A DNA stretch of 64,000 nucleotides, taken from the NCBI RefSeq assembly GCF_900539325.1, contig NZ_UQCC01000003.1. One strand, 5' to 3'. Source of the DNA: an uncultured Eubacterium sp. GTDB taxonomy: Bacteria > Bacillota > Clostridia > Oscillospirales > Acutalibacteraceae. This document shows, piece after piece, positions 1-64,000 of the stretch (positions are counted from its first letter, which is position 1; every line of letters begins with the position of its first letter). The position numbers and the translations under genes are program-made. A model generated the notes under the pieces. That model saw only the letters and a list, made by a program, of their open reading frames with translations, was not told where the DNA came from and searched no databases.

Positions 1-3000
1 CGCCGTCCTTTTGACCGCGAGTAAATACTACTTCATCATTGTATCTAAGCTGTTCAACCTTAAATTTGTAGTCATAACCGTATGATGTATCACACACATA
101 TACCGTATATGCTGTTTCATTTGAGAAGTCATATACAAGTGTGATATAGGTGTTGTCAGTGATTGTAACTGTTTCGCCGGCTTTCATTGTCTTGCCGTTT
201 ACCTCGAATGAATTAAAGGTATAATACGGAAGTTTTGGTGCTTTCGAAGCATCAAGAGTAACAACTGTGCCCGAAGCAACATAATCTGTTGCAACGATAG
301 ACGAGTTAACACCGTTTACATATGAAATCTTGCATTGATTTGAAGATGATGAAGCACTCTTTGTTGTGAGAGTTGTTTCACCTCTTACAATAAATGTAAG
401 TTCATCTGTTGTTGTATAAAGTTTCTTTGCTACAGTTGCAGACGGTGATTTCATTTCATAATACCAGTCTACAACAGGCTTATCAGTAAGTGAAACTGTA
501 ACCTCTGTACCGTAAGCATATGTGCCCTTTGTGTATGACTGATTTTCGTCACCGTTTGGAACAATCTTTACGGTATAAGTCTTAAGTTGAAGACCCTCAA
601 GAGCATTCTTGACTGCATTGTCGCAATCTGTTTGATCTGCGAAAACTTTTGTTGTAATGTTTACGCCTCTGACATTTACAACCTCTGTTTCCTTAAGTGC
701 ATCAAGAGCAGCTTTTCTTGCATCTTGGTCGTAAGCGTCAGGGTCGGTTCTGCTTTCGTTGTCTTTCTTGCATCCTTCAAGAGCGGTGGTGTCAGCAGTA
801 CTTTCTTTAAGAAGTGACTTAAAGCCTTCAATTGCAGTCTTTTCAGCATTTACAGCATTTACAACCTCAGTTTCGTCTGTATAGTGCTTTGCTTGCTCTA
901 CGGTTGACATATTAAGATATGTCAATGCGTTAAGCTTATCTCTCAATTCTTCAACCGAAGCCTTTGAATACTTGTTTTGTGCAATTGAATTTACAAGTGT
1001 TTCAGCTGCATTCTTAAGAGGAGTAAAGTTGATTTGATAAACAAGAGCATTAAACGCTTCTGTAAGTGCTGTTGCGTATGCGTCAACCTTTGACTGTTCT
1101 GATGCAGCAACATCGGTGATGTTGAGGTCGCTGAAATCACCTTGATACTGAGCAAGTGCATCTCTATATGCTTTGTCGAACGCAGTCCAGCTTGATGCCT
1201 TTACTTTTGCTTGGTCATTTTCATATGCGTTCTTTGTAGCTGCAAGTGCTTCCTTAAGCTTGGTGTTGTTAGCAGCCTTCTTAAGGTTCTTTCTTGCATT
1301 CCAAAGTGTTGTATATCTATTGTCACATTTCCTTAAAATATCACTATACGACATCTCGTTATAGTTGAAATTTTCATTTGCCGCTCTTGTAGCATCAATG
1401 AGAGTTTTCCAAGAAGATGTTGTATATTGATTTGATGTTGCAAGGAAGTCTTTAGCTGTACATTGTGCAATAAGGTCAAACAAAGGAACAACATTTACAA
1501 AGCTGATGTTAAAGTTGTACTTTGCTCTTTCAAAGCCATAGCCTGCCCATGTAACAACATTTGTAGGAGCGTACTTCCAAAAGTATACAACGCCGAAATA
1601 TGCATTTGTACTTGCAAGGTCAAGTCGTTTTGACATTGATGACGGAGTTGTTTTTTCGGAAAGTATATATGCGTCCGGGTCAACTGTAAGCTTTGTCTTT
1701 GTATCAAATTCTGTCCAGCCGTTCTTTGCATAAATACCGCCGTACGGTTGACTTGCATGATTGTCTGTTACGCCGAGTTCTGTTACAAAGTTGTGAGACG
1801 GATCGGTAATATAATTACCTTGCGAGTCAATGCCGAGTGCCTTACCTGTTGACTTAGTTACGGTAATATTATCAATTTCCATTTTTATACCGGCACTAAG
1901 ATTAAGCTGTGCTTTATAATCATCAATTTTATCGGCGCCGATAGCATTGTTTTTAGGCCAGCCCGTACCGGCTGTTGATGTTGAGCTTAACTCACCTGAC
2001 TGCACCTTACTTGCATCAAGGATGAGGGCGTCAACGCAAGATTCAAAGTCTGTACCTTTTTGCTTATTATACGAACCCCATCTTGATGTAGGAAGATAAT
2101 ACTCAAACTTTTCAGGCTTTGTCTTGAACAAAATAGAATTTGTTGTGTATTCCCAATAGAACTTATATTGGTCGCCTCTTGCAGATGACTGGAATTCGGT
2201 CTTGTAATTTGAGCCCTTATTTGCCGGCTGACCGTTTGGAATAAGTCTGAAAGCTGCGGCAAGGTTTGTAAATCCGTCTACTACATTATTAACAACGGTT
2301 GTATAGTTTGTAATTGCGTTTTCAACAATATCTGCAACTCTACCGTCGAATGTAACGATGCTGTCCTTATAAGTGTTTGCAGAGTTTACTGCGTCTTGGA
2401 GAACAACATAGTTGCCGTACTTTTCGTTTGCATCGGAAGTGTTATAGGTTTCTGCCTTTGCCAATGCTGTTGTCAACGAATAGCCCGATGTTGTTTCATG
2501 GTCAAAATTGATTTCTGCCTTTACAATTTCCGCACAAAGCTGCTCAACATAATTGTCTACCTTTGCTTGGTTTGCGTCGTTCAAATCAATTTTTTCTGTA
2601 TCAAAGCCGTAGTTTTCTTCAGAAACCCAGATTTCCGTCTTAATCTCTTTAACAAGAGCCTCGAGTGCTGCGGCATCTACTGTACCTGTCTTAAAGTATG
2701 TTGCATTGTGGATAAGAGCATCTGCATTGTTGATTGCTATTTCGAGAGTTTCTGTATTAACAACCTTACGAAGCATACCGGTTTTAAGGTTTTCCTTAGC
2801 AAGGTTAAGAGGTTCAATATACTGCTCTGCATCTGCCATTACCAAATCATTGGTGTAGAGATTGTAGAAGTAATTGATAGCATTCTTATATGCTGTATCA
2901 AAAGGATCCCAAACTTCTTTGGTATACTTTTCGTAATTATCATTGCCTGCGGTGTAAATCTTCTTTGCACTTGAGATTGCTGACTTTAACTGTGCATAAG

Positions 3001-4975
3001 AAACTGCACCTGTATCTGCCACAGGAGTTGCGGATTTCAAAATGCCGTTCATGCAATTCATGATAGTTTTACCGGATTGAGAAATCGTGCTGATTGTGAT
3101 AGCATCGATATTTGCATATGTTGCATATTCTGTTGCTGTATCAAATGCAGTAATAAGAGTTTCCAAGCCGTTTTGTCTGTAATTGGAAACATCTGCAAGG
3201 TAAGCAAGCTTTGTGCTGTCTTTAATAGCATCTACAAGACCCTTATAGTTAACAACAGTAATTCTCTTCTGTGAGTGAGCTGTTGTTTGTTTAGAATAAT
3301 TGTAGCCGTACATACTTTGGTCTACTGCAGAATTATAAGTGTCTGAGCTACCACCGTACCAAGCCCAATACTTACCGACTTCGGCATAACCTGTGTTTGC
3401 ACCGTTAAACTTGATTTGATCATTGTGAACTTGGAATGCAGCAGCATATGCGTTCCACCATCCTCCAAGTGAATATCCAAGATTAGCCGATACTGTTGAA
3501 TACTCATTTGAAACTTCGGTACCTACATAATTTGTACCGTTATTACGGCAAGCATTAAAGTCAAGGTGATTCAATCCTTTACCTGAACCGTCGCCGCCCT
3601 TCCATGTATCAGCCTGCTTGGTTGTAAATGTTGAACGACCTTTGAAGGAAGGGTCATTACCCGGCTTAGTTTTTGCATATGTTTTATTTGTAATATCATT
3701 TACATTAAGCTGCTGTGCAGGATATACTTGATAAACATATCTGTTCTTGTTTACATCTTTTTTTGCCATAAACATAATCGGCATAATTGCACTTGATGTA
3801 CCGTCATAAAGAAGAACAGTGTTTGGATAGTAAACCTGAACATAAGTATCTCCGGCTTTATCAAACTCAATAGCCATACCCGAAGAATCGCCGCCGTTTT
3901 TATTATAATTCTTACCAACACAATCCTCGGTATAAATAATGTTATTATAATAAGTATATTCAGTTGTATTATTAACAGTAAGCTGACCCTTATCATTTGT
4001 AAATGTCGGTTGCTTTGACTTATACTGACCTGTTACCTCGTCTACCCAAGGCTCCATAGAAGCCGACTTTGAAGCAAGGTCCTCTGAAGCGGTATTAAGT
4101 TCTGCCTCTGTAGGAGCATCGTGGCCGCCGTAAGCGAATGCGTCACGATAGCGAACAGCCTTTAAGTATGCCTGATAAGCAGGAAGCATATTTTTGTAAA
4201 CAAGGCCGTCTGTACCAACCTTAGCCATCTTCTGCTCATAAGCTGAAATCTGTGCATCGATACCTGCTACGCCCGGAATAACTTCAACCTCTTCGCTGTA
4301 TGTAGCCGTAATGCTCGGCGTGCTTGCCGTAACATAAATATCGGACCAAGGTTTTCCGTCAGGAGAAGCCGCAGAGCACATAACCATAATTGTTACATAC
4401 TTAAGTTTTTGTGAAACTGCAAAGTTTACAGCATCCTTAACATCTACCGTTACTGTACCGCCGTTAGTGATTTCACTTCTTGCAATGTCCCTAATCTTTG
4501 TAAGACCGTAATAACTTGTTGCATTTGCAATGTGATTGGAGCCTGAGAAAACACTACCCGGTCCATTGGTGCTTGCACCTGTGTAGTTATCCGCAGCATT
4601 GTTTGTTGAATAGTAAACACTGAGCGAAAGGCCTGTATCAGTTTCGCCTGCGAAAGCAGAAGATTGAAAATTGATGTCAAACGGTGCACTGGTAAATTCA
4701 CCGGTTGCCTTTGAAAAATCGGATGTGTCGTACTGCCAATAACCGATTGAGAAAGAGTCGTCTGTGCTGTCGTTAACGATTTCGTAATAAGAGTCATGCC
4801 AACGACCTTTGTCAGTGCAAACCAAACCCGTTCTCACGTTTTTAGCAGTAACCGTTTTGTTTACTACAACGTTGTCGGTTGTCGAGTCAGCCAATGCTGT
4901 AAGCGGCAATGAGGTAGCAATCATAAGCACTGCCATCAAACAAGCAATTGACCTTTTGAATAGTCTTTTAACCAT
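1..4975 (-). CDS. Very large secreted protein (>1650 aa, partial). Start ATG at 4975; C-terminus lies beyond the left window edge. N-terminus MVKRLFKRSIACLMAVLMIATSLPLTALA is a signal peptide.
   Basis: RBS AGGGAGG sits 8 nt upstream of the ATG at 4975. The track shows no frame-0 stop (no listed ORF in that frame) down to position 1; all listed small ORFs in this span are in another frame. The N-terminus is hydrophobic with an AxA-like cleavage site. The sequence is Thr/Asn/Tyr-rich with repetitive beta-rich segments, and I recognise no catalytic motif. Confidence 0.7.
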   Translation of the reverse strand, partial: MVKRLFKRSIACLMAVLMIATSLPLTALADSTTDNVVVNKTVTAKNVRTGLVCTDKGRWHDSYYEIVNDSTDDSFSIGYWQYDTSDFSKATGEFTSAPFDINFQSSAFAGETDTGLSLSVYYSTNNAADNYTGASTNGPGSVFSGSNHIANATSYYGLTKIRDIARSEITNGGTVTVDVKDAVNFAVSQKLKYVTIMVMCSAASPDGKPWSDIYVTASTPSITATYSEEVEVIPGVAGIDAQISAYEQKMAKVGTDGLVYKNMLPAYQAYLKAVRYRDAFAYGGHDAPTEAELNTASEDLASKSASMEPWVDEVTGQYKSKQPTFTNDKGQLTVNNTTEYTYYNNIIYTEDCVGKNYNKNGGDSSGMAIEFDKAGDTYVQVYYPNTVLLYDGTSSAIMPIMFMAKKDVNKNRYVYQVYPAQQLNVNDITNKTYAKTKPGNDPSFKGRSTFTTKQADTWKGGDGSGKGLNHLDFNACRNNGTNYVGTEVSNEYSTVSANLGYSLGGWWNAYAAAFQVHNDQIKFNGANTGYAEVGKYWAWYGGSSDTYNSAVDQSMYGYNYSKQTTAHSQKRITVVNYKGLVDAIKDSTKLAYLADVSNYRQNGLETLITAFDTATEYATYANIDAITISTISQSGKTIMNCMNGILKSATPVADTGAVSYAQLKSAISSAKKIYTAGNDNYEKYTKEVWDPFDTAYKNAINYFYNLYTNDLVMADAEQYIEPLNLAKENLKTGMLRKVVNTETLEIAINNADALIHNATYFKTGTVDAAALEALVKEIKTEIWVSEENYGFDTEKIDLNDANQAKVDNYVEQLCAEIVKAEINFDHETTSGYSLTTALAKAETYNTSDANEKYGNYVVLQDAVNSANTYKDSIVTFDGRVADIVENAITNYTTVVNNVVDGFTNLAAAFRLIPNGQPANKGSNYKTEFQSSARGDQYKFYWEYTTNSILFKTKPEKFEYYLPTSRWGSYNKQKGTDFESCVDALILDASKVQSGELSSTSTAGTGWPKNNAIGADKIDDYKAQLNLSAGIKMEIDNITVTKSTGKALGIDSQGNYITDPSHNFVTELGVTDNHASQPYGGIYAKNGWTEFDTKTKLTVDPDAYILSEKTTPSSMSKRLDLASTNAYFGVVYFWKYAPTNVVTWAGYGFERAKYNFNISFVNVVPLFDLIAQCTAKDFLATSNQYTTSSWKTLIDATRAANENFNYNEMSYSDILRKCDNRYTTLWNARKNLKKAANNTKLKEALAATKNAYENDQAKVKASSWTAFDKAYRDALAQYQGDFSDLNITDVAASEQSKVDAYATALTEAFNALVYQINFTPLKNAAETLVNSIAQNKYSKASVEELRDKLNALTYLNMSTVEQAKHYTDETEVVNAVNAEKTAIEGFKSLLKESTADTTALEGCKKDNESRTDPDAYDQDARKAALDALKETEVVNVRGVNITTKVFADQTDCDNAVKNALEGLQLKTYTVKIVPNGDENQSYTKGTYAYGTEVTVSLTDKPVVDWYYEMKSPSATVAKKLYTTTDELTFIVRGETTLTTKSASSSSNQCKISYVNGVNSSIVATDYVASGTVVTLDASKAPKLPYYTFNSFEVNGKTMKAGETVTITDNTYITLVYDFSNETAYTVYVCDTSYGYDYKFKVEQLRYNDEVVFTRGQKDG

Positions 4976-5456
4976 TTAAAAAACCTCCCTTAGATTTAAC
5001 GGATTATGTAGATAGGTACAGTTTATACATAATACCATTATTTAATTCTCTTAAATAATAGCATATATTATATAAAATATCAAGAGAAAAATTAACTTTT
5101 TTAACAATTTGTAAATTTTTTAGCAAATGCCCTATTTATGCGGTTTTCGGCGTGTATTCTTGAAAAATTTTGAAAATTTTTCTGAAAATTTTTCTGTGAT
5201 TTGTTATTTTTGTCAATTCATTATATGCAAACACGCAACAAAAATGTTATTGATTTTTATATATTATATACATTTATATTGGAGTGTGTTGCAGAATATT
5301 GCAATATAACCGTGTTCGACGACGGGAGGATGGTATCCTCACCTACGATATTCATTATTTTGTATATTTATGCGTGATTTGTTGTAAATGTATACATGTA
5401 ACGGCAGATTTTTGCAATTTTATTTGTATTTTTATGCAGAAATTTGCAAAAAGGGG

Positions 5457-5484
5457 TTGCAATATAAATACGAAGTGATATAAT
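5457..5484 (+). promoter_or_regulatory. Putative sigma-A promoter for argG: TTGCAA-N16-TATAAT.
   Basis: TTGCAA at 5457-5462 and TATAAT at 5479-5484. The roughly 50-nt leader contains a small hairpin (gccgcaaaggcggc) just before the RBS AAAGGAG. Confidence 0.5.
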
Positions 5485-5537
5485 AGTGACAGTTAGAAAA
5501 AACGGAGCCGCAAAGGCGGCATAAAGGAGTTTATATT

Positions 5538-6770
5538 ATGGACAAGAAAGACATCAAAAAAGTTGTTCTCGCATACAGCGGCGGACTTGATACATCAATC
5601 ATCATTCCTTGGCTCAAGGAAAACTACAACAACTGCGAAGTTATCGCAGTAAGCGGTGATGTAGGACAGGGCACGGAGCTTGACGGACTTGAAGAAAAGG
5701 CACTTGCAACAGGTGCATCAAAGCTTTACATCCTCGACCTCAAAAAGGAATATGTTGAAGATTACATTTGGCCTTGCCTCAAAGCAGGTGCAGAATACGA
5801 AAACTATCTTCTCGGCACATCGCACGCTCGTCCTTGCATTGCAAAGGCACTTGCAGAAGTAGCCAAGAAAGAGGGGGCAGACGCTATCTGCCACGGTTGC
5901 ACAGGCAAGGGCAACGACCAAGTTCGTTTTGAACTTACACTCAAGGCATTTGCACCTGAGATGGAAATCATTGCACCATGGCGTGAGTGGGACATCGTAT
6001 CCCGTGAGCAGGAAATCGAATATGCAGAGGCACACAACATTCCGCTCAAGATAAACCGTGAAACAAACTATTCAAAGGACAAGAACGTATGGCACCTCAG
6101 CCACGAAGGACTTGACCTTGAGGACCCGGCAAACGAGCCGCAATACAACAAGAAAGGCTTCCTTGAACTCGGCGTATCGCCTGAGCAGGCACCTGACGAG
6201 CCTACATATCTTACACTTCACTTTGAAAAAGGTGTTCCGACAGCTATTGACGGCAAAGAAATGGGTGCACTTGAAATCGTTGAAAAGCTCAACGAAGTCG
6301 GCGGCAAGAACGGCATCGGTCTTCTTGACATTGTTGAAAACCGTCTTGTAGGTATGAAATCCCGTGGTGTATATGAAACTCCGGGCGGCGAAATCCTTTA
6401 CAAGGCTCACGAAATGCTTGAAACAATCACTCTTGACAAGGAAACACAGCACTACAAGAAGCTCATCGCTCAAAAGTTTGGTGAGCTTGTATACAACGGT
6501 CAATGGTTTACTCCTCTTCGTGAAGCGCTTTCGGCTTTTGTTGACGAAACACAAAAGACTGTTACCGGTGATGTAAAAGTTAAGCTTTACAAGGGCAATG
6601 TTATCAACGCAGGTATCACATCACCATACACACTTTACGATGAAAATGTTGCATCATTCGGTGATGACGGCGGTGCATACAATCAGGCAGACGCCGCAGG
6701 CTTTATCAACCTCTTTGGTCTTTCAATCAAAGTTAAGGCATTGCTTGACCAAAACAGGGACAACAAGTAA
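5538..6770 (+). CDS. argG: Argininosuccinate synthase.
   Basis: 410 aa. N-terminal [11 protein letters not shown]-loop motif and overall ArgG-like sequence. Strong RBS AAAGGAG. Confidence 0.95.
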
Positions 6771-6813
6771 GACAATCCCTCTTTACACAAGGGAGTAATA
6801 ATATCAACTCTGT

Positions 6814-6842
6814 TTGACAATACAAATGTTATATATTATAAT
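6814..6842 (+). promoter_or_regulatory. Consensus sigma-A promoter (TTGACA-N17-TATAAT) in the argG-argH spacer, followed by a 10-bp hairpin at 6842-6870.
   Basis: Exact TTGACA at 6814-6819, a 17-nt spacer, and TATAAT at 6837-6842. The hairpin is ttagggcggt/accgtcctaa with one G-U pair, followed by a weak U tract. Confidence 0.5.
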
Positions 6843-6890
6843 TAGGGCGGTTAGTAAATGACCGTCCTAAACTTTTAATGAGGTACTTAT

Positions 6891-8264
6891 ATGGCACAAT
6901 TATGGAAGGGCAGGTTCAAGAAAGAGCTTGCCAAAGAAACCAACGACTTTAACTCATCCATCGGCTTTGACTGCCGTATGTTTGAGCAGGATATTAAAGG
7001 CTCGATTGCACACGCAACAATGCTTGGTGCAACGGGAATTATCGACAAGAGCGAAAGCGACAAAATCGTTGACGGCTTAAACGATATACTGAATGACATC
7101 AAAAGCGGCAAGCTTAGCATAGATATGGAAGCCGAGGACATCCACACATTTGTTGAGGGCGAACTCACGGCAAGGCTGGGACAAACGGGCAAGCGACTTC
7201 ACACCGCACGCTCAAGAAACGACCAGGTTGCACTTGACATTCGCCTTACTCTCCGTGACGAGATTGACGAAATCATTGCAAAACTCAAAGGTCTTGTAAC
7301 CGTTCTTTGCAACAAGGCGGAGGAGCACAGCAAAACGATTATGCCGGGCTACACACATCTTCAAAGAGCACAGCCAATCACATTCGGTCATCATTTGATG
7401 GCGTACTGTGCAATGATTTTGCGTGACATTGACCGCCTCGGCGATGTTAAAAAGAGAATGAACATCTGCCCGCTCGGTTCGGGTGCTCTTGCAGGCACAA
7501 CCTATCCGCTTGACAGAAATATGGTTGCGGATTTGCTCGGATTTGATGACATTACATACAATTCGCTTGACGGCGTATCGGACAGAGATTTTTGCATTGA
7601 ACTTGCAAGTGCACTTTCGCTTGTAATGGTGCACCTTTCACGCTTCAGCGAAGAAATCATTATGTGGTGCAGTTGGGAGTTTAAATTTGTTGAGCTTGAC
7701 GACGCATTTTCAACAGGCTCATCAATTATGCCGCAAAAGAAAAACCCTGATATTGCAGAACTTGTAAGAGGCAAGAGCGGACGGGTTTTCGGCGACCTCA
7801 CTACCCTGCTCACCGTTATGAAAGGCATTGCTCTTGCATACAACAAAGATATGCAGGAGGACAAAGAAGCTATATTTGACGCTGTTGACACGGTGAAAAT
7901 GTGCCTCAACGCATTTACTCCGATGATTGACACAATGACTGTGCTCAAGGACAATATGCGAAATGCAGCGGCAAAGGGATTCATCAACGCTACGGACTGT
8001 GCGGATTATCTTGTCGGCAAGGGTTTGCCGTTCAGAGATGCGTACAAGTGCACAGGCGAACTTGTTGCACTTTGCATAGACAAGGGGCTTACGCTTGAAA
8101 CGCTTCCGCTTGAAGAATATCAAAAGATTTGCGACCTCTTTGATGACGAGGTTTACACAGCGATTAATCTTGAAAAATGCGTAAAAGACAGAAAGGTTGC
8201 AGGCTCTCCGTGCCCTGAAAATGTTTTGGCACAGGTTAAAGCCGCAAGAGAAAAAATCAAATAA
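6891..8264 (+). CDS. argH: Argininosuccinate lyase.
   Basis: 457 aa. Fumarate-lyase signature GSSIMPQKKNPD and ArgH-like N-terminus. Confidence 0.95.
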   Translation: MAQLWKGRFKKELAKETNDFNSSIGFDCRMFEQDIKGSIAHATMLGATGIIDKSESDKIVDGLNDILNDIKSGKLSIDMEAEDIHTFVEGELTARLGQTGKRLHTARSRNDQVALDIRLTLRDEIDEIIAKLKGLVTVLCNKAEEHSKTIMPGYTHLQRAQPITFGHHLMAYCAMILRDIDRLGDVKKRMNICPLGSGALAGTTYPLDRNMVADLLGFDDITYNSLDGVSDRDFCIELASALSLVMVHLSRFSEEIIMWCSWEFKFVELDDAFSTGSSIMPQKKNPDIAELVRGKSGRVFGDLTTLLTVMKGIALAYNKDMQEDKEAIFDAVDTVKMCLNAFTPMIDTMTVLKDNMRNAAAKGFINATDCADYLVGKGLPFRDAYKCTGELVALCIDKGLTLETLPLEEYQKICDLFDDEVYTAINLEKCVKDRKVAGSPCPENVLAQVKAAREKIK

Positions 8265-8282
8265 CACATCGAGGTGTTAACT

Positions 8283-9128
8283 ATGATAACAATTACCGAC
8301 AAAACACAATTTGACGATGTTGGAGAAAACAAAATCATCCACGGCGACATAAACAACATTGAATTTGAACAAAGCAGTATTACCTTTAACGGTTCAAACA
8401 ACATAATCGTGATTGAGAACGGGGTTAAGATGAAAAACTGCATGCTGAAAATCAACGGTGAAAACACGCTGTTTTACCTGAGTGAAAGCAAGCATTGGTA
8501 CTATCTTGACATCACGGGCAACAACAATACTTCAATTTATTTTGGCAAGAACTGCTTTCTCAACGGCAGACTTGTTGCCGTTACTTCCGAAAGACAAAAC
8601 ATTTTCATCGGCAACGACGGATTGTTTTCTTACGGAATAACTTTGCGCACAGCCGACCCGCATTTGGTATTTGACTGCGAAACAAAACAACGCATAAACC
8701 ACAGTGCTTCGGTGCTTTTGGGTGACCATGTTTGGCTCGGTCAGGGTGCAATGCTCCTCAAAGGAACGCAAATCGGATCGGGTTCTATCATCGGAGCGGC
8801 GGCAGTGTGTGCCGGCAAAAAGGTGCCGTCCAACGCATCTTATGCGGGAAATCCTGCCAAGCTCATCAAACAGGGAGTGTTCTTCACCAACAAGTGCGTT
8901 CATCAATGGACAGAGGAAATGACTGCCGAGAACGAGATTGACAACAGCGACAAATGGATTTATTCGCACGACAAAAACACGGTGAGCCTTGCAAGTGTTG
9001 ACGAAGCAATTAAAAAGTGCAAGTCGGCAGAAGAAAAGCTTGAATACCTCCAAAACGGTCTTCCGAAAGGCAAAAACAGATTTTATATTGAACCTAAAAA
9101 AACTAAAAAAGGTTTATTTTCAAGATAA
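8283..9128 (+). CDS. Hexapeptide-repeat (left-handed beta-helix) acyl/acetyltransferase family protein with a roughly 90-aa C-terminal extension.
   Basis: Repeated [LIV]G-x4 hexapeptide pattern (VLLGDHVWLGQGAMLLKGTQIGSGSIIGAAAV). RBS GAGGTG before the ATG at 8283. The track ORF begins at an upstream GTG at 8274. Confidence 0.6.
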   Translation: MITITDKTQFDDVGENKIIHGDINNIEFEQSSITFNGSNNIIVIENGVKMKNCMLKINGENTLFYLSESKHWYYLDITGNNNTSIYFGKNCFLNGRLVAVTSERQNIFIGNDGLFSYGITLRTADPHLVFDCETKQRINHSASVLLGDHVWLGQGAMLLKGTQIGSGSIIGAAAVCAGKKVPSNASYAGNPAKLIKQGVFFTNKCVHQWTEEMTAENEIDNSDKWIYSHDKNTVSLASVDEAIKKCKSAEEKLEYLQNGLPKGKNRFYIEPKKTKKGLFSR

Positions 9129-9132
9129 AGCA

Positions 9133-9170
9133 AAAGAGTACGAAGCAAAGAAAGCCTCGTACTCTTTATT
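9133..9170. terminator. Bidirectional intrinsic terminator between the convergent acetyltransferase gene and the 5-gene operon.
   Basis: Hairpin aaagagtacga...tcgtactcttt flanked by T-runs. Confidence 0.6.
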
Positions 9171-9177
9171 TTCTGTG

Positions 9178-10041
9178 TTATAATTTTGCAAAAATTTTGG
9201 AATACCGTGTATTCTTACGCATTTGCTCACGGTTTATCATATGCTGTGCAAATACGAACAGGACCGTGCCGATGAGCCAAACAACTATTCCGGCAATAAT
9301 CCTAAAGAGCAAAATATTATTTGCCATATTGCCAAACGCACTGCTCCACACGGCAGGTGAAACCGTAACCGTCCCTACATGTGTAAGCCTCATCACAAGC
9401 GATGACAAAACCGTTGCAACACCGCCTGCCATAATTCCGCTTGAAAAGTACAGCACAAACTGTACCTTTTTATCATAAATATACGCTAAAAGAAAAGCTG
9501 CAAACGCCAAAATAACAATGCAAATTGAAAAAGAATGAATCGACCTTGTGTTTTGCTTTTGCATATCGTTTTGCAAAAATTCAAGGTTATGAATTCCGAC
9601 GGTATCCGAATAAATCTGCTGGGCTTCCGCAGAAACAATGTCAATGGTTTTATCAGATATTTTTATATCATTTGCTTCGATATATTCACCAATTGTTGAC
9701 TTAAAGTAATTATATCTGCTACCGTTTTTCAGCGTTGCATCGTTTTCATCAAACAAGAATTCTGCCGCTTGATTAAGGCTTTCTTTTGTATCAAATTTCA
9801 CCTTTACACTATCAAAAATATCAAACGGAAGATTGCTTTTCGTTGACAAGGTCTTATACTTTTCAGTCAGTTGCTTATCGCACTCGTCTGCCAAAGCCTG
9901 AGTTGAAAAGGATTTGATATAAAAATTCTTATTACCTATTGTTAAGTGATTTATGCCCGATATAACGGCAACAACAAGCACAACCGCAGTTATTGCCGAC
10001 AGCAAATAAGACAAAATTTTGCGTGAGGAAGCAAACATCAT
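9178..10041 (-). CDS. Uncharacterized polytopic membrane protein (operon gene E). Topology: N-terminal TM, roughly 140-aa extracytoplasmic domain, three C-terminal TMs.
   Basis: 287-aa ORF. Hydrophobic segments ILSYLLSAITAVVLVVAVISGI, ICIVILAFAAFLLAYIY, SGIMAGGVATVLSSLVM, IIAGIVVWLIGTVLFVFA. Paralogous to gene B (TIGN-x-FY-K and L-EK-KT..P blocks align). Its ATG overlaps the stop of gene D. Confidence 0.6.
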   Translation of the reverse strand: MMFASSRKILSYLLSAITAVVLVVAVISGINHLTIGNKNFYIKSFSTQALADECDKQLTEKYKTLSTKSNLPFDIFDSVKVKFDTKESLNQAAEFLFDENDATLKNGSRYNYFKSTIGEYIEANDIKISDKTIDIVSAEAQQIYSDTVGIHNLEFLQNDMQKQNTRSIHSFSICIVILAFAAFLLAYIYDKKVQFVLYFSSGIMAGGVATVLSSLVMRLTHVGTVTVSPAVWSSAFGNMANNILLFRIIAGIVVWLIGTVLFVFAQHMINREQMRKNTRYSKIFAKL

Positions 10042-10586
10042 TCGGTCACCTCCTCATAAACAAGTGCGGTGCAATCGGACGAAAAGCCGTATTTTTCCGC
10101 ATTTTGAAAGTAAAGTACAATACCTTTACTCACAGCGCAATTATTTGTAAAGATTTCATTTTCATTTTTTACCGAAAATTCATTTTTGTACTTATATTTA
10201 TAAGTTTTGTCACCGGCAAGTACGGTAATATTCCCCTTGTCAAACGGCTTGATTTTATTTTCCAAAACGAGATAATACCCTACCCCGACTTCGCCGAAGC
10301 GAGGACCTTTTATATAGCACGCACCGTTGTTCAAAGATGAATAATTATACCCGTCAACAACCGATATTTCACTGTCGCCGAATTGAAATTTTGCAATTTT
10401 CTTGCCGCCGTCTTTTAAATCAAAATATGCGACATCACTATTATTTATTACATCAAAAAAAGAGCCGCCGAAACGAAAGCCCACGATAACAGCGGCAATG
10501 ATAATTCCCGCAACAAGCGGAAATATCACTGCTTTTGTTAAAACGGATTTTTTGTTTTTCGGCGTTAATTTACTGTTGTTTATCAT
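10038..10586 (-). CDS. Uncharacterized N-terminally membrane-anchored protein (operon gene D).
   Basis: 182 aa. Single TM VIFPLVAGIIIAAVIVGF followed by a soluble domain. Start abuts the stop of gene C. Confidence 0.55.
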   Translation of the reverse strand: MINNSKLTPKNKKSVLTKAVIFPLVAGIIIAAVIVGFRFGGSFFDVINNSDVAYFDLKDGGKKIAKFQFGDSEISVVDGYNYSSLNNGACYIKGPRFGEVGVGYYLVLENKIKPFDKGNITVLAGDKTYKYKYKNEFSVKNENEIFTNNCAVSKGIVLYFQNAEKYGFSSDCTALVYEEVTE

Positions 10587-11420
10587 TTAATTACCAAGCT
10601 GATTTGCCATACTGAAGGTCTTGTTTTTCTTTGGCTTGTAAGCCGGCGGATTTTTAAGCTTCTTTGTATATCTGTTATTCTTTGCAGTAAGCTTGTTAAC
10701 CTCATGAACGGCACCTGCCATATATTCGGTCATATACTTATCGGCAACAGCCATCATTTCCTTATCATTTTTCATCTCTCCGAGAATAGTTACGGCAATA
10801 ACATCCTGAACATCATTTATACCATCCTCATACACTTCATTGAGCAATTTGAAAAGTTTTTTACGCTCTGCTTCCGTACCGTTTTTAATAACATCAAGCA
10901 CCTTAGGAGTGCCGTAATTCATAAAGAAATCTTCAGGCAAAAACTCGCCGTATTGCATAACATTTCTCTTGATTTCATCCTTAAATTCGGGATAAAGCGT
11001 ACCAAAACGGTTTGCAAGGCTGTCCACATCGTAGCTTACAATACCGTTTTTAGCCTTGGTTCTTGATACGGATTTAGGCATTTTAACCTTGTCAAGATTA
11101 ACCTGCTTGCGTACCTTGAAAAGTCTTTCAAGCTCATCAACAATCTCATTTGATGTTGATTTTACATCTCTGTCATCAATCGCATCAAGTTCAAAAAGGC
11201 TGCGTGAAATAGTATTGTATTCGGTTTCATCGCCCTTATCCTCATAAGCACATTCAAATTGAAGAATGTTTGTGCTCTTATCGTGAACAAGACGATAAAC
11301 GCCCTTTTCGCCTTTAAAATAAATTGATTTTTCGTCCTCGTTTACCTTTTTAAATCCGAGTTCTTCATTTACGGAAGCAAGATTTTTTTCTATATCCTTA
11401 AATGCCGAAGTTAATTCCAT
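10587..11420 (-). CDS. Uncharacterized cytoplasmic protein (operon gene C), rich in Lys/Glu/Asp.
   Basis: The track ORF runs to 11483, but GGAGAA plus ATG (MELTSAF) at 11420 lies 2 nt after the gene B stop, so I call the start there. No TM segments. No Walker motif. Confidence 0.55.
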   Translation of the reverse strand: MELTSAFKDIEKNLASVNEELGFKKVNEDEKSIYFKGEKGVYRLVHDKSTNILQFECAYEDKGDETEYNTISRSLFELDAIDDRDVKSTSNEIVDELERLFKVRKQVNLDKVKMPKSVSRTKAKNGIVSYDVDSLANRFGTLYPEFKDEIKRNVMQYGEFLPEDFFMNYGTPKVLDVIKNGTEAERKKLFKLLNEVYEDGINDVQDVIAVTILGEMKNDKEMMAVADKYMTEYMAGAVHEVNKLTAKNNRYTKKLKNPPAYKPKKNKTFSMANQLGN

Positions 11421-11421
11421 A

Positions 11422-12375
11422 TTAGCTGTTCTCCTGTTTATTCTTTCCCCGCTGTTCGACAAGTTCACCGATGGTTTTGTCACCGTCTGTACTGTCTACA
11501 TAAAGGGTTTTGTTTATTTCCAATTCTAAATTTTGATGTTCAGCCTTACGTACATAATACCTATATACAAAGGCTATCATGCTGTATCCGCCTATAAGAA
11601 GAGCCGCGCCAAAGCACGCTTCGATTATAAAATACAAATCAAAGGCTTTGCTCATAGCAATATTAACTCCGTCGTTTTCGGTAAGATACATATTTTGACT
11701 GAACGAAAAAGCAAAATTTGCCACACACAAAAGTACAAGTGCAAGTCCTGCGCAAATCATAGCAGACGCATAATGACCAAACATTTTTGTACGGGCCGCA
11801 TTAAGCATATATATTTTTACCGTAACTGCGACAATAAGGGCTGCAATAGCAACAACTATCATAATAGACACCTTACCAAGCCTACCGGTAAAAACCGAAA
11901 ATTCCTTGTTGTTATCTATACCCATAGCTTCATTAAAAGCCGTGCAGGCAAGTTCAACAGCCTTATCAAGCGACTTTTCATCAAGTTCAAATCCGTTAAA
12001 TCGGTAAAATTCCTTAATGCCGTCACGATAGCATCCGGCAATATTTGAACTTTCGGAATAATCGTAATTGCCGCCGCTGAATGCGGACTTGACTATTTCC
12101 TTTTGTAAAGTACTGATTTTATTTTTGCCCACGGCATATTCAAACGCCTTTGGTTCAATACCTGTTTTTTCGGCTATCTTTGCCGTCTTTTCATTCAAAG
12201 AGGTTTGTATAGCCTGTGTAACATTATCTGCGCTGAGAAACTTGCCGTAAAAATCGGCATTGCCTATTGTGGGAGATGCAACTGCGAGAATAAAAAACAA
12301 AAACAAAAGCAGTGCAAGCAACACATCATAAAATGTGCTTTTAATCTTGTATAACCTGTGCATATTCATCTTCAT
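11422..12375 (-). CDS. Uncharacterized polytopic membrane protein (operon gene B), paralog of gene E, with the same topology: TM1, extracytoplasmic domain, three TMs.
   Basis: About 315 aa. Hydrophobic segments VLLALLLFLFFILAVA, IMIVVAIAALIVAVTV, ICAGLALVLLCVANFAF, FIIEACFGAALLIGGYSMIAF. The start is ambiguous (ATGs at 12375, 12369 and 12363), with GGAG upstream. Confidence 0.6.
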   Translation of the reverse strand: MKMNMHRLYKIKSTFYDVLLALLLFLFFILAVASPTIGNADFYGKFLSADNVTQAIQTSLNEKTAKIAEKTGIEPKAFEYAVGKNKISTLQKEIVKSAFSGGNYDYSESSNIAGCYRDGIKEFYRFNGFELDEKSLDKAVELACTAFNEAMGIDNNKEFSVFTGRLGKVSIMIVVAIAALIVAVTVKIYMLNAARTKMFGHYASAMICAGLALVLLCVANFAFSFSQNMYLTENDGVNIAMSKAFDLYFIIEACFGAALLIGGYSMIAFVYRYYVRKAEHQNLELEINKTLYVDSTDGDKTIGELVEQRGKNKQENS

Positions 12376-12670
12376 TAAACTCCGTCGTTTTTGTCGGTGC
12401 CGTTGTGGTCAGGCTGTCGTGATGATTGCCGCTTGGGAAAAAAGCCACATTGTCACTTGCAAGAAAAGCACATACTGCAACAACAATAATTGCAAAAATA
12501 ATCGGAATAAGTATACCTTTAATTTTTAAATTACGGCTAAGCGATTTTTCTGTTTGGGCAACAAAATCGCCGACATTTTCTCTTTTCAGTACAACCGCCC
12601 CTCTACAAATATTTGGTTTATTGCAGGACACAATCCCACTAATTAATGCATTATAACACATCAAAAGCAT
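12341..12670 (-). CDS. Possible small single-pass membrane protein (operon gene A). Start and reality uncertain.
   Basis: 109-aa ORF with one strong TM (GILIPIIFAIIVVAVCAFLAS). Its end overlaps the start of gene B by about 30 nt. No convincing RBS. Confidence 0.35.
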   Translation of the reverse strand: MLLMCYNALISGIVSCNKPNICRGAVVLKRENVGDFVAQTEKSLSRNLKIKGILIPIIFAIIVVAVCAFLASDNVAFFPSGNHHDSLTTTAPTKTTEFNEDEYAQVIQD

Positions 12671-12747
12671 TTTGTCACTAATTTATTATAAATTTATTTT
12701 GTAAATATTATTTTAAGATAATTTTTAAAGTAATATTGAAATCTTTA

Positions 12748-12787
12748 TTAAAATATGATAAACTAAATAAAATATGATAAACTAAAG
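12748..12787. repeat. Two tandem copies of the 17-mer AAATATGATAAACTAAA (period 19 bp) in the divergent promoter region between the 5-gene operon and ddl.
   Basis: Copies at 12751-12767 and 12770-12786 are exactly identical. They lie about 40 bp upstream of the ddl ATG. Confidence 0.8.
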
Positions 12788-12823
12788 AGAATATTGCCCC
12801 AGGGCACTAAACAAGGTGAAAAA

Positions 12824-13891
12824 ATGAGCAAATTGACACTCGGTGTACTTTTCGGCGGAGCATCGTCGGAACACGACATAAGCTGTATAAGCGCAAAAAG
12901 TATACTTGAAAATATAGACAAAGAAAAATACAACATTGTAAAACTCGGTATAACAAGACAAGGCGAATGGTTTTTGTTTGATGATGATGTAAATATGCTT
13001 CCGAATGATGAATGGCTAAAGTCAAAGTCGCTTAAAAAAGCATACATCACACCCGACAGCAAAATCCACGGTATCGTAACAGAGGACGGAGAACAAATCA
13101 AACTTGATATTGTATTTCCTGTTCTTCACGGCAAAAACGGTGAGGACGGCACGGTGCAGGGCCTTTTACAGCTTGCACAAATTCCGTTTGTCGGCTGTGA
13201 CGCAACCTCATCGGGCAGTTGCATGGACAAAGCGGTTACAAACGCCGTTGCCGATGCGTTTGGCATTGAGCAAGCAAAATGGTGTGCTTTTACCGAATAC
13301 GAATACGGCAAGGACAGCAGAAAATGCCTTGACCTTGCAATCAACAAATTAGGCTTCCCTATTTTTGTTAAACCTGCAAACGCCGGCTCATCGGTCGGCA
13401 TAACAAAGGCTCACAACGATGAGGAGCTCATTGTCGGCATAGAAAAGGCATTCAAAGAAGACAAAAAAGTTGTTCTTGAGGAATTTATTGAAGGACAAGA
13501 GGTTGAAGTTGCTGTTCTCGGCAACGAAGAACCTATTGCGGCAGAAGTCGGTCAAATTGTTGCGGCTGCCGAATTCTATGATTTTGACGCAAAATACAAC
13601 AATCCTGCATCCGAACTTCATATTCCTGCTCTTTTGAGCGAAGAAAAGAGAAACGAAGTCAGACAGGCGGCTCTCAAAGCATACAAGGCTTTAAGCTGTG
13701 AGGGCATGAGCAGATGTGATTTCTTTGTAACAAAAGGTGACCAAAGAGTGCTTTTAAACGAAATCAACACTATTCCGGGTCAAACTTCAATCAGTATGTA
13801 TCCAAAACTTTTTGAGGCTGTCGGAGTGGGATATACAGAGCTTATTGACAGACTCATTGACCTTGCAATTAAGCGTGGAGGCATTATCTGA
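12824..13891 (+). CDS. ddl: D-alanine--D-alanine ligase.
   Basis: N-terminus LGVLFGGASSEHDISCISA and ATP-grasp motifs. RBS AAGGTGA before the ATG at 12824. The track ORF starts at an upstream alternative codon. Confidence 0.9.
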   Translation: MSKLTLGVLFGGASSEHDISCISAKSILENIDKEKYNIVKLGITRQGEWFLFDDDVNMLPNDEWLKSKSLKKAYITPDSKIHGIVTEDGEQIKLDIVFPVLHGKNGEDGTVQGLLQLAQIPFVGCDATSSGSCMDKAVTNAVADAFGIEQAKWCAFTEYEYGKDSRKCLDLAINKLGFPIFVKPANAGSSVGITKAHNDEELIVGIEKAFKEDKKVVLEEFIEGQEVEVAVLGNEEPIAAEVGQIVAAAEFYDFDAKYNNPASELHIPALLSEEKRNEVRQAALKAYKALSCEGMSRCDFFVTKGDQRVLLNEINTIPGQTSISMYPKLFEAVGVGYTELIDRLIDLAIKRGGII

Positions 13892-14316
13892 TGGCTAAGG
13901 CATTGATAACTATCATAGGTCATCAAAAATTTGACGATGACAAAGACCAAGTGGAAATGAAAACGGTCGGCACAGTTGAATATAATGACGACAATTACAT
14001 AATCAGATATAACGAGGAGCTTGAAAACAGCACCGCTCCGCTTCGTGCAAAGCTCAACATTGCAAAGGACGAAAGCAAGGTTGAAATGATAAAGTCGGGT
14101 GCATATTCTTCCTGCCTTATCATAGAAAAATCAAAGCGTCACCTGTGCAATTACGGCACGGAATACGGCGATATGCTGATGGGAATTTTCGGCAGAGAAG
14201 TTGAAAACGATTTTAACGAAAACGAGGGAACATTTAAGTTTAGCTATGACATAGACATAAACGGTGCAATTTCCTCGCAAAACGATGTGATAATAAAATT
14301 CAAAGTATGTGAATAA
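13891..14316 (+). CDS. DUF1934 (YwiB-like) small protein.
   Basis: 141 aa. The ATG overlaps the ddl stop (ATGA). Size and acidic composition match the family that typically sits upstream of argS. Confidence 0.6.
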   Translation: MAKALITIIGHQKFDDDKDQVEMKTVGTVEYNDDNYIIRYNEELENSTAPLRAKLNIAKDESKVEMIKSGAYSSCLIIEKSKRHLCNYGTEYGDMLMGIFGREVENDFNENEGTFKFSYDIDINGAISSQNDVIIKFKVCE

Positions 14317-14330
14317 TCGGGAGAACAGAT

Positions 14331-16019
14331 ATGTCAAAAATGGTAAAAGAAGTAGAAAACAAGCTTTACGAGGCTATCGAAAATGCCGTTAAATCGGCAA
14401 TCGAAAACGGAGATTTGCCTCAGGCGGATATACCAAAATTTATAATTGAAAAGCCTGCCGACAAGAAAAACGGCGACTTTTCATCAAACATCGCAATGGC
14501 GGGTGCAAGAGCATTTCACGGAGCACCTCGTATGATTGCGGAGGCGATTGTAAAGAATTTCAGTCTTGACGGCGGCTACATCGACAGATGCGAAATCGCA
14601 GGTCCGGGCTTCATCAATTTTTATCTTTCGGACAAGTATTACAGCGATGTTCTCAAAGACATTGTTGCAAGCGGCGACAGCTACGGCCGTTCAGACTACG
14701 GAGAAGGCAAAAGAATTCTTGTGGAATTTGTATCTGCCAATCCGACGGGTCCTATGCACATCGGCAACGCCCGTGGCGGTGCAATCGGTGACTGCCTTGC
14801 AAGCGTGCTTGATGCGGCAGGATACGATGTTCAAAGAGAATTTTATGTTAACGATGCAGGCAATCAAATTGAAAAATTTGCAACTTCGCTTGAAGTAAGA
14901 TATTTGCAGGAATGCGGCAAGGATGTTGAACTTCCTGAGGACGCATACCACGGCGAGGACATCACCGTGCACGCAAGGAACTTCTTTAGCGAAGTCGGCG
15001 ACAAATACGCAGAATGTGACTCACAGGAACGCAGAGATGCACTTGTTGCGTACGCTTTGCCTAAAAATATCGCAGGTCTTGAAGCAGACCTCGGTAAGTA
15101 CAGAATTAAGTACGACAAGTGGTTCAGAGAGTCCACTCTCCACAAGGACGGCTCGGTTCAAAAGGTTATCGAAGCACTCAAAGAAAAAGGCGTAACATAC
15201 GAGCAAGACGGTGCACTTTGGTTTAAAGCGAGCGAATTCGGCAATGATAAAGACATCGTACTCATTCGTGCAAACGGTATTCCTACCTACATTGTGCCTG
15301 ACATTGCATACCACTACAACAAGCTTGTAACAAGAGGCTATGACAAAGCTATTGATGTTCTCGGTGCAGACCACCACGGTTATATTCCGAGAATGAAAGC
15401 GGCACTTACCGCTCTCGGTCTTGATGCCGACAGACTTGACATTGTTATTATGCAAATGGTTCGCCTTGTCAGAAACGGCGAAACAATCAAACTTTCAAAG
15501 CGTTCGGGCAAAGCTATCACGCTCAACACACTCCTTGAAGAAATTCCGATTGATGCGGCAAGATTTTTCTTTAATCTCCGTGAACCGAATTCGCACTTTG
15601 ATTTTGACCTTGAACTTGCGGCAAAGCAAAGCAGCGAAAACCCGGTATATTATGTTCAATACGCTCACGCAAGAATTTGCTCCATCATCAAAAAAGCCGC
15701 AGAAGAAGGCATTGAGGTTGTTACTCCGTCTGCAGAAGCACTCAACAGACTTAATTCGGACGAAGAGCGTGACCTTATTTCTCACCTTGCAGGACTTACC
15801 GATGAAATTATCGGTGCGGCAAAGAATTACGACCCTGCAAAAATCACTCACTATGTAATTGACCTTGCAACTCTTTTCCACAAATTCTACAACGCACACA
15901 GAGTTGTAAGCGATGACAAAGAACTTACCGAAGCAAGACTTTTCCTTTGCACAGCGGTTAAAAACACAATCAAAAACATTCTTGTTATGCTCAAGGTTGA
16001 TGTTCCTGAAGCAATGTAA
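14331..16019 (+). CDS. argS: Arginine--tRNA ligase.
   Basis: 562 aa. Class-I HIGH motif HIGNARG and a DALR anticodon-binding C-terminus. Confidence 0.95.
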   Translation: MSKMVKEVENKLYEAIENAVKSAIENGDLPQADIPKFIIEKPADKKNGDFSSNIAMAGARAFHGAPRMIAEAIVKNFSLDGGYIDRCEIAGPGFINFYLSDKYYSDVLKDIVASGDSYGRSDYGEGKRILVEFVSANPTGPMHIGNARGGAIGDCLASVLDAAGYDVQREFYVNDAGNQIEKFATSLEVRYLQECGKDVELPEDAYHGEDITVHARNFFSEVGDKYAECDSQERRDALVAYALPKNIAGLEADLGKYRIKYDKWFRESTLHKDGSVQKVIEALKEKGVTYEQDGALWFKASEFGNDKDIVLIRANGIPTYIVPDIAYHYNKLVTRGYDKAIDVLGADHHGYIPRMKAALTALGLDADRLDIVIMQMVRLVRNGETIKLSKRSGKAITLNTLLEEIPIDAARFFFNLREPNSHFDFDLELAAKQSSENPVYYVQYAHARICSIIKKAAEEGIEVVTPSAEALNRLNSDEERDLISHLAGLTDEIIGAAKNYDPAKITHYVIDLATLFHKFYNAHRVVSDDKELTEARLFLCTAVKNTIKNILVMLKVDVPEAM

Positions 16020-16043
16020 AAAGTACAAAAACGAGGGATAAAT

Positions 16044-17447
16044 ATGAAGTTCAAAGCAAGCACATTACACAAGATAGGCAGACCTCTTGTTAATTATGTT
16101 TACAAAAATCCAAAACGGAATATACCTAAGGTCCTCAAAATCGGCAAAGCGATTACGGGCAATTTGTTCCCTGAAACGACATGGACCGCTCCTCTTGATG
16201 TTATCACCAATCCGCAAAACACTTGGAACGATTATGTTTATCGCATTATTGAAGAAACCGACAAAGAGCTTCTTACCAATGTGCTCCTTACCTTTGCAAT
16301 TGATGCAGGATATATAGGAACTTCAACTCTGCGTGAAAACAGAGATAAGCTCAAGTGTAACATTCCTTGGATTATTCTTATGGACCCTACCTCTGCATGC
16401 AACCTCAAATGCAAAGGCTGTTGGGCAGCTGAATACGGTCATCACTCAAATCTTACTCTTGACGAAATGAGGAAGATTGTTACCGAGGCAAAGGCTCTCG
16501 GCACACACTTCTTTATGTTCACGGGCGGTGAACCGCTTGTACGCAAAAAGGATATTCTTACCATCACAAACGAAAACAAAGACTGCATTTTCCTTGCATT
16601 TACAAACGGCACGCTTGTTGATGACGAATTCTGCGAAGAATTGAAGAAATCGGGCAACTTTGCACTTGCACTTTCTATCGAAGGTACGGAAGAAACGACC
16701 GATTTCAGACGAGGCGAAGGCGTTTACCAAAAAGTTATTGACGCTATGGCGTTGCTCAAAAAGCACAAGTGTATATTCGGCACATCGGTTTGCTACACAA
16801 GCAAAAACTATGACGCCGTAACCTCGGACAAGTTTTATGATATGGAAATCGAAGCGGGCGCAAAATTTGCACTCTACTTCCACTATATGCCAATCGGTTC
16901 GGATGCCGATACCTCATTGCTCCTCACACCTGAACAGAGAGAGCATGTTTACAGAACCATCCGCAAAAAGAGAAGAACAAGAAACGGCAAGCCTATATTT
17001 GTTATGGACTTCCAAAATGACGGCGAATTTGTAGGCGGTTGCATCGCAGGCGGAAGAAACTACTTCCACATCAACAGCGAGGGTGATGCAGAGCCTTGCG
17101 TATTCATCCATTACAGCGACAGCAACATCAGAGAAAAGAGTATTCTTGAATGTTTGCGTTCTCCTCTTTTCAAGCAGTATTACAAGGGTCAGCCGTTCAA
17201 TGACAATATGCTTCGCCCTTGCCCGATGCTTGAAAATCCGCAGGCGTTAAGACATATCATTGATGTAACGGGTGCAAAATCCACCAATCTCACCTGCCCT
17301 GAATCAGCAGATGAGCTTTGCTCAAAGTGTGACCTTTATGCAAAAGAATGGGCACCGATGGCAAAGCAGATTTGGGAGGAGCAAGAACGCTTCCACCCAT
17401 TCACTCAATACTATCGTGACACCGACGAAGCCAAAAACGAACAATAA
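16044..17447 (+). CDS. Radical SAM enzyme with a C-terminal SPASM/twitch-like Cys cluster and a roughly 110-aa N-terminal extension. Substrate unknown.
   Basis: C-x3-C-x2-C at CNLKCKGCW. The C-terminal motif GGCIAGGRNYFHINSEGDAEPCVF matches the SPASM GxCxxGxn...GxxxPC pattern. Additional Cys residues occur in RPCPM and CPESADELCSKC. It starts 24 nt after argS. Confidence 0.75.
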   Translation: MKFKASTLHKIGRPLVNYVYKNPKRNIPKVLKIGKAITGNLFPETTWTAPLDVITNPQNTWNDYVYRIIEETDKELLTNVLLTFAIDAGYIGTSTLRENRDKLKCNIPWIILMDPTSACNLKCKGCWAAEYGHHSNLTLDEMRKIVTEAKALGTHFFMFTGGEPLVRKKDILTITNENKDCIFLAFTNGTLVDDEFCEELKKSGNFALALSIEGTEETTDFRRGEGVYQKVIDAMALLKKHKCIFGTSVCYTSKNYDAVTSDKFYDMEIEAGAKFALYFHYMPIGSDADTSLLLTPEQREHVYRTIRKKRRTRNGKPIFVMDFQNDGEFVGGCIAGGRNYFHINSEGDAEPCVFIHYSDSNIREKSILECLRSPLFKQYYKGQPFNDNMLRPCPMLENPQALRHIIDVTGAKSTNLTCPESADELCSKCDLYAKEWAPMAKQIWEEQERFHPFTQYYRDTDEAKNEQ

Positions 17448-17454
17448 AAACTTA

Positions 17455-17493
17455 ACCCCGAACTGTTCATTTTTTAGAACAGTTCGGGGATTT
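17455..17493. terminator. Bidirectional intrinsic terminator: perfect hairpin ccccgaactgttc/gaacagttcgggg.
   Basis: 13-bp perfect stem with a T-rich flank on both sides. It lies between the convergent radical SAM gene and ybaK. Confidence 0.85.
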
Positions 17494-17502
17494 ATTATTA
17501 AA

Positions 17503-17982
17503 TCAATCGGCGTCTTTGATTATATCTTTATACTGAAGTCGAACTACCTTTTCCAAATTCTTTGGCGAAGTGCAGACCTGACAGCCCACTCTGCCGCCGG
17601 AGAAGAAGATTTTGTCGGCATTTTGAGCGTTGATATGAATAGTGGTTTTAAACTGCTTTTTCATCCCGATAGGCGAGCATCCGCCGTGGATATAGCCTGT
17701 AAGCGGCAGAAGTTCCTTTTGCGGAATCATCTCGATACTTTTTTCACCGACTGCCTTTGCGGCTTTTTTCAAATCAAGTTCGTGCTCGGCAGGCACCATA
17801 AAAACATAATGTTCCTTTGACTTGCCGACCGTCACCAAGGTTTTGTACAAAAATTCCGGGTCGGTGCCGAGTCCGTTTGCCACTTCAACCGCATTTGTGG
17901 TCATATTGTCATAAGCATAATGCGTGTATTCAAGTTTCTTTTGGTCAAGCACACGCATAACATTTGTTTTGTCCTTTTGCAT
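17503..17982 (-). CDS. ybaK: Cys-tRNA(Pro)/Cys-tRNA(Cys) deacylase YbaK.
   Basis: YbaK/EbsC-like sequence. RBS GAGAGGTGA before the ATG at 17982. Confidence 0.8.
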   Translation of the reverse strand: MQKDKTNVMRVLDQKKLEYTHYAYDNMTTNAVEVANGLGTDPEFLYKTLVTVGKSKEHYVFMVPAEHELDLKKAAKAVGEKSIEMIPQKELLPLTGYIHGGCSPIGMKKQFKTTIHINAQNADKIFFSGGRVGCQVCTSPKNLEKVVRLQYKDIIKDAD

Positions 17983-18035
17983 AATGTCACCTCTCAAAAA
18001 TAATAGCACAAAATATCCACAACATCAACAAAAAA

Positions 18036-18062
18036 ATGCAGGTCCATAGACCTGCATTTAAT
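18036..18062. terminator. Intrinsic terminator downstream of the NSS transporter gene.
   Basis: aaatgcaggtc-cata-gacctgcattt, followed on the minus strand by a U-run. Confidence 0.7.
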
Positions 18063-18070
18063 TATTAAGT

Positions 18071-19465
18071 TTAGAAACTGAAAAGTCCGATTGCCTGTGC
18101 AAAAAGGACAACCAAAAGCACAGGTGCAACGAATTTAACCGTTACATTGTAAATAATCTTACGATTGAACTTTTCACCGTTCTTTGTAACTTCGTCGATA
18201 ATTGTCTTTGGCTTTGCAACCCAACCGACAAGAATACAGGTGAAGAATGCAACAATCGGCATAAAGATATTGTTGCTGACATAGTCCATAACATCAAGAA
18301 TTTGACCGACTGTGCCGTTTGGAAGTTTAAGTTCAAAGTAAAGCTTATTGTAGCCGAGGCAAACGATTGTGCCGGCAATCAAAGAATATACCAAAACGAC
18401 AACACCGGCAGTGTTACGCTTCCAATGGAATCTGTCCATAAGTGACGAAACGATAGCTTCCATAATTGAAACAGATGATGTAATAGCGGCAAAAAGTACC
18501 ATAATAAAGAACACAATACCTACCGCAATACCGATTTTGCCCATGGCGGCAAATACCTTAGGAAGCGAGATAAACATCAAGCCCGGACCTGCTGTCATAC
18601 CGTCTTTGCCCATGAATACGAACACTGACGGAACAATCATAAGACCTGCAAGAAGTGCAACCAAGGTGTCAAAAATTTCGATTTGGTTAACCGACTTCAT
18701 AAGATTTGTTTTGTCATCAACATAAGAACCGTAGGCAACCATAATACCCATAGCAACGCTGATTGAGTAGAAAAGCTGACCGAGTGCATCAAAAATAGTG
18801 GTAAATGTTGACTTGAGCGTAAGTGATTTAAAATCAGGTACAAGATAAATTTTAAGGCCCTGCAAACCGGTGCGTGTAACGCCGTCTGCATCGGTATACT
18901 TAAGAGTGAGTGCAAACACGCCGATACAAATAATAAGAACAAAAAGAATAGGCATAAGGATTTTGCTTGATTTTTCAATACCCTTATTTACGCCGCCGAA
19001 AACAATAACGGCAGTTGCAATAACAAACACAGCCATCAAAATAATCGGCACCCACAAACTTGTGATATGATTTGTAAAATAATTATCCGCTGCGGCTGCT
19101 GTACTCTCACCTGTTACAAAGCTGACGAAATACTTAAGTACCCATCCGCCGATTACACAGTAATACGGCAAAATAATTATCGGCACAAGAGTTGCGACTG
19201 TACCGAGCGGTCTGAACTTTTTGTTAAGCTGACCGTATGCGGTAAGCGGAGATTGCTTTGTTTTTCTGCCAAGTGCAATTTCTGTAACCAAAAGTGTAAA
19301 TCCGAATGTAAGAGCCAAGATGATGTAACAAAGAATAAAAAATCCACCGTTATCTTTAGCTGCCAAATACGGAAATCGCCAAATGTTGCCAAGACCTACG
19401 GCACTTCCTGCTGCTGCAAGAACGAAGCCGATAGAGCCTTTAAAGCTGCTTCTTTTCTTTTCCAT
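18071..19465 (-). CDS. Sodium-dependent transporter of the neurotransmitter:sodium symporter (NSS/SNF) family.
   Basis: 464 aa. N-terminal GFVLAAAGSAVGLGNIWRFPY signature and about 11-12 TMs. Confidence 0.9.
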   Translation of the reverse strand: MEKKRSSFKGSIGFVLAAAGSAVGLGNIWRFPYLAAKDNGGFFILCYIILALTFGFTLLVTEIALGRKTKQSPLTAYGQLNKKFRPLGTVATLVPIIILPYYCVIGGWVLKYFVSFVTGESTAAAADNYFTNHITSLWVPIILMAVFVIATAVIVFGGVNKGIEKSSKILMPILFVLIICIGVFALTLKYTDADGVTRTGLQGLKIYLVPDFKSLTLKSTFTTIFDALGQLFYSISVAMGIMVAYGSYVDDKTNLMKSVNQIEIFDTLVALLAGLMIVPSVFVFMGKDGMTAGPGLMFISLPKVFAAMGKIGIAVGIVFFIMVLFAAITSSVSIMEAIVSSLMDRFHWKRNTAGVVVLVYSLIAGTIVCLGYNKLYFELKLPNGTVGQILDVMDYVSNNIFMPIVAFFTCILVGWVAKPKTIIDEVTKNGEKFNRKIIYNVTVKFVAPVLLVVLFAQAIGLFSF

Positions 19466-19554
19466 TTTAGTAGTCCCTCTCTGACATAATATTAGAATGA
19501 GTATTAATTATACCATAAAACAACAAAAAATACAACTAAAATATTTTTCCTCGG

Positions 19555-19583
19555 TTGACAAAAATATACCAATGTTGTAAAAT
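19555..19583 (+). promoter_or_regulatory. Putative sigma-A promoter for azlCD (TTGACA-N17-TAAAAT).
   Basis: Exact -35 at 19555-19560. Confidence 0.5.
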
Positions 19584-19639
19584 CATTTTGCTTTATATAA
19601 ATATACAGTATTCTGCTGTTGAGAGGGATAAAATTAATA

Positions 19640-20350
19640 ATGAATTACAACAAAACAAAGACGGTAAAATTTGCATTTAAAATGTCTTTGCCCGTTTTGT
19701 TCGGATACCTGTTTTTAGGTTCGGCTTTTGGCATTTCTTTGTTTGAAATCGGCTACAACTGGGTTTGGGCGATTGTTATTTCGCTTCTTGTATATGCCGG
19801 CTCGGGTCAATTCTTGCTCGTGTCAATGATTGGTTCGAGAGCAAATCTTGCAAACATTGCAATAATGACATTTTTTGTAAATTCACGCCATATTTTTTAC
19901 GGACTGAGTTTTATAGAAAAGTTCAGAAGCTACGGTTGGAGATACCCGTCGCTTATTTTTTCGCTTACAGACGAAACATACGGGGTTAACACATCGTTTA
20001 ACACTGTACCGAAAGGTGTTAACGAAGGCGATGCAAGATTTTTAATAGGAATATTCGACCACGCATATTGGATAATCGGTTCTGTCATCGGCAACCTTGC
20101 GGGTCAGCTGATAAAAATCGACTTTACTGGTATAGATTTTTCAATGACTGCGTTATTTGTGGTTATTTTCCTTGACCAAATTCTTGCTTCAAAATCCAAA
20201 CTTCCGGGATTTCTCGGTATAGTATGTGCACTTATTTGCCTGTTTATTTTCGGACCGGACAAGTTTTTGCTTCCGAGCCTAATAGTTACGGTGTCGCTTC
20301 TTCTTGCGTTTAAGCCGTTGCTGTCGGGTGACAAAAAGGAGGTAAAATAA
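19640..20350 (+). CDS. azlC: Branched-chain amino acid exporter, large subunit AzlC.
   Basis: AzlC-like membrane protein. RBS GAGAGGGA before the ATG at 19640. The track start at 19619 is a TTG. Confidence 0.8.
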   Translation: MNYNKTKTVKFAFKMSLPVLFGYLFLGSAFGISLFEIGYNWVWAIVISLLVYAGSGQFLLVSMIGSRANLANIAIMTFFVNSRHIFYGLSFIEKFRSYGWRYPSLIFSLTDETYGVNTSFNTVPKGVNEGDARFLIGIFDHAYWIIGSVIGNLAGQLIKIDFTGIDFSMTALFVVIFLDQILASKSKLPGFLGIVCALICLFIFGPDKFLLPSLIVTVSLLLAFKPLLSGDKKEVK

Positions 20351-20679
20351 TGCTTTCTACATCTCAAATGCTCATCACCGTACTTGTTGCCGGTGCCGTT
20401 ACATTTGCAACAAGATTGATTCCGTTTGCCGCTTTCGGTAAACGAGAGGTGCCGAAAATCGTTAAATACCTCGGCGACATTATGCCGCCTGCAATAATAG
20501 GAATACTGATTATTTATTGCATAAAGGACGGATACACATTTGATGTGAACACACTTGCACCGCAACTGATTGCAATTACACTGACTGTAATTGTACATTT
20601 GTGGAAGCGTAACACGCTCATCAGCATATCGGTCGGCACAATCTCGTATATGTTGCTAATCCACTACATATTTATATAA
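20350..20679 (+). CDS. azlD: Branched-chain amino acid exporter, small subunit AzlD.
   Basis: 109-aa hydrophobic protein overlapping the azlC stop (ATGA). Confidence 0.8.
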   Translation: MLSTSQMLITVLVAGAVTFATRLIPFAAFGKREVPKIVKYLGDIMPPAIIGILIIYCIKDGYTFDVNTLAPQLIAITLTVIVHLWKRNTLISISVGTISYMLLIHYIFI

Positions 20680-20682
20680 CAA

Positions 20683-20712
20683 AAGGACTTGCTCAATCGA
20701 GCAAGTCCTTAT
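20683..20712. terminator. Bidirectional terminator hairpin aaggacttgctc/gagcaagtcctt.
   Basis: 12-bp perfect stem between the convergent azlD and MATE genes. Confidence 0.75.
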
Positions 20713-22045
20713 TTTTATATATCTTTTTGAACGCCGAAACAAAAGACATTGTTATAAATATTGCGCAAAAAACCCAGCTTATCGGCTCGGCACAAGCTAT
20801 ACCCTTATAACCGAACGGCTTTGCGATGAAAAATGCGGCAAACACTTTTGAGAGCAATTCTATTGAACTCGATACAAGCGGTGCAATCCTTTTACCTATG
20901 CCCTGAATTGCCGTACGCATAACATACAGTACTCCGAGAGCCGGAAAAAACGGCATATTAATATACAAATATGTTTTTGCCGTGTTGACAATCTCTTTGT
21001 TTTGCGTGGAGGTGACAAAGTTAATCATCTGTGTGCAAAAAGCATAAACCAAAACAATAAATATACCCGACATTACAAACTCCGACACAATCGATGATGT
21101 GACGGCTTTTTTTATTCTGTCTGTTTTGCCGGCACCAAAGTTTTGGCTGACAAAAGTTGAGCATGCAGTAGAAACGGTAATCATAGGTTGCATAAATAGT
21201 TCAACAATTTTGCGTGCGGCAAGATGGCCTGCAATAACCGTCTTGCCCAATCCGTTGATTGCACTTTGCAAAATAAGCGAACCGATTGCAAAAATACAGT
21301 TCATCATTGCCATTGTAATACCTGCCGAAAGCATTTCTTTGTAAAGAGGCGGATTAAAGGCATAGTTTTCTTTGGAAGTTTTGTACTTTTTATAAGACTT
21401 TACAATGGAAATTTGGCACAAAACGCAAGATATAAGCTGACTGACAACAGTTGCCAATGCAGTTCCTTTTACGCCCATTCCAAACACCTTAATAAACAGC
21501 ACATCAAGACCGATATTGCAAACGCTTGACACCACCAAAAACACAATAGGTGTAACGCTGTTGCCGAGTGCACGGAGAAGATTTGCCTGTGCATTATAGC
21601 AAGCCATAACACCTGCACCGAGATAAACCGTAAATATATATGAAAACGCATTAGTCATAATTTTATCAGGCGTTTTGAGGAGCACCAGTGCCGGCTTGAG
21701 CAACACAAACGACAAAAGGACGGCGACAACCGACAACACCGTATTCATCACAACGGTTGCGGCTATGCTGTTTTTTAATTTTTCATCATCCTTTTCACCG
21801 AAAAAGCGTGCGATGATCAATGAAAACCCGCCGTTAAGCCCGCCGATAAAATACATCAAAAGCGAAAACAACGAACTGCTTGCACCGATTGCAGACAATG
21901 CGTCATCACCCAAGAAATATCCTGCTATTGCCGTATCGGCAAGATTATATGCCTGCTGAAAAATATTACCTAAAAATATAGGAAGTGCAAAAAGCAAAAT
22001 TGATTTTGTAACACTTCCGTGCGTCATATCAATATTTTTCTTCAT
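20693..22045 (-). CDS. MATE family multidrug/Na+ efflux transporter.
   Basis: 450 aa, 12 TMs. N-terminus SILLFALPIFLGNIFQQAYNLADTAIAG is typical of MatE. Confidence 0.9.
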   Translation of the reverse strand: MKKNIDMTHGSVTKSILLFALPIFLGNIFQQAYNLADTAIAGYFLGDDALSAIGASSSLFSLLMYFIGGLNGGFSLIIARFFGEKDDEKLKNSIAATVVMNTVLSVVAVLLSFVLLKPALVLLKTPDKIMTNAFSYIFTVYLGAGVMACYNAQANLLRALGNSVTPIVFLVVSSVCNIGLDVLFIKVFGMGVKGTALATVVSQLISCVLCQISIVKSYKKYKTSKENYAFNPPLYKEMLSAGITMAMMNCIFAIGSLILQSAINGLGKTVIAGHLAARKIVELFMQPMITVSTACSTFVSQNFGAGKTDRIKKAVTSSIVSEFVMSGIFIVLVYAFCTQMINFVTSTQNKEIVNTAKTYLYINMPFFPALGVLYVMRTAIQGIGKRIAPLVSSSIELLSKVFAAFFIAKPFGYKGIACAEPISWVFCAIFITMSFVSAFKKIYKNKDLLD

Positions 22046-23415
22046 TATTCAATAACCACCGTAACAATAGAGTCGGAACCGATTTCTATTTGATTTTTAA
22101 ATTCGCCGTTGTAGACTTCTTTAAGTTCCTCGTCTTGCACAGAAGCAATAATCTGCATTTTATCAAAATCGCCGTCAACGGTAATGCTTTGACTTTCGCC
22201 CTCATTTACGGCAACAAGCACGGTTTTGTTATCGGGAGTCAAAAACGCAAACACATTAAAATCGTTGTTATCCTCGCTCGGTCTGAAGCCTAAATCAAGC
22301 ACAACGGAACCAACGGGAACAAATTTTGAAAAATGGGCAAAGCCGTAATATCTTTTTGCCACATACCAATCGGAAAAATCAAAGTCGGCGGTAATCATAG
22401 CGTCCGAATAATCAAATTCGTCCTCTTTAATCGAGAAATTATTAACGGCAACCCAAGAGGTCCAGCTGACGCAACCGGAATAAACAATATCCTGACCGAT
22501 AATTCTCGCCGTTATAAGTGCTCCCTTAAAATCTTTTGTGTGGCTTTTGTTAGGAAGTTCACACCATTCGCTCATATCAAAACGAAGCGACGAATGAGTA
22601 TCTACGCACAGTTCCTTAAACTCATATCTTTCCTCCGGTCGGTTATCGCTGTGATAAGAATGAACTGCAAAAACATCAAGCACCCTCATTATCATCTCAT
22701 CAGCTGTCAGTGCTGCAAGATATTCGGGAGTTTTACCGAGATACTGTCCGCTTTCGGGTCCGTAAAGTTTGACCGGCATATCCCTCAAAATTATCTCCTC
22801 GGCGAACATACGTAAAATCTCAACAAGTTCCTCGGTTTCATAATGGCAACCCTCCTGCCAAACAGAAGAACCGCCCCACTTCCATTGCGGCTCGTTAATC
22901 GGACTGATGTACTTTACGGGATAGCCCTCATCAAGAAAATGCTGTGCAACATCAAGAATGTAATTAACAAACTTTTTGTAGTTCATTTTCGGTATATTGC
23001 AGGTGCTGTAAAGAAAACTTCCCGAAGCCTGACCCGTTGAACACTGCGAATAGTGCGGTGAGTTTGCAAACAAAATCAAAGTGTCGATATTGCCGAGTTC
23101 AAGCGACTTTTTCATCATATTAACAGCATTTGAATCTTTTGAAAAATCCCAGCTGAGTTCTTCGGTTTCTCTGTCATATTGCAAAAAGCTTTCTGTAATT
23201 CTCCACGGATTTTCAACTCTATAATTATTCATATCGGTACCGCCGCCGATATTATAGCGATATATATTAAGATTAAGCCCGTCATTACCATAAAGCAAGT
23301 GTGCGATTTTATCAGCAGTTTCGCCTTTTGGGCAAGCCTGACTCCACCAACAGGCAGAAGTTCCCCAGCCTTTTAAGGTATGACATTTTTCAGCATCTTT
23401 AAAATTTATTTCCAT
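22045..23415 (-). CDS. Glycoside hydrolase, probably family 30. Cytoplasmic (no signal peptide).
   Basis: RBS GGAGA plus ATG at 23415 (MEINFKDAEKCHTLKGWGTSACWWSQ). The track ORF begins 94 codons upstream at an alternative start. GH30-like W-rich TIM-barrel motifs. The stop overlaps the MATE start. Confidence 0.55.
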   Translation of the reverse strand: MEINFKDAEKCHTLKGWGTSACWWSQACPKGETADKIAHLLYGNDGLNLNIYRYNIGGGTDMNNYRVENPWRITESFLQYDRETEELSWDFSKDSNAVNMMKKSLELGNIDTLILFANSPHYSQCSTGQASGSFLYSTCNIPKMNYKKFVNYILDVAQHFLDEGYPVKYISPINEPQWKWGGSSVWQEGCHYETEELVEILRMFAEEIILRDMPVKLYGPESGQYLGKTPEYLAALTADEMIMRVLDVFAVHSYHSDNRPEERYEFKELCVDTHSSLRFDMSEWCELPNKSHTKDFKGALITARIIGQDIVYSGCVSWTSWVAVNNFSIKEDEFDYSDAMITADFDFSDWYVAKRYYGFAHFSKFVPVGSVVLDLGFRPSEDNNDFNVFAFLTPDNKTVLVAVNEGESQSITVDGDFDKMQIIASVQDEELKEVYNGEFKNQIEIGSDSIVTVVIE

Positions 23416-23536
23416 ATTATCTCCTTTGCCGCAAAACAATACAATTACAAAGACAGTATAATTTTTACATAATAAAATGTCAATTAAAATAGACAAATTA
23501 ATAAAAACTTTGTATAATGAACATATGGAATATAAA

Positions 23537-24346
23537 ATGATAGGTTTGGATTTGGACGGAACTTTGCTCAAAGACGACAAATCCATAGACACAAAAACAA
23601 AAGAATATCTCGAAACGCTTTCTTCAAACGGCGTACACATCGTACCGATTACAGGCAGACCGCTCAGCGGAATACCCGACTGTGTACGAAACATCAAAGG
23701 TGTTGACTATATTATTTCTAACAACGGCTCAAAAACCGTTTTGAATTCTACAAACGAAACACTCTTTTCACTTGCAATGGACAACGCAACAAGCAAAAAG
23801 GTTATTGAATCCGTTAAACAGACAGGTGCGATTTTTGAAGTGTTTTTAAATCACTACGGCTACTGTGAAAAATTTGTTTTCGACCATTACAAAGAGGTTT
23901 ACACGGGCACTGTGCTTGGCGACTACATTTTTTCATCACGAAAACAAGTTGACAGTCTTATGACCTTGTTTGATGACAAAAACGCAGAAGCTGACGAAGT
24001 TTTTATAATCTGCAAAGACAATGACGACAGAGAAATAATAAAAGCGCAGACCGACAAAATAAGCGGTATTCAATATTGTATGCTTGCCGACAGATTTTTG
24101 GAAATTACCAAAAACGGAACGGACAAAGGCACTGCTCTTGAAATGCTGTGCAATCATCTGAAAATCAAGCTCGACAAAGTAATCGCATTTGGCGACGGCG
24201 AAAACGATTTGCAATTTTTGAACAAAGCCGGCACAGCAGTTGCAATGGGCAACGCATCCGACAGCGTAAAAGCCCAAGCAGATATAATCACCGACACCAA
24301 CAACAACCAAGGCGTGCTGAAAGCATTAAAAAACCTTATAAGATAA
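23537..24346 (+). CDS. Cof-type HAD-IIB sugar phosphatase.
   Basis: MIGLDLDGTLL DxDGT motif and a C-terminal GDGENDLQFL motif. A TAGACA-N17-TATAAT promoter at 23490-23518 lies inside the longer track ORF, so I call the start at 23537 (possibly 23525). Confidence 0.8.
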   Translation: MIGLDLDGTLLKDDKSIDTKTKEYLETLSSNGVHIVPITGRPLSGIPDCVRNIKGVDYIISNNGSKTVLNSTNETLFSLAMDNATSKKVIESVKQTGAIFEVFLNHYGYCEKFVFDHYKEVYTGTVLGDYIFSSRKQVDSLMTLFDDKNAEADEVFIICKDNDDREIIKAQTDKISGIQYCMLADRFLEITKNGTDKGTALEMLCNHLKIKLDKVIAFGDGENDLQFLNKAGTAVAMGNASDSVKAQADIITDTNNNQGVLKALKNLIR

Positions 24347-24351
24347 CAAAT

Positions 24352-24385
24352 AAACCGTAAGGACAGATACAATCCTTACGGTTAT
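24352..24385. terminator. Bidirectional terminator hairpin aaccgtaagga/tccttacggtt.
   Basis: 11-bp stem plus T-runs, between the convergent Cof and gltB genes. Confidence 0.75.
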
Positions 24386-24402
24386 TTTTATATAAACATA
24401 TA

Positions 24403-25134
24403 TTAATTAGGCGTATAAAGGTTTGCATACGGTCGGGAAGATGCCGGAGCAAGCTTTTTGAAAGGCTTTGACATAATCTCATCATAGTCCTTATCAAAAT
24501 ACTTGCAATACTTTTTTACATATGTTTTAAGTTCTTTTTCGTCATCTTTTGTAAGCGACTCCACATTAATGTTAGGTGCAAGGTTTTCCTTTGGAACTTT
24601 GCCTCTGACAAAAATCTTGCCGCCGTGCATACCCGACGCACAGTGAGTGCCGAACAACTTTTCTCCCCTTTTCATATTAAGACCGAGGAGAACGATTGTG
24701 CCCCCTGCCATATACTCACCGAGAAACGAGCCTGCATTTTCGCCGATAACAAGAACAGGACGCATCTGCCTGAACTCTTTCATATGAATACCGCCACGGC
24801 ACGCAACATTGTCCTTGATATAAATCTGACCGTCACGCATACCGTAACCCATAGCGTCACCGCTGTGACCGTGGACTACAATTTCACCGCCGCCCATCGT
24901 GTTGCCCACAGCGTCCTGACAGTTGCCGTAAACAACGATTCTGCCGCCGTTGAGATAGCAAGCCATATCATTGCCCGGTGTACCGTACACCTCAATGGTT
25001 TTGCCCTCATCAAGAGCACAGCCGATATATCTTTGACCGTTAACATCTTTAACGGTTGCCTTATTTTTCTTTTCTAATTCCTTTTTAATTTCGTCGTTAA
25101 CTTCTTCATAACGGCGAAGTCCTGCTTCTATCAT
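24403..25134 (-). CDS. Glutamate synthase GXGXG-domain subunit (archaeal-type GltB3, domain 4 of the large subunit).
   Basis: 243 aa. Repeated G-x-G-x-G beta-helix motifs (VYGNCQDAVGNTMGGGEIVVHGHSGDAMGYGM). Confidence 0.8.
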   Translation of the reverse strand: MIEAGLRRYEEVNDEIKKELEKKNKATVKDVNGQRYIGCALDEGKTIEVYGTPGNDMACYLNGGRIVVYGNCQDAVGNTMGGGEIVVHGHSGDAMGYGMRDGQIYIKDNVACRGGIHMKEFRQMRPVLVIGENAGSFLGEYMAGGTIVLLGLNMKRGEKLFGTHCASGMHGGKIFVRGKVPKENLAPNINVESLTKDDEKELKTYVKKYCKYFDKDYDEIMSKPFKKLAPASSRPYANLYTPN

Positions 25135-25146
25135 TGCAATCCCTCC

Positions 25147-26673
25147 TTATTCGCCTGCATGCTTGATACCGAGAATTTCCAATTCTTTATCAGAAAGTCC
25201 GATACCTCTGAGCATAAGTCTGTTGCCACGGAGAGAGTCGATAGAGTTGATACCCATACCGCCCATAATTTCCTTAATTTCGTGATTCCAAGCATTGATA
25301 AGATTTACTACTCTCTTGCTTGCAACCTTTGGGTCAAGACGCTTTGTAAGTTCGGGACGCTGAGTTGCGATACCCCAATTACATTTGCCTGTGTTACAGG
25401 TTTGGCACATATGACAACCCATTGCAATAAGAGCCGCCGAAGCAATATAGCAAGCATCCGCACCGAGAGCGATAGCCTTAACAATATCGCTTGAACAACG
25501 GAACGAACCGGAAGCTACAAGAGAAACCTCTGAACGAATACCCTCATCACGAAGTCTTTGATCTGCCGCCGCAAGTGCAAGTTCAAGCGGAATACCAACA
25601 TTGTCACGAATACGGGTAGGAGCGGCACCTGTACCGCCTCTGAAGCCGTCAATAACAACAATATCGGCACCGGCTCTTGCAACACCCGAAGCGATAGCCG
25701 CAATGTTATGAACAGCAGCAATTTTAACGGCAACGGGTTTTTGATTATTTGTAGCTTGTTTGAGCGACCAAATAAGCTGACGCAAGTCCTCGATAGAATA
25801 AATATCGTGGTGAGGAGCAGGAGAAATAGCGTCACTGCCCTCCGGAATCATACGGGCATTTGAAACCTCAACGGTTACTTTCTCGCCCGGAAGATGTCCG
25901 CCGATACCCGGCTTTGCACCCTGACCGATTTTTATTTCTATAAACTTTGAATTGTTAAGATAGTCCTTGTGAACACCGAATCTGCCCGATGCAACCTGAA
26001 CAACAGCATAATCCGTAAAATCTTCAAGTGCCGGATGCAAACCGCCCTCACCTGTGTTGAAAAGGCTTCCGATTTCCTTTGCAGCCATGGCAAGAGATTT
26101 TTGTGCATTAAGGCTGATTGAACCAAACGACATTGCCGAAAACATAATAGGTGTTTCAAGAACAACCTGAGGCGGCATTTCAGTAATTGATTTGCCCTTT
26201 TTTTCAACTTCTAACTTCTTTGGTTTTCTGCCCAAAATCGCACGGATTTCCATAGGCTCACGAAGCGGGTCGATTGACGGGTTTGTAACCTGAGAAGCGT
26301 TGAGCAAAATTTTATCCCAATAAATCGGATAATCCTGCGGATTGCCCATTGCAGACAAGAGGGTTGAACCCGTGCTTGCCTGACGGCAAATCTCCTGCTG
26401 ATAGCGAGGAGTCCAGTTTGCATTGTCACGATAATCGCAAACATATTTTTCTATGCGAAGTGCACCAACCGGGCACAAATCAACACATCTGTGGCAGGCA
26501 ACGCAACCGTTTGAATTTGAAATAACCGTCTTTTTGTCATCTGCAAAAAAGTGACATTCATTTGAGCACTGTGTTACACAAAGTCCGCAATTTGTACAAA
26601 GTGCCTTGTCACGAATAATATTAAAACGACGAGGAATATAATTGATTGCCATATCAGTATTCCTCCTTTTCAT
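25147..26673 (-). CDS. Glutamate synthase FMN-binding subunit with an N-terminal 2x[4Fe-4S] ferredoxin domain (archaeal-type GltB2).
   Basis: Two Cx2Cx2Cx3C(P) motifs (CTNCGLCVTQC and CVACHRCVDLCPVG) followed by a GltS FMN/Fe-S central-domain-like sequence (GEGG, Cys cluster CHMCQTCNTGKC). Confidence 0.85.
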   Translation of the reverse strand: MKRRNTDMAINYIPRRFNIIRDKALCTNCGLCVTQCSNECHFFADDKKTVISNSNGCVACHRCVDLCPVGALRIEKYVCDYRDNANWTPRYQQEICRQASTGSTLLSAMGNPQDYPIYWDKILLNASQVTNPSIDPLREPMEIRAILGRKPKKLEVEKKGKSITEMPPQVVLETPIMFSAMSFGSISLNAQKSLAMAAKEIGSLFNTGEGGLHPALEDFTDYAVVQVASGRFGVHKDYLNNSKFIEIKIGQGAKPGIGGHLPGEKVTVEVSNARMIPEGSDAISPAPHHDIYSIEDLRQLIWSLKQATNNQKPVAVKIAAVHNIAAIASGVARAGADIVVIDGFRGGTGAAPTRIRDNVGIPLELALAAADQRLRDEGIRSEVSLVASGSFRCSSDIVKAIALGADACYIASAALIAMGCHMCQTCNTGKCNWGIATQRPELTKRLDPKVASKRVVNLINAWNHEIKEIMGGMGINSIDSLRGNRLMLRGIGLSDKELEILGIKHAGE

Positions 26674-27754
26674 CTATTTCAAGAGGAACAAAAACAGGCT
26701 GTGCACCGCTGATTGACCAAACCTTTTCAGGGTCGGGACATACAACACGAATAGCCGATTCCTCGGAAGCAAAATACGCTCTGTCGCCCTTTGTAGCCGC
26801 CGTTAGCGAACGAAGCTTAAGTCTGTCGTTAATAGCCAAAAGTCCCTTATTTGAACCGAGGATAACCGAAAACGGGCCGTTAACAAGCGCACCGCTGTAA
26901 ATTGCACGAAGATTTGTAAAATATTCTTTTCTCTCGTCGTCCATACGGTCTATTTCGTCCCATTCCGGAGCCGTAAGTACATCAGCCGCAACATCCATAG
27001 GAAGCTCGTGGTGGCGAAGCAAGTGGTCAAACAGATATGTAATAACCTCTGTATCGGTTTGCATTGTACACTTATAACCGAACTGCTCAATATATCTTCT
27101 GTTTGCGTCATAAGACGAAATTTCACCGTTGTGAACGATTGACCAATCAAGAATGTTAAACGGATGAGCACCGCCCCACCAGCCCGGTGTATTGGTTGGA
27201 AATCTGCCGTGAGCCGTCCACAAATAGGCATCGTAATGGTCAAGCATAAAGAACTCGCCGACATCTTCGGGATAGCCTACCGCTTTGAAGCATCCCATAT
27301 TTTTACCCGATGAAAAGATGTAAGCACCTTCAAAATTTGCGTTTACCTTTGTAACGCACTGAACAACATATTCCTGCTCATCCATACGGGCATCACGCAT
27401 ACGAACTCTGTTCGGCTTGCCGAAATAACGCCAAATATCCGGTCCGTTTTCTATAGATTCCACCTTTTTTGTAGGAATTCTTTCCGCAACATCCACATTA
27501 AAGTGTTTAAAGAGATACTCCTCGCACTTTTGACGGGCATCCTTTGTGTCATAAAACACATGAAAAGCATAATCGTCCTTGTGGTCGGGATAAATTCCGT
27601 AAGCGGCAAATCCGCCGCCGAGACCGTTTGAACGGTCGTGCATTAATGCTATTGACTTGATAATTTCCGAACCGTTAATCGGGTTGCCTTTTTTATCAAT
27701 GATAGCCGCAATGGCACAACCGCTCGGAATTCTTACCTGTCCTTCCTTTAGCAT
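26654..27754 (-). CDS. Glutamate synthase glutamine amidotransferase subunit (class II GATase, archaeal-type GltB1).
   Basis: RBS AGGAGGGAAA plus ATG at 27754. PSGCAIAAII provides the Ntn catalytic Cys after a short propeptide. Overlaps the gltB2 start by 20 nt. Confidence 0.8.
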   Translation of the reverse strand: MLKEGQVRIPSGCAIAAIIDKKGNPINGSEIIKSIALMHDRSNGLGGGFAAYGIYPDHKDDYAFHVFYDTKDARQKCEEYLFKHFNVDVAERIPTKKVESIENGPDIWRYFGKPNRVRMRDARMDEQEYVVQCVTKVNANFEGAYIFSSGKNMGCFKAVGYPEDVGEFFMLDHYDAYLWTAHGRFPTNTPGWWGGAHPFNILDWSIVHNGEISSYDANRRYIEQFGYKCTMQTDTEVITYLFDHLLRHHELPMDVAADVLTAPEWDEIDRMDDERKEYFTNLRAIYSGALVNGPFSVILGSNKGLLAINDRLKLRSLTAATKGDRAYFASEESAIRVVCPDPEKVWSISGAQPVFVPLEIDEKEEY

Positions 27755-27989
27755 ACATTTCCCTCCTAAAAGCATTTATATATCTAAATATATTTTTATA
27801 ATACTACTATGAATTTTATTGTTCAACAGTATAAAAAAATTTTGTAAAATCCGAAAAAAATTAAATATTTTCCACCTTCGTTTTTATGAAATTATACAAA
27901 TAATTTGACAAAAAATTACAAGCAGGAGCAGTCAAAAAACAGATGTGTATTTCTGTCAAAAACTGTTCCTGCCGATTTTCTATTCCGAA

Positions 27990-29726
27990 TTATTCTCCTT
28001 GTAAAGCATCGTATCCTCTTTCTCCGGTACGAACCTTTACAACATCCTCAACATCGTAAACAAAGATTTTACCGTCGCCGATATTGCCGGTGTAAAGAAC
28101 CTTTCTTGCCGCTTCAATAACGGTTTCTACTGGAACAGCCGAAATAACCATTTCAAGCTTCATCTTAGGGTTGAGATTCATTTCTTCAATCTCGACACCA
28201 CGATATTTACGAATATGACCTTTTTGAACACCACAGCCCATAACATTTGTAACAGTCATACCCGTTACGCCGATAGCATTCATAGCCTCTTTGATTTCCT
28301 CAAACTTTGCAGGATTGAATATCATACATACCTTGCTGAGGGTCGGATTTTTTTCTGTTGTATATGTTTCAACAGGAACTGCCTTTTCAACCGGAGCAGA
28401 CGGAGGCATTACATCCATAGCCGGAATAGCCGATACGGCAGAGCCCGAAGCATAGCTTACAGCCGGCATAAAGTCTGCATAAGCCGACGGAAGATTGTGT
28501 TCTGTTGAGTCAAGACCCTTGATTTCCTCTTCTGCATCAACACGAAGGCCGACAGTCTTTTTGATAATAAGGAATGTGATTGTGATTGTTACCGCAGTCC
28601 AAGCAGCAACGGCAACAAAACCCAAAAGCTGAATACCGAGTTGCTTAAATCCGCCGCCGTAGAAAAGACCCTTGCCTACACCGTCGGCGCCTGTTGAGAA
28701 CAAACCTACTGCGATTGTACCCCAAACACCGTTTGCACAGTGAACGGCAACAGCACCTACAGGGTCGTCAATATGGAGCTTTTTGTCAAGAAGTTCTACA
28801 ACCAAAACTACAAGAATACCTGATACAGCACCGATTACAATAGAACCTGTAGCATCAACGCAGTCGCAAGGAGCGGTAACTGCTACAAGACCCGCAAGAG
28901 AGCCGTTGAGTGACATTGAAACATCAGGAGCACCGTCCTTAATCCATGTGAAAATCATTGTTACACAAGTGGCAACGGCAGGAGCCATTGTTGTGGTAAG
29001 GAAGATTGAAGCGAGTGTTTTGGTATCCGTTGCGGCAGCACCGTTAAAGCCGTACCATCCGAACCAAAGGATGAATACACCGAGTGCACCGAGAGTCAAC
29101 GAGTGACCCGGAATAGCCTTTGCTTTGAGCTTGCCTGTTTTCTTATCCTTTACATACTTGCCGATACGAGGACCGAGGAAAGCCGCACCGATAAGAGCTG
29201 AAATGCCGCCTACCATATGAATTGCGGTTGAACCTGCGTAATCGTGGAAGCCCATTTGTGCAAGCCAGCCCTGCGAATTCCAAATCCAACCTGCCTCAAT
29301 CGGATAAATAACTGCCGAGATAACGCCCGAATAAATACAATACGAAATGAACTTTGTACGCTCTGCCATTGCACCTGAAACGATTGTAGCCGCAGTAGCA
29401 CAAAATACAAGGTTAAATACAAACACAGGCCAATTACCGGAACTACCTGCGTAATCGGTGAGCAAACCGAGGGTAGGAAGCCCGAACAAACCGCCGATGT
29501 ATTCCTCGCCCATCATAAGACCGAAGCCTAAAACAATAAACGCAACCGCACCGATACAAAAATCCATCAGGTTTTTCATAATAATGTTACCTGCGTTTTT
29601 AGCACGGGTAAAGCCGCTTTCTACCATTGCAAAGCCGCATTGCATAAAGAATACCAATGCCGCACCTATCATATACCACACCCCATAAACATTATCGGAT
29701 ATGGCCGTCATTATTGAATCTGTCAT
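27990..29726 (-). CDS. amt: Ammonium transporter (Amt) with a C-terminal fused PII (GlnK/GlnB) nitrogen-regulatory domain.
   Basis: 578 aa. 11-TM Amt core, a roughly 50-aa linker, then a clear PII domain (MIFNPAKFEEIKEAMNAIGVTGMTVTNVMGCGVQKGH...IGDGKIFVYDVEDVVKVRTGE). RBS GGAGGAGAG. Confidence 0.9.
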   Translation of the reverse strand: MTDSIMTAISDNVYGVWYMIGAALVFFMQCGFAMVESGFTRAKNAGNIIMKNLMDFCIGAVAFIVLGFGLMMGEEYIGGLFGLPTLGLLTDYAGSSGNWPVFVFNLVFCATAATIVSGAMAERTKFISYCIYSGVISAVIYPIEAGWIWNSQGWLAQMGFHDYAGSTAIHMVGGISALIGAAFLGPRIGKYVKDKKTGKLKAKAIPGHSLTLGALGVFILWFGWYGFNGAAATDTKTLASIFLTTTMAPAVATCVTMIFTWIKDGAPDVSMSLNGSLAGLVAVTAPCDCVDATGSIVIGAVSGILVVLVVELLDKKLHIDDPVGAVAVHCANGVWGTIAVGLFSTGADGVGKGLFYGGGFKQLGIQLLGFVAVAAWTAVTITITFLIIKKTVGLRVDAEEEIKGLDSTEHNLPSAYADFMPAVSYASGSAVSAIPAMDVMPPSAPVEKAVPVETYTTEKNPTLSKVCMIFNPAKFEEIKEAMNAIGVTGMTVTNVMGCGVQKGHIRKYRGVEIEEMNLNPKMKLEMVISAVPVETVIEAARKVLYTGNIGDGKIFVYDVEDVVKVRTGERGYDALQGE

Positions 29727-29749
29727 ATTTCTCTCCTCCTATATTTTGT

Positions 29750-29806
29750 TATAAACAGAAAAAATAAAAACGAAGTGCGAAAACACCGTTTACCGCAAGG
29801 TGTTTT
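29750..29806 (-). terminator. Intrinsic terminator of glnA, lying immediately upstream of the amt RBS.
   Basis: Minus-strand hairpin agtgcaaaacacc/ggtgttttcgcact followed by UCGUUUUUAUUUUUU. Confidence 0.75.
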
Positions 29807-29985
29807 GCACTCCGTTGTGCTAAAGATTAGTGCCAATGCCACAGCCGATTAAGACTGCGGCATTGACCGTACAGCATATAAATGCCATAAGAGAGGGTTC
29901 GCTAAGCGAACCTTGCCCGATATTTCTACCGGACAAGCCGCAATTTACAGGTAACCTGTCTTACCTATAAAACATTTTGGTATGA

Positions 29986-31332
29986 TTAATAGTTAATCAT
30001 ATATCTGTTGATTTCCCATTGAGATACAGCAGTCTTATAAGAATTCCATTCTTCCTTTTTACCTTCAATGTAGTTATTAAATACATGGTCACCGAGAGTT
30101 TCCTTAATGAACGGATCTTCCTCTGCTGCCTTAATAGCTTCTTCAAGAGAACCAGGAAGACAATCAATGCCTGCTGCTTCCTTTTCTTCATCAGAAAGTT
30201 CAAATACATTTTCATCAAATGCAGGAGCCGGCTTCAAACCTTTTTTGATACCGTCAAGACCTGCTGCAAGGCAAAGAGCCATTTCAAGATATGGGTTGCA
30301 AGTTGGGTCAGGACAACGAAGTTCAACTCTTGTACCCTTACCGCGAGCGGCAGGAATACGAACAAGTACAGAACGGTTTGATGTTGACCATACAAGATAT
30401 GACGGAGCTTCGTAGCCCGGTACAAGTCTTTTGTATGAGTTTACTGTTGGGTTTGAAATAGCCGCAATAGCTTTAACATGAGCCATAATACCTGCAATGA
30501 ATGAATAAGCTGTATCGCTGAGTTCAAGATCACCGTTTGGATCATAGAATACATTTTCACCTGTCTTTAAATCATAAAGTGACATATTGGTGTGCATACC
30601 CGAACCGTTGATACCCTCAACAGGCTTTGGCATAAATGTTGCATGAAGGCCGTGCTTTGTAGCATAAGTCTTTACAACATGCTTAAAGGTCATAACTCTG
30701 TCGGCTGTTGTCATAACATCGCCGAACTGGAAGTCAATTTCGTGCTGACCCTGAGCGACCTCGTGGTGAGATGCCTCAATGGTGTAGCCCATTTCTTCAA
30801 GTGCAAGGCAAATATCACGACGGCAGTTTTCGCCATGGTCGATAGGGTTGAGGTCAAAGTAGCCTGCTTCGTCGCCTGTTTCAAGAGTAGGAAGACCGTT
30901 TTCGTCAAGTTTGAAGAGGAAGAATTCACATTCAGGACCTACATTGAAGCCGTAGCCCATTTCTGCTGCTTCATCAATAACCTTTTGGAGAACATTTCTC
31001 GGGTCGCCCTCAAAAGGTGTAACATTGTCTGCTTTATATACAGAACAGATAAGTCTTGCTGTCTGTGCGTTAAGGTGTTTTCTCCAAGGGAAAATTGCCC
31101 ATGTATCAAAATCAGGATGTAAGTACATATCGGATTCATCAATTCTTACGAAACCGTCGATTGATGAGCCGTCGAACATACAATCATTGTTAAGTGCCTT
31201 TTCAAGCTGTGATAATGTGATGGCAACATTCTTCATAATACCAAAAAGGTCGGTAAACTGAAGTCTTATAAACTGTACGCCGTTTTCTTTTGCTTCTTTG
31301 AGGATGTCCTCTTTTGTGTATTTACTCATCAT
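29986..31332 (-). CDS. glnA: Glutamine synthetase type I.
   Basis: GS catalytic motifs and an overall GSI-alpha-like sequence. RBS GGGAG plus ATGATG at 31332. The track ORF starts 11 codons upstream. Confidence 0.95.
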
Positions 31333-31347
31333 AAATACTCCCTTCTC

Positions 31348-31438
31348 TATAATATAAAAAGACAAGGCGTCCCGAAAAATCGGAACGCCTTTGTTCTAAC
31401 TACAATGTCATTATATCCCTGCAATCTGCCGTTGTCAA
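31348..31438 (-). promoter_or_regulatory. glnA promoter and leader: consensus TTGACA-N17-TATAAT (minus strand; -35 at 31433-31438, -10 at 31410-31415), then a terminator-like hairpin (31364-31392) and U-tract directly before the RBS.
   Basis: Exact hexamers with a 17-nt spacer. Leader hairpin aaggcguuccg-auuuuu-cgggacgccuu (9/10 bp) followed by gUCUUUUUAUAUUAU. Confidence 0.6.
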
Positions 31439-31527
31439 CAAAATACGGGATATTTATTCAACTTTGTAAAAATTCAACGGTCGACCTTTAATTTTCAACC
31501 GTCCTCTTTGTGAAAATTATACAACAA

Positions 31528-32736
31528 TCAATTCAAGTCCAAAAACTCTTCGCCGATAATTTTCTTTGAAAGGTCGGTAAAGTACTTTACGCTTGCACCG
31601 TCCTTTGCTTGGTCGGACGCAATATCATCCGTATAATCGGACAGTCTGTAAACCGAAAATTTGTATCCGTTGCCGGTGTTGTGGTAAAAATCAACAACAG
31701 GTGCAAGCTTTGCAGAGGTCACCTGAACCTTGCCGTCAACCCTTTCAACCGTGAGTTCTGCCATACCGCCGCACATTTGATTGAGGTTGGTTTGGTGTGA
31801 AATAAAGTTACCGATTGAGTAATAAACAATCATTTTTTTACCCGTAGCCTCATTTGTAACCCATTCAACAGGCTGAAGAACATGAGGATGCGTACCGATG
31901 ACAATATCCGCTCCGCCGTCAGAGAATATTTTTACATACTTCTTTTGAAGGTCGTTAATCTCGTGACTGTTTTCTGTGCCCCAATGAGGGAATACAATCA
32001 CGCAGTCAGCATTTGCACGGGCTGTTTTGAGGTCTGCCTTAACTTTATTCTCGTCAAGCATATCAACGCACCACGGCTTATCCTCGGGAACAGAAATACC
32101 GTTTGTACCATAGGTGTAATTGAGAAGTGCAAACTTAATGCCGTTTTTCTCATAATATGTAATTGTATTATACTCTTCCTCGATTTTGTTTGTACCGATG
32201 TGAACAACTTCGGGATGCTTTTCAAAAAATTCGCATTCCTTTTCTATGCCGGCAAATTTTTGCACATCAAGAGAGTGATTGGTAGCACAGGTAAACACAT
32301 CAAATCCGGCATTGACAGCCGCCTCTCCGACCTCCCAAGGAGTGTTGAAAAGCGGATAGCCTTGATAATCAAAATCCGAACCGCCAAGCATGGTTTCCTG
32401 ATTTATGCACGCAATATCGGCAGATTTAATATATCCCGAAATATTCTCATAAAATGAAGAATAATCAAGACTTCCGTCATCCTGCTTGCCTGCATCAATC
32501 AAAGTATTGTGAATAAGATTGTCACCCACAGCCACCAAGGTAACTTTTGTATCCTGAGATTGAGTTTGACTTTCGGTGACTGCCGCTTTTGTAGCGGTTA
32601 CAGTAGGATTTGTTTTGTCCCTGTTTGCCGTTACCCTGCCGCTTATTACAAGACCGATAAGAACGGCAACGGCAATGCAAACGGGAATTATAATTGCCAA
32701 AAGATTACCGTTTGATTGTTTTTTCTCTTTAGCCAT
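31528..32736 (-). CDS. CapA/PgsA-family metallophosphoesterase-like protein, N-terminally membrane anchored.
   Basis: 402 aa. N-terminal TM. Motifs VAVGDNLIHN and IGTHPHVLQP typical of CapA (poly-gamma-glutamate synthesis protein family). Confidence 0.65.
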   Translation of the reverse strand: MAKEKKQSNGNLLAIIIPVCIAVAVLIGLVISGRVTANRDKTNPTVTATKAAVTESQTQSQDTKVTLVAVGDNLIHNTLIDAGKQDDGSLDYSSFYENISGYIKSADIACINQETMLGGSDFDYQGYPLFNTPWEVGEAAVNAGFDVFTCATNHSLDVQKFAGIEKECEFFEKHPEVVHIGTNKIEEEYNTITYYEKNGIKFALLNYTYGTNGISVPEDKPWCVDMLDENKVKADLKTARANADCVIVFPHWGTENSHEINDLQKKYVKIFSDGGADIVIGTHPHVLQPVEWVTNEATGKKMIVYYSIGNFISHQTNLNQMCGGMAELTVERVDGKVQVTSAKLAPVVDFYHNTGNGYKFSVYRLSDYTDDIASDQAKDGASVKYFTDLSKKIIGEEFLDLN

Positions 32737-32782
32737 AATTAATCACCTAAATACATTGATTAATATCTATAATCAAAAGTTT

Positions 32783-33859
32783 TTACGCAGCAACAAAGGT
32801 GTAAATTACATATGCAAGGTATCCCAAAAGAGATACAACACCCTGCCAACGCTGAAGTTTTTTTGTAAATATTGTAGGGATAACCGCAATGATAACAGCT
32901 ACCACGCAAATAATCATATCAAATACAGAACCTGCCGATACAGCAAGTGCACCCTGACCCTTGCCCATAGAAACAAATGAGCAGATAGGAAGAATAAGCG
33001 CAAGGTCGATAATGTTTGCACCGAGGATGTTACCTACCGAAAGAGCACCTTCCTTTTTACGAAGAGCGGTGATTGTTGTAACAAGTTCAGGAAGCGAAGT
33101 ACCGATAGCAACTGCAATAACGCCGATTACTCTTTCGCTGATGTGCATTTCCTTAGCAATTCTTGTACCGCCGTTGATGAGAAGCTGTGCACCTACAACA
33201 ATGCAAACCGCGCCCAAAACGAACATAACAATATTTTTAACCCAGTCACCTGCTGTTGCGGTTGACTTTGTAGGAACAACATCGTCCTCTTCCTGCAAAC
33301 CGATACCGTGAGGGTCCGGTTCAATCTGAACCGAACTTTTTTTCATAGAAATAAAGTTTTCGATAAAGAAAGCAATGAAAATTGCAAAAAGCACAACAAC
33401 ACCGACAGTTGAAAGTGTGTGATACTTACCCTCGAGACCCGGAACCTCAACAATACCTGTAAGGCCCGAACCGAGAGCAAGAGCAACAGCCGCCGCAAGC
33501 ATCATAAGACCCTTAGGGGCAAACTCTTTTCTCTTTACGGCAAAAGGCATACACACAATAAATATACCCATAATCATAGCCGTGTTGGCAGTTACGGAGC
33601 CTACTGCATTGCCCGATGCCATATCAACCTTACCGTCAACAGTTGCAACGATTGATACAATCATCTCAGGAAGAGTTGTGGCAACCGATACAATAGTTGC
33701 ACCGATAATAAACTTAGGCACACCGAGCACTTCCGCAATCCAGCTTGCACTGTCTACAAACCAGTCGCCGCCCTTGATAATAAAGATTAGACCTACAACA
33801 AATAAAGCAACAACAATGCCTATATTTGCCGTCTCAAAAAAATTCGACAAAAATTCCAT
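32783..33859 (-). CDS. Ca2+/Na+ (CaCA family) cation antiporter.
   Basis: 358 aa. Two alpha-repeat signatures GATIVSVATTLPE and GTSLPELVTT. Confidence 0.85.
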   Translation of the reverse strand: MEFLSNFFETANIGIVVALFVVGLIFIIKGGDWFVDSASWIAEVLGVPKFIIGATIVSVATTLPEMIVSIVATVDGKVDMASGNAVGSVTANTAMIMGIFIVCMPFAVKRKEFAPKGLMMLAAAVALALGSGLTGIVEVPGLEGKYHTLSTVGVVVLFAIFIAFFIENFISMKKSSVQIEPDPHGIGLQEEDDVVPTKSTATAGDWVKNIVMFVLGAVCIVVGAQLLINGGTRIAKEMHISERVIGVIAVAIGTSLPELVTTITALRKKEGALSVGNILGANIIDLALILPICSFVSMGKGQGALAVSAGSVFDMIICVVAVIIAVIPTIFTKKLQRWQGVVSLLGYLAYVIYTFVAA

Positions 33860-34039
33860 ATTTTCTCCTAATAATCCCTAATCCAAAATAGAGTATATAT
33901 TATAATATTACCCAAACACCCATATAATACATACCAAAGCACAAATCTTTTTACAATACCAAAAAAAATATTAATAAGTACAGACAAATAAAAAGACGCA
34001 GGACAGGATATCCCTACCCATACGCCTTTTAAGTTTTAA

Positions 34040-34471
34040 TTATTCGTGATCGTGGTCACAGCAATCGCAGCCGCATTCGTCATCGTCATCGAATTCAACA
34101 TCGAATTCCAAAACTTCGCCGCAGTTAGGGCACTCAAACTTGCCCTCTTCGATAGTATCCATATCAACCATAATCTTTTCGTGGCATGTAGGGCATTCAA
34201 CCTCATACTCTTCTTCGTCATCATCACAACAATCGCAATCGCAGTCATCGTCATCATAAACAAATTCTTCAAGGTCTGCCAAATCTTCATCAACAGCGTC
34301 GATTTGATCGCCTACAAGTTCAAGGCCTTCTGTCATATCTTCCATATCTTCTGTAAGATTTTCAAGAACATCGATGATGGCATTGAATACTTTTGTTTCT
34401 TTTTTGTTAGGGTCCAAATCAAGACCGTCAATGAGGCCCTTGAGGTAGCCCAAGCTTTCTGATGTTTCCAT
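34040..34471 (-). CDS. Hyper-acidic small protein with a zinc-ribbon (CPxC...CPxC) and two Asp/Cys clusters (DDDDCDCDCCDDDEEE and DDDDECGCDCCDHDHE).
   Basis: 143 aa, about 40% Asp+Glu. CPTCHEKI...CPNCGEV. Lies immediately downstream of efp in the same orientation. Confidence 0.65.
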   Translation of the reverse strand: METSESLGYLKGLIDGLDLDPNKKETKVFNAIIDVLENLTEDMEDMTEGLELVGDQIDAVDEDLADLEEFVYDDDDCDCDCCDDDEEEYEVECPTCHEKIMVDMDTIEEGKFECPNCGEVLEFDVEFDDDDECGCDCCDHDHE

Positions 34472-34530
34472 AATTAATTCCTTTCGTAATGTTGAATTAT
34501 TATTTATGCAAATAAATTTTCAATCAATAA

Positions 34531-35088
34531 TTATGCTCTTTCCATGTATTCACATGTTCTTGTGTCAATTCTGATCATATCGCCTTCGTTGATGAAAAGA
34601 GGAACTCTGATTTCTGCACCTGTTTCAACAGTTGCAGGCTTGAGAGTATTTGTAGCTGTGTTACCCTTTACACCCGGCTCTGTGGCTGTAACCTGAAGAG
34701 TTACAAATGTAGGTGGTTCTACGCCGAAAACCTTGCCCTTGTAAGACAAAATTTTGCATACATCATTTTCTTTAACATAACGGAACGAATCAGGTAAATC
34801 AGCCTCTGATACAGGAACCATATCAAAAGTTTCATTATCCATAAAATAATAAAGTCCGTCATCATTGTATGAATACGCCATATCTTTTCTTTCAATATAA
34901 GCTGTAGGGAATTTGGCAGTTGGGTTGTAAGACTTTTCAACTACCGAACCTGTAATAACATTCTTTGTCTTTGTTCTGACAAAAGCGGCACCCTTGCCCG
35001 GCTTTACATGCTGGAATTCTACAACCTGCAATACATTGCCATCTTCTTCAAAGGTAACTCCGTTTCGGAAATCGCCTGCACTAATCAT
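34531..35088 (-). CDS. efp: Translation elongation factor P.
   Basis: 185 aa. [12 protein letters not shown] loop with the modifiable Lys and an overall EF-P-like sequence. Confidence 0.95.
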
Positions 35089-35125
35089 TAATTTATACCT
35101 CCGTATATAGTTTTACTTTTTTATT

Positions 35126-35560
35126 TTATAATATTTCGCACAATAAATCAATACCCATTTTGTAACTATCTTTGCCAAAGCCCGAAATTTGTTTTACGCA
35201 AACATCGGTTATAACGGAAATTTTGCGAAAATCCTCTCTTTTATGAATATCGCTCATATGAACTTCAACAAAAGGAGTGTAATCGGCAACAGCTTCGATA
35301 GCGTCACGAATGGCATAAGAATAATGTGTATAAGCACCTGCATTAAGGACTACACCGTCATATTTATCCTTGCTTTCGTGGATAACATCAATAAGCGCGC
35401 CCTCGTGATTTGACTGATAAAAAGACATCTCGCAGCCCTTGCTTTCACCGTAAGCTTTAAGCTCGGCATTTATATCGGCAAGAGTTTCTGCTCCGTACAC
35501 ATTCTTTTTCCTTATTCCGGTCATATTGAGATTAGGACCGTTCATAACCAAAATTTTCAT
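35126..35560 (-). CDS. aroQ: 3-dehydroquinate dehydratase type II.
   Basis: 144 aa. MKILVMNGPNLN and the AYTHYSYA motif. Confidence 0.9.
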   Translation of the reverse strand: MKILVMNGPNLNMTGIRKKNVYGAETLADINAELKAYGESKGCEMSFYQSNHEGALIDVIHESKDKYDGVVLNAGAYTHYSYAIRDAIEAVADYTPFVEVHMSDIHKREDFRKISVITDVCVKQISGFGKDSYKMGIDLLCEIL

Positions 35561-35583
35561 ATTACTGTGCTCCTGACTGAACT

Positions 35584-35616
35584 GTAAAAAAAGAGTGACA
35601 AGCTGTCACTCTTTCT
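35584..35616 (-). terminator. Intrinsic terminator of rpsU, placed directly in front of the aroQ RBS.
   Basis: Minus-strand hairpin aagagtgacagc/ttgtcactctt followed by UUUUUUU. Confidence 0.75.
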
Positions 35617-35624
35617 ATGTACTC

Positions 35625-35801
35625 TTATTTGTACTTTCTCTTACGAGCAGCTTCGCTCTTCTTCTTACGAGCTACTGAAGGCTTTTCGTAATGTTCTCTC
35701 TTTCTTACTTCTTGGATGATACCATCACGAGATGTCTGGCGCTTAAATCTGCGAAGTGCGCTGTCAAGAGATTCATTCTCTTTAATTTTTACCTGACTCA
35801 T
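35625..35801 (-). CDS. rpsU: 30S ribosomal protein S21.
   Basis: 58-aa protein [58 protein letters not shown]. It is below the track's 60-aa threshold. RBS GGAGGGAGGG. Confidence 0.9.
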
Positions 35802-35847
35802 TGTATTCCCTCCCTCCGACCTTCGGGGGTTATTTGATAAATTTCAT

Positions 35848-35876
35848 ATATCGCAAAGATTATAATAAATTAATCT
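35848..35876 (-). promoter_or_regulatory. Consensus sigma-A promoter for rpsU (TTGACA-N17-TATAAT on the minus strand).
   Basis: Exact hexamers; -35 at 35871-35876 and -10 at 35848-35853. Confidence 0.65.
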
Positions 35877-35951
35877 CATATTGTCAAGCATTTTGTAAAA
35901 TTAAATTTGAAAAAATAAAATTTTGTCACAAATTGCTAAAATATAGGCGTT

Positions 35952-37232
35952 TTAACGGCATTTAACCGACTTCAACGAGCTCCAATTGCCGTATATTTTT
36001 TCGCCGTCATAAGAAGTATAGCCTCTTACTCTTATGTAATAATACTTGCCTTTTTTCAAATTTTTCCGTGTATAAGACAATTTATTCTTATTTGTAATTG
36101 TCTTTGTAATCACATTTGATTTGAAATTTTTGCTTGTTGAAAGCTGAAGCTGATAACCCGTACACGAACCTGAAAGCTTTTTCCACTTTGTAACAATCTT
36201 CTTTGAACCTGAAGAATAGGCAGATTTGATTGCTTCCTTTTGAGGCTTTGAAGCTGTCAGAACGGGCGTTGAATAATCACCCTTTGAATTACCGGAATAC
36301 GCACAGACCTTAATTTCATACACATTACCAGGGTCAAGACCTGCAATGTTTGTATCTGAATCGGTAACGGTTTTGCTGAAGTTTGTGCCCTTGGTTTGAT
36401 TGTTTACGGCAACAAAATATTTAGTTGCTTCATCAACCTCATCCCATTCAAAATCAATCTTATTACAAGCCTGTCCGGTAACGGTAAGTCCTGTTACTTC
36501 AAGCTCGTCTGCCGAAACATCCGGCTCTTCTCCGGGTGTATCATCATCAGGGATAATGGCTGTATAAAGTCTGTCATAATTTTTGTAATGGCTTATGCTG
36601 ATACCGATACCGCCTGAGCCCGAAACCTTCATTGTGCTGTAAAAAATCGCATTTAGCGAATACAGAGTGTCGTCATCACTATATATAGTCCGTGTCGGAT
36701 TTTCCCTCATACTCTGCCAATAAATTGTGTCAACGTGGCACATACTTGAACTGTACTCGGCTGTGGAATAATTTGAATGATAAATTTTCATCATCTGTGA
36801 ATCGATATATTGAACAACAACCGTGTGTTTTTTACTTACAGAGCTGTTAAGAGCACCATAATGAACGATATCACCGGCAACGGCGTTTGTTATAAAGAAA
36901 TCAATTACATCATTAACGAACTGTGAATCCGGAGTTGTTTTTGGGGATGTAAATGTACCCGATGTAACATAATTGCCGCTGTTATGCTTTACCTGATAAT
37001 TATTATACAGCCCCTCGGCATACGGAACACCGTAAAGCCTTTTGCACACTTCGGAAGCAAAGCCATAGCAATTACGCTGAACTATTGAATTTTCTCCCGG
37101 AACAAAGCCCGATACGGTTTGTATATCTTCAAGTTTATCCGTAGCGGTGCCGTTGGCATATACTGCGGTTGAACCAATCACGGACAAAACAACAATAATC
37201 ACTGATAAAAGAACAGAAAATGCTTTTTTCAT
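35952..37232 (-). CDS. Secreted protein with an N-terminal putative CHAP/NlpC-P60-like Cys-His hydrolase domain and two C-terminal fibronectin type III-like domains.
   Basis: Signal peptide MKKAFSVLLSVIIVVLSVIGSTAVYA. Candidate catalytic Cys in QRNCYGFASEV and His in GDIVHYG. FN3-like beta-rich repeats at the C-terminus. Own promoter TTGACC-N17-TATAAT at 37260-37288. Confidence 0.5.
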   Translation of the reverse strand: MKKAFSVLLSVIIVVLSVIGSTAVYANGTATDKLEDIQTVSGFVPGENSIVQRNCYGFASEVCKRLYGVPYAEGLYNNYQVKHNSGNYVTSGTFTSPKTTPDSQFVNDVIDFFITNAVAGDIVHYGALNSSVSKKHTVVVQYIDSQMMKIYHSNYSTAEYSSSMCHVDTIYWQSMRENPTRTIYSDDDTLYSLNAIFYSTMKVSGSGGIGISISHYKNYDRLYTAIIPDDDTPGEEPDVSADELEVTGLTVTGQACNKIDFEWDEVDEATKYFVAVNNQTKGTNFSKTVTDSDTNIAGLDPGNVYEIKVCAYSGNSKGDYSTPVLTASKPQKEAIKSAYSSGSKKIVTKWKKLSGSCTGYQLQLSTSKNFKSNVITKTITNKNKLSYTRKNLKKGKYYYIRVRGYTSYDGEKIYGNWSSLKSVKCR

Positions 37233-37294
37233 AAAACCCTCCTATCGAAAATCCTAAATATTATAGCACAAATGCAGATAAAGGTCAAATTTTG

Positions 37295-37332
37295 ACAAAA
37301 AAAGACAAGCAAGCGTAATTCCTGCCTGTCTT
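37295..37332 (-). terminator. Intrinsic terminator of the anti-sigma gene, overlapping its stop codon.
   Basis: Minus-strand aagacaggcagg/cttgcttgtctt (12 bp, 2 G-U pairs) followed by UUUUUUU. Confidence 0.6.
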
Positions 37333-39223
37333 ATTTTAACTCGAATGAAGATACATCCAAATTATTATCGACAACATAATAGTAGTCGTCAATATAAGTA
37401 ACCCTTGTATTCATACCGCCGTAAGAAGTTATTTTAAGCTTTGCCTTGTAATTTTCTTTTTCTACAATTTTACCGGCTTTAACAGATACGACAATAGCAC
37501 CCTTTTGAGTACCCTTGACATTTACAATAGGAACGGCATAATACCCTTTTTCCTTATTTTCAACAAATGCTTTAGGGTTATACTGTGCCTCACTTGACAA
37601 ATCCTTATACACTTTTTCGTCAAGAACTTTAGGTTCAAGAGAATTTGAAACATCAAACAACACAAATTTTAACCCGTCGATAACTTCAACATCATTATCA
37701 AAATAGGTGTTATATCCCACACCGAGAAGTTGATCGTCGCCGACATTTACAAGCATAGACGAAAAGCCGTCAATTTCAACATTACCCATAAATTTCGGTT
37801 TTTTAACATTTGACAAATTTATAATAAAAAGCGGGTCCGTTTGCTCATATGTGATTACATATGCGTAATCATCAACATATTTAACCGCCTTTATACTTTC
37901 ACCCTTTGCAAAAGGCTCTGACTTATAGATTTGCTTTAAATTTGAATCAAGCACATAAAGATAATTATAAGTTTTATCCTTTACCGTTTCTGTTGCAAAA
38001 ACACAAAGATGATTGTCTTTTTCTGCAAAAGAATATCGGCTGTCAACCGTACCGTTGATTTTTACATAATCACAAAACTTAACTCCGTTTTTAAGCGAAA
38101 TTTTTGCAATTGTAGTATTAGGCTCTTTACCGCTATAATCACTGCCGTAAACATAAAGATAATCCTTGTTACCATAAACCTCACCGCCGCAACCGAGCAC
38201 AGCTTTGGTTGTGCCGATTATTTCACAAGTATTTACATCAAGAGCAGTTACCACAATATAATCGGTACCGACTCCGTTTTTTGCATAATAAATATCCTTG
38301 GCGTTCAATTTTTCACTGTCACCCTCACCCGAACAGGTTAAAGGAACATAATTTTTTGAAGAGTTGATACTATAACTTGATACGATATAAAAAGTGTTGC
38401 CTACAAGCCTTGATGAAGTATAATATCCCGATTGTTCAAACGAATTGATTTCGGTTGGATTTTCAACATCACTTATATCATAAACTATTGCCTTGGTTGC
38501 ACTTTCTGCACCGGCAATTTTTTCCTCAACGGTTGAGCCGTAAAAACTTGTACAATTCACCACAAGTTTGTCATCGGATACAAACATATCCTCAATAACG
38601 CTGTTAACATCGTCAAGTTCAATAGTGTTTGCAACAGTTGATTTTCCTTTTTTTGTTTCAATCACATTTATTGTGCGTTTATCAATACCGCTTTTTTCAT
38701 CAAATGATTGATTGAGATAATAAATATCTCTGCCGTTAGTTTTGATAATATCGGCCTCGTCAACGCCTTTTTCCTGAACATAGGTTTCGGCACTGTCAAA
38801 ACTGTCTGCTTTTGTCGATTGCGAAGCATCCATATATTCAACAAGTTCCGGCGACACGGCTGATTTTATCCTTGACTTTATTGCGTTTTGTTTTTCCTTT
38901 TTTTGACTGTCCTCAATATATTTTTTTACATTTTTGTAATTATCAAAATTTTCAAGTTGTGTCGCAGAAGAAGGCGAATTGTCATCCGACTTAATTCTGT
39001 AATCTATATCAGACACATTCACGGTTGTAATAACCATAACAAAAACGGCGATGCACGCCGCTATACTAATGCCTGCCTTAAAAGCAGGTTTTTGCCTATA
39101 CTTAATTCTGACAGGGCGTACATTATTGAGTTTTGATTGCACTCTTTTGTCGAGTTCATCGGGCACATTAACCCGTGCTTCATCAAATTGTGATTTGATG
39201 AAATCAAAATCATTATTTTTCAT
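37331..39223 (-). CDS. Putative anti-sigma factor: short cytoplasmic N-domain, one TM, and a large extracytoplasmic beta-propeller-like domain.
   Basis: The ATG at 39223 overlaps the ECF sigma stop by 11 nt. TM GISIAACIAVFVMVITTV. The roughly 560-aa extracellular part has repetitive Y/G/D-rich beta strands. Confidence 0.55.
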   Translation of the reverse strand: MKNNDFDFIKSQFDEARVNVPDELDKRVQSKLNNVRPVRIKYRQKPAFKAGISIAACIAVFVMVITTVNVSDIDYRIKSDDNSPSSATQLENFDNYKNVKKYIEDSQKKEKQNAIKSRIKSAVSPELVEYMDASQSTKADSFDSAETYVQEKGVDEADIIKTNGRDIYYLNQSFDEKSGIDKRTINVIETKKGKSTVANTIELDDVNSVIEDMFVSDDKLVVNCTSFYGSTVEEKIAGAESATKAIVYDISDVENPTEINSFEQSGYYTSSRLVGNTFYIVSSYSINSSKNYVPLTCSGEGDSEKLNAKDIYYAKNGVGTDYIVVTALDVNTCEIIGTTKAVLGCGGEVYGNKDYLYVYGSDYSGKEPNTTIAKISLKNGVKFCDYVKINGTVDSRYSFAEKDNHLCVFATETVKDKTYNYLYVLDSNLKQIYKSEPFAKGESIKAVKYVDDYAYVITYEQTDPLFIINLSNVKKPKFMGNVEIDGFSSMLVNVGDDQLLGVGYNTYFDNDVEVIDGLKFVLFDVSNSLEPKVLDEKVYKDLSSEAQYNPKAFVENKEKGYYAVPIVNVKGTQKGAIVVSVKAGKIVEKENYKAKLKITSYGGMNTRVTYIDDYYYVVDNNLDVSSFELK

Positions 39224-39734
39224 ACTTACCCTCCAAGAAATCACGCATCTTGGACAAGGCTCTTGAGAGCTTTGACCTTACTGCCCCAGAGGTATAGTCG
39301 GTGACTTTGGCAATTTCCTTGCTGTTAAAACCGGATACTGAAAGAAGAACTATGTCTTTTTCGACATCATTCAGTATGGCTAACGCTTCACGCAATTCAA
39401 GTGCCTTAAAGTCACCGTCGGTCGCCGAAAGGCCGCTTTCGACATCAGACAGATCGTCACTTTCTTTTGCTCGGATAACATCTTTCACATAGTGAGAACA
39501 ACTGGCGGCATGAATACGAAACAGATATGTGGAAAATGCCTTTTCATTCTTTAATTTTCCAATCTGCTCGAGAGCCGTCAACATAGTGTCGGATACTGCA
39601 TCCATAGCATAGTCAGGGTCGCCGATCTTGTACCACGCATAGCGGTAAAGAGCGTCTTTATATTCAAGGTAAAGCTGAGAAAAAGCCTCCCTGTCACCCT
39701 GCTGAGATCTTGCTACCAAGCTAAGATCTGCCAT
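39213..39734 (-). CDS. ECF-type RNA polymerase sigma-70 family factor.
   Basis: 173 aa. Region 2 (YLEYKDALYRYAWYKIGDPDYAMDAVSDT) and region 4 HTH (SKEIAKVTDYTSGAVRSKLSRA). Confidence 0.85.
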   Translation of the reverse strand: MADLSLVARSQQGDREAFSQLYLEYKDALYRYAWYKIGDPDYAMDAVSDTMLTALEQIGKLKNEKAFSTYLFRIHAASCSHYVKDVIRAKESDDLSDVESGLSATDGDFKALELREALAILNDVEKDIVLLSVSGFNSKEIAKVTDYTSGAVRSKLSRALSKMRDFLEGKYEK

Positions 39735-39835
39735 AAATTCACCTCTTTGAGATCTCTCTCATAATAATAGTGCAAAAAAACTTCAAAAGTGTTGCAAAAA
39801 AAATCAAAATATTTTAAAAAATATTATTTTCTGAA

Positions 39836-39865
39836 AAAAAGCCTCTAAAACAGAGGCTTTTTCAA
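39836..39865 (-). terminator. Intrinsic terminator of leuS.
   Basis: aaaaaaagcctctaaaacagaggctttttc (10-bp stem, U-tracts on both strands). Confidence 0.8.
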
Positions 39866-39907
39866 CACAATCTGACCGTGAAGTCACATAATAATCACAA
39901 AAAATTA

Positions 39908-42316
39908 TTACATAGCGACAAAGTTTACAAGCTTGCCCGGAACATAAATCTCTTTTTTGATTTCCTTACCTTCAAGAAGCTCGGCGATCTTCGGCTCAGC
40001 CTTTGCGGCTGCCAAAACATCATCCTTTGCCATATCAACAGGAACGGTAATCTTTGCACGGACTTTGCCCATAATCTGAATAACGATTTCAACATCGTTT
40101 TCCTTTGTTTTTTCTTCATCATACTCCGGCCACTTAGCTTGATTAACCATTCCGCCGAAGTTCATTACATCCCACATTTCCTCTGTAACATGAGGTGCAA
40201 ACGGATTAAGTAAAATTGTAAGAGTTTTGAGTTCTGCCTTATTACAACCCTTTGCAGAAAGCTCGTTAACCAAGGTCATCATAGCCGCAATAGCCGTGTT
40301 AGCCTTGAGGTTGTCAATATCATAAGTAACCTTCTTGATTGTTTTGTGCATAAGTGCTTCCATTTGAAGAGTGTACTCGTCACCGTCAACAACCTTTTCC
40401 TGAAGATTCCAGAATTTTTCGATAAATCTCTTGCATCCCTTAATAGAATCCGAGTTCCACGGAGCGGCTTTTTCAAAATCGCCGATGAACATCTCATAAA
40501 GACGCATTGTATCTGCACCGTAGGCATCTACGATTTCATCAGGGTTAACAACATTTCCTCTGGACTTTGACATCTTTTCGCCGTTTTCGCCCAAAATCAT
40601 ACCGTGAGAAGTTCTCTTCTTATACGGTTCCGAAGTAGGAACAACGCCGATGTCGTAAAGGAACTTGTGCCAAAATCTTGAATAAAGGAGGTGGAGGGTT
40701 GTGTGCTCCATACCGCCGTTGTACCAATCAACAGGTGTCCAATATTCAGCGGCTTCCTTGGAAATGAGTTCCTTGTCATTGTGTGGGTCGCAATATCTGA
40801 GGAAATACCATGACGAGCCTGCCCACTGAGGCATTGTGTCGGTTTCTCTCTTTGCCGGACCGCCGCAGCAAGGACAGGTTGTATTTACCCAATCGGTCAT
40901 CTTTGCAAGCGGTGATTCACCTGTATCGGTCGGTTCATATGATTCTACATTCGGAAGTGTAAGCGGAAGCTGACTTTCATCAAGAGGCACATAACCGCAC
41001 TTTTCGCACTTAACGATAGGAATCGGCTCGCCCCAATATCTTTGACGGGAGAATACCCAGTCACGGAGCTTGAAGTTAACCTTTTGGTGACCCTTGCCCT
41101 CTTTTGTAAGCCATTCGGTAATGGCTTTTTTAGCATCTTCAACAGACATACCTGTGAGGAAGTCAGAATTTGTCATAACGCCTGTTGCACAATCGGTAAA
41201 CGCTTCGTTTTCAACGCCGACCTTTGAACCGGCAACAACTTCAATAATCGGAAGGTCGAACTTCTTTGCAAATTCCCAGTCACGGGTATCGTGAGCAGGA
41301 ACTGCCATAATTGCACCTGTACCGTAAGAAACAAGTACATAGTCGGAAATGAAGATTGGAATTTCCTTATTATTAACAGGGTTGATACCCATAACACCGT
41401 CAAGTCTTACACCGGTTTTGTCCTTGTTAAGCTCTGTTCTTTCAAAATCAGACTTGTGAGCAGCCTCATCCTGATACTTACGAATCTCGTCAAGATTATT
41501 GAGCTTGTCTGCCCACTTTTCAATGTAAGGGTGTTCAGGTGAAATAACCATATATGTTGCACCGAAAAGTGTGTCGGGACGGGTGGTATATACTGTAAGA
41601 GTATCGCCGAGAGTTGTGCCGAAATCAACTTCTGCACCTGTTGAACGACCAATCCAGTTGCGTTGCTGAGTCTTTACTCTGTCGATAAAATCAACATCAT
41701 CAAGGTCTTTTACAAGACGGTCTGCATATTCTGTAATCTTAAGCATCCACTGGCTTTGATTTTTACGGATAACTTCACTGCCGCAACGCTCACAAACACC
41801 GTTTACAACTTCTTCGTTTGCAAGAACGCACTTACAAGATGTGCACCAGTTTACCGCCATTTCCTTTTTATATGCCAAGCCTTTTTTGAAAAGCTGGAGG
41901 AAAATCCACTGTGTCCATTTGTAATAAGATGGGTCGGTTGTGTTAATCTCTCTTGTCCAGTCAAACGAAAAGCCGAGAGATTGAAGTTGCTGCTTGAAGT
42001 GAGCAACATTGTTCTTTGTTACCTCTGCCGGATGAATGTGATTTTTGATGGCAAAGTTTTCGGTAGGAAGTCCGAAAGCGTCCCAACCCATCGGATAAAG
42101 AACATTGTAACCCTCAAGTCTTTTTTTACGGGCAACAATATCAAGAGCGGTATATGAACGAGGGTGACCTACATGCAAGCCCTGTCCGCTCGGATAAGGG
42201 AATTCTACCAAGCAATAATACTTAGGCAAGGAGAAATCCTGCTTTGCGGCAAATGTGTTTTGGGTGTACCAAACATTTTGCCACTTTGATTCTATTTGTT
42301 TAAAATTATATTCCAT
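39908..42316 (-). CDS. leuS: Leucine--tRNA ligase.
   Basis: 802 aa. HVGH and KMSKS class-I motifs, CP1 editing domain. Confidence 0.95.
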
Positions 42317-42347
42317 TATGTCAGTCCTCCATAGGAATTATTTACTG

Positions 42348-42713
42348 TTATTCTTTGACAATAATATCGTCAATATTGATTTTTTCGCCGTCCTCCCAAA
42401 GACGCTCGATTTGATAAAAACCACGCTGTTGCTTGAGAAGAATGTGAATTACACAGCCTGCGTAATCAAGGCAAACCCACTCACTGCGTTCACCCTCAAT
42501 GTGATGAGGCTCATAGCCTGCCTCTGACAATTTATATTCAACCTCATCGGCAATGGCCTTGAGCTGTGTGTTTGAATTTGCTGTTGCGATAACAAAATAA
42601 TCGGTAAGAACGGTAATATCCGATACCTTGATGAGTTCAATATCGTCACCACGCTTGCTGTCGATTGCCTTTACGGCTATCTGTGCAATTTCCAAATAAT
42701 TTTCCTTGTTCAT
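42348..42713 (-). CDS. rsfS: Ribosomal silencing factor RsfS (Iojap).
   Basis: RsfS/Iojap-like sequence. RBS AAAGGA before the ATG at 42713. Confidence 0.85.
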   Translation of the reverse strand: MNKENYLEIAQIAVKAIDSKRGDDIELIKVSDITVLTDYFVIATANSNTQLKAIADEVEYKLSEAGYEPHHIEGERSEWVCLDYAGCVIHILLKQQRGFYQIERLWEDGEKINIDDIIVKE

Positions 42714-42777
42714 AGTCATTCCTTTATTATAAACATTATATATTGTGTAGGCAAGGCTCTGCCCTGCTGTATTTTAT

Positions 42778-43362
42778 TTAATCTACCTGTTTGATTATTG
42801 CCTTTTGAAGCACCCAATTATAGCAATAAAGGGTGTCGGGATGAATCAGTTTGTTTTTGTTTGCCAAATCGGTTATCGTAAACCGAGTGGCACAAAGCAT
42901 TGCATATGTAAGCGAATTGTCGGCAAGTTTTCTCACACTTTCAACATCCGGATAGCTACGCTCCGCACTTGTCAAATCGGCAAGATAAATCACCATTTCA
43001 AAATCTGTCATTTCTGCGTGACCCGTTGTGTGATAACGGATTGCACTCAAAACTTCCTCGTCATCAATGCCGAGAACGTTCTTTACATAACACGCTCCTG
43101 AAATTTGATGATACACCAATTTGTTACTTTTTTCAAGTTCTGTGGGGACAATACCTAAATTATCCATATATTTTTCCTGCTCGGCATAATCCGTTTCTTT
43201 GGTGATGTCGTGCAGAATTCCTGCAAGATACGCCTTGTCCTCATCAAGAGAATAAATTTTTGCAAGTTCCCTTGCCCGCTTCGCCACATTCATACTGTGG
43301 GTATAGCGATATTCGGACAATCTTTCTTTAATAATACTTTCGTATTTTTCAAAATCATACAT
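42778..43362 (-). CDS. yqeK: HD-domain bis(5'-nucleosyl)-tetraphosphatase YqeK.
   Basis: 194 aa. HD motifs (HSMNVA, ILHDITK). Canonical nadD-yqeK pairing. Confidence 0.8.
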   Translation of the reverse strand: MYDFEKYESIIKERLSEYRYTHSMNVAKRARELAKIYSLDEDKAYLAGILHDITKETDYAEQEKYMDNLGIVPTELEKSNKLVYHQISGACYVKNVLGIDDEEVLSAIRYHTTGHAEMTDFEMVIYLADLTSAERSYPDVESVRKLADNSLTYAMLCATRFTITDLANKNKLIHPDTLYCYNWVLQKAIIKQVD

Positions 43363-43942
43363 AGAGCCTGTGCTCCTTTATATATCTATTTACGCTTTCG
43401 GGGATATAGCAAGACACATCATCGCCGTTTTTTATCATATCCCTAATCTGTGATGACGAAATGTCGATAACATCAAATTCCGACACAACAACATCTTTTA
43501 ATTTTGGATGTTCCGCCTTGAAGTCCAGCATTTCAACATACTGATTTTTTTCTCGTGCCGCAGTGACAACGGTACAAGCAGAAAGTATTTCTTCAAACTT
43601 ATACCACTTTTCAAAATAGAAAAATTGGTCCGCTCCGACAATCAAGTAAAATTCATCATCGGGATACTTCTCTTTCAGCTCGCAAATCGTGAGATATGTG
43701 TAGCTTTTGCCATCACGCATAAATTCAATATCGCTGACAATTTGATTTTCGCCGACACAAAGCTCCAGCATATTGATCCTGTGCTTTCCGTCAATTAATC
43801 CGTCGGACGATTTATGCGGCGGATTGGCAGTCGGGATAAATATAATCCTGTCAAGCGAAAGTGCTTTTTTGTATTGCTCGGCAAGAGCCAAATGCCCGTT
43901 GTGAACAGGGTTAAACGCTCCTCCGAATATGCCTGTTTTCAT
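43355..43942 (-). CDS. nadD: Nicotinate-nucleotide adenylyltransferase.
   Basis: GIFGGAFNPVHNGH (H/T)xGH motif. Confidence 0.9.
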   Translation of the reverse strand: MKTGIFGGAFNPVHNGHLALAEQYKKALSLDRIIFIPTANPPHKSSDGLIDGKHRINMLELCVGENQIVSDIEFMRDGKSYTYLTICELKEKYPDDEFYLIVGADQFFYFEKWYKFEEILSACTVVTAAREKNQYVEMLDFKAEHPKLKDVVVSEFDVIDISSSQIRDMIKNGDDVSCYIPESVNRYIKEHRLYV

Positions 43943-44391
43943 CGGCTGTTACCCTGCTTTTTGTCACGGTCGTTGCGATAACGAGGGCGGTCATAAACAG
44001 CATAAGGATTTTTTGCTTCCTTTTCTCTCTGTCTTTGACGAAGACCTTTAATCTTAACTTTTTTCTTTGCCTTTGCTTTTGCCGTGCCCTGACCTCTTGC
44101 TTTTTTCTTTGCCTGAATTTTATCTGGATCGGCTTTTCTGTAAAGAACGATAATTCCGCCGATAACCTGAATAACCTCGGCATCAAGTCTTTCTGCAAGT
44201 TGCGGTGCAAGCTCCTTTGGTGTTTGCGGTGCAGTTTCAAGGTGAACACGGATTTTGATAAGTTCCCTTACATCAAGGGTGTCGTCAATCTGTGTAATAA
44301 GATTGTCGGTGATACCCTCTTTGCCGATTTGTATAATAGCCTCAAGAGAATTTGCCTTTGCTCTCCAAGCCGCTCTTTCTTTTGATGTCAT
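43939..44391 (-). CDS. yhbY: YhbY/CRS1 (CRM-domain) RNA-binding ribosome-assembly protein with a roughly 50-aa Lys/Arg-rich C-terminal tail.
   Basis: N-terminal 100 aa are YhbY-like (GKEGITDNLI...VIGGIIVLYR). The tail is KKKARGQGTAKAKAKKKVKIKG... Confidence 0.75.
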   Translation of the reverse strand: MTSKERAAWRAKANSLEAIIQIGKEGITDNLITQIDDTLDVRELIKIRVHLETAPQTPKELAPQLAERLDAEVIQVIGGIIVLYRKADPDKIQAKKKARGQGTAKAKAKKKVKIKGLRQRQREKEAKNPYAVYDRPRYRNDRDKKQGNSR

Positions 44392-45011
44392 AAAATATTC
44401 TCCAATTCCTTAGTTAACTTTCTCAAAGCGTTGCCTCTGTGAGAAATCTTGTCTTTTTCTTCTCCCTCATATTTACCGAACGATTTGCCGTTGATGATGA
44501 ACAACGGGTCATAACCAAAGCCTGCGTTGCCGTCACGCTCAAAGCCGATTGTTCCGTGGCACTCGCCTCTTACGGTAATTTCCTTGCCGTCGGGAAAAAT
44601 ACAACAAATGGCACAAACATAATATGCTGTACGCTTTGCTTCCTCAACACCCTCAAGTTTTTTGAGAAGAAGATTGTTGTTTTCCTCATCGTCTGCATTT
44701 TTTTCGTTGTCAACATTCACACCGTTGTGAACTTCAATATTTGCAAATCTTGCAGAATAAATACCCGGTGCACCGTCAAGGTAATCAACACAAAGACCGC
44801 TGTCGTCTGCAATGGCAGGAAGTCCTGTAATCTTGCAAGCCGATTCCGCCTTAATTTTTGCGTTAGCCTCAAATGTGTCGCCGTCCTCAACAACTTCGGG
44901 AAGTGTGATTCCGAGCATTTTTGCGGTTACGACATTTATACCGAGCGGAGCGAGAATTCTCTGCATTTCCGCAAGTTTTTTCATATTATTTGTAGCAAGA
45001 ATAAAATCCAT
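44388..45011 (-). CDS. rdgB: Non-canonical purine NTP pyrophosphatase (RdgB/HAM1 family).
   Basis: ILATNNMKKLAE, DDSGLCVD and FGYDPLF motifs. Contains an acidic low-complexity insertion. Confidence 0.85.
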   Translation of the reverse strand: MDFILATNNMKKLAEMQRILAPLGINVVTAKMLGITLPEVVEDGDTFEANAKIKAESACKITGLPAIADDSGLCVDYLDGAPGIYSARFANIEVHNGVNVDNEKNADDEENNNLLLKKLEGVEEAKRTAYYVCAICCIFPDGKEITVRGECHGTIGFERDGNAGFGYDPLFIINGKSFGKYEGEEKDKISHRGNALRKLTKELENIL

Positions 45012-46012
45012 TACTTTTTATCCTCCTCTGTCGGTTCTTCCTCAACTTTTACGCTTTCGTTGATGAAATCGGCAATGGCGTCGTCATCATCGTGAGTAGG
45101 CTTAATATCGAACATTGCAGACGCAAAAGCCTCTGCGTCAAACGGTTGCAAATCGTCAATCTGCTCACCCACACCGACAAACTTAACCGGAACATCAAGT
45201 TCATTATTGATTGCAAGAACAACGCCGCCTCGTGCCGTGCCGTCAAGTTTTGTGAGAATAATGCCCGTAATACCTGCTGCCTCCTTGAAATCTTTTGCCT
45301 GATTAACGGCGTTTTGACCTGTTGTTGCATCAAGCACAAGGAGAGTTTCACGGCTTGCGTTTGGAAGTTCTCTGTCAATTACACGGCTGATTTTATTAAG
45401 CTCATCCATAAGATTTTTCTTGTTGTGAAGTCTGCCTGCCGTGTCAATAATGATAACATCCGCATTTTTTGCCTTACCCGATTGAATTGTATCGTAAACA
45501 ACGGCAGCCGGGTCTGCACCCTCGCCGTGCTTTACAAGCGGAACGCCTGCTCTGTCTGCCCAAACCTGCAACTGCTCGATAGCACCTGCACGGAAAGTAT
45601 CGGCTGCACCCAAAACAACGCTTCTGCCCATAGACTTCAATCTCATGGCAAGTTTGCCGATTGTGGTGGTTTTGCCAACGCCGTTTACACCGATTACAAG
45701 AATGATTGACGGCTTGGTGCGAAGTGCAAGATAGCTACCGCCCCATACAACACCGGCAACAATATCCTTGAGCGTTTCTCTTACCTGAGCAACGCTTGTA
45801 ATATTATCGTTGGCAATTTTTTCCTTTAAGTCACCGATTACACGCTCTGCTGTCGGAAAGCCGACATCGCCCATAATCAATACCTCTTCAAGCTCGTCAA
45901 AAAGCTCATCTGTTATTTTTTCGTGAGATTCGATAGTTTCGTTAATCTGCTTAACCATACCCTCATCACGGGTTTTTCTAAGACCTTTTCTTAATTTATC
46001 AAACAAACCCAT
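45011..46012 (-). CDS. ftsY: Signal recognition particle receptor FtsY.
   Basis: 333 aa. [16 protein letters not shown]-loop and SRP GTPase motifs (DTAGR). Confidence 0.95.
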
Positions 46013-46103
46013 ATGTTAATTCCTCGCTAAAATTTGATACTTTTTTGTATTAAAAAATCGGTTAGATTATTTTAAGGTGCATTTTAAATGCGTTATCGTC
46101 AAT

Positions 46104-49100
46104 CTACGCTTCCAAGCCCATTTGTTGAGCAAGCTCTGCCGACTGAAGTTCAAGAAGTTTTGAAACGCCTTTTTCCTGCATTGTAACGCCGTACAAAACA
46201 TCCGCTTCTTCCATTGTGCCTCTACGGTGAGTAATGGAAATAAACTGTGTTTTATCCGTCATACGACGCATATACTTTGCAAATCGTTCAACATTAACAT
46301 CATCAAGTGCCGCCTCAACCTCATCATAAATACAAAACGGTGACGGCTGAACTTTGAGCACGCTGAAAAGCAATGCCATTGCCGCAAGCGACTTTTCGCC
46401 GCCGGAGAAAAGATTGATGTTTTGCACCGACTTGCCCGGAGGCTGAATTTTAATCTCAATAGCCGATTCAAGGCAATTATCCGGTTCTTCAAGAATAATC
46501 TCACCGTTACCGCCGCCGAAGAAATCGGCAAAACAGGTCTTAAACTCGGTGTTAATCTTGTTGAACTGCGTCATAAACTTTTCGCTCATAGATGAGGTCA
46601 GGTCATCAATTATCTTTGCAAGTTCTTTTTTACTCTGTTCAATGTCATCAGTCTGTTCCTTGAGGAAATTGTATCTTTCGGAAACTTCCTTGTATTCCTC
46701 AATCGCACCGACATTGATTGAGCCGAGTCCTCTGATTGCAACCTTGATTTCGTGAAGTCGTTTTTTAGCCTCTGCCATATCGTCGATTACAATTCCGAGT
46801 GCCTGTGCCTCGGGTTTTGTAAGTTCGTACTGTTCAAACAGCATGTCGCCGAGTTCGTCGTATTCTTTTTTCATATTAGCCTTGCGTTCTTCAAGTCTGA
46901 CAATATCACCCGACAATTTTTCCTTGTCGGTAAGGGTTGCCTTTTCTTTTGCACGAAGTTCGTTTGAACGCTTTTCAAGCTCATTTCTGTCCTCGATTTT
47001 TTGCGTTACGGCATCGTTGCTTTCACTTGCCTTTTGGCGAAGTTCGTCAGCATGTGCCTTAACATCATTGATAGAAAGCATGAGATTTTCGTTTTTGGCT
47101 TTAATCCCGTTTATTTCATCCGTGATGTTCTTAACTCTGTCGGACTGTGTTGACTTGCGAAGTTCCAACTCCTCAACAGAAAGTCTTGCCGCCTCGCTGT
47201 CCTTAGTCAAGGTTACAAGTTCAAGGTTAATTTGTTCCGTCTTTTCTCTGATTTCATCACGCTTTGACGAAAGTTCCTTTGCACCTGTCGAAACATTGTT
47301 AAGTTCGGCTTCGGTGTCTGCCATCTGCTTTTCGATTTCAGCAGCTTCTTGCTTTGCATTTTCAACAGCCTGATTGAACAGAAGAATTCTGCCCTCACTG
47401 TTTTCCTGTTCTCTGCACATTGTATCTCGCTGATTAATGAACGATTGGAGCTTGTCCGAAATAAGCTTTGCATCGCCCTCGGCACGAATGTACTCCTCCT
47501 TTGCGTTGCGTAAATCCGCATCCGCACCTTGGAGGTCGGCAACAGCAGAATTGGCATCCTCAACCGCTTTTTTGAGTTCTGCCTGAACATCTTTGAGTTC
47601 ATCGCCGATTTTTTGAGCCTCGCTCTTTAATTCTTCAATAAGATTTGCACGGGAAAGAACGCCGCTTCCCTTACCCTTTGAGCCGCCGGACATTGAACCA
47701 CCAGGATTCATCACCTGACCGTCAAGGGTGACAATCTTATATCTGTTTTTATATCTCTTTGAAATTGCAATGGCACAGTCAATATCTTCAACAACCATAA
47801 CTCTGCCGAGAAGATTTTCAACAATATCTCTGTACTGCTCATCACAATCCACAAGATTTGATGCAACATCGACAAAACCGAAGTTGTCATCAAGATTTTT
47901 TTCGTCCATATATCTCGGCTTGATTGCAGAAATCGGGAGAAATGTTGCTCTGCCGACATTGTTCTGCTTCAAGTAGTTGATGGCACGCTTTGCGTCACTT
48001 TCGGTTGACACAACCACATTTTGCATTGCCGCACCGAGTGCTATTTCAATAGCGGTTGAATTTTCGTTGTCAACGGTGATAAGCTGTGACAAAGTGCCGT
48101 GAATACCCGGAAGTGCCTTGCTTTGGCTTTGCTTGAGCACCGCCTTTACAGCACCGGAGAAGCCCTCCATATTCTTTTCCAAATCCTCAAGAACACGGGC
48201 ACGGTCGCTCTTTTCCGCCATTTGGCGTGCAAGCCTTTCGGCATCCTGCTTTATTTTCTCCGCTTTTTGCTTCTTGGCGTCAACTTTCATTTGATAACCG
48301 CCGAGAGAATTTTCGTATTCGTCAATTCGCTCTTTCAAGAACTCAAGATTTTTGTTGCTCTCGTCCGCCTGACTTTGAGTGTAATCAATATCCTTTTGAG
48401 TTGCCTCGATTTGCGATGCAATGGTGTTTTTACGAGAATTAATTTCATCAATAGACGAAGTTGCCTGCGACATTTTAACCTTGCTGTCGGAAAGTTTTAT
48501 CGTAAGAGCAGTAAGCGTTTGATTGAGTTCAACCGTCTTGTCCGAAATTTCCATATTTTCGTTTTGGACTTTGCTGAGTTCGTTTGCAACGCTTTCAAGC
48601 TCTGCCTTTTTATCTGCTATTAATTTTTCATTTTCTGCGATTGTTTTATTTTTCGCATCTATCTGCTCGTCAAGAGTTGCACCTGTGCCGTCCGCATCGG
48701 TGATGTCAGCCGTGAGCCTTTCGATAGTTTCGTTATTATGTTCAAGCGTTGCATTAAGAACGCTGATTTCACCGTCTTTGCGGAGTGCTTCTTCCTCGTA
48801 TCCGGAAGCGCCGAGTCTGCTTTGTTCAATAGCCAAATTAATTGAAGTGACCTTCTCTGCAACCTCTTCAAGTTCTTTTTCGATAGCGGCAAGGTCATTT
48901 TCAGAAACTTCATAAGAAGCCTTAACAGCGTCAATTTTATGTTCCTGCTCTCTCAATTCGACAGTAAATCTGTTGATTTTGTTGAGCCAAACGCCGATTT
49001 CAAGAGTCTTTTTTTCCTCGCTGTATTCAAGGAATTTCTGCGCCTTTTCGCTCTGCTTTTTAAGAGGGCCTACACGGCTTTCGAGTTCGCCTAAAATATC

Positions 49101-49676
49101 AAGAAGTCGCACAAGATTTTCCTGTGCCTGGTCAAGTCTGCGTTCTGCATCTTTTCTCTTATGACGAAAACGAGAAATACCTGCGGCTTCCTCGAACAGT
49201 TCTCGTCTGTCCTCATTTTTTGCAGAAATGATAGAATCGATTTTACCCTGACCTACCATGGAATATCCGTCCGAGCCGAGACCCGTATCCATAAATAACT
49301 CGTGAATATCTTTTCGTCTTACGCTTTCGCCGTCAATCTTATATTCGCTTTCGCCCGAACGATAGTAACGACGGGTTACGGTGACAATTTCGCCGTGGTC
49401 TTTGAGAGTACCGTCCGAATTGTCAAGAGTGAGCATAACCTGAGCAAAGCCGAGTGCCTTACGCTTTGATGTTCCGCCAAAAATGACATCTTCCATCTTT
49501 GAACCACGAAGCGACTTTGTACTCGTTTCGCCGAGAACCCATCTCACCGCATCGGAAATATTACTCTTGCCAGAACCGTTAGGTCCGACAACAGCGGTAA
49601 TACCCTTGCCGAAATTTAATTCTGTTTTGTCGGGGAACGATTTGAACCCCTGCATTTCAAGTGATCGTAGTAACAT
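46104..49676 (-). CDS. smc: Chromosome condensation/segregation ATPase SMC.
   Basis: 1190 aa. N-terminal Walker A GPNGSGKSN, long coiled coils, a hinge, and a C-terminal LSGGEK signature. Confidence 0.95.
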   Translation of the reverse strand: MLLRSLEMQGFKSFPDKTELNFGKGITAVVGPNGSGKSNISDAVRWVLGETSTKSLRGSKMEDVIFGGTSKRKALGFAQVMLTLDNSDGTLKDHGEIVTVTRRYYRSGESEYKIDGESVRRKDIHELFMDTGLGSDGYSMVGQGKIDSIISAKNEDRRELFEEAAGISRFRHKRKDAERRLDQAQENLVRLLDILGELESRVGPLKKQSEKAQKFLEYSEEKKTLEIGVWLNKINRFTVELREQEHKIDAVKASYEVSENDLAAIEKELEEVAEKVTSINLAIEQSRLGASGYEEEALRKDGEISVLNATLEHNNETIERLTADITDADGTGATLDEQIDAKNKTIAENEKLIADKKAELESVANELSKVQNENMEISDKTVELNQTLTALTIKLSDSKVKMSQATSSIDEINSRKNTIASQIEATQKDIDYTQSQADESNKNLEFLKERIDEYENSLGGYQMKVDAKKQKAEKIKQDAERLARQMAEKSDRARVLEDLEKNMEGFSGAVKAVLKQSQSKALPGIHGTLSQLITVDNENSTAIEIALGAAMQNVVVSTESDAKRAINYLKQNNVGRATFLPISAIKPRYMDEKNLDDNFGFVDVASNLVDCDEQYRDIVENLLGRVMVVEDIDCAIAISKRYKNRYKIVTLDGQVMNPGGSMSGGSKGKGSGVLSRANLIEELKSEAQKIGDELKDVQAELKKAVEDANSAVADLQGADADLRNAKEEYIRAEGDAKLISDKLQSFINQRDTMCREQENSEGRILLFNQAVENAKQEAAEIEKQMADTEAELNNVSTGAKELSSKRDEIREKTEQINLELVTLTKDSEAARLSVEELELRKSTQSDRVKNITDEINGIKAKNENLMLSINDVKAHADELRQKASESNDAVTQKIEDRNELEKRSNELRAKEKATLTDKEKLSGDIVRLEERKANMKKEYDELGDMLFEQYELTKPEAQALGIVIDDMAEAKKRLHEIKVAIRGLGSINVGAIEEYKEVSERYNFLKEQTDDIEQSKKELAKIIDDLTSSMSEKFMTQFNKINTEFKTCFADFFGGGNGEIILEEPDNCLESAIEIKIQPPGKSVQNINLFSGGEKSLAAMALLFSVLKVQPSPFCIYDEVEAALDDVNVERFAKYMRRMTDKTQFISITHRRGTMEEADVLYGVTMQEKGVSKLLELQSAELAQQMGLEA

Positions 49677-49681
49677 ATTTT

Positions 49682-50659
49682 TTACCGTCTTATAATCTTT
49701 AAATCGTCCTTTGCAACCTTGTCGGTTACAGTAACCTTTATGTTATATCCCTCTTCCATAAGGAAGTATATATTGCGTTTTTGCTGACCCTTCAGTTGAG
49801 AAACCGAGCGTGGATTAACCATAATCTCGTAATCTCCGGGTCTTAATTTAAGTATCTTATTGAGCATAAATCTGCTCTTAACTATCTCGCCGAACGACTC
49901 GTGATAAGCACCTGCAACGGCATTTTTCTTTATGTCATTTGAAGCGTGAAGTCCGAGTCGGATAATCTTTATCCCTGCTTCTTCAAACATAGGAACAAGC
50001 TTTGTGCAAAGATTTGCCGCATCGTCAACCGTTTGCGGCTTGAACACTTCGTCCTCGTACAGTTTTGCAAGCATTGTGCCTTTCAGCACAACCGTTGGAT
50101 AAATACGCACGGTTGCCGGCTGAAGTGCAATGATTTTTTTTGCCGTTTCTATTGCCTTTTCGTCCGTGTCAAGATAAAGCCCCGTCATCATTTGAAGTCC
50201 GAGTTCAAAGCCATAGGACTTGATAAGATTTGAAGCGTTGACAACATCCTGTGCCGTATGTCCTCGAAGATTTGCCTTGAGCACCTCGTCATCCATACTT
50301 TGAGCGCCGAGTTCGATTGAAGTAACGCCGTATTTTTTAAGAAGTGTAAGCACTTCGTCATCAATAAAATCGGGACGGGTGCTGATTCTTATTCCCTTTA
50401 CATCGCCGTTTTTAACATAAGGATAAGCCGCCTGCAAAAGCGTGAGCATATAATCTCGGTCAATCGCAGTGAACGAGCCGCCGAAAAATGCAATTTCGTA
50501 TTCGTAGCCTTTTTTGCAAAGTGCAGTTTCAACAGCGGTCTTGACATCATCCGCCGTTGGCTGTTTTACATTGCCCGTGATTGTTTTTTGATTGCAAAAC
50601 GAGCACTGCTGAGGGCAACCGAGGTGCGGAATAAAAATGCTGATATTACCTTTTTTCAT
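49682..50659 (-). CDS. Radical SAM protein (elongator/TIGR01212-like) conserved between rnc and smc in Clostridia.
   Basis: CPQQCSFCNQ Cx3Cx2C motif at the N-terminus. 325 aa. Overlaps the rnc stop. Confidence 0.75.
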   Translation of the reverse strand: MKKGNISIFIPHLGCPQQCSFCNQKTITGNVKQPTADDVKTAVETALCKKGYEYEIAFFGGSFTAIDRDYMLTLLQAAYPYVKNGDVKGIRISTRPDFIDDEVLTLLKKYGVTSIELGAQSMDDEVLKANLRGHTAQDVVNASNLIKSYGFELGLQMMTGLYLDTDEKAIETAKKIIALQPATVRIYPTVVLKGTMLAKLYEDEVFKPQTVDDAANLCTKLVPMFEEAGIKIIRLGLHASNDIKKNAVAGAYHESFGEIVKSRFMLNKILKLRPGDYEIMVNPRSVSQLKGQQKRNIYFLMEEGYNIKVTVTDKVAKDDLKIIRR

Positions 50660-51345
50660 ATAATCCCCATCAACGAAAGTGCTTCTTTCGCCGCCTCCTG
50701 CTCCGCCTGTTTTTTGCTTTTGCCGACTCCCCTGCCGACAACATTTGAATTGAGGTGAACCTCCGCTTCAAAAACCTTGTCGTGATCGGGACCTTTTTCG
50801 CCGACAATAACATAGTTGAGAGTTTCATCCTTATTCTGCTGAATAACTTCCTGCAAGGTGGTTTTGTAATCCTTAAACAAAATGTGATGAGTGCTTACAT
50901 CTCTTGCCAAGAAATGAAGAATGTGCTTTTTTGCCGGTTCCATACCGCCGTCAAGATAAATTGCGGCAATGAGTGCCTCAAATGCGTTTTCAAGGTTTGA
51001 ATCCCTGTCCTTGCCGCCCATTTTTTCCTCGCCTCTGCCGAGCAGAAGATAATCGCCGAGGTCAATTTCTCTTGCAAAATTTGAAAGCGACTGAGTACAA
51101 ACAAGCGATGAACGAAGTTTTGACAACTCACCTTCTGCCATATCCGGAAATTTATGATACAAATACTCTGCCGACACAACGCTCAAAACGGCATCGCCCA
51201 AAAATTCCATTCTCTCGTTATTGAATTTTTTTTGATTATCGTTTGCATAAGAGGAGTGAGTAAGCGCTTCCTCCAAATATATTTTTTTCTTAAAGGTATA
51301 TCCTATTTTTTCTTCTAAAGTTGAAATATCCATTTTATTCTTCAC
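50656..51345 (-). CDS. rnc: Ribonuclease III.
   Basis: ERMEFLGDAVL signature and a dsRBD C-terminus. Confidence 0.95.
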   Translation of the reverse strand: MKNKMDISTLEEKIGYTFKKKIYLEEALTHSSYANDNQKKFNNERMEFLGDAVLSVVSAEYLYHKFPDMAEGELSKLRSSLVCTQSLSNFAREIDLGDYLLLGRGEEKMGGKDRDSNLENAFEALIAAIYLDGGMEPAKKHILHFLARDVSTHHILFKDYKTTLQEVIQQNKDETLNYVIVGEKGPDHDKVFEAEVHLNSNVVGRGVGKSKKQAEQEAAKEALSLMGII

Positions 51346-52330
51346 TTTGCAATTCTTTTTCTATTTTATCTATCAAATCGGTTTGCAAAAACATAACCGC
51401 CTGTTTGATTGCGTTTTTGAAGCAACGGGCGTCTGCCGAGCCGTGAGCTTTGATAACCGGCTTTCTTACTCCGAGCATAACCGCTCCGCCGTATTCTTTG
51501 TAGTCAAACTGTGTTTTCATATCATTTATGCCCGAACGAACACCAAGATACGAAAGTTTGCTTAATGTATTTTTATAAAAAGCATTTTTAATTCCCTGCA
51601 TAAGAGCCTTTGCAACACCCTCATAGGTTTTGAGTATCAAATTGCCCGTAAAGCCGTCCGCAACAACAACATCCGCATCACCGAACGGTATCTGTCTGCC
51701 CTCGATATTGCCGATAAAATTATACGGTGCCGACTTCATCATCCGATATGCTTCCTTAACAACCGGAGTACCTTTTGTCTCCTCCGTGCCGTTGTTTGCA
51801 AGTGCAACGGTTGGATTTGCAACGCCGAAAATATTTTGCATATATATTGAGCCTAAAAGCCCAAATTGATAAAGATATTCGCTTTTGCACTCGGCATTCG
51901 CACCGCAGTCCATAAGCACAAACGGTTTGCTTGTGCTCGGCATAACAGAAGCTATTGCCGGACGCTTAACACCTTTAATTCGCTTTGTTATAAGAGTTGC
52001 ACCAACTGTGATTGCGCCTGTGTTACCTGCACTGACAAAGGCGTCGCCCTCGCCGTCATTGAGGAGTTTGAAACCGACAGCCATAGAACTGTCAGGCTTA
52101 CCACGAAGCACAACCTTTGCATCATCGCAGTTATCTATAACCTGTGTGCAGTTAATTACTTTCGTGTTTTTTAAGGTAATGTTGTTTTCTTTAACGCAAG
52201 AATTGATGGCATTTTCATCACCGAGAAGAACAGCCTCATCAATGCCAAATTCATCCACGGCAAGCATTGTGCCCTTGATTATTTCGAGCGGTGCGTTATC
52301 TCCGCCCATTGCGTCAATTATAATTTTCAT
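51335..52330 (-). CDS. plsX: Phosphate acyltransferase PlsX.
   Basis: 331 aa. PlsX-like (IIDAMGGDNAP). Confidence 0.9.
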   Translation of the reverse strand: MKIIIDAMGGDNAPLEIIKGTMLAVDEFGIDEAVLLGDENAINSCVKENNITLKNTKVINCTQVIDNCDDAKVVLRGKPDSSMAVGFKLLNDGEGDAFVSAGNTGAITVGATLITKRIKGVKRPAIASVMPSTSKPFVLMDCGANAECKSEYLYQFGLLGSIYMQNIFGVANPTVALANNGTEETKGTPVVKEAYRMMKSAPYNFIGNIEGRQIPFGDADVVVADGFTGNLILKTYEGVAKALMQGIKNAFYKNTLSKLSYLGVRSGINDMKTQFDYKEYGGAVMLGVRKPVIKAHGSADARCFKNAIKQAVMFLQTDLIDKIEKELQSEE

Positions 52331-53604
52331 AATTGCTCCAAAGCTCTGTTTGCAAGAGCCATATATCGTTCTCTCTTATCTCTGATTTTCGGCTCAATAG
52401 TCGGTAATATGCCAAAATTAGCACCCATCGGCTGAAAATTCGTTACGCTCTCATCGCTGATATATTGCGACAAAGCACCAATCATATTGTATTCCGACAA
52501 AACAAGCGGTTCTTCGCCCTCTGCCCGTCTGACGGCATTTATTCCTGCCATTATGCCCGAAGCCGCAGATTCCATATATCCCTCAACACCTGTGATTTGG
52601 CCTGCAAAAAAGATGTTTGGATTGCTTCTCAAACTGAAATCGGCATTTAAGAGTTTTGGCGAATTAAGAAACGAATTTCTGTGCATTACACCGTATCTGA
52701 CAAACTCCGCATTTTCAAGCCCCGGAATCATAGAGAATACACGCTTTTGCTCGCCGAATTTTAAATTTGTCTGAAAACCTACAAGGTTAAACATTGTACC
52801 TTTGCTGTTTTCTCTGCGAAGCTGAACGCATGCCCACGGTCTGTGCCCTGTGTTTGGGTCAACAAGTCCAACCGGTTTCATAGGTCCGAAGCGAGGAGCG
52901 TCAAGTCCTCTTTTTGCAAGTTTTTCAATCGGCATACAACCCTCGTACACATCAAAATCGTGCACAACCGCACCCTCGGCATTGATAAGTTCTTCAATAA
53001 ACGCCTCATATTCCGCCTTGTTGAACGGGCAGTTGATATAGTCGTCATCTCCGCCTCTGTCATATCTTGAAGCACCGAAAGCCTTTTGCATATCAACGCT
53101 GTCTGCCGTAACAATCGGAGCGGCGGCATCGTGAAACGAAAGGTAATCTCCGCACAGTTTTTGTATTTCTTCACCGAGTTTGCCCTCGGTAAGAGGACCT
53201 GTTGCGATAATAAGGATTTCGTCATCATCAGGTGAAATTTTCTCAACAAGTTTATTTTCAACCGTGATGTTCGGATGCGAATTAATCATATCCGTTACGG
53301 TTTGAGAAAACTCATTTCTGTCAACCGCAAGAGCACCGCCGGCAGGAACCGCACAATTCCTTGCAACGGGAACGGTGAGCGAGCCGAGTCGAGTCATTTC
53401 TTCTTTAAGAAGTCCTGCCGCACTGTCAATTCTTGATGCCTTGAGCGAATTTGAACAAACAAGCTCTGCAAAATTTTTATTTTTGTGTGCCGGCGAAAAC
53501 TTTTTAGGTTTCATTTCAAGCAGAGTGACTTCATAGCCTGCTTCGGCTATTTGCCACGCCGCCTCACAACCCGCAAGTCCGGCACCGATAACTGTAAATT
53601 TTTT
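52327..53604 (-). CDS. trmFO: Methylenetetrahydrofolate--tRNA-(uracil54-C5)-methyltransferase TrmFO (Gid).
   Basis: FAD-binding VIGAGLAGCEAAWQ and a GidA-like sequence. Start at MKKFTV (53604). The track ORF begins at an upstream alternative start. Confidence 0.9.
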   Translation of the reverse strand, partial: KKFTVIGAGLAGCEAAWQIAEAGYEVTLLEMKPKKFSPAHKNKNFAELVCSNSLKASRIDSAAGLLKEEMTRLGSLTVPVARNCAVPAGGALAVDRNEFSQTVTDMINSHPNITVENKLVEKISPDDDEILIIATGPLTEGKLGEEIQKLCGDYLSFHDAAAPIVTADSVDMQKAFGASRYDRGGDDDYINCPFNKAEYEAFIEELINAEGAVVHDFDVYEGCMPIEKLAKRGLDAPRFGPMKPVGLVDPNTGHRPWACVQLRRENSKGTMFNLVGFQTNLKFGEQKRVFSMIPGLENAEFVRYGVMHRNSFLNSPKLLNADFSLRSNPNIFFAGQITGVEGYMESAASGIMAGINAVRRAEGEEPLVLSEYNMIGALSQYISDESVTNFQPMGANFGILPTIEPKIRDKRERYMALANRALEQL

Positions 53605-53609
53605 CATAA

Positions 53610-55718
53610 TCACTTTTTCTTTGGAGCAGGCTTTGTAAATCCACAACCCTCTGTGTCAGGACAATAAAGAACATTGCCCTTTCTTCTGAACAGCGACTTA
53701 TTGCACTTTGGACAAACCTCATCGGTAGGTGCGTCCCAAGTCATAAAGTTACATTCAGGATAATTTGAACAGCCGTAGAACGGTGTGCCTCTCTTTGTTT
53801 TCTTTTCAATAACATCACCGCCGCAAAGTGGACATTTTGCCTTTGTCTTAGTAACGAACGGCTTTGCGTTTTTACACTCAGGGAATCCCGGACAAGCAAG
53901 GAATTTTCCGAATCTGCCGACTTTAACAACCATCTTTCTGCCGCACTTTTCGCATACGACATCGGTTTCTTCTTCCTTAAGTTTAATCTTAACGCCCTGC
54001 ATATCTTTCTTTGCTTTTTCGAGCGGCTCGATAAAATCATCATAGTAAAGACGAATCATATCAATGTAATCTTTTTCGCCCGAATCGATTTTATCAAGGT
54101 CATCTTCCATCTTTGAGGTGTACTTAACATTTACAATGTTAGGAATTCTTTCTTTAAGAAGATTTGTAACCGCCTCGCCGAGTTCGGTAGGAACAAACTG
54201 CTTGCCCTCACGAACAACATATTCCTTTGAAAGAATGGTTGAAGTAATAGTTACATATGTTGACGGACGACCTACGCCGTTTTCTTCAAGTGCCTTTGTA
54301 AGAGAAGCTTCGGTATATCTTGCAGGCGGCTGTGTAAAGTGCTGATTGCCGAGAATACTCTTGAGCTTGAGCACATCGCCCTCTGCAACAGGAGGAAGCG
54401 GAGATTCGCTGTCCTTCTTCTGTGCGTCATCGGTTTTTTCCTCATACAAAGCAGTGAAGCCGTCAAACTTAACCGTGTATCCGCTTGCTGTGAAAACATA
54501 ATCGTTTGCCTTGATTTCAACCTTCATGGTTTCTTGCTGGCAAGATGCCATAAGAGATGCAATGAAGCGTTCCCATACAAGCTTGTAAATTTTATACTGG
54601 TCGGAAGTAAGTGACTCCTTAACAGATTCTGGAGTTACGCCCGGCATTGACGGACGAATTGCTTCGTGTCCGTCCTGTGCGTTGCCCCTTGTTTTGTAAA
54701 ATCTCGGAGTTGACGGAAGATACTTTTCACCATAAGTTTGCTTGATGAAATCATTACCTGCACTGCGAGCCTCGTCGGAAATACGGAGTGAGTCGGTTCT
54801 CATATATGTGATAAGACCGACTGTGCCGAGGTCCTTAACATCAACGCCTTCATAAAGTTCCTGTGCGGCTTTCATGGTTCTTCTTGCCTGGAACGACAAT
54901 CTGCGTGACGCTTCCTGCTGCAAGGTTGATGTGATAAACGGAGGAGCAGGATTTTTCTTTCTCGTACCCTTTTTAACTCCGGTTACAACATATTCGGCAT
55001 TTTCCAAATCGGCAAGCATTTTGTCCGATTCTTCTTTTGACGGAATTTTGTTTTTATCCGTGCCTACCTTATTGCCGTCCTTGTCCTGAACCATGGTTGC
55101 GGCAAAACTTTTTCTGTCCGGCGGATTGGTAAACTTTGCATCGATTGTCCAATACTCTTCCGGCTTAAATGCACGGATTTCGTTTTCTCTGTCAACAACA
55201 AGGCGAAGTGCAACGCTCTGTACACGGCCTGCCGAAAGACCTCTTCTGATTTTTTGGCTTACAAACGGAGAAAGTTTGTAGCCGATAAGGCGGTCAAGAA
55301 TTCTTCTTGCCTGCTGGGCGTTTACAAGGTCTATATCAATTTGACGAGGATGCTCCATACCGTTTTTTACACCGGTTTTTGTAATCTCGTTAAATGTAAC
55401 TCTGTTTTTGTCATCAAGTTCCAATCCGAGCAAATTTGCAAGATGCCACGAAATTGCCTCTCCCTCACGGTCGGGGTCGGTTGCGAGATAAACGCAATCG
55501 GCTTTGTGCGCCTTTGTTTTAAGCTCGTCAACAAGTGCTTCCTTGCCCTTGATAACTGCGTACTTAGGCTCAAAATTATGTTCAATATCAACACTGAGTC
55601 TTGCGGCAGGCAGGTCACGAACATGACCCATTGACGCAATAACTTCATATCCCTTACCAAGATAGCCTTTAATATTCTTAGCCTTGGCAGGTGACTCCAC
55701 GATTACCAACTTTGACAT
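53610..55718 (-). CDS. topA: DNA topoisomerase I.
   Basis: TOPRIM LVIVESPAKAK, the active-site Tyr region, and C-terminal Zn-ribbon repeats (Cx2C). Start MSKLVIVESP with RBS AAAGGA. Confidence 0.95.
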   Translation of the reverse strand: MSKLVIVESPAKAKNIKGYLGKGYEVIASMGHVRDLPAARLSVDIEHNFEPKYAVIKGKEALVDELKTKAHKADCVYLATDPDREGEAISWHLANLLGLELDDKNRVTFNEITKTGVKNGMEHPRQIDIDLVNAQQARRILDRLIGYKLSPFVSQKIRRGLSAGRVQSVALRLVVDRENEIRAFKPEEYWTIDAKFTNPPDRKSFAATMVQDKDGNKVGTDKNKIPSKEESDKMLADLENAEYVVTGVKKGTRKKNPAPPFITSTLQQEASRRLSFQARRTMKAAQELYEGVDVKDLGTVGLITYMRTDSLRISDEARSAGNDFIKQTYGEKYLPSTPRFYKTRGNAQDGHEAIRPSMPGVTPESVKESLTSDQYKIYKLVWERFIASLMASCQQETMKVEIKANDYVFTASGYTVKFDGFTALYEEKTDDAQKKDSESPLPPVAEGDVLKLKSILGNQHFTQPPARYTEASLTKALEENGVGRPSTYVTITSTILSKEYVVREGKQFVPTELGEAVTNLLKERIPNIVNVKYTSKMEDDLDKIDSGEKDYIDMIRLYYDDFIEPLEKAKKDMQGVKIKLKEEETDVVCEKCGRKMVVKVGRFGKFLACPGFPECKNAKPFVTKTKAKCPLCGGDVIEKKTKRGTPFYGCSNYPECNFMTWDAPTDEVCPKCNKSLFRRKGNVLYCPDTEGCGFTKPAPKKK

Positions 55719-55744
55719 ATATATTTTTGTCCTTTCGGTTAAAT

Positions 55745-56953
55745 TCAAGATTGTTTTCTTCTGTATCGCTTGCCCATGCCGGATTCGCAAAGTCCGTCAA
55801 GTTCAAGCATTGTCAGGGCGACAAGCACGGAATTTATATCAAGCCGTGCAATATTTGCAATGCTTTCAACATCCTTAAAATCATCGTTCATAGCATCAAA
55901 CACCGCTTTTTCGTCGCCGACAAGCTGTCGTGACTTCTCGTCTATTTGAGTACGGTTTGTGCGGTGTTTTTCAATATTTTCAAATGTGATTTCTTCATCC
56001 TGTTCGGGTGTCAAATCACGCTTTTTGTATTCATCTCTCAAGAGTTCGTCAATGCTTGCAAGTTTTGACATATCAAGAGTTTTGTACTTTTCGGTGTAGT
56101 GCGAAATGATGGATTCGACTCCCACAACGGGAACGGCACCGTCGGATATAAGTTTGTTTGTGCCGTTAAATCTTTGGTCAAAAATCGAAGCGGCGGTTGC
56201 AAACATATCCCTGTTTTGCGACACGGCAAAGTTTGCCGTAATGAGCGAACCGCTTTTTGTGCCCGCTTCGGCAACAAACACACCGTCCGCAAGGCCGCTG
56301 ATAATTCGATTTCGCATCGGAAAAGTAAATCTGCTTGCAGGAGTGAACGGCGGAAATTCGGAAATGACCGCACCTTTTTCGGTAATTCTTCGTCTTAAAT
56401 CCTCATTTGAAGCAAGGTAATTTGAACCGAGTCCACAACCCATAACGGCAACCGTTACGCCGCCGCATTCCATAGCACCGATATGCGCCGAGGTGTCTAT
56501 TCCGAGTGCACCGCCGCTTACAATAACGGCATTGCACCTTGCAAGACCTTTTGATATTACCCTTGCAACACTTTTGGCATAATTCGACGGCTTGCGTGTA
56601 CCCACAACGCTTATGCTGAGCATATTGTCTATATCGGGCATTTTGCCGTCAACATACAAAACCGTAGGCGGGTCATAAATTTCTTTGAGCTTTTCGGGAT
56701 AACTTTCATCATCAAAAGTTATTATATCCCATCTGTGTTTTTTACAGATATCAATTATTTCATCCGCTTTTTCAATCGGAGTTTTCTCCATAGCATCAAG
56801 CATTTTGTCTGTAATGTTAGGACAAACCTTGCGTTGAAGATAATTGCTGTTATATAAATTTTCGGCTGAGCCGAAATAATCAAGTATCGGCTTGATTGCC
56901 TTGCCTACGCCAACGGTAAGCTGAAGCCATATGAGATACCTTGAGTTTTTCAT
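55745..56953 (-). CDS. dprA: DNA processing protein DprA (Smf).
   Basis: Rossmann-like DprA core (VISGGALGIDTSAH). Start MKNSRY with ATGA overlap to the upstream gene. The track ORF starts at a GTG 5 codons earlier. Confidence 0.85.
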   Translation of the reverse strand: MKNSRYLIWLQLTVGVGKAIKPILDYFGSAENLYNSNYLQRKVCPNITDKMLDAMEKTPIEKADEIIDICKKHRWDIITFDDESYPEKLKEIYDPPTVLYVDGKMPDIDNMLSISVVGTRKPSNYAKSVARVISKGLARCNAVIVSGGALGIDTSAHIGAMECGGVTVAVMGCGLGSNYLASNEDLRRRITEKGAVISEFPPFTPASRFTFPMRNRIISGLADGVFVAEAGTKSGSLITANFAVSQNRDMFATAASIFDQRFNGTNKLISDGAVPVVGVESIISHYTEKYKTLDMSKLASIDELLRDEYKKRDLTPEQDEEITFENIEKHRTNRTQIDEKSRQLVGDEKAVFDAMNDDFKDVESIANIARLDINSVLVALTMLELDGLCESGMGKRYRRKQS

Positions 56954-57723
56954 CTGAGCATCTCCCACATTGTTATTGCCGCGGCAACGCCTGCATTAAG
57001 GCTTTCCGCCCTGCCGAGCATAGGTATTGTAATCAAATCATCGCTGACAGCCTTGATGTTTTCTTCAACACCGTTTGCCTCGTTACCGATAACCGATACC
57101 GCATTGCCGGTAAAATCAGCCTCGGTAATCTTAACCGCCGATGAACTCGGAACAGTCGAATACACCTTAAAGCCCTGTGATTTCATATGGATAAGCGTTT
57201 GCTCCAAATTATCGCTGTCAACAATGTTCATACGAAGTATTGAACCCATTGAAGCCCTTACAGCCTTTGAATTAAACACATCACAGCAATTATAAGTTAC
57301 AACGCCGTCAATACCGAGTGCCTCTGCCGAACGAATAATCGCACCGACATTTGCCGGGTCCTGCACATTGTCAAGAGCAACGATTTTACCGCAAGCAAAC
57401 ATTTCGCCGTTGTCCTTCATCTTAACGGTAAGAAAAACTCCCTGCGGCGATTTTGTTTCCGACAGTTTTTCGGACACCTGCCCGTCAATCAAAAATGTTC
57501 GTTTGGCTTTAATACTCAAAGCGTCAATTTCGTCTTGATACCTTGCATATATATCCTCGGTAAAAAGCAATGTATCGGGCTCATAAACAGAATTAAGGAC
57601 ATCAAAACATAGCCTTGCTCCTTCAAGTGCAAAAAGATGATTTTCATATCTCGCCTTTGAAGAGGTAAAAAGCTTTTTTGTGTCCTTAACAATAGTATTA
57701 TTTTTACTCGTGATTTTTTCCAT
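56950..57723 (-). CDS. TrmH/SpoU-family RNA 2'-O-methyltransferase.
   Basis: SPOUT motifs (DPANVGAIIRSAEALG, GNEANGV, ESLNAGVAAAI). Confidence 0.8.
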   Translation of the reverse strand: MEKITSKNNTIVKDTKKLFTSSKARYENHLFALEGARLCFDVLNSVYEPDTLLFTEDIYARYQDEIDALSIKAKRTFLIDGQVSEKLSETKSPQGVFLTVKMKDNGEMFACGKIVALDNVQDPANVGAIIRSAEALGIDGVVTYNCCDVFNSKAVRASMGSILRMNIVDSDNLEQTLIHMKSQGFKVYSTVPSSSAVKITEADFTGNAVSVIGNEANGVEENIKAVSDDLITIPMLGRAESLNAGVAAAITMWEMLR

Positions 57724-57872
57724 ACACATCTCCGTTGCGTGCCAAAAAATTTGCCTAAAGCATTTCGTTTAAATAAATCACCGAATGTTATTTATTATTT
57801 TATATAATATACATTATAATTCAAAAAAATTCAATAGTTTATTCAAATATTTATTATTAAATTTTTATTTGG

Positions 57873-57901
57873 TTGACTAATACTTACTTTTAATTTATAA
57901 T
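57873..57901 (+). promoter_or_regulatory. Near-consensus sigma-A promoter (TTGACT-N17-TATAAT) for the HprK-like/lipoprotein operon.
   Basis: TTGACT at 57873-57878 and TATAAT at 57896-57901. RBS AAAGGA then the ATG at 57936. Confidence 0.6.
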
Positions 57902-57935
57902 GTATGATAGAAAATTATGTAAAGGATTAGATTTT

Positions 57936-58664
57936 ATGCCATATTATGACATTGCAGGATTAAGAGTAAAGATGAACAACTGCGGCGGCAGAAGCGAAAA
58001 ACAAGCCGTACCGTACCTTGCAGACAATCAATCGGACGATTTACAACCCGATATTGACATCTTTGTTGATGACAAAAGGGTTCAAGAGGCTATGGCAGAA
58101 CACCCGGAACTTTCACAGGGCGACTGGGAATATATGCTTACAGGTTCCGACTTTTACACCGACTTAATCAAATATGACGGCATTCTTTTGCACTCATCCT
58201 GCGTTGTTGTTGACGGAGTTGCTTACACTTTTTCAGCCGACAGCGGAACAGGCAAATCAACCCACACCCAGCTTTGGCTCAAAAAATTCGGTGACAGAGC
58301 ATACATTCTCAATGACGACAAGCCGGCAATCAGACTTATCGGCGACACAGTATACGCTTGCGGAACTCCTTGGAGCGGTAAGTATGATTACTCTACTCCT
58401 GCCGTTGTGCCTCTTGCCGGAATTTGCTTCCTTGAAAGAAGCGAGGAAAATTGGATTAAACCGGCTGACACAAACAAGGCTATATTCAATATTTTCAGTC
58501 AAACCGTTCGCCGTCTCGGTGAAAACGGAATGAACAAATTGATGGATAACCTTAATGTGATTTTCAAAAAAGTACCCATTTACGAGCTTGGCTGCAACAT
58601 TTCAGAAGAAGCCGTAGATTGTTCCTACAACGCTATGAAAAAGGAGTTATCCGATTTTGAATAA
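57936..58664 (+). CDS. P-loop protein with an HPr-kinase C-terminal-domain-like ATP-binding fold. Function unknown.
   Basis: VVVDGVAYTFSADSGTGKSTHTQLWLKKFGDRAYILNDDKPAI parallels the HprK core [25 protein letters not shown]...ADD. Start MPYYD. The track ORF begins upstream. Confidence 0.55.
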   Translation: MPYYDIAGLRVKMNNCGGRSEKQAVPYLADNQSDDLQPDIDIFVDDKRVQEAMAEHPELSQGDWEYMLTGSDFYTDLIKYDGILLHSSCVVVDGVAYTFSADSGTGKSTHTQLWLKKFGDRAYILNDDKPAIRLIGDTVYACGTPWSGKYDYSTPAVVPLAGICFLERSEENWIKPADTNKAIFNIFSQTVRRLGENGMNKLMDNLNVIFKKVPIYELGCNISEEAVDCSYNAMKKELSDFE

Positions 58665-59310
58665 AAAAATATGCGCATTGTTGCTGTCGGCGGCAATGTG
58701 CTTTTGCTTCAGTGCATGTTCAAACAACGCACAGGAAGAGCAAAGCACAGCCGTAACCGCAACAACCTCAACACAAGCGACAACCTCAACAACAGTTGCC
58801 GAAACCACAACAAAAGAAACAACGGCAAAGCCTTCAACAACAAAAACACAAGCCACAACAAAAGCTTCAACCGAAACCACAACAAAAAAGAAAAAGGTTA
58901 CTGCAACAAAGGTCAAGAAAAAAAAGAAAACCGACACGGTAACCTGCACCGTTACGGTTGAATGTAAATCAATTCTTGACCATATGGACGACCTGAAAGA
59001 AGGTCACGAAGAATTTGTACCCGATGACGGCTATATAATCAAAGACTACACCTACAAAGCAAAAAAAGGCTACACGGCATATGACGCACTGAAAGGCGCA
59101 TGCAAAAAAAACGACATCAAGCTCACGGCAAAAAGCACTTCCTACGGTATATACATTTCAGGCATAAACAACCTTGACGAATTTGACTGCGGCAAGCAAA
59201 GCGGTTGGATGTACAGCGTGAACGGAATTATGCCGAATACCACCTGCGGAAATGTGAGCGTTGATGACGGCGATTCAATAGTTTTCACCTATGTTTGCAC
59301 TTTTCAATAA
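58657..59310 (+). CDS. Lipoprotein with a Thr/Ser/Lys-rich linker and a C-terminal small beta domain (DUF4430-like).
   Basis: Lipobox CFCFSAC after a signal peptide. About 70 aa of TTSTQATTSTT...KKKKK linker. The C-terminal approx. 120 aa contain 6 Cys and GWMYSVNG. Overlaps the preceding gene by 8 nt. Confidence 0.55.
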   Translation: MNKKICALLLSAAMCFCFSACSNNAQEEQSTAVTATTSTQATTSTTVAETTTKETTAKPSTTKTQATTKASTETTTKKKKVTATKVKKKKKTDTVTCTVTVECKSILDHMDDLKEGHEEFVPDDGYIIKDYTYKAKKGYTAYDALKGACKKNDIKLTAKSTSYGIYISGINNLDEFDCGKQSGWMYSVNGIMPNTTCGNVSVDDGDSIVFTYVCTFQ

Positions 59311-59325
59311 ACCGAATAACAGCAC

Positions 59326-59366
59326 AAAACGCAACACAAGAAATCAATCCTGTGTTGCGTTTTTAT
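59326..59366. terminator. Bidirectional terminator hairpin aaaacgcaacacaag/ctgtgttgcgtttt.
   Basis: 14-bp stem, followed by TTTTATT on the plus strand. Lies between the convergent lipoprotein and sigK genes. Confidence 0.8.
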
Positions 59367-60049
59367 TAATTAACTTTTTTCTTTAAATCCTGAAGAATTT
59401 TCTTTTCTATTCTCGACACATACGAGCGTGAAATGTTAAGCCTCTGTGCAACTTCTCTTTGAGTAAGCGGCTTTGCGTTGTTCAGTCCGTAACGAAGAAT
59501 GATAATCTCTTTTTCTCGCTCATCTTCCATATTTTCAATGATATTTTTCACTTCAAGCCAACGGCGTTTTGTTTCGATTTCTTCCACAATATCCCTGTCA
59601 TCGCTGATAACATCCTCAATGGTAAGCGGATTGCCGTCCTTATCGGTGTCAATTGCATCACCCATAAAAACCTCGCCGTTCTGCTTTTTAAGAGAACGAA
59701 AGTACATAAGAATTTCGTTTTCAACACAGCGTGAAGCATAGGTTGAAAGTCGTGTGCCCTTTGAATAATCAAACGAATCCACCGCTTTAATCAATCCGAT
59801 TGTTCCGATAGAAATCAAATCGTCATTGTCATTTGTTTTTGAATAATATTTTTTGCAAATGTGGCTCACAAGGCGGAGATTGCGTTCAATCAAAACCGCC
59901 CGTGCGTTTAAGTCACCGTTTGCCATTTTTTCAAGCTGTTCCCGTTCTTCCTTTGCAGTAAGCGGCTTTGGAAATCCCGAACCGTTTTGGATGTGCAACA
60001 GTAAAAATAACAGGCTTGAACCGATTGCGGTAAGTATTGCAGAAAACAT
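59366..60049 (-). CDS. sigK: Sporulation pro-sigma factor, most like SigK (SigE/SigK family).
   Basis: Hydrophobic pro-sequence MFSAILTAIGSSLLFLLLHIQNGSGFPKPL. ERNLRLVSHICKKY, DLISIGTIGLIKAVDSF and TYASRCVENEILMYFR closely parallel Bacillus SigK. RBS GGAGAGGG. Confidence 0.75.
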   Translation of the reverse strand: MFSAILTAIGSSLLFLLLHIQNGSGFPKPLTAKEEREQLEKMANGDLNARAVLIERNLRLVSHICKKYYSKTNDNDDLISIGTIGLIKAVDSFDYSKGTRLSTYASRCVENEILMYFRSLKKQNGEVFMGDAIDTDKDGNPLTIEDVISDDRDIVEEIETKRRWLEVKNIIENMEDEREKEIIILRYGLNNAKPLTQREVAQRLNISRSYVSRIEKKILQDLKKKVN

Positions 60050-60145
60050 AAAACCCTCTCCTTATCAAATCACAATACATACTATGACGAAAAGGAATAA
60101 TTAATACCGTTGACAAGCCTATACTTTTAATGATACACTCAACTT

Positions 60146-60949
60146 ATGGAAAAATATATTAAATTTGCAGGTCTTGATTTTGACCTTGAAAAACGACTGA
60201 TTGAATACATAAGAAGTCACGAAAAAAAGATAAATTCACTTGCAGAAAAATGCAAAAAACACGGTTTTTCGTGCCTTGCAAGACGCAGTGATATGATGAG
60301 GCTTGCCGTTTGCATTGCATACATCAAATACACCGAGGGCTCATACAAAGAACTCGGAATAGACGAAAGCATACTGAAAGACACTATGTCCGACATAGGA
60401 ATTTGGTGCAGAAACAACGACAACAAGGGGCTGAAAAATTACCCTTGGATAAAAAATCACCTCAAGGCTGAATTGTTCAAAATCGGCAGACTTCAGTATC
60501 AGCTTTTCAACTGCAACTATGTCACTTTTGACTATTCAAAACTGCCATTCAAAAAAGGCGAACAGACTGTATTTATTCACATTCCGCAGGGTGCTCCGCT
60601 TATAAAATCGGAATGTATCGAGTCGCTGAAAACGGCAAAAGAATTTTTTGCAACGCATCTCCCTGCGTACAAATTCGATTATTTCGTGTGCAAAAGTTGG
60701 CTTTTATACAAAGATAATAGCCGGTTTATGAAGCCGTCAAGCAACATTTTGCAGTTTCAAACGCTGTTTGAAATTGCTTTTACAGACCATACGGACAGTT
60801 ATGCAATAGAGCGAATTTTCGGCAAAAAACAGTTCAACAAAAAGCGGTATGCGGAATCCACCTCACTTCAAAAAGGCGCAAAGGAATATATGATTAACGG
60901 CGGAAAATTAGGCGAAAGTTTCGGCTACATTCCGCTAAACAAGATATAA
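60146..60949 (+). CDS. Uncharacterized 267-aa cytoplasmic protein (possibly an acyltransferase-like fold).
   Basis: Clean ORF with a terminator immediately after it. No motif I can name confidently. Confidence 0.4.
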   Translation: MEKYIKFAGLDFDLEKRLIEYIRSHEKKINSLAEKCKKHGFSCLARRSDMMRLAVCIAYIKYTEGSYKELGIDESILKDTMSDIGIWCRNNDNKGLKNYPWIKNHLKAELFKIGRLQYQLFNCNYVTFDYSKLPFKKGEQTVFIHIPQGAPLIKSECIESLKTAKEFFATHLPAYKFDYFVCKSWLLYKDNSRFMKPSSNILQFQTLFEIAFTDHTDSYAIERIFGKKQFNKKRYAESTSLQKGAKEYMINGGKLGESFGYIPLNKI

Positions 60950-60953
60950 GAAA

Positions 60954-60985
60954 AACGGAAAGTTATGCAACACTTTCCGCTTTCT
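60954..60985. terminator. Bidirectional terminator hairpin cggaaagt/actttccg.
   Basis: 8-bp stem followed by TTTCTTTTTATT. Overlaps the EamA stop. Confidence 0.6.
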
Positions 60986-61889
60986 TTTTATTCGGTAATT
61001 GAGCTATTACAAGTGCAACAAAAATAATTGCACAGCCAAGAAGTTCTTTAACGGTTAATTTGTCGCCCATAATGAGCCAACCGGCAAGCACCGCAAACAC
61101 CGATTCGGTGCTCATAAGCAATGACGAAACCGTTGGGTCAACATATTTTTGAGCAACATTTTGCACCGTAAAGGCAAATGTTCCGGCAATCACACCTGCA
61201 TAAAACAACGACATCCACAACGCAGATTGATTTATGCTTGCACACCACTGTGAAAAATCCCTCATTTCGGATATAGCCATCGGCACAGTCAAAAACAGCG
61301 ATGCCGAAAAAAACTGCACACACGCAAGTTTGATAATATCCGTTTTGTGCTTAAAGCGGTCAACGGCGATAATTCTCGCCGCATTCATAACCGAGCAAAT
61401 GAGCACAAGCACATCCGACATCTGCACGCCGAAGCCGTCATTTACACACAACAAATATAGTCCGCAAACAGTCACAACGATTGACAGCCACACATTCCAT
61501 TTGATTTTATCCTTAAAAAACAAGCAGATAATCGGCACAAAAATCACATTGCACGAGGTCAAAAATCCTGCCTTGCCCGACGGTGTGCCCGCAAACAATC
61601 CAAGCTGTTGAAACGCAGATGTGCCTGCAAGGAAAAATCCGCACACAAAGCCGTCACGAATAAGTTCTTTTGTGCTGTAATCCGGTTTCGGCTTGTCGCT
61701 CTTTTTCTCCCTTGAATCGAGAAAGGCGACTATCGGCAAAATGGCAATTCCTGCAACAAGAAAGCGAAAAAAGCCGAATGTAAACGGTCCGACAAGGTCT
61801 CCGCCCTTGCTTTGTGCAACAAAAGAGCCGCCCCACGCAACAGAAATCAATATCAGCAAAAAGGATGAAATAATTTTTTTTGATTTCAT
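60963..61889 (-). CDS. EamA/DMT-family transporter.
   Basis: 10 TMs in two EamA-like repeats. Start MKSKKII. Confidence 0.8.
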   Translation of the reverse strand: MKSKKIISSFLLILISVAWGGSFVAQSKGGDLVGPFTFGFFRFLVAGIAILPIVAFLDSREKKSDKPKPDYSTKELIRDGFVCGFFLAGTSAFQQLGLFAGTPSGKAGFLTSCNVIFVPIICLFFKDKIKWNVWLSIVVTVCGLYLLCVNDGFGVQMSDVLVLICSVMNAARIIAVDRFKHKTDIIKLACVQFFSASLFLTVPMAISEMRDFSQWCASINQSALWMSLFYAGVIAGTFAFTVQNVAQKYVDPTVSSLLMSTESVFAVLAGWLIMGDKLTVKELLGCAIIFVALVIAQLPNKKKAESVA

Positions 61890-61896
61890 AATATAC

Positions 61897-61925
61897 TCCA
61901 AAAAAACCGAGGACATCCTCGGTTT
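61897..61925 (-). terminator. Intrinsic terminator after the ABC ATPase gene.
   Basis: aaaaccgaggatgtcctcggttttttt. Confidence 0.75.
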
Positions 61926-61930
61926 TAATT

Positions 61931-62677
61931 TTATAATACCTTATTGAAGAATTCTTTTGCACGCTCTGTTTGAGGGTCGTAAATAACCTCTTGAGGTGTG
62001 CCCTCTTCAAGAATTTTGCCGTCATAGATGAACAAAACTCTGTTGGCAACCTCACGGGCAAAGCCGATTTCGTGGGTAACGATAACCATTGTCATACCCT
62101 CCTCGGCAAGTTCACGCATAACATTGAGAACTTCGCCAACCATTTCAGGGTCGAGTGCAGAAGTCGGCTCGTCAAAAAGCATAATATCAGGATTCATACA
62201 AAGTGCTCTTGCAATGGCAACACGCTGTTTTTGACCACCTGAAAGCATAGACGGATACGCCTCTGCCTTGTCTTCAAGACCTACCTTGCCGAGCATTTTC
62301 ATAGCAAGTTCCTTTGCCTCGTCCTTTTTCATCTTCTTAACCTGAACAGGTGCAAGGGTAAGATTGTCTATAACATTAAGGTTATTAAAAAGGTTGAAAT
62401 GCTGGAACACCATTCCGACATTTTCTCTTGCCTTGTTGATGTTGATTTTTTTGTCATCCATATGATGGCCGTCAACAACCATATCACCTGCCGTAATATC
62501 CTCAAGGCGATTGATACAGCGGAGAAATGTTGACTTGCCACAACCTGACGGACCGAGAATAACAACAACTTCGCCCTCATAAATATCGGTTGTGATATCT
62601 TTTAAAACTTCGAGTTTTCCAAAATTCTTTTGAAGATGTGAAACATGAATTTTTACATTATTATAATTTGCGGCCAC
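61931..62677 (-). CDS. Polar amino acid ABC transporter ATP-binding protein.
   Basis: Walker [10 protein letters not shown], signature [15 protein letters not shown], Walker [15 protein letters not shown] start with RBS GAGAGGAG. Confidence 0.9.
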
Positions 62678-63336
62678 GGTTCAATCTCCTCTCAAGCATT
62701 TTTGCTGCATATGAAAGCAAAGTAATAATAATCAAATACATAACGGCTACAACACCCCAAACCTCAAATACGCTGCCTGTATTGGCAACAACATTTTTTG
62801 AGGTGTTAACAAGTTCCGGAAAACCGATAACAGAAAGGATTGATGTATCCTTAAGTGTAATGATGAACTGATTGATAATTGACGGAATCATTGTTCTGAT
62901 AGCCTGCGGAAGAACAACCTTACGCATAGCCTGTGAATAGCTCATACCAAGTGAACGGGATGCTTCCATCTGACCGATATCAACCGATTGAATACCGGCA
63001 CGAATAATCTCTGCCATATATGCACCGCAGTTAAGCGAAAGGCAGACAGTACCCGCCTGCAAAGCAGAAAGTGTAAACGATATATTTGGTGATTTGTTGA
63101 TGATATACGGAATGCCGAAATAAACAAAATACGCAAGTACAATCATCGGAACGCCACGAATGACATCAACGAATACTCTGTAAATTGCATTGCAAACCTT
63201 GTTTTTTAGCACAGACAATATGCCGAAAAGCAAACCGATTAAGCAAGCAAAGAACAATCCGCACAATGCCAATGTAAGCGTTTTGCCCATAGCCGCAAGA
63301 AGCAATTGTCCGTATGTTTCAATAATTTGTTGCATT
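62661..63336 (-). CDS. Polar amino acid ABC transporter permease (HisMQ family).
   Basis: EAA-like motif and about 5 TMs. Start [10 protein letters not shown] with RBS GAGAGGAG. The track ORF starts upstream at an alternative codon. Confidence 0.85.
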
Positions 63337-63474
63337 GGGTGAAAAACTCCTCTCATAGTAGAATGATGTAAAAATATGTCGACATCATTCAGCAAGAAAG
63401 CCACCGTTGCCCGCGGAAAAATACGGGCAGGTGGCAAACTTTCCTAAACAGAATTACTTTAATTTTTGCCGATA

Positions 63475-64000
63475 TTAGCCAAGATACTTTGCAATAATCT
63501 CGTCATACTTTCCGTTAGCCTTGATGTTTGCAAGACCTGCGTTGAACTTGTCAAGAAGCTCTTGCTTGTCAGCTGAGAAAGTAGCCATACCATAGCCGGC
63601 ACCTTCATTTTCGGAGCCTTCTACGATTTCCATATCAAGATTACCGTCTTTAATAGAAGCAGCCATAATAGGAGTATCCTCGAAGCAAGCAGCACACTGA
63701 CCGCCTGTAACAGATTGATACATTGTTGGGCTGTCCTCAAAGTATGTAAGTTTAAGGCTGTACTTATCCTTGAGTTCTTCTGCATAATCGGCACCCTTTG
63801 TACCTGTCTTAACAGCTACTGTTGAACCCTTGAGGTCATCAAGTGATTTAATGCTTGAACCCTTCTTTACTGCAACGCTTTGTGTTGCTGTGTAATAAGC
63901 GTCAGAGAAAATCCAACCTTCTTTTTGTCTTTGGTCGGTGATTGATGCACCTGCAATCATAGCGTCAGCCTGACCTGACTTGCAAGCTGCGATTGATGCG
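63475..64000 (-). CDS. Polar amino acid ABC transporter substrate-binding protein (partial; N-terminus beyond the window).
   Basis: PBP type 2 fold sequence (VAVKTGTKGADYA, GNLDMEIVEG). The ORF continues past 64000. Confidence 0.8.
   Translation of the reverse strand, partial: ASIAACKSGQADAMIAGASITDQRQKEGWIFSDAYYTATQSVAVKKGSSIKSLDDLKGSTVAVKTGTKGADYAEELKDKYSLKLTYFEDSPTMYQSVTGGQCAACFEDTPIMAASIKDGNLDMEIVEGSENEGAGYGMATFSADKQELLDKFNAGLANIKANGKYDEIIAKYLG

Follow-up and report, generated by a model that had tools for sequence, protein, structure and literature searches.

The Amt-PII gene and its neighborhood

In the window (the whole 64-kb stretch of gut Clostridia DNA that was analyzed), a gene on the minus strand at 27990..29726 consists of one uninterrupted ATG-to-stop ORF whose 578 aa (plus stop) comprise an Amt domain, a linker, and a complete PII domain. 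Directly upstream, and probably co-transcribed with the fusion gene as its partner, lies glnA (29986..31332, minus strand), which encodes a type I glutamine synthetase (GS-I) with the Pfam domains Gln-synt_N and Gln-synt_C. Downstream is a split glutamate synthase (GOGAT; 24403..27775, minus strand) of three genes, identified using Pfam as the GATase_2 subunit (26654-27775), the Fer4+Glu_synthase subunit (25147-26673), and the GXGXG subunit (24403-25134), and found in the same order on independent contigs. An intrinsic terminator (27921..27973, minus strand; fold -27 kcal/mol, z -4.3, followed by a U-run) is located right after the fusion gene. The fusion is the sole Amt in this glnA-GOGAT assimilation cluster, and no free PII was found within the 64-kb window. 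The same arrangement, with glnA directly 5' and the split GOGAT 3' of the fusion gene, is present in loci L001-L006 and L044, and distant relatives of the fusion gene adjoin GS type III.

The first-pass annotation of this DNA had proposed a natural in-frame fusion of an ammonium transporter with a GlnK-type PII. This observation is confirmed by full-length Pfam matches for both domains within the one ORF, while the interpretation given to it then is only partly supported. In independent samples, 7 contigs carry identical copies of the 578-aa product, which is also already in RefSeq (WP_296967992.1). Both Pfam domains were detected in 120/120 of the best database relatives, and each of the 80 genome loci examined, which include complete isolate genomes, gave one tblastn alignment across both domains with the linker in frame (59-83% identity). 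A sequencing error, which had been raised as a possible origin of the fusion, is excluded by these contigs, the RefSeq entry, the relatives, and the in-frame loci. Among the short members of the cluster, no linker-split variants were found; P0291 (413 aa) and P0293 are truncated in the Amt N-terminus.

A survey of related genomes, suggested in the same annotation, found a relative of the fusion encoded in at least 600 species-representative genomes. The carriers among the 80 examined include cultured Lacrimispora, Ruminococcus, and Butyrivibrio as well as Treponema assemblies, with both domains in one frame in 80/80. Lacrimispora sinapis JR3, Ruminococcus sp. JE7B6, and R. flavefaciens ND2009 are examples of genomes with the fusion. 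The order of the domains, Amt and then PII, is that of the genes in the amtB-glnK (nrgAB) pair of Firmicutes, and it is mirrored by the Bacillus gene order of amtB followed by glnK. In 28/80 homologues the canonical PII start still has its ATG, as expected if the stop codon between adjacent genes was lost.

Domain architecture of the fusion protein

The Amt/Mep/Rh ammonium transporter module (aa 16-411; 28494..29681, minus strand) matches Ammonium_transp (PF00909) at E 2e-119 over profile positions 1-395 of 399 and scores 422 bits with the TIGRFAM model TIGR00836 'amt', against a cutoff of 343. By hydropathy, 11 hydrophobic blocks fall within aa 12-396 and the remaining C-terminal part has none, which bears out the 11-TM Amt core described earlier; 11 long helices are also present in the AF2 secondary structure (low confidence). 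In alignments to 6eu6, 8qj3, and 2b2f, the pore equivalents are the twin-His pair H170 and H329, the Phe gate F108 and F227, W149 (the S1-site Trp), and D162 (Asp160), all of them invariant in 51 homologues; the S219 equivalent (E. coli AmtB numbering) is presumably Ala. The closest solved Amts are 6eu6 (E 2.8e-75) and 8qj3/8qpf (E 1.6e-64), followed by Af-Amt1 (2e-50) and E. coli AmtB (about 4e-42). Using a regex, we located the N1/N2 signature QX6EX15NX2D[F/T]X54-60TX2[S/T] at aa 29-117 and found it in 79/81 homologues. This motif is a proposed receptor signature, and the signature-bearing 'cluster 2' includes the proven transporters AtAMT1;1-3 and LeAMT1;1 together with many single-domain Amts (PMC11152129). 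Judged by its signature, the Amt module belongs to this N1/N2 'receptor'-signature class, and a sensor role is therefore possible.

The two domains are joined by a low-complexity linker of 53 aa (aa 412-464; 28335..28493, minus strand) that is rich in A/V/S/P/E/T. It had previously been placed at 29230-29330, a stretch that encodes aa 133-166 within the Amt core; those coordinates were mis-oriented, as the gene runs on the minus strand. Across 81 homologues the linker measures 46-68 aa (median 55). Two islands within it are conserved, EHxLxSxYAxF (with Y416 and F419 present in 81/81) and AVPV (aa 449-452). In the AF2 model it is disordered, with a pLDDT of 23-28; the model is a monomer built from 51 close homologues with a mean pLDDT of 60 and a T-loop below 50, and a monomer cannot show T-loop docking.

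The PII (GlnK-type) domain (aa 465-578; 27993..28334, minus strand) matches P-II (PF00543) along the whole profile (E 4.7e-24; aa 465-569 on profile positions 3-102 of 102). P-II is the sole C-terminal domain of the protein in Pfam, an enzymatic transducer such as a histidine kinase or GGDEF domain being absent. As many as 39 solved PII chains match it at E<=1e-10, and the best of them are 4rx6/4r25 (E 4e-33, 50% identity), which we take to be B. subtilis GlnK, with 4rx6 presumably its complex with TnrA. The secondary structure in the low-confidence AF2 model (E464-470, H472-484, E490-495, T-loop hairpin, E521-528, H533-544, E552-558) follows the beta-alpha-beta-beta-alpha-beta topology that serves as a criterion for PII. 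Genetic linkage to amt is the operational criterion for GlnK, and here the PII is in frame with Amt itself. Both peptides that had been cited for this domain were found, GCGVQKGHIRKYRGVEIEE at aa 497-515 and IGDGKIFVYDVEDVVKVRTGE at aa 549-569.

From column counts in 81 fusion proteins and alignment to 1hwu and 2eg1, the T-loop spans aa 497-521 (28164..28238, minus strand). Within it, Q501 (Q39), Y508 (Y46), R509 (R47), G510, and K521 (K58) are invariant in 81/81, and R509 is part of an invariant YRG motif. The G37 and G41 equivalents, G499 and G503, are conserved (G503 in 80/81, with one Ser), and the clade of this protein has a one-residue insertion in the T-loop (E514). Among the 51 closest homologues there is no variation in the B-loop TGNIGDGKIF (T546-F555), in the KVRTGE motif, or at K564 and R566 of the R101/R103 site. 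Q39 and K58 constitute the switch between ADP and Mg-ATP/2-oxoglutarate, by which the R47-R47 spacing shifts from 31 to 46 Angstrom (PMC3198391). The position-51 equivalent is Ile513, which is V/M/I/L in 81/81 fusion proteins and never Tyr. Tyr51, the site of uridylylation or adenylylation, is confined to proteobacterial and actinobacterial GlnK/GlnB. Its absence is expected of a Firmicutes-type PII, is in line with PII modification being unreported in Firmicutes (PMC4285133), and does not speak against membership in the PII family.

Predicted leader attenuators of the fusion gene and glnA

The leader of the fusion gene contains a predicted attenuator (29757..29820, minus strand; fold -24.3 kcal/mol, z -4.6). 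Here, the mini-hairpin GCAC-AACGGA-GUGC (29820-29807) shares bases with the 5' arm of an intrinsic terminator (29816-29769) that is followed by a U-tract, and the start codon of the fusion comes about 40 nt downstream. An attenuator of this type also precedes glnA (31360..31438 including the promoter, minus strand; fold -22 kcal/mol, z -5.7), where promoter/terminator and hairpin scans identified a perfect TTGACA-17-TATAAT promoter (31438-31410), the hairpin GAAC-AAAGGC-GUUC (31396-31383), and a terminator (31397-31360). This type of hexaloop hairpin occurs in 55/81 regions upstream of fusion genes as against 1.3 expected, and the closing pair is C:G in 70/88 hairpins. The fusion gene had been described as sitting between the glnA terminator and the split glutamate synthase; Pfam domains of the neighbors uphold the position, but the terminator appears to be a regulated attenuator of the Amt-PII leader because the same hairpin and terminator stand 5' of fusion genes that have no upstream glnA (e.g., L007). 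Candidates for a sigma-54 promoter or a GlnR/TnrA-box in the glnA-amt spacer were rejected by eye for spacing or consensus.

The leaders resemble the ANTAR-target leader RNAs that are substrates of EutV, NasR, and AmiR in having a hexaloop with A1 and G4, a C:G closing pair, and an overlap with the 5' arm of the terminator. ANTAR-target elements have been reported 5' of P-II, ammonium transporter, and glutamine synthetase genes (PMC3369931). Canonical ANTAR targets, however, are hairpin pairs 5-12 nt apart, whereas the partner hairpin is usually absent here, a second hexaloop (P1 candidate) being present within 20 nt in 9/70 hairpins as against 4.6 expected. No ANTAR-domain regulator was found among 10 regulator-sized ORFs of the window or 10 neighbors in 7 loci (L009, L013, L017, L029, L039, L073, and L074), and Rfam gave no family in 23000-33000 at E<=1 and chance-level matches only for the 301-nt leader. 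Expression of the fusion gene and glnA appears to be nitrogen-controlled by transcription attenuation, in which the ANTAR-like hexaloop hairpin would compete with the terminator in both leaders.

A probable tethered channel plug

We favor, with a probability of roughly 0.65, the reading that the protein is an assimilatory ammonium channel with its own tethered GlnK-type plug at a fixed 1:1 stoichiometry, gated by effectors. The sequence fits such a mechanism, with both domains full length and above curated cutoffs and with the pore and effector residues conserved; the genomic context (glnA and GOGAT here, GS type III in distant relatives) fits it as well. Three chains would form a membrane Amt trimer with a PII trimer below it, each chain contributing a flexible tether of ~55 residues. 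Under nitrogen sufficiency or an energy shortage, with ADP bound and 2-oxoglutarate low, the T-loops would extend and Arg509 (Arg47) would enter the cytoplasmic pore exits, which would stop uptake. Binding of 2-oxoglutarate and Mg-ATP would pry the T-loops apart and withdraw the plug, so that the channel opens while the PII is still tethered. Because Tyr51 is absent, effectors alone would exert control, which is also the case for the GlnK of Firmicutes and archaea.

Such a fusion would guarantee that the stoichiometry is 1:1, that the local concentration is very high, and that the response is fast, and tethering would keep this PII from titration by cytoplasmic targets. The first-pass annotation had taken the covalent link to imply constitutive 1:1 coupling. 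Fixed stoichiometry and co-localization follow from a single chain, but 'constitutive' has to be given up: the linker is long, flexible, and disordered, and the effector-switch residues and R47 are invariant, which argues for a conditional, effector-gated block and not a permanent one.

Comparison with known Amt and PII systems

E. coli AmtB-GlnK (PDB 2NS1/2NUU) and A. fulgidus Amt-GlnK are drawn from the same two families, and the fusion would have the same 3:3 symmetry; the Arg47 plug and the Q39/K58 switch between ADP and ATP/2-oxoglutarate are common to all of them. Unlike these pairs, the fusion is one polypeptide with a tether of ~55 aa, and its Amt is of the N1/N2-signature class and not of the AmtB/Af-Amt1 class; unlike the E. 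coli pair, it is without the Tyr51 uridylylation site. B. subtilis AmtB/GlnK (NrgA/NrgB; 4R25/4RX6), which supplies the closest solved PII at the 50% identity noted above, has the same GCGxQK...YRGV.IE type of T-loop and likewise no Tyr51. In Bacillus, however, AmtB and GlnK are separate, whereas the tethered PII of the fusion cannot leave the membrane.

The closest solved Amts, Ks-Amt5 (Amt-histidine kinase, 6EU6) and Sd-Amt1 (Amt-HAMP-GGDEF, 8QJ3), have the N1/N2 signature in common with the fusion and also carry a C-terminal cytoplasmic module fused to a trimeric Amt (PMC5764959, PMC11152129). The module of the fusion differs in being the channel's own inhibitor/regulator and not an enzymatic transducer; the context of the fusion is assimilatory (glnA, GOGAT), and transport loss is not indicated. 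Transport by the fusion is nonetheless only probable, since its Amt module is nearest to these non-transporting sensor Amts and bears their signature.

Alternative readings

This kinship raises the possibility, unlikely in our estimate, that the protein is an ammonium receptor or transceptor, in which the Amt senses external ammonium at N1/N2 like Ks-Amt5 and Sd-Amt1 and the PII is the output module, combining the ammonium signal with 2-oxoglutarate and ATP to recruit or release membrane partners. The ranking of 6eu6 and 8qj3/8qpf above Af-Amt1 and E. coli AmtB as solved relatives, the near-universal signature in the homologues, and the C-terminally fused module that known receptors likewise carry are all consistent with such a role. 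The signature is, however, shared with the proven plant transporters and many single-domain Amts of 'cluster 2' (PMC11152129), the fusion is the sole Amt in an assimilation cluster, the invariant R47 is what a channel blocker needs, and PII is not known as an enzymatic transducer.

In B. subtilis, TnrA is a binding partner of GlnK, and in Azospirillum and Rhodospirillum DraG is sequestered by AmtB-GlnK. By analogy, the fusion could be a membrane-anchored hub whose tethered PII holds or releases partners (e.g., a transcription factor or an antiterminator) by nitrogen status; this would be what selection chiefly favored in the tether, with gating secondary. The closest solved PII entry, 4rx6, is presumably such a partner complex, and the attenuators in the glnA and fusion leaders need an RNA-binding regulator. 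No partner gene linked to the fusion was found in the window or the seven inspected loci, though, and this quite improbable proposal is entirely inferential and also compatible with the channel-plug explanation. We give a similarly slim chance to a bifunctional transceptor, in which N1/N2 would report external ammonium and PII internal 2-oxoglutarate and ATP, and which would couple channel control with membrane sequestration of a putative RNA-binding antiterminator for the single-hexaloop attenuators of glnA and the fusion; if true, it would amount to a nitrogen-sensing circuit complete in itself and characteristic of gut Clostridia and Treponema.

An artefactual or non-functional fusion, arising when a mistake in sequencing or assembly, or the recent loss of a stop codon, joined amtB and glnK, is already refuted by the contig, relative, and locus evidence given above, even though public protein libraries do hold plainly chimeric PII 'fusions', and the shorter cluster members are broken in the Amt N-terminus and not at the linker. 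Those library matches, with a long N-terminal extension and no Amt, join PII to truncated unrelated domains and are probably assembly or gene-calling chimeras, not real architectures. Production of a free GlnK from an internal start might be suggested by the ATG kept in 28/80 homologues, but it is unsupported: the window gene has Leu and not Met at this vestigial start, and SD-like motifs 5' of the vestigial ATG show no enrichment (3/28 vs. 9/52).

Novelty and significance

The novelty of the fusion was over-rated in the earlier annotation, as it is present in hundreds of species and already catalogued in RefSeq. A full-text literature search of limited coverage turned up no paper on a natural fusion of Amt with PII/GlnK. 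The fusion is genuine and little-studied, but neither new nor very surprising, and current understanding is not overturned by it. As public annotation says only 'ammonium transporter', the regulator is hidden, and glnK can therefore be wrongly scored as absent in inventories of nitrogen regulation. For cryo-EM and transport studies, the protein supplies a 1:1 complex of channel and regulator that is tethered by nature. It would also exemplify PII control in the N1/N2-signature class of Amt, which includes plant AMT1 and bacterial ammonium receptors. As a 'Rosetta-stone' case, it would confirm the regulation of Amt as the core, ancestral job of GlnK. Many of the Clostridia that abound in gut and rumen (Lachnospiraceae, Ruminococcaceae/Oscillospiraceae, and 'Eubacterium') and some Treponema would have the fusion as the normal form of their ammonium uptake system.

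Organisation of the Amt-PII gene

The fusion gene is a single ORF of 578 codons with an ATG start on the minus strand (27990..29726), as given by the ORF listing of the window. In Pfam searches of the 578-aa protein, a nearly complete Ammonium_transp profile spans aa 16-411 (E 2e-119) and a complete P-II profile spans aa 465-569 (E 4.7e-24). The NCBIfam model TIGR00836 'amt' scored 422 bits (cutoff 343), and all 11 hydrophobic blocks of a hydropathy scan lie inside aa 12-396. The first-pass annotation had described an uninterrupted ORF with an 11-TM Amt core, a linker and a full PII domain, which these searches bear out, and both peptides quoted there are present in the protein. The linker had been placed at 29230-29330, which codes for aa 133-166 within the Amt core; the true linker (aa 412-464) is at 28335-28493, the error being due to counting as though the gene were on the plus strand.

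As reported earlier, the gene sits between glnA and split glutamate synthase genes; Pfam assigned the upstream neighbor to type-I glutamine synthetase and the three downstream genes to GATase_2, Fer4+Glu_synthase and GXGXG, all on the same strand. In relatives from Treponema and Ruminococcus flavefaciens, a type-III glutamine synthetase (GSIII_N) adjoins the fusion gene in place of GS-I (locus L074, 3688-5790; locus L039, 9486-11573, with CTP synthase at 7882-9483), and linkage to a glutamine synthetase thus recurs with differing partners, also in distant relatives. Also in the window, a 143-aa ORF (34040-34471, minus strand) beside efp is extremely acidic and rich in Cys (DDDDCDCDCCDDDEEE ... 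CPTCHEK ... CPNCGE ... ECGCDCCDHDHE), has two CxxC pairs resembling zinc ribbons and lacks any Pfam match on record; this arrangement is kept on independent contigs.

Transport and regulatory domains

On the best-supported reading, to which we assign a probability of roughly 65%, Amt-PII is a channel for ammonium assimilation whose GlnK plug is covalently tethered and gated by effectors. In the Amt domain, the twin-His pair (H170, H329), the Phe gate (F108, F227), W149 and D162 align with their counterparts in solved Amts and are invariant among close homologues. Among solved structures, this domain is closest to the sensor Amts Ks-Amt5 (6eu6, E 2.8e-75) and Sd-Amt1 (8qj3, 1.6e-64); Af-Amt1 (2e-50) comes next, then E. 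coli AmtB (about 4e-42). The N1/N2 'ammonium receptor' signature (PMC11152129) spans aa 29-117 and is shared by 79 of 81 homologues. The signature cannot, however, choose between transport and sensing, because plant AMT1s, which are proven transporters, fall in its cluster too, as do single-domain Amts (PMC11152129). We consider a role of Amt-PII as a receptor or transceptor unlikely. A membrane signalling hub for further partners, which is compatible with a tethered plug, is somewhat less probable still.

The closest solved PII (4rx6/4r25, which we take to be B. subtilis GlnK) matched at 50% identity (E 4e-33), ahead of Aquifex GlnB, Herbaspirillum GlnB and the E. coli GlnK of the AmtB complex (2ns1_B, 1.7e-27). 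By column counts, the equivalents of G37, Q39, Y46, R47, G48 and K58 are invariant in all 81 fusion proteins and that of G41 is kept in 80, and two further motifs, TGNIGDGKIF of the B-loop and KVRTGE, are invariant in the 51 closest homologues. Q39 and K58 switch PII between the ADP state, competent for Amt binding, and the Mg-ATP/2-OG state, in which the R47 residues stand 46 rather than 31 Angstrom apart and no longer fit the pores (PMC3198391). At the position-51 equivalent, the window's protein has Ile and all homologues have V, M, I or L, so that Tyr occurs in none of the 81 fusion proteins; this agrees with Firmicutes, in which no PII modification is known (PMC4285133). Just past this position, Glu514 (28195-28197, minus strand) is a one-residue T-loop insertion of the window's clade, found in 10/81 fusion proteins.

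Authenticity and spread of the fusion

The exact 578-aa sequence is RefSeq WP_296967992.1 (UniRef100_UPI0025E0C23F; 'ammonium transporter [uncultured Eubacterium sp.]') and occurs, beside the same neighbors, on seven contigs assembled from independent samples in ENA and Logan. Both PF00909 and PF00543 are present in the 120 best database relatives (120/120; 80-99% identity, 570-586 aa). The survey of related genomes that had been proposed, scanning one genome per species, found relatives in at least 600 genomes; in each of the best 80 of these loci one tblastn alignment runs from query residue ≤20 to ≥570 (59-83% identity), and both domains therefore share one frame. These contigs, the RefSeq entry and the in-frame loci rule out the sequencing error (a frameshift or stop between the domains) of which the first-pass annotation had warned.

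Cultured carriers among the matches listed include Lacrimispora sinapis JR3, Ruminococcus flavefaciens ND2009, Ruminococcus sp. JE7B6, several Butyrivibrio, [Lactobacillus] rogosae and Lachnospiraceae bacterium 10-1, besides numerous Clostridia MAGs, several Treponema assemblies and a few MAGs binned as Bacteroides, Alistipes or Parabacteroides, labels which we do not trust. Searching 1.8 billion 50%-identity representatives with the linker and PII gave 128 clusters at E<=1e-30; of the top 150, 54 also matched the Amt module (28 of them full-length Amt), and the remainder were mostly fragments. Six library entries (P0131, P0132, P0197, P0208, P0209, P0252) join an apparent C-terminal PII to truncated unrelated domains (Cys/Met PLP enzyme, tRNA methyltransferase, Fer2_4, CTP synthase N-terminus, FtsZ, Prok-E2_B) and resemble assembly or gene-calling chimeras, which emphasizes caution in counting PII architectures from representative libraries. 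In some assemblies of a sister clade (the P0002 cluster), protein P0291 (L085 3001-4242; L086 1212-2453) is called at 413 aa with a start inside the Amt core, and L086 has a separate 129-aa Amt fragment upstream (702-1091). These short calls are a frameshift, pseudogene or assembly error in the Amt part; linker and PII are still in frame.

With RefSeq and UniRef entries, precomputed Pfam domain pairs and hundreds of carrier species, the architecture is already known as an object, annotated publicly as 'ammonium transporter' only. We found no description or characterisation of a natural Amt-PII fusion in the full text of about 8 million open-access papers and preprints, and it thus appears to be experimentally uncharacterised.

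The linker

From the conserved Amt C-terminal motif GLDxxEH to the first PII strand, the linker measures 46-68 residues (median 55), is rich in A, V, S, P, E and T, and has a pLDDT of 23-28 in the AF2 model. Two islands within it are conserved, namely EHxLxSxYAxF, with Y416 and F419 present in 81/81, and AVPV at aa 449-452, present in up to 76/81. The PII N-terminus begins on the trimer face distal to the T-loops. Given this and a trimer thickness of about 30 Angstrom (PMC3198391), docking needs a tether of at least some tens of residues, and a linker of the observed length allows docking and undocking alike.

Of 80 homologues, 28 still have an ATG at the canonical PII start (M-T/H/Y-K-V); this codon looks like the remnant of a separate glnK start, left when an amt-glnK operon lost its intervening stop codon. 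An active internal start there is disfavoured, since SD-like motifs are not enriched before it (3/28 vs 9/52) and the window has Leu; that the fusion is an artefact, or that free PII arises from an internal start, is extremely improbable.

Putative leader attenuators

The glnA and fusion-gene leaders share an arrangement of hairpin and terminator (all minus strand). In the glnA leader (31360-31438), a perfect sigma-70 consensus promoter (TTGACA-17-TATAAT, 31438-31410) precedes the hairpin GAAC-AAAGGC-GUUC (31396-31383) and a terminator (31397-31360; -22 kcal/mol, z -5.7). The ORF finder's TTG start for glnA (31365) overlaps this terminator; translation most likely begins at the ATG at 31332, which yields 448 aa, the length called on other contigs. 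In the fusion-gene attenuator (29757-29820), the mini-hairpin GCAC-AACGGA-GUGC (29820-29807) overlaps a terminator (29816-29769; -24.3 kcal/mol, z -4.6), after which a U-tract lies about 40 nt upstream of the start codon. Another terminator follows the gene (27973-27921). A window-wide scan found only these two hairpins of such type with a following T-run. Between glnA and the attenuator, just past the glnA stop codon, lies a conserved motif, CCCTCTCT(T/G) (29871-29897, minus strand; also in L001, L003, L006 and L044), after which come a short hairpin (ATGGCA...TGCC/TGCT) and then a longer covarying one (29867-29832). This element may terminate glnA, mark a processing site or represent an anti-SD-like sequence.

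Requiring a stem of >=4, a C:G closing pair and the hexaloop AAnGnn, we found the hairpin in 55/81 fusion-gene upstream regions, against a mean of 1.3 in dinucleotide shuffles (maximum 5 in 200). The conserved hairpin has a C:G closing pair and the hexaloop AAnGGn, with loop and 3' stem forming the terminator's 5' arm, and the terminator arms show compensatory changes between relatives. The attenuator precedes the fusion gene in L001, L004, L006-L009, L025, L038-L041, L044 and other loci, also without glnA upstream (e.g., L007). ANTAR substrates, reported before P-II, ammonium transporter and glutamine/glutamate synthase genes, are recognised by hexaloop A1 and G4 and a conserved closing pair (PMC3369931), features which the leader hairpin shares. 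The canonical target, however, has a second hairpin, which these leaders generally lack (9/70 vs 4.6 expected). Rfam matched no family in the leader or the region around the fusion gene, and no ANTAR protein was found among 10 regulator-sized ORFs of the window or 10 neighbors of the fusion gene in seven relatives' loci. Judged by its sequence, the leader hairpin is ANTAR-like, usually single rather than dual.

A probable tethered plug

A channel with a tethered GlnK plug would work in the same mode as the AmtB-GlnK complex, by analogy. The most similar system is the Firmicutes AmtB/GlnK (NrgAB) pair, from which Amt-PII differs in being a single chain with an N1/N2-class Amt. Of the constitutive 1:1 coupling first proposed, the stoichiometry stands, as the fusion fixes it together with co-localisation; channel closure would stay conditional, the Q39/K58 switch equivalents being invariant. 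Control would be exerted through ADP versus Mg-ATP/2-OG alone, without covalent modification, and the tethered PII would be confined to the membrane.

Follow-up and report, generated by a model that had tools for sequence, protein, structure and literature searches.

In the 64-kb stretch of DNA analysed here (the window), glnA and amt-PII each lie behind a transcription attenuator, in which a small hexaloop hairpin and an intrinsic terminator overlap and share bases. The two copies, placed within what we predict to be a single glnA/amt-PII operon, belong to a conserved, nitrogen-linked family of units that is probably of the ANTAR type and dependent on a protein, as judged from sequence comparison. 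The switch type itself is already known, and hairpins 5' of amt, P-II and glnA genes were predicted earlier (PMC3369931). The single-hairpin layout is unusual, and many gut and rumen Clostridia have it.

Two attenuators in the glnA and amt-PII locus

On the minus strand, the window contains a sigma-70 promoter, glnA, a spacer, amt-PII, a strong terminator and a glutamate synthase encoded by three ORFs, in this order (Table 1). The true start of glnA is the ATG at 31332, and the gene call of strain variants likewise gives a product of 448 aa; the TTG start at 31365 proposed by the ORF finder falls within the terminator of attenuator 1 in the glnA leader. The amt-PII gene encodes one protein of about 580 aa in which an ammonium transporter is joined to a GlnK-like P-II domain, and its alignments are near full-length in all 80 related loci (from Clostridia, Treponema and MAGs labelled Bacteroides). 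Strain variants with the same gene order are present in public metagenome assemblies, and the species-level relatives that come closest, at Amt-PII identities of 74-83%, are uncultured Clostridia or Ruminococcaceae MAGs. Seven relatives also have glnA directly 5' of amt-PII.

Table 1. Features of the glnA/amt-PII locus and their positions in the window.
Feature	Position	Strand	Basis and remarks
glnA promoter, TTGACA-17-TATAAT	31410..31438	-	promoter scan; matches 12/12
Attenuator 1 hairpin, GAAC-AAAGGC-GUUC	31383..31396	-	custom scan; -2.6 kcal/mol alone
Attenuator 1 intrinsic terminator, AAGGCGUUCCGA-UUUU-UCGGGACGCCUU then GUCUUUUUAU	31354..31391	-	terminator scan
glnA, type I glutamine synthetase, 448 aa	29986..31332	-	Pfam Gln-synt_N, Gln-synt_C
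glnA-amt spacer, 259 nt	29727..29985	-	sequence
H1 (29971-29944), H2 (29936-29913) and H2b (29912-29896)	29896..29971	-	fold; three stable hairpins
Pyrimidine motif CCCUCUCU, 8 nt	29890..29897	-	alignment
H3, short hairpin, AUGGCA/UGCCAU	29870..29889	-	fold and alignment
H4, 15-bp hairpin without a proper U tract	29832..29867	-	fold
Attenuator 2 hairpin, GCAC-AACGGA-GUGC	29807..29820	-	scan; -5.3 kcal/mol alone
Attenuator 2 intrinsic terminator (stem 29816-29769, U tract to 29759)	29759..29816	-	fold; -24.3 kcal/mol
amt-PII, 578 aa (coding 29726-27990; GGAGG Shine-Dalgarno 29739-29735)	27990..29739	-	Pfam Ammonium_transp, P-II

In both attenuators the first base of the hexaloop is A and the fourth is G (A1 and G4; AACGGA, 29816-29811; AAAGGC, 31392-31387). 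The 5' arm of the attenuator 2 terminator starts at loop position 1 and runs into the 3' arm of the hairpin, and in attenuator 1 the terminator 5' arm consists of the hexaloop plus the hairpin 3' arm. Because the loop and 3' arm bases are shared, the hexaloop hairpin and the terminator are mutually exclusive. In attenuator 2, the terminator is so much more stable than the hairpin (-24.3 versus -5.3 kcal/mol) that it would win unaided. The whole glnA leader folds at -22.8 kcal/mol, and 13 nt separate the end of the glnA -10 hexamer from the attenuator 1 hairpin.

From the last U of the attenuator 2 tract (29759) it is 19 nt to the GGAGG Shine-Dalgarno of amt-PII, and a promoter scan found no sigma-70-like promoter on the minus strand anywhere in the spacer (29985-29727). 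Given the missing promoter and the closeness of the U tract to the Shine-Dalgarno, amt-PII can soundly be taken to depend on read-through. The preliminary description of this region had rightly placed a terminator shortly before the amt ribosome binding site and had offered read-through or an embedded promoter as the two ways to express amt; the former is borne out, and the latter finds no sigma-70-like site in the spacer to work from. Sigma-54-like TGGCA..TGC strings seen by eye in H3 and H4 were discarded, as their GG-to-GC distances are 9 and 12 nt, not 10. A search for the GlnR/TnrA box (TGTNAN7TNACA, at most one mismatch) returned nothing within 29727-29985 (the spacer) or 31333-31480 (leader and promoter of glnA).

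A scan of the window with a descriptor of the unit (a stem of 4 bp or more with an AANGNN loop, in which a terminator arm of 8 bp or more begins, followed by a U tract) returned exactly two hairpin-plus-terminator units, the one in the glnA leader and the one in the spacer. The glutamate synthase (gltS) further downstream is encoded by separate ORFs for GATase_2, for Fer4 plus Glu_synthase and for GXGXG (24403-27775, minus strand) in an archaeal-type layout, and it has its own extended -10 promoter, TGTATAAT, at about 27897-27890. The unit scan found no hexaloop unit in its upstream region (27989-27776), though GOGAT genes of related loci carry units. A TnrA/GlnR box match with one mismatch, TTTGACAAAAAATTACA, is located at this promoter (27904-27920); the window contains 53 such one-mismatch matches versus about 38 expected by chance.

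The hexaloop unit in related loci

Applied to 81 sequences (the window and 80 related amt loci), the same descriptor found 110 units, versus 10 in reversed and 1-3 in shuffled sequences. The A1/G4 combination of loop bases stands out, with 126 units versus 15-45 for each other base combination. The 8-mer CAANGNNG, which was counted regardless of pairing, occurs at 4.3 per kb in amt leaders versus 1.5 per kb overall, and 67% of its copies in leaders have at least 3 further stem pairs, compared with about 5% of those elsewhere.

An orthologous spacer hairpin with covarying stems is present in six relatives (L001, L003, L004, L006, L007 and L044): the loop is constantly AAYGGN, and the stems vary (GCAC/GUGC, ACAC/GUGU, AAUGU/ACAUU). 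This small hairpin sits just 5' of the terminator in every lineage that has the terminator. TATAAT-like strings just 5' of the hairpin in L003 and L006 have no -35 element, and we rejected them as promoters because a start there would remove the 5' arm of the hairpin. In the glnA leaders of L001, L003 and L004, about 60-100 nt upstream of glnA, the hairpin loop is GAGGGC, with G at position 1.

We examined covariation in 39 aligned units. These had been selected for pairing, so the diversity of pair types is informative and the percentage of paired cells is not. In the hairpin, 79.5% of cells are paired, and cells with double changes number 69 versus 23 in shuffled alignments; in the terminator, 89.5% are paired and double-change cells number 161 versus 46, with 0 of 500 shuffles as high in either case. 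None of the slid alignment registers of these 39 units approaches the observed covariation. The closing C-G pair is invariant (39/39), as are loop positions A1, A2 and G4, and covariation is seen in the pairs below the closing one. CM R1, a covariance model of the 39 units, recovers both window units, matching attenuator 2 at 29824-29761 (26.1 bits, E = 0.0006) and attenuator 1 at 31400-31355 (22.0 bits, E = 0.007). Its best match in the window is at 9124-9176 on the plus strand, an ordinary bidirectional terminator between convergent genes; this candidate has a loop AAAAGA, lacks a competing hairpin and was rejected as a unit, and the specificity of the model is therefore limited.

The genes 3' of units comprise 56 Amt(-PII) genes, 27 glutamine synthetases of types I and III and 15 GOGAT genes, and single units precede AsnA, PurF, PyrG and CarA; all of these downstream genes use ammonium or glutamine. 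One or two units are found in 45 of the 81 amt leaders, and many amt leaders without a unit belong to operons whose first gene has one. Cultured strains that carry the unit include Ruminococcus flavefaciens ND2009, Butyrivibrio sp. FCS014, Lacrimispora sinapis JR3 and Ruminococcus sp. JE7B6. These conserved units across related loci bear out the earlier proposal that the terminator is regulated, in a design associated with genes of nitrogen assimilation. In 64 of 109 units, 6-15 nt separate the hairpin from the end of a near-consensus -10 box, so the transcript would begin at or just 5' of the hairpin.

Two readings that dispense with a regulatory protein can be weighed against these data. The spacer could hold an ordinary glnA terminator accompanied by stabilising hairpins; amt-PII would then owe its expression to unregulated leak-through or to a promoter that escaped recognition. 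H4 and H2b do score as weak terminator-like sites, and stacked hairpins are common at mRNA 3' ends. Set against this are the lack of a promoter-like site in the spacer, the conservation and covariation of a hexaloop hairpin specific to nitrogen genes, and the presence of a unit immediately 3' of the glnA promoter, a senseless place for a plain terminator, and we regard the reading as very improbable. A metabolite-sensing riboswitch in the spacer, for glutamine for example, would suit the genetic context and act without protein, yet it is hardly credible: the conserved core is tiny (a stem of 4-7 bp and six loop bases, starting at about +1 to +8), the sequences of the larger hairpins are not conserved, and no Rfam family matches even at E = 10. 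The glnA RNA (RF01739) and Downstream-peptide families in particular are absent both from the whole window at the gathering threshold and from 29600-30100 up to E = 10; matches to ohsC and NrrF on the opposite strand were dismissed as chance hits of terminator-like models. The stability of the terminator relative to the hairpin, together with the missing Rfam match, argues for a protein-dependent switch and against a self-contained RNA sensor.

Hairpins of the spacer outside the switch

The spacer (29985-29727) is highly structured, as had been supposed: it folds at -102.2 kcal/mol, compared with -60.9 +/- 4.8 for shuffled sequences (z = -8.6; 0 of 200 shuffles as good). The three hairpins and the terminator listed in the preliminary description all exist, at positions displaced by about 10-13 nt. 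Its first hairpin, uauagguaa-GACAGG-uuaccugua, lies at 29971-29944 and not at 29936-29959; gguucgc-uua-gcgaacc lies at 29912-29896 and not at 29886-29902; the long stem comprises 15 bp rather than 11 and spans 29867-29832 instead of 29824-29855; and the terminator, given as 29750-29806, has its stem at 29816-29769 and a U tract to 29759. Missing from that inventory were hairpins at 29936-29913 and 29889-29870, the hexaloop hairpin of the switch (29820-29807) and the attenuator copy in the glnA leader.

Conservation and covariation, by which the hairpins were to be judged, separate them into two groups. H1, H2 and H2b were not found in the alignment with relatives L001, L003, L004, L006 and L044, and no second copy of them occurs in the window or the related loci; they are identical across strain variants L084-L086. 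The hexaloop hairpin, the terminator and H3 persist with compensatory changes (H3 is GUUGACA/UGUCAAC in L003), and H4 keeps its shape with a different sequence in each relative. The three hairpins stressed earlier thus do not make up the switch, since H1 and H2b are absent from relatives and H4 is kept as a shape only. H1, H2 and H2b are specific to the window lineage and lie outside the switch. The spacers of L084 and L086, which are about 2% diverged overall, differ from that of the window at 1 of 259 positions, a C-to-U change in the H4 loop. As a whole, the spacer does not behave as a repeat or mobile element, as no other copy was found in the window or the 80 loci.

The motif CCCUCUCU, together with H3 and H4, recurs in L001, L003, L006 and L044. 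In L003, L006 and L044 the glnA stop codon immediately precedes the motif; in L001 and the window the motif is farther downstream, and H2b of the window ends with its first two C. The motif is predicted to be unpaired in separate folds of the window spacer fragment and of four relatives, and the alignment shows it to be missing from L002, L004 and L005. We consider the CCCUCUCU/H3/H4 module a conserved piece of the glnA 3' untranslated region that is not part of the switch.

This module raises the question of a small RNA. The spacer as a whole, or its stretch reaching from CCCUCUCU to the terminator, might be released as a stable RNA from the glnA 3' untranslated region whose C/U-rich motif pairs with Shine-Dalgarno sequences, which could coexist with an attenuator. 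A conserved motif predicted to be unpaired in five lineages and followed by two hairpins and a terminator would fit such an RNA, the GGAGAG of the amt ribosome binding site is base-paired to CUCUCU in the window fold, and enterobacteria have a small RNA from the glnA 3' untranslated region, GlnZ (PMC9731577). Any CU-rich run is able to pair with GGAGG, however, the motif is not kept in all relatives, and no Rfam family matches, so that we think this reading improbable. The putative RNA of the window resembles GlnZ of the Enterobacteriaceae (PMC9731577) in being structured, located 3' of the glnA stop codon and ended by a terminator. The two have no sequence relation, and in the window a co-directional gene follows the terminator, which carries an antiterminator. 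A more specific version, which we would call rather doubtful, is that CCCUCUCU, H3, H4 and the terminator form a small RNA made when nitrogen is sufficient and attenuator 2 stops transcription, and that its unpaired C/U-rich seed silences the Shine-Dalgarno sequences of other genes. If this were true, one terminator would both shut off amt-PII and create a trans-acting regulator.

Comparison with ANTAR systems and a model of the switch

We compared the unit with the ANTAR-target RNAs, the substrates of EutV, NasR and AmiR. Terminators controlled by EutV share a 13-nt sequence, AGCAANGRRGCUY, at the 5' base of the terminator (Ramesh et al. 2012, PMC3369931). It forms a stem of 3 bp with C-G as the closing pair, topped by a hexaloop whose A1 and G4 are indispensable (PMC3369931). 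The hits of a genome-wide search in that study include ANTAR RNAs 5' of genes for ammonium transporters, P-II proteins and glutamine synthetase in Clostridia (PMC3369931, Table S2), the genomes concerned being those of Clostridium thermocellum, Ethanoligenens, Caldicellulosiruptor, Alkaliphilus and Desulfotomaculum. The units described here have the C-G closing pair and the A1/G4 hexaloop, their core fits AGCAANGRRGCUY, the hairpin is positioned at the 5' base of an intrinsic terminator, and the target genes belong to nitrogen metabolism. The 4-bp stems of the two window units (GCAC/GUGC and GAAC/GUUC) exceed the 3 bp needed at minimum for an ANTAR site. Unlike in the known targets, loop position 6 is mostly C and not a purine, loop position 1 is G in some relatives, and the units have no upstream P1 hairpin and are mostly near the transcription start.

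The last of these differences concerns a defining feature. The canonical ANTAR substrate consists of two hexaloop hairpins 5-12 nt apart, and deletion of P1 or a change of the linker abolishes antitermination by EutV. A crystal-structure study gave the minimal ANTAR site a new definition, a single hexaloop (PMC8934654), but doubted that one loop suffices during transcription. We found no P1 hairpin 5-12 nt upstream of the attenuator 2 hairpin (before 29820). In the glnA leader, UGAC-AUUGUA-GUUA was considered as P1 and rejected; it overlaps the -10 box and would therefore be incompletely transcribed. Across the family, a hexaloop hairpin occurs up to 40 nt upstream in only 15 of 109 units, versus a 9% background, and the position of the -10 box (64/109 units) leaves no room for P1. 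The unit therefore does not qualify as a canonical dual-hairpin ANTAR target, in which P1 is present. The features of the RNA nevertheless make a strong case that it would work like an ANTAR attenuator.

Because P1 is missing, the main alternative is that the layout is that of an attenuator and the hexaloop is read by a trans-acting factor of another kind, for example a different RNA-binding protein of the nitrogen network. The lack of P1, and of room for it, runs against what EutV was shown to require, the first loop base is G in some relatives, and the 64-kb window contains no ANTAR gene. The loop and closing pair fit the ANTAR consensus, the minimal site has been redefined as a single hexaloop (PMC8934654), and ANTAR genes lie within or adjoining the regulon in L069, L059 and L081. 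On balance, we consider a non-ANTAR factor unlikely and prefer an ANTAR-type regulator.

The search for such a regulator gave a mixed picture. A small HMM built from the EutV, Rv1626 and NasR domains found no ORF with an ANTAR domain (PF03861) within the window, and a regex search for ANTAR ORFs gave no match; the same HMM found both ANTAR genes in the related loci, and these matches were confirmed with Pfam. An ANTAR gene near regulon genes is present in only 2 of the 80 related loci, L069 and L059. The gene order in L069 is unit, amt-PII, glnA and ANTAR (ANTAR at 7283-7831); in L059, the ANTAR gene (830-1429, minus strand) is divergent from the unit, GS-III and amt-PII. In Butyrivibrio hungatei an ANTAR gene lies directly 3' of glnA, and Butyrivibrio locus L081 has one at 6001-6549; we found no unit in front of the glnA-ANTAR operon of B. 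hungatei. The nearby ANTAR proteins (L069, L059, L081) have about 182-199 aa. The N-terminal halves of those from L069 and L059 have at most a weak, sub-threshold match to the Pfam receiver domain, and, judged by eye, the Asp that normally accepts the phosphoryl group appears to be missing from the L069 protein. These features suggest that the ANTAR proteins of the relatives may be controlled by a partner protein or ligand, not by phosphorylation.

Glutamine synthetase and an ANTAR-type antiterminator gene are reportedly linked in Clostridium, as glnA-nitR (glnR). The Butyrivibrio loci L069 and L081 have the same gene order, whereas the gene after glnA in the window is amt-PII and not an ANTAR gene. 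Another parallel comes from Geobacter, whose ANTAR protein GnfR acts as an antiterminator of nitrogen genes, glnK-amtB among them (PMC2995071). As in the GnfK/GnfR system, which controls nitrogen-fixation genes of Geobacter sulfurreducens by antitermination (PMC2995071), an ANTAR regulator would here override terminators in the leaders of nitrogen genes. GnfR differs in being a phosphorylated response regulator that acts downstream of sigma-54 promoters; the promoters here match the sigma-70 consensus, and the nearby ANTAR proteins in relatives match the receiver domain only weakly, below threshold.

We propose the following model. The glnA and amt-PII genes would form one transcription unit from the promoter at 31438-31410, with a start at about 31403. 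Attenuator 1 (31396-31354) would decide whether glnA is transcribed, and attenuator 2 (29820-29759) whether transcription continues into amt-PII. In each, the terminator 5' arm would alternatively be held in a weak 4-bp hairpin with a hexaloop AANGGN, the putative ANTAR recognition element. When nitrogen is limiting, an active ANTAR-type regulator would bind the hexaloop hairpin as it emerges from the polymerase; the bound hairpin would keep its own 3' arm from the terminator, and the polymerase would read on. When nitrogen is sufficient, the stabler terminator would form, and transcripts would end before glnA or between glnA and amt. As amt-PII would lie behind two attenuators in series, its response is expected to be steeper than that of glnA.

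In summary, the units provide a testable model of how uncultured gut and rumen Clostridia (Oscillospiraceae, Ruminococcaceae, Lachnospiraceae) may switch on ammonium uptake and assimilation. One simple RNA signal would mark the regulon, comprising amt-PII, glnA or glnN, GOGAT, asnA and others, and two serial attenuators would grade the expression of glnA and amt differently. The family consists almost entirely of single hexaloop hairpins at predicted transcript 5' ends, which bears on whether ANTAR proteins need a dual hairpin in co-transcriptional antitermination. The promoter-proximal single-hexaloop unit, insufficient during transcription under the EutV model, may represent a distinct working mode of ANTAR regulation.
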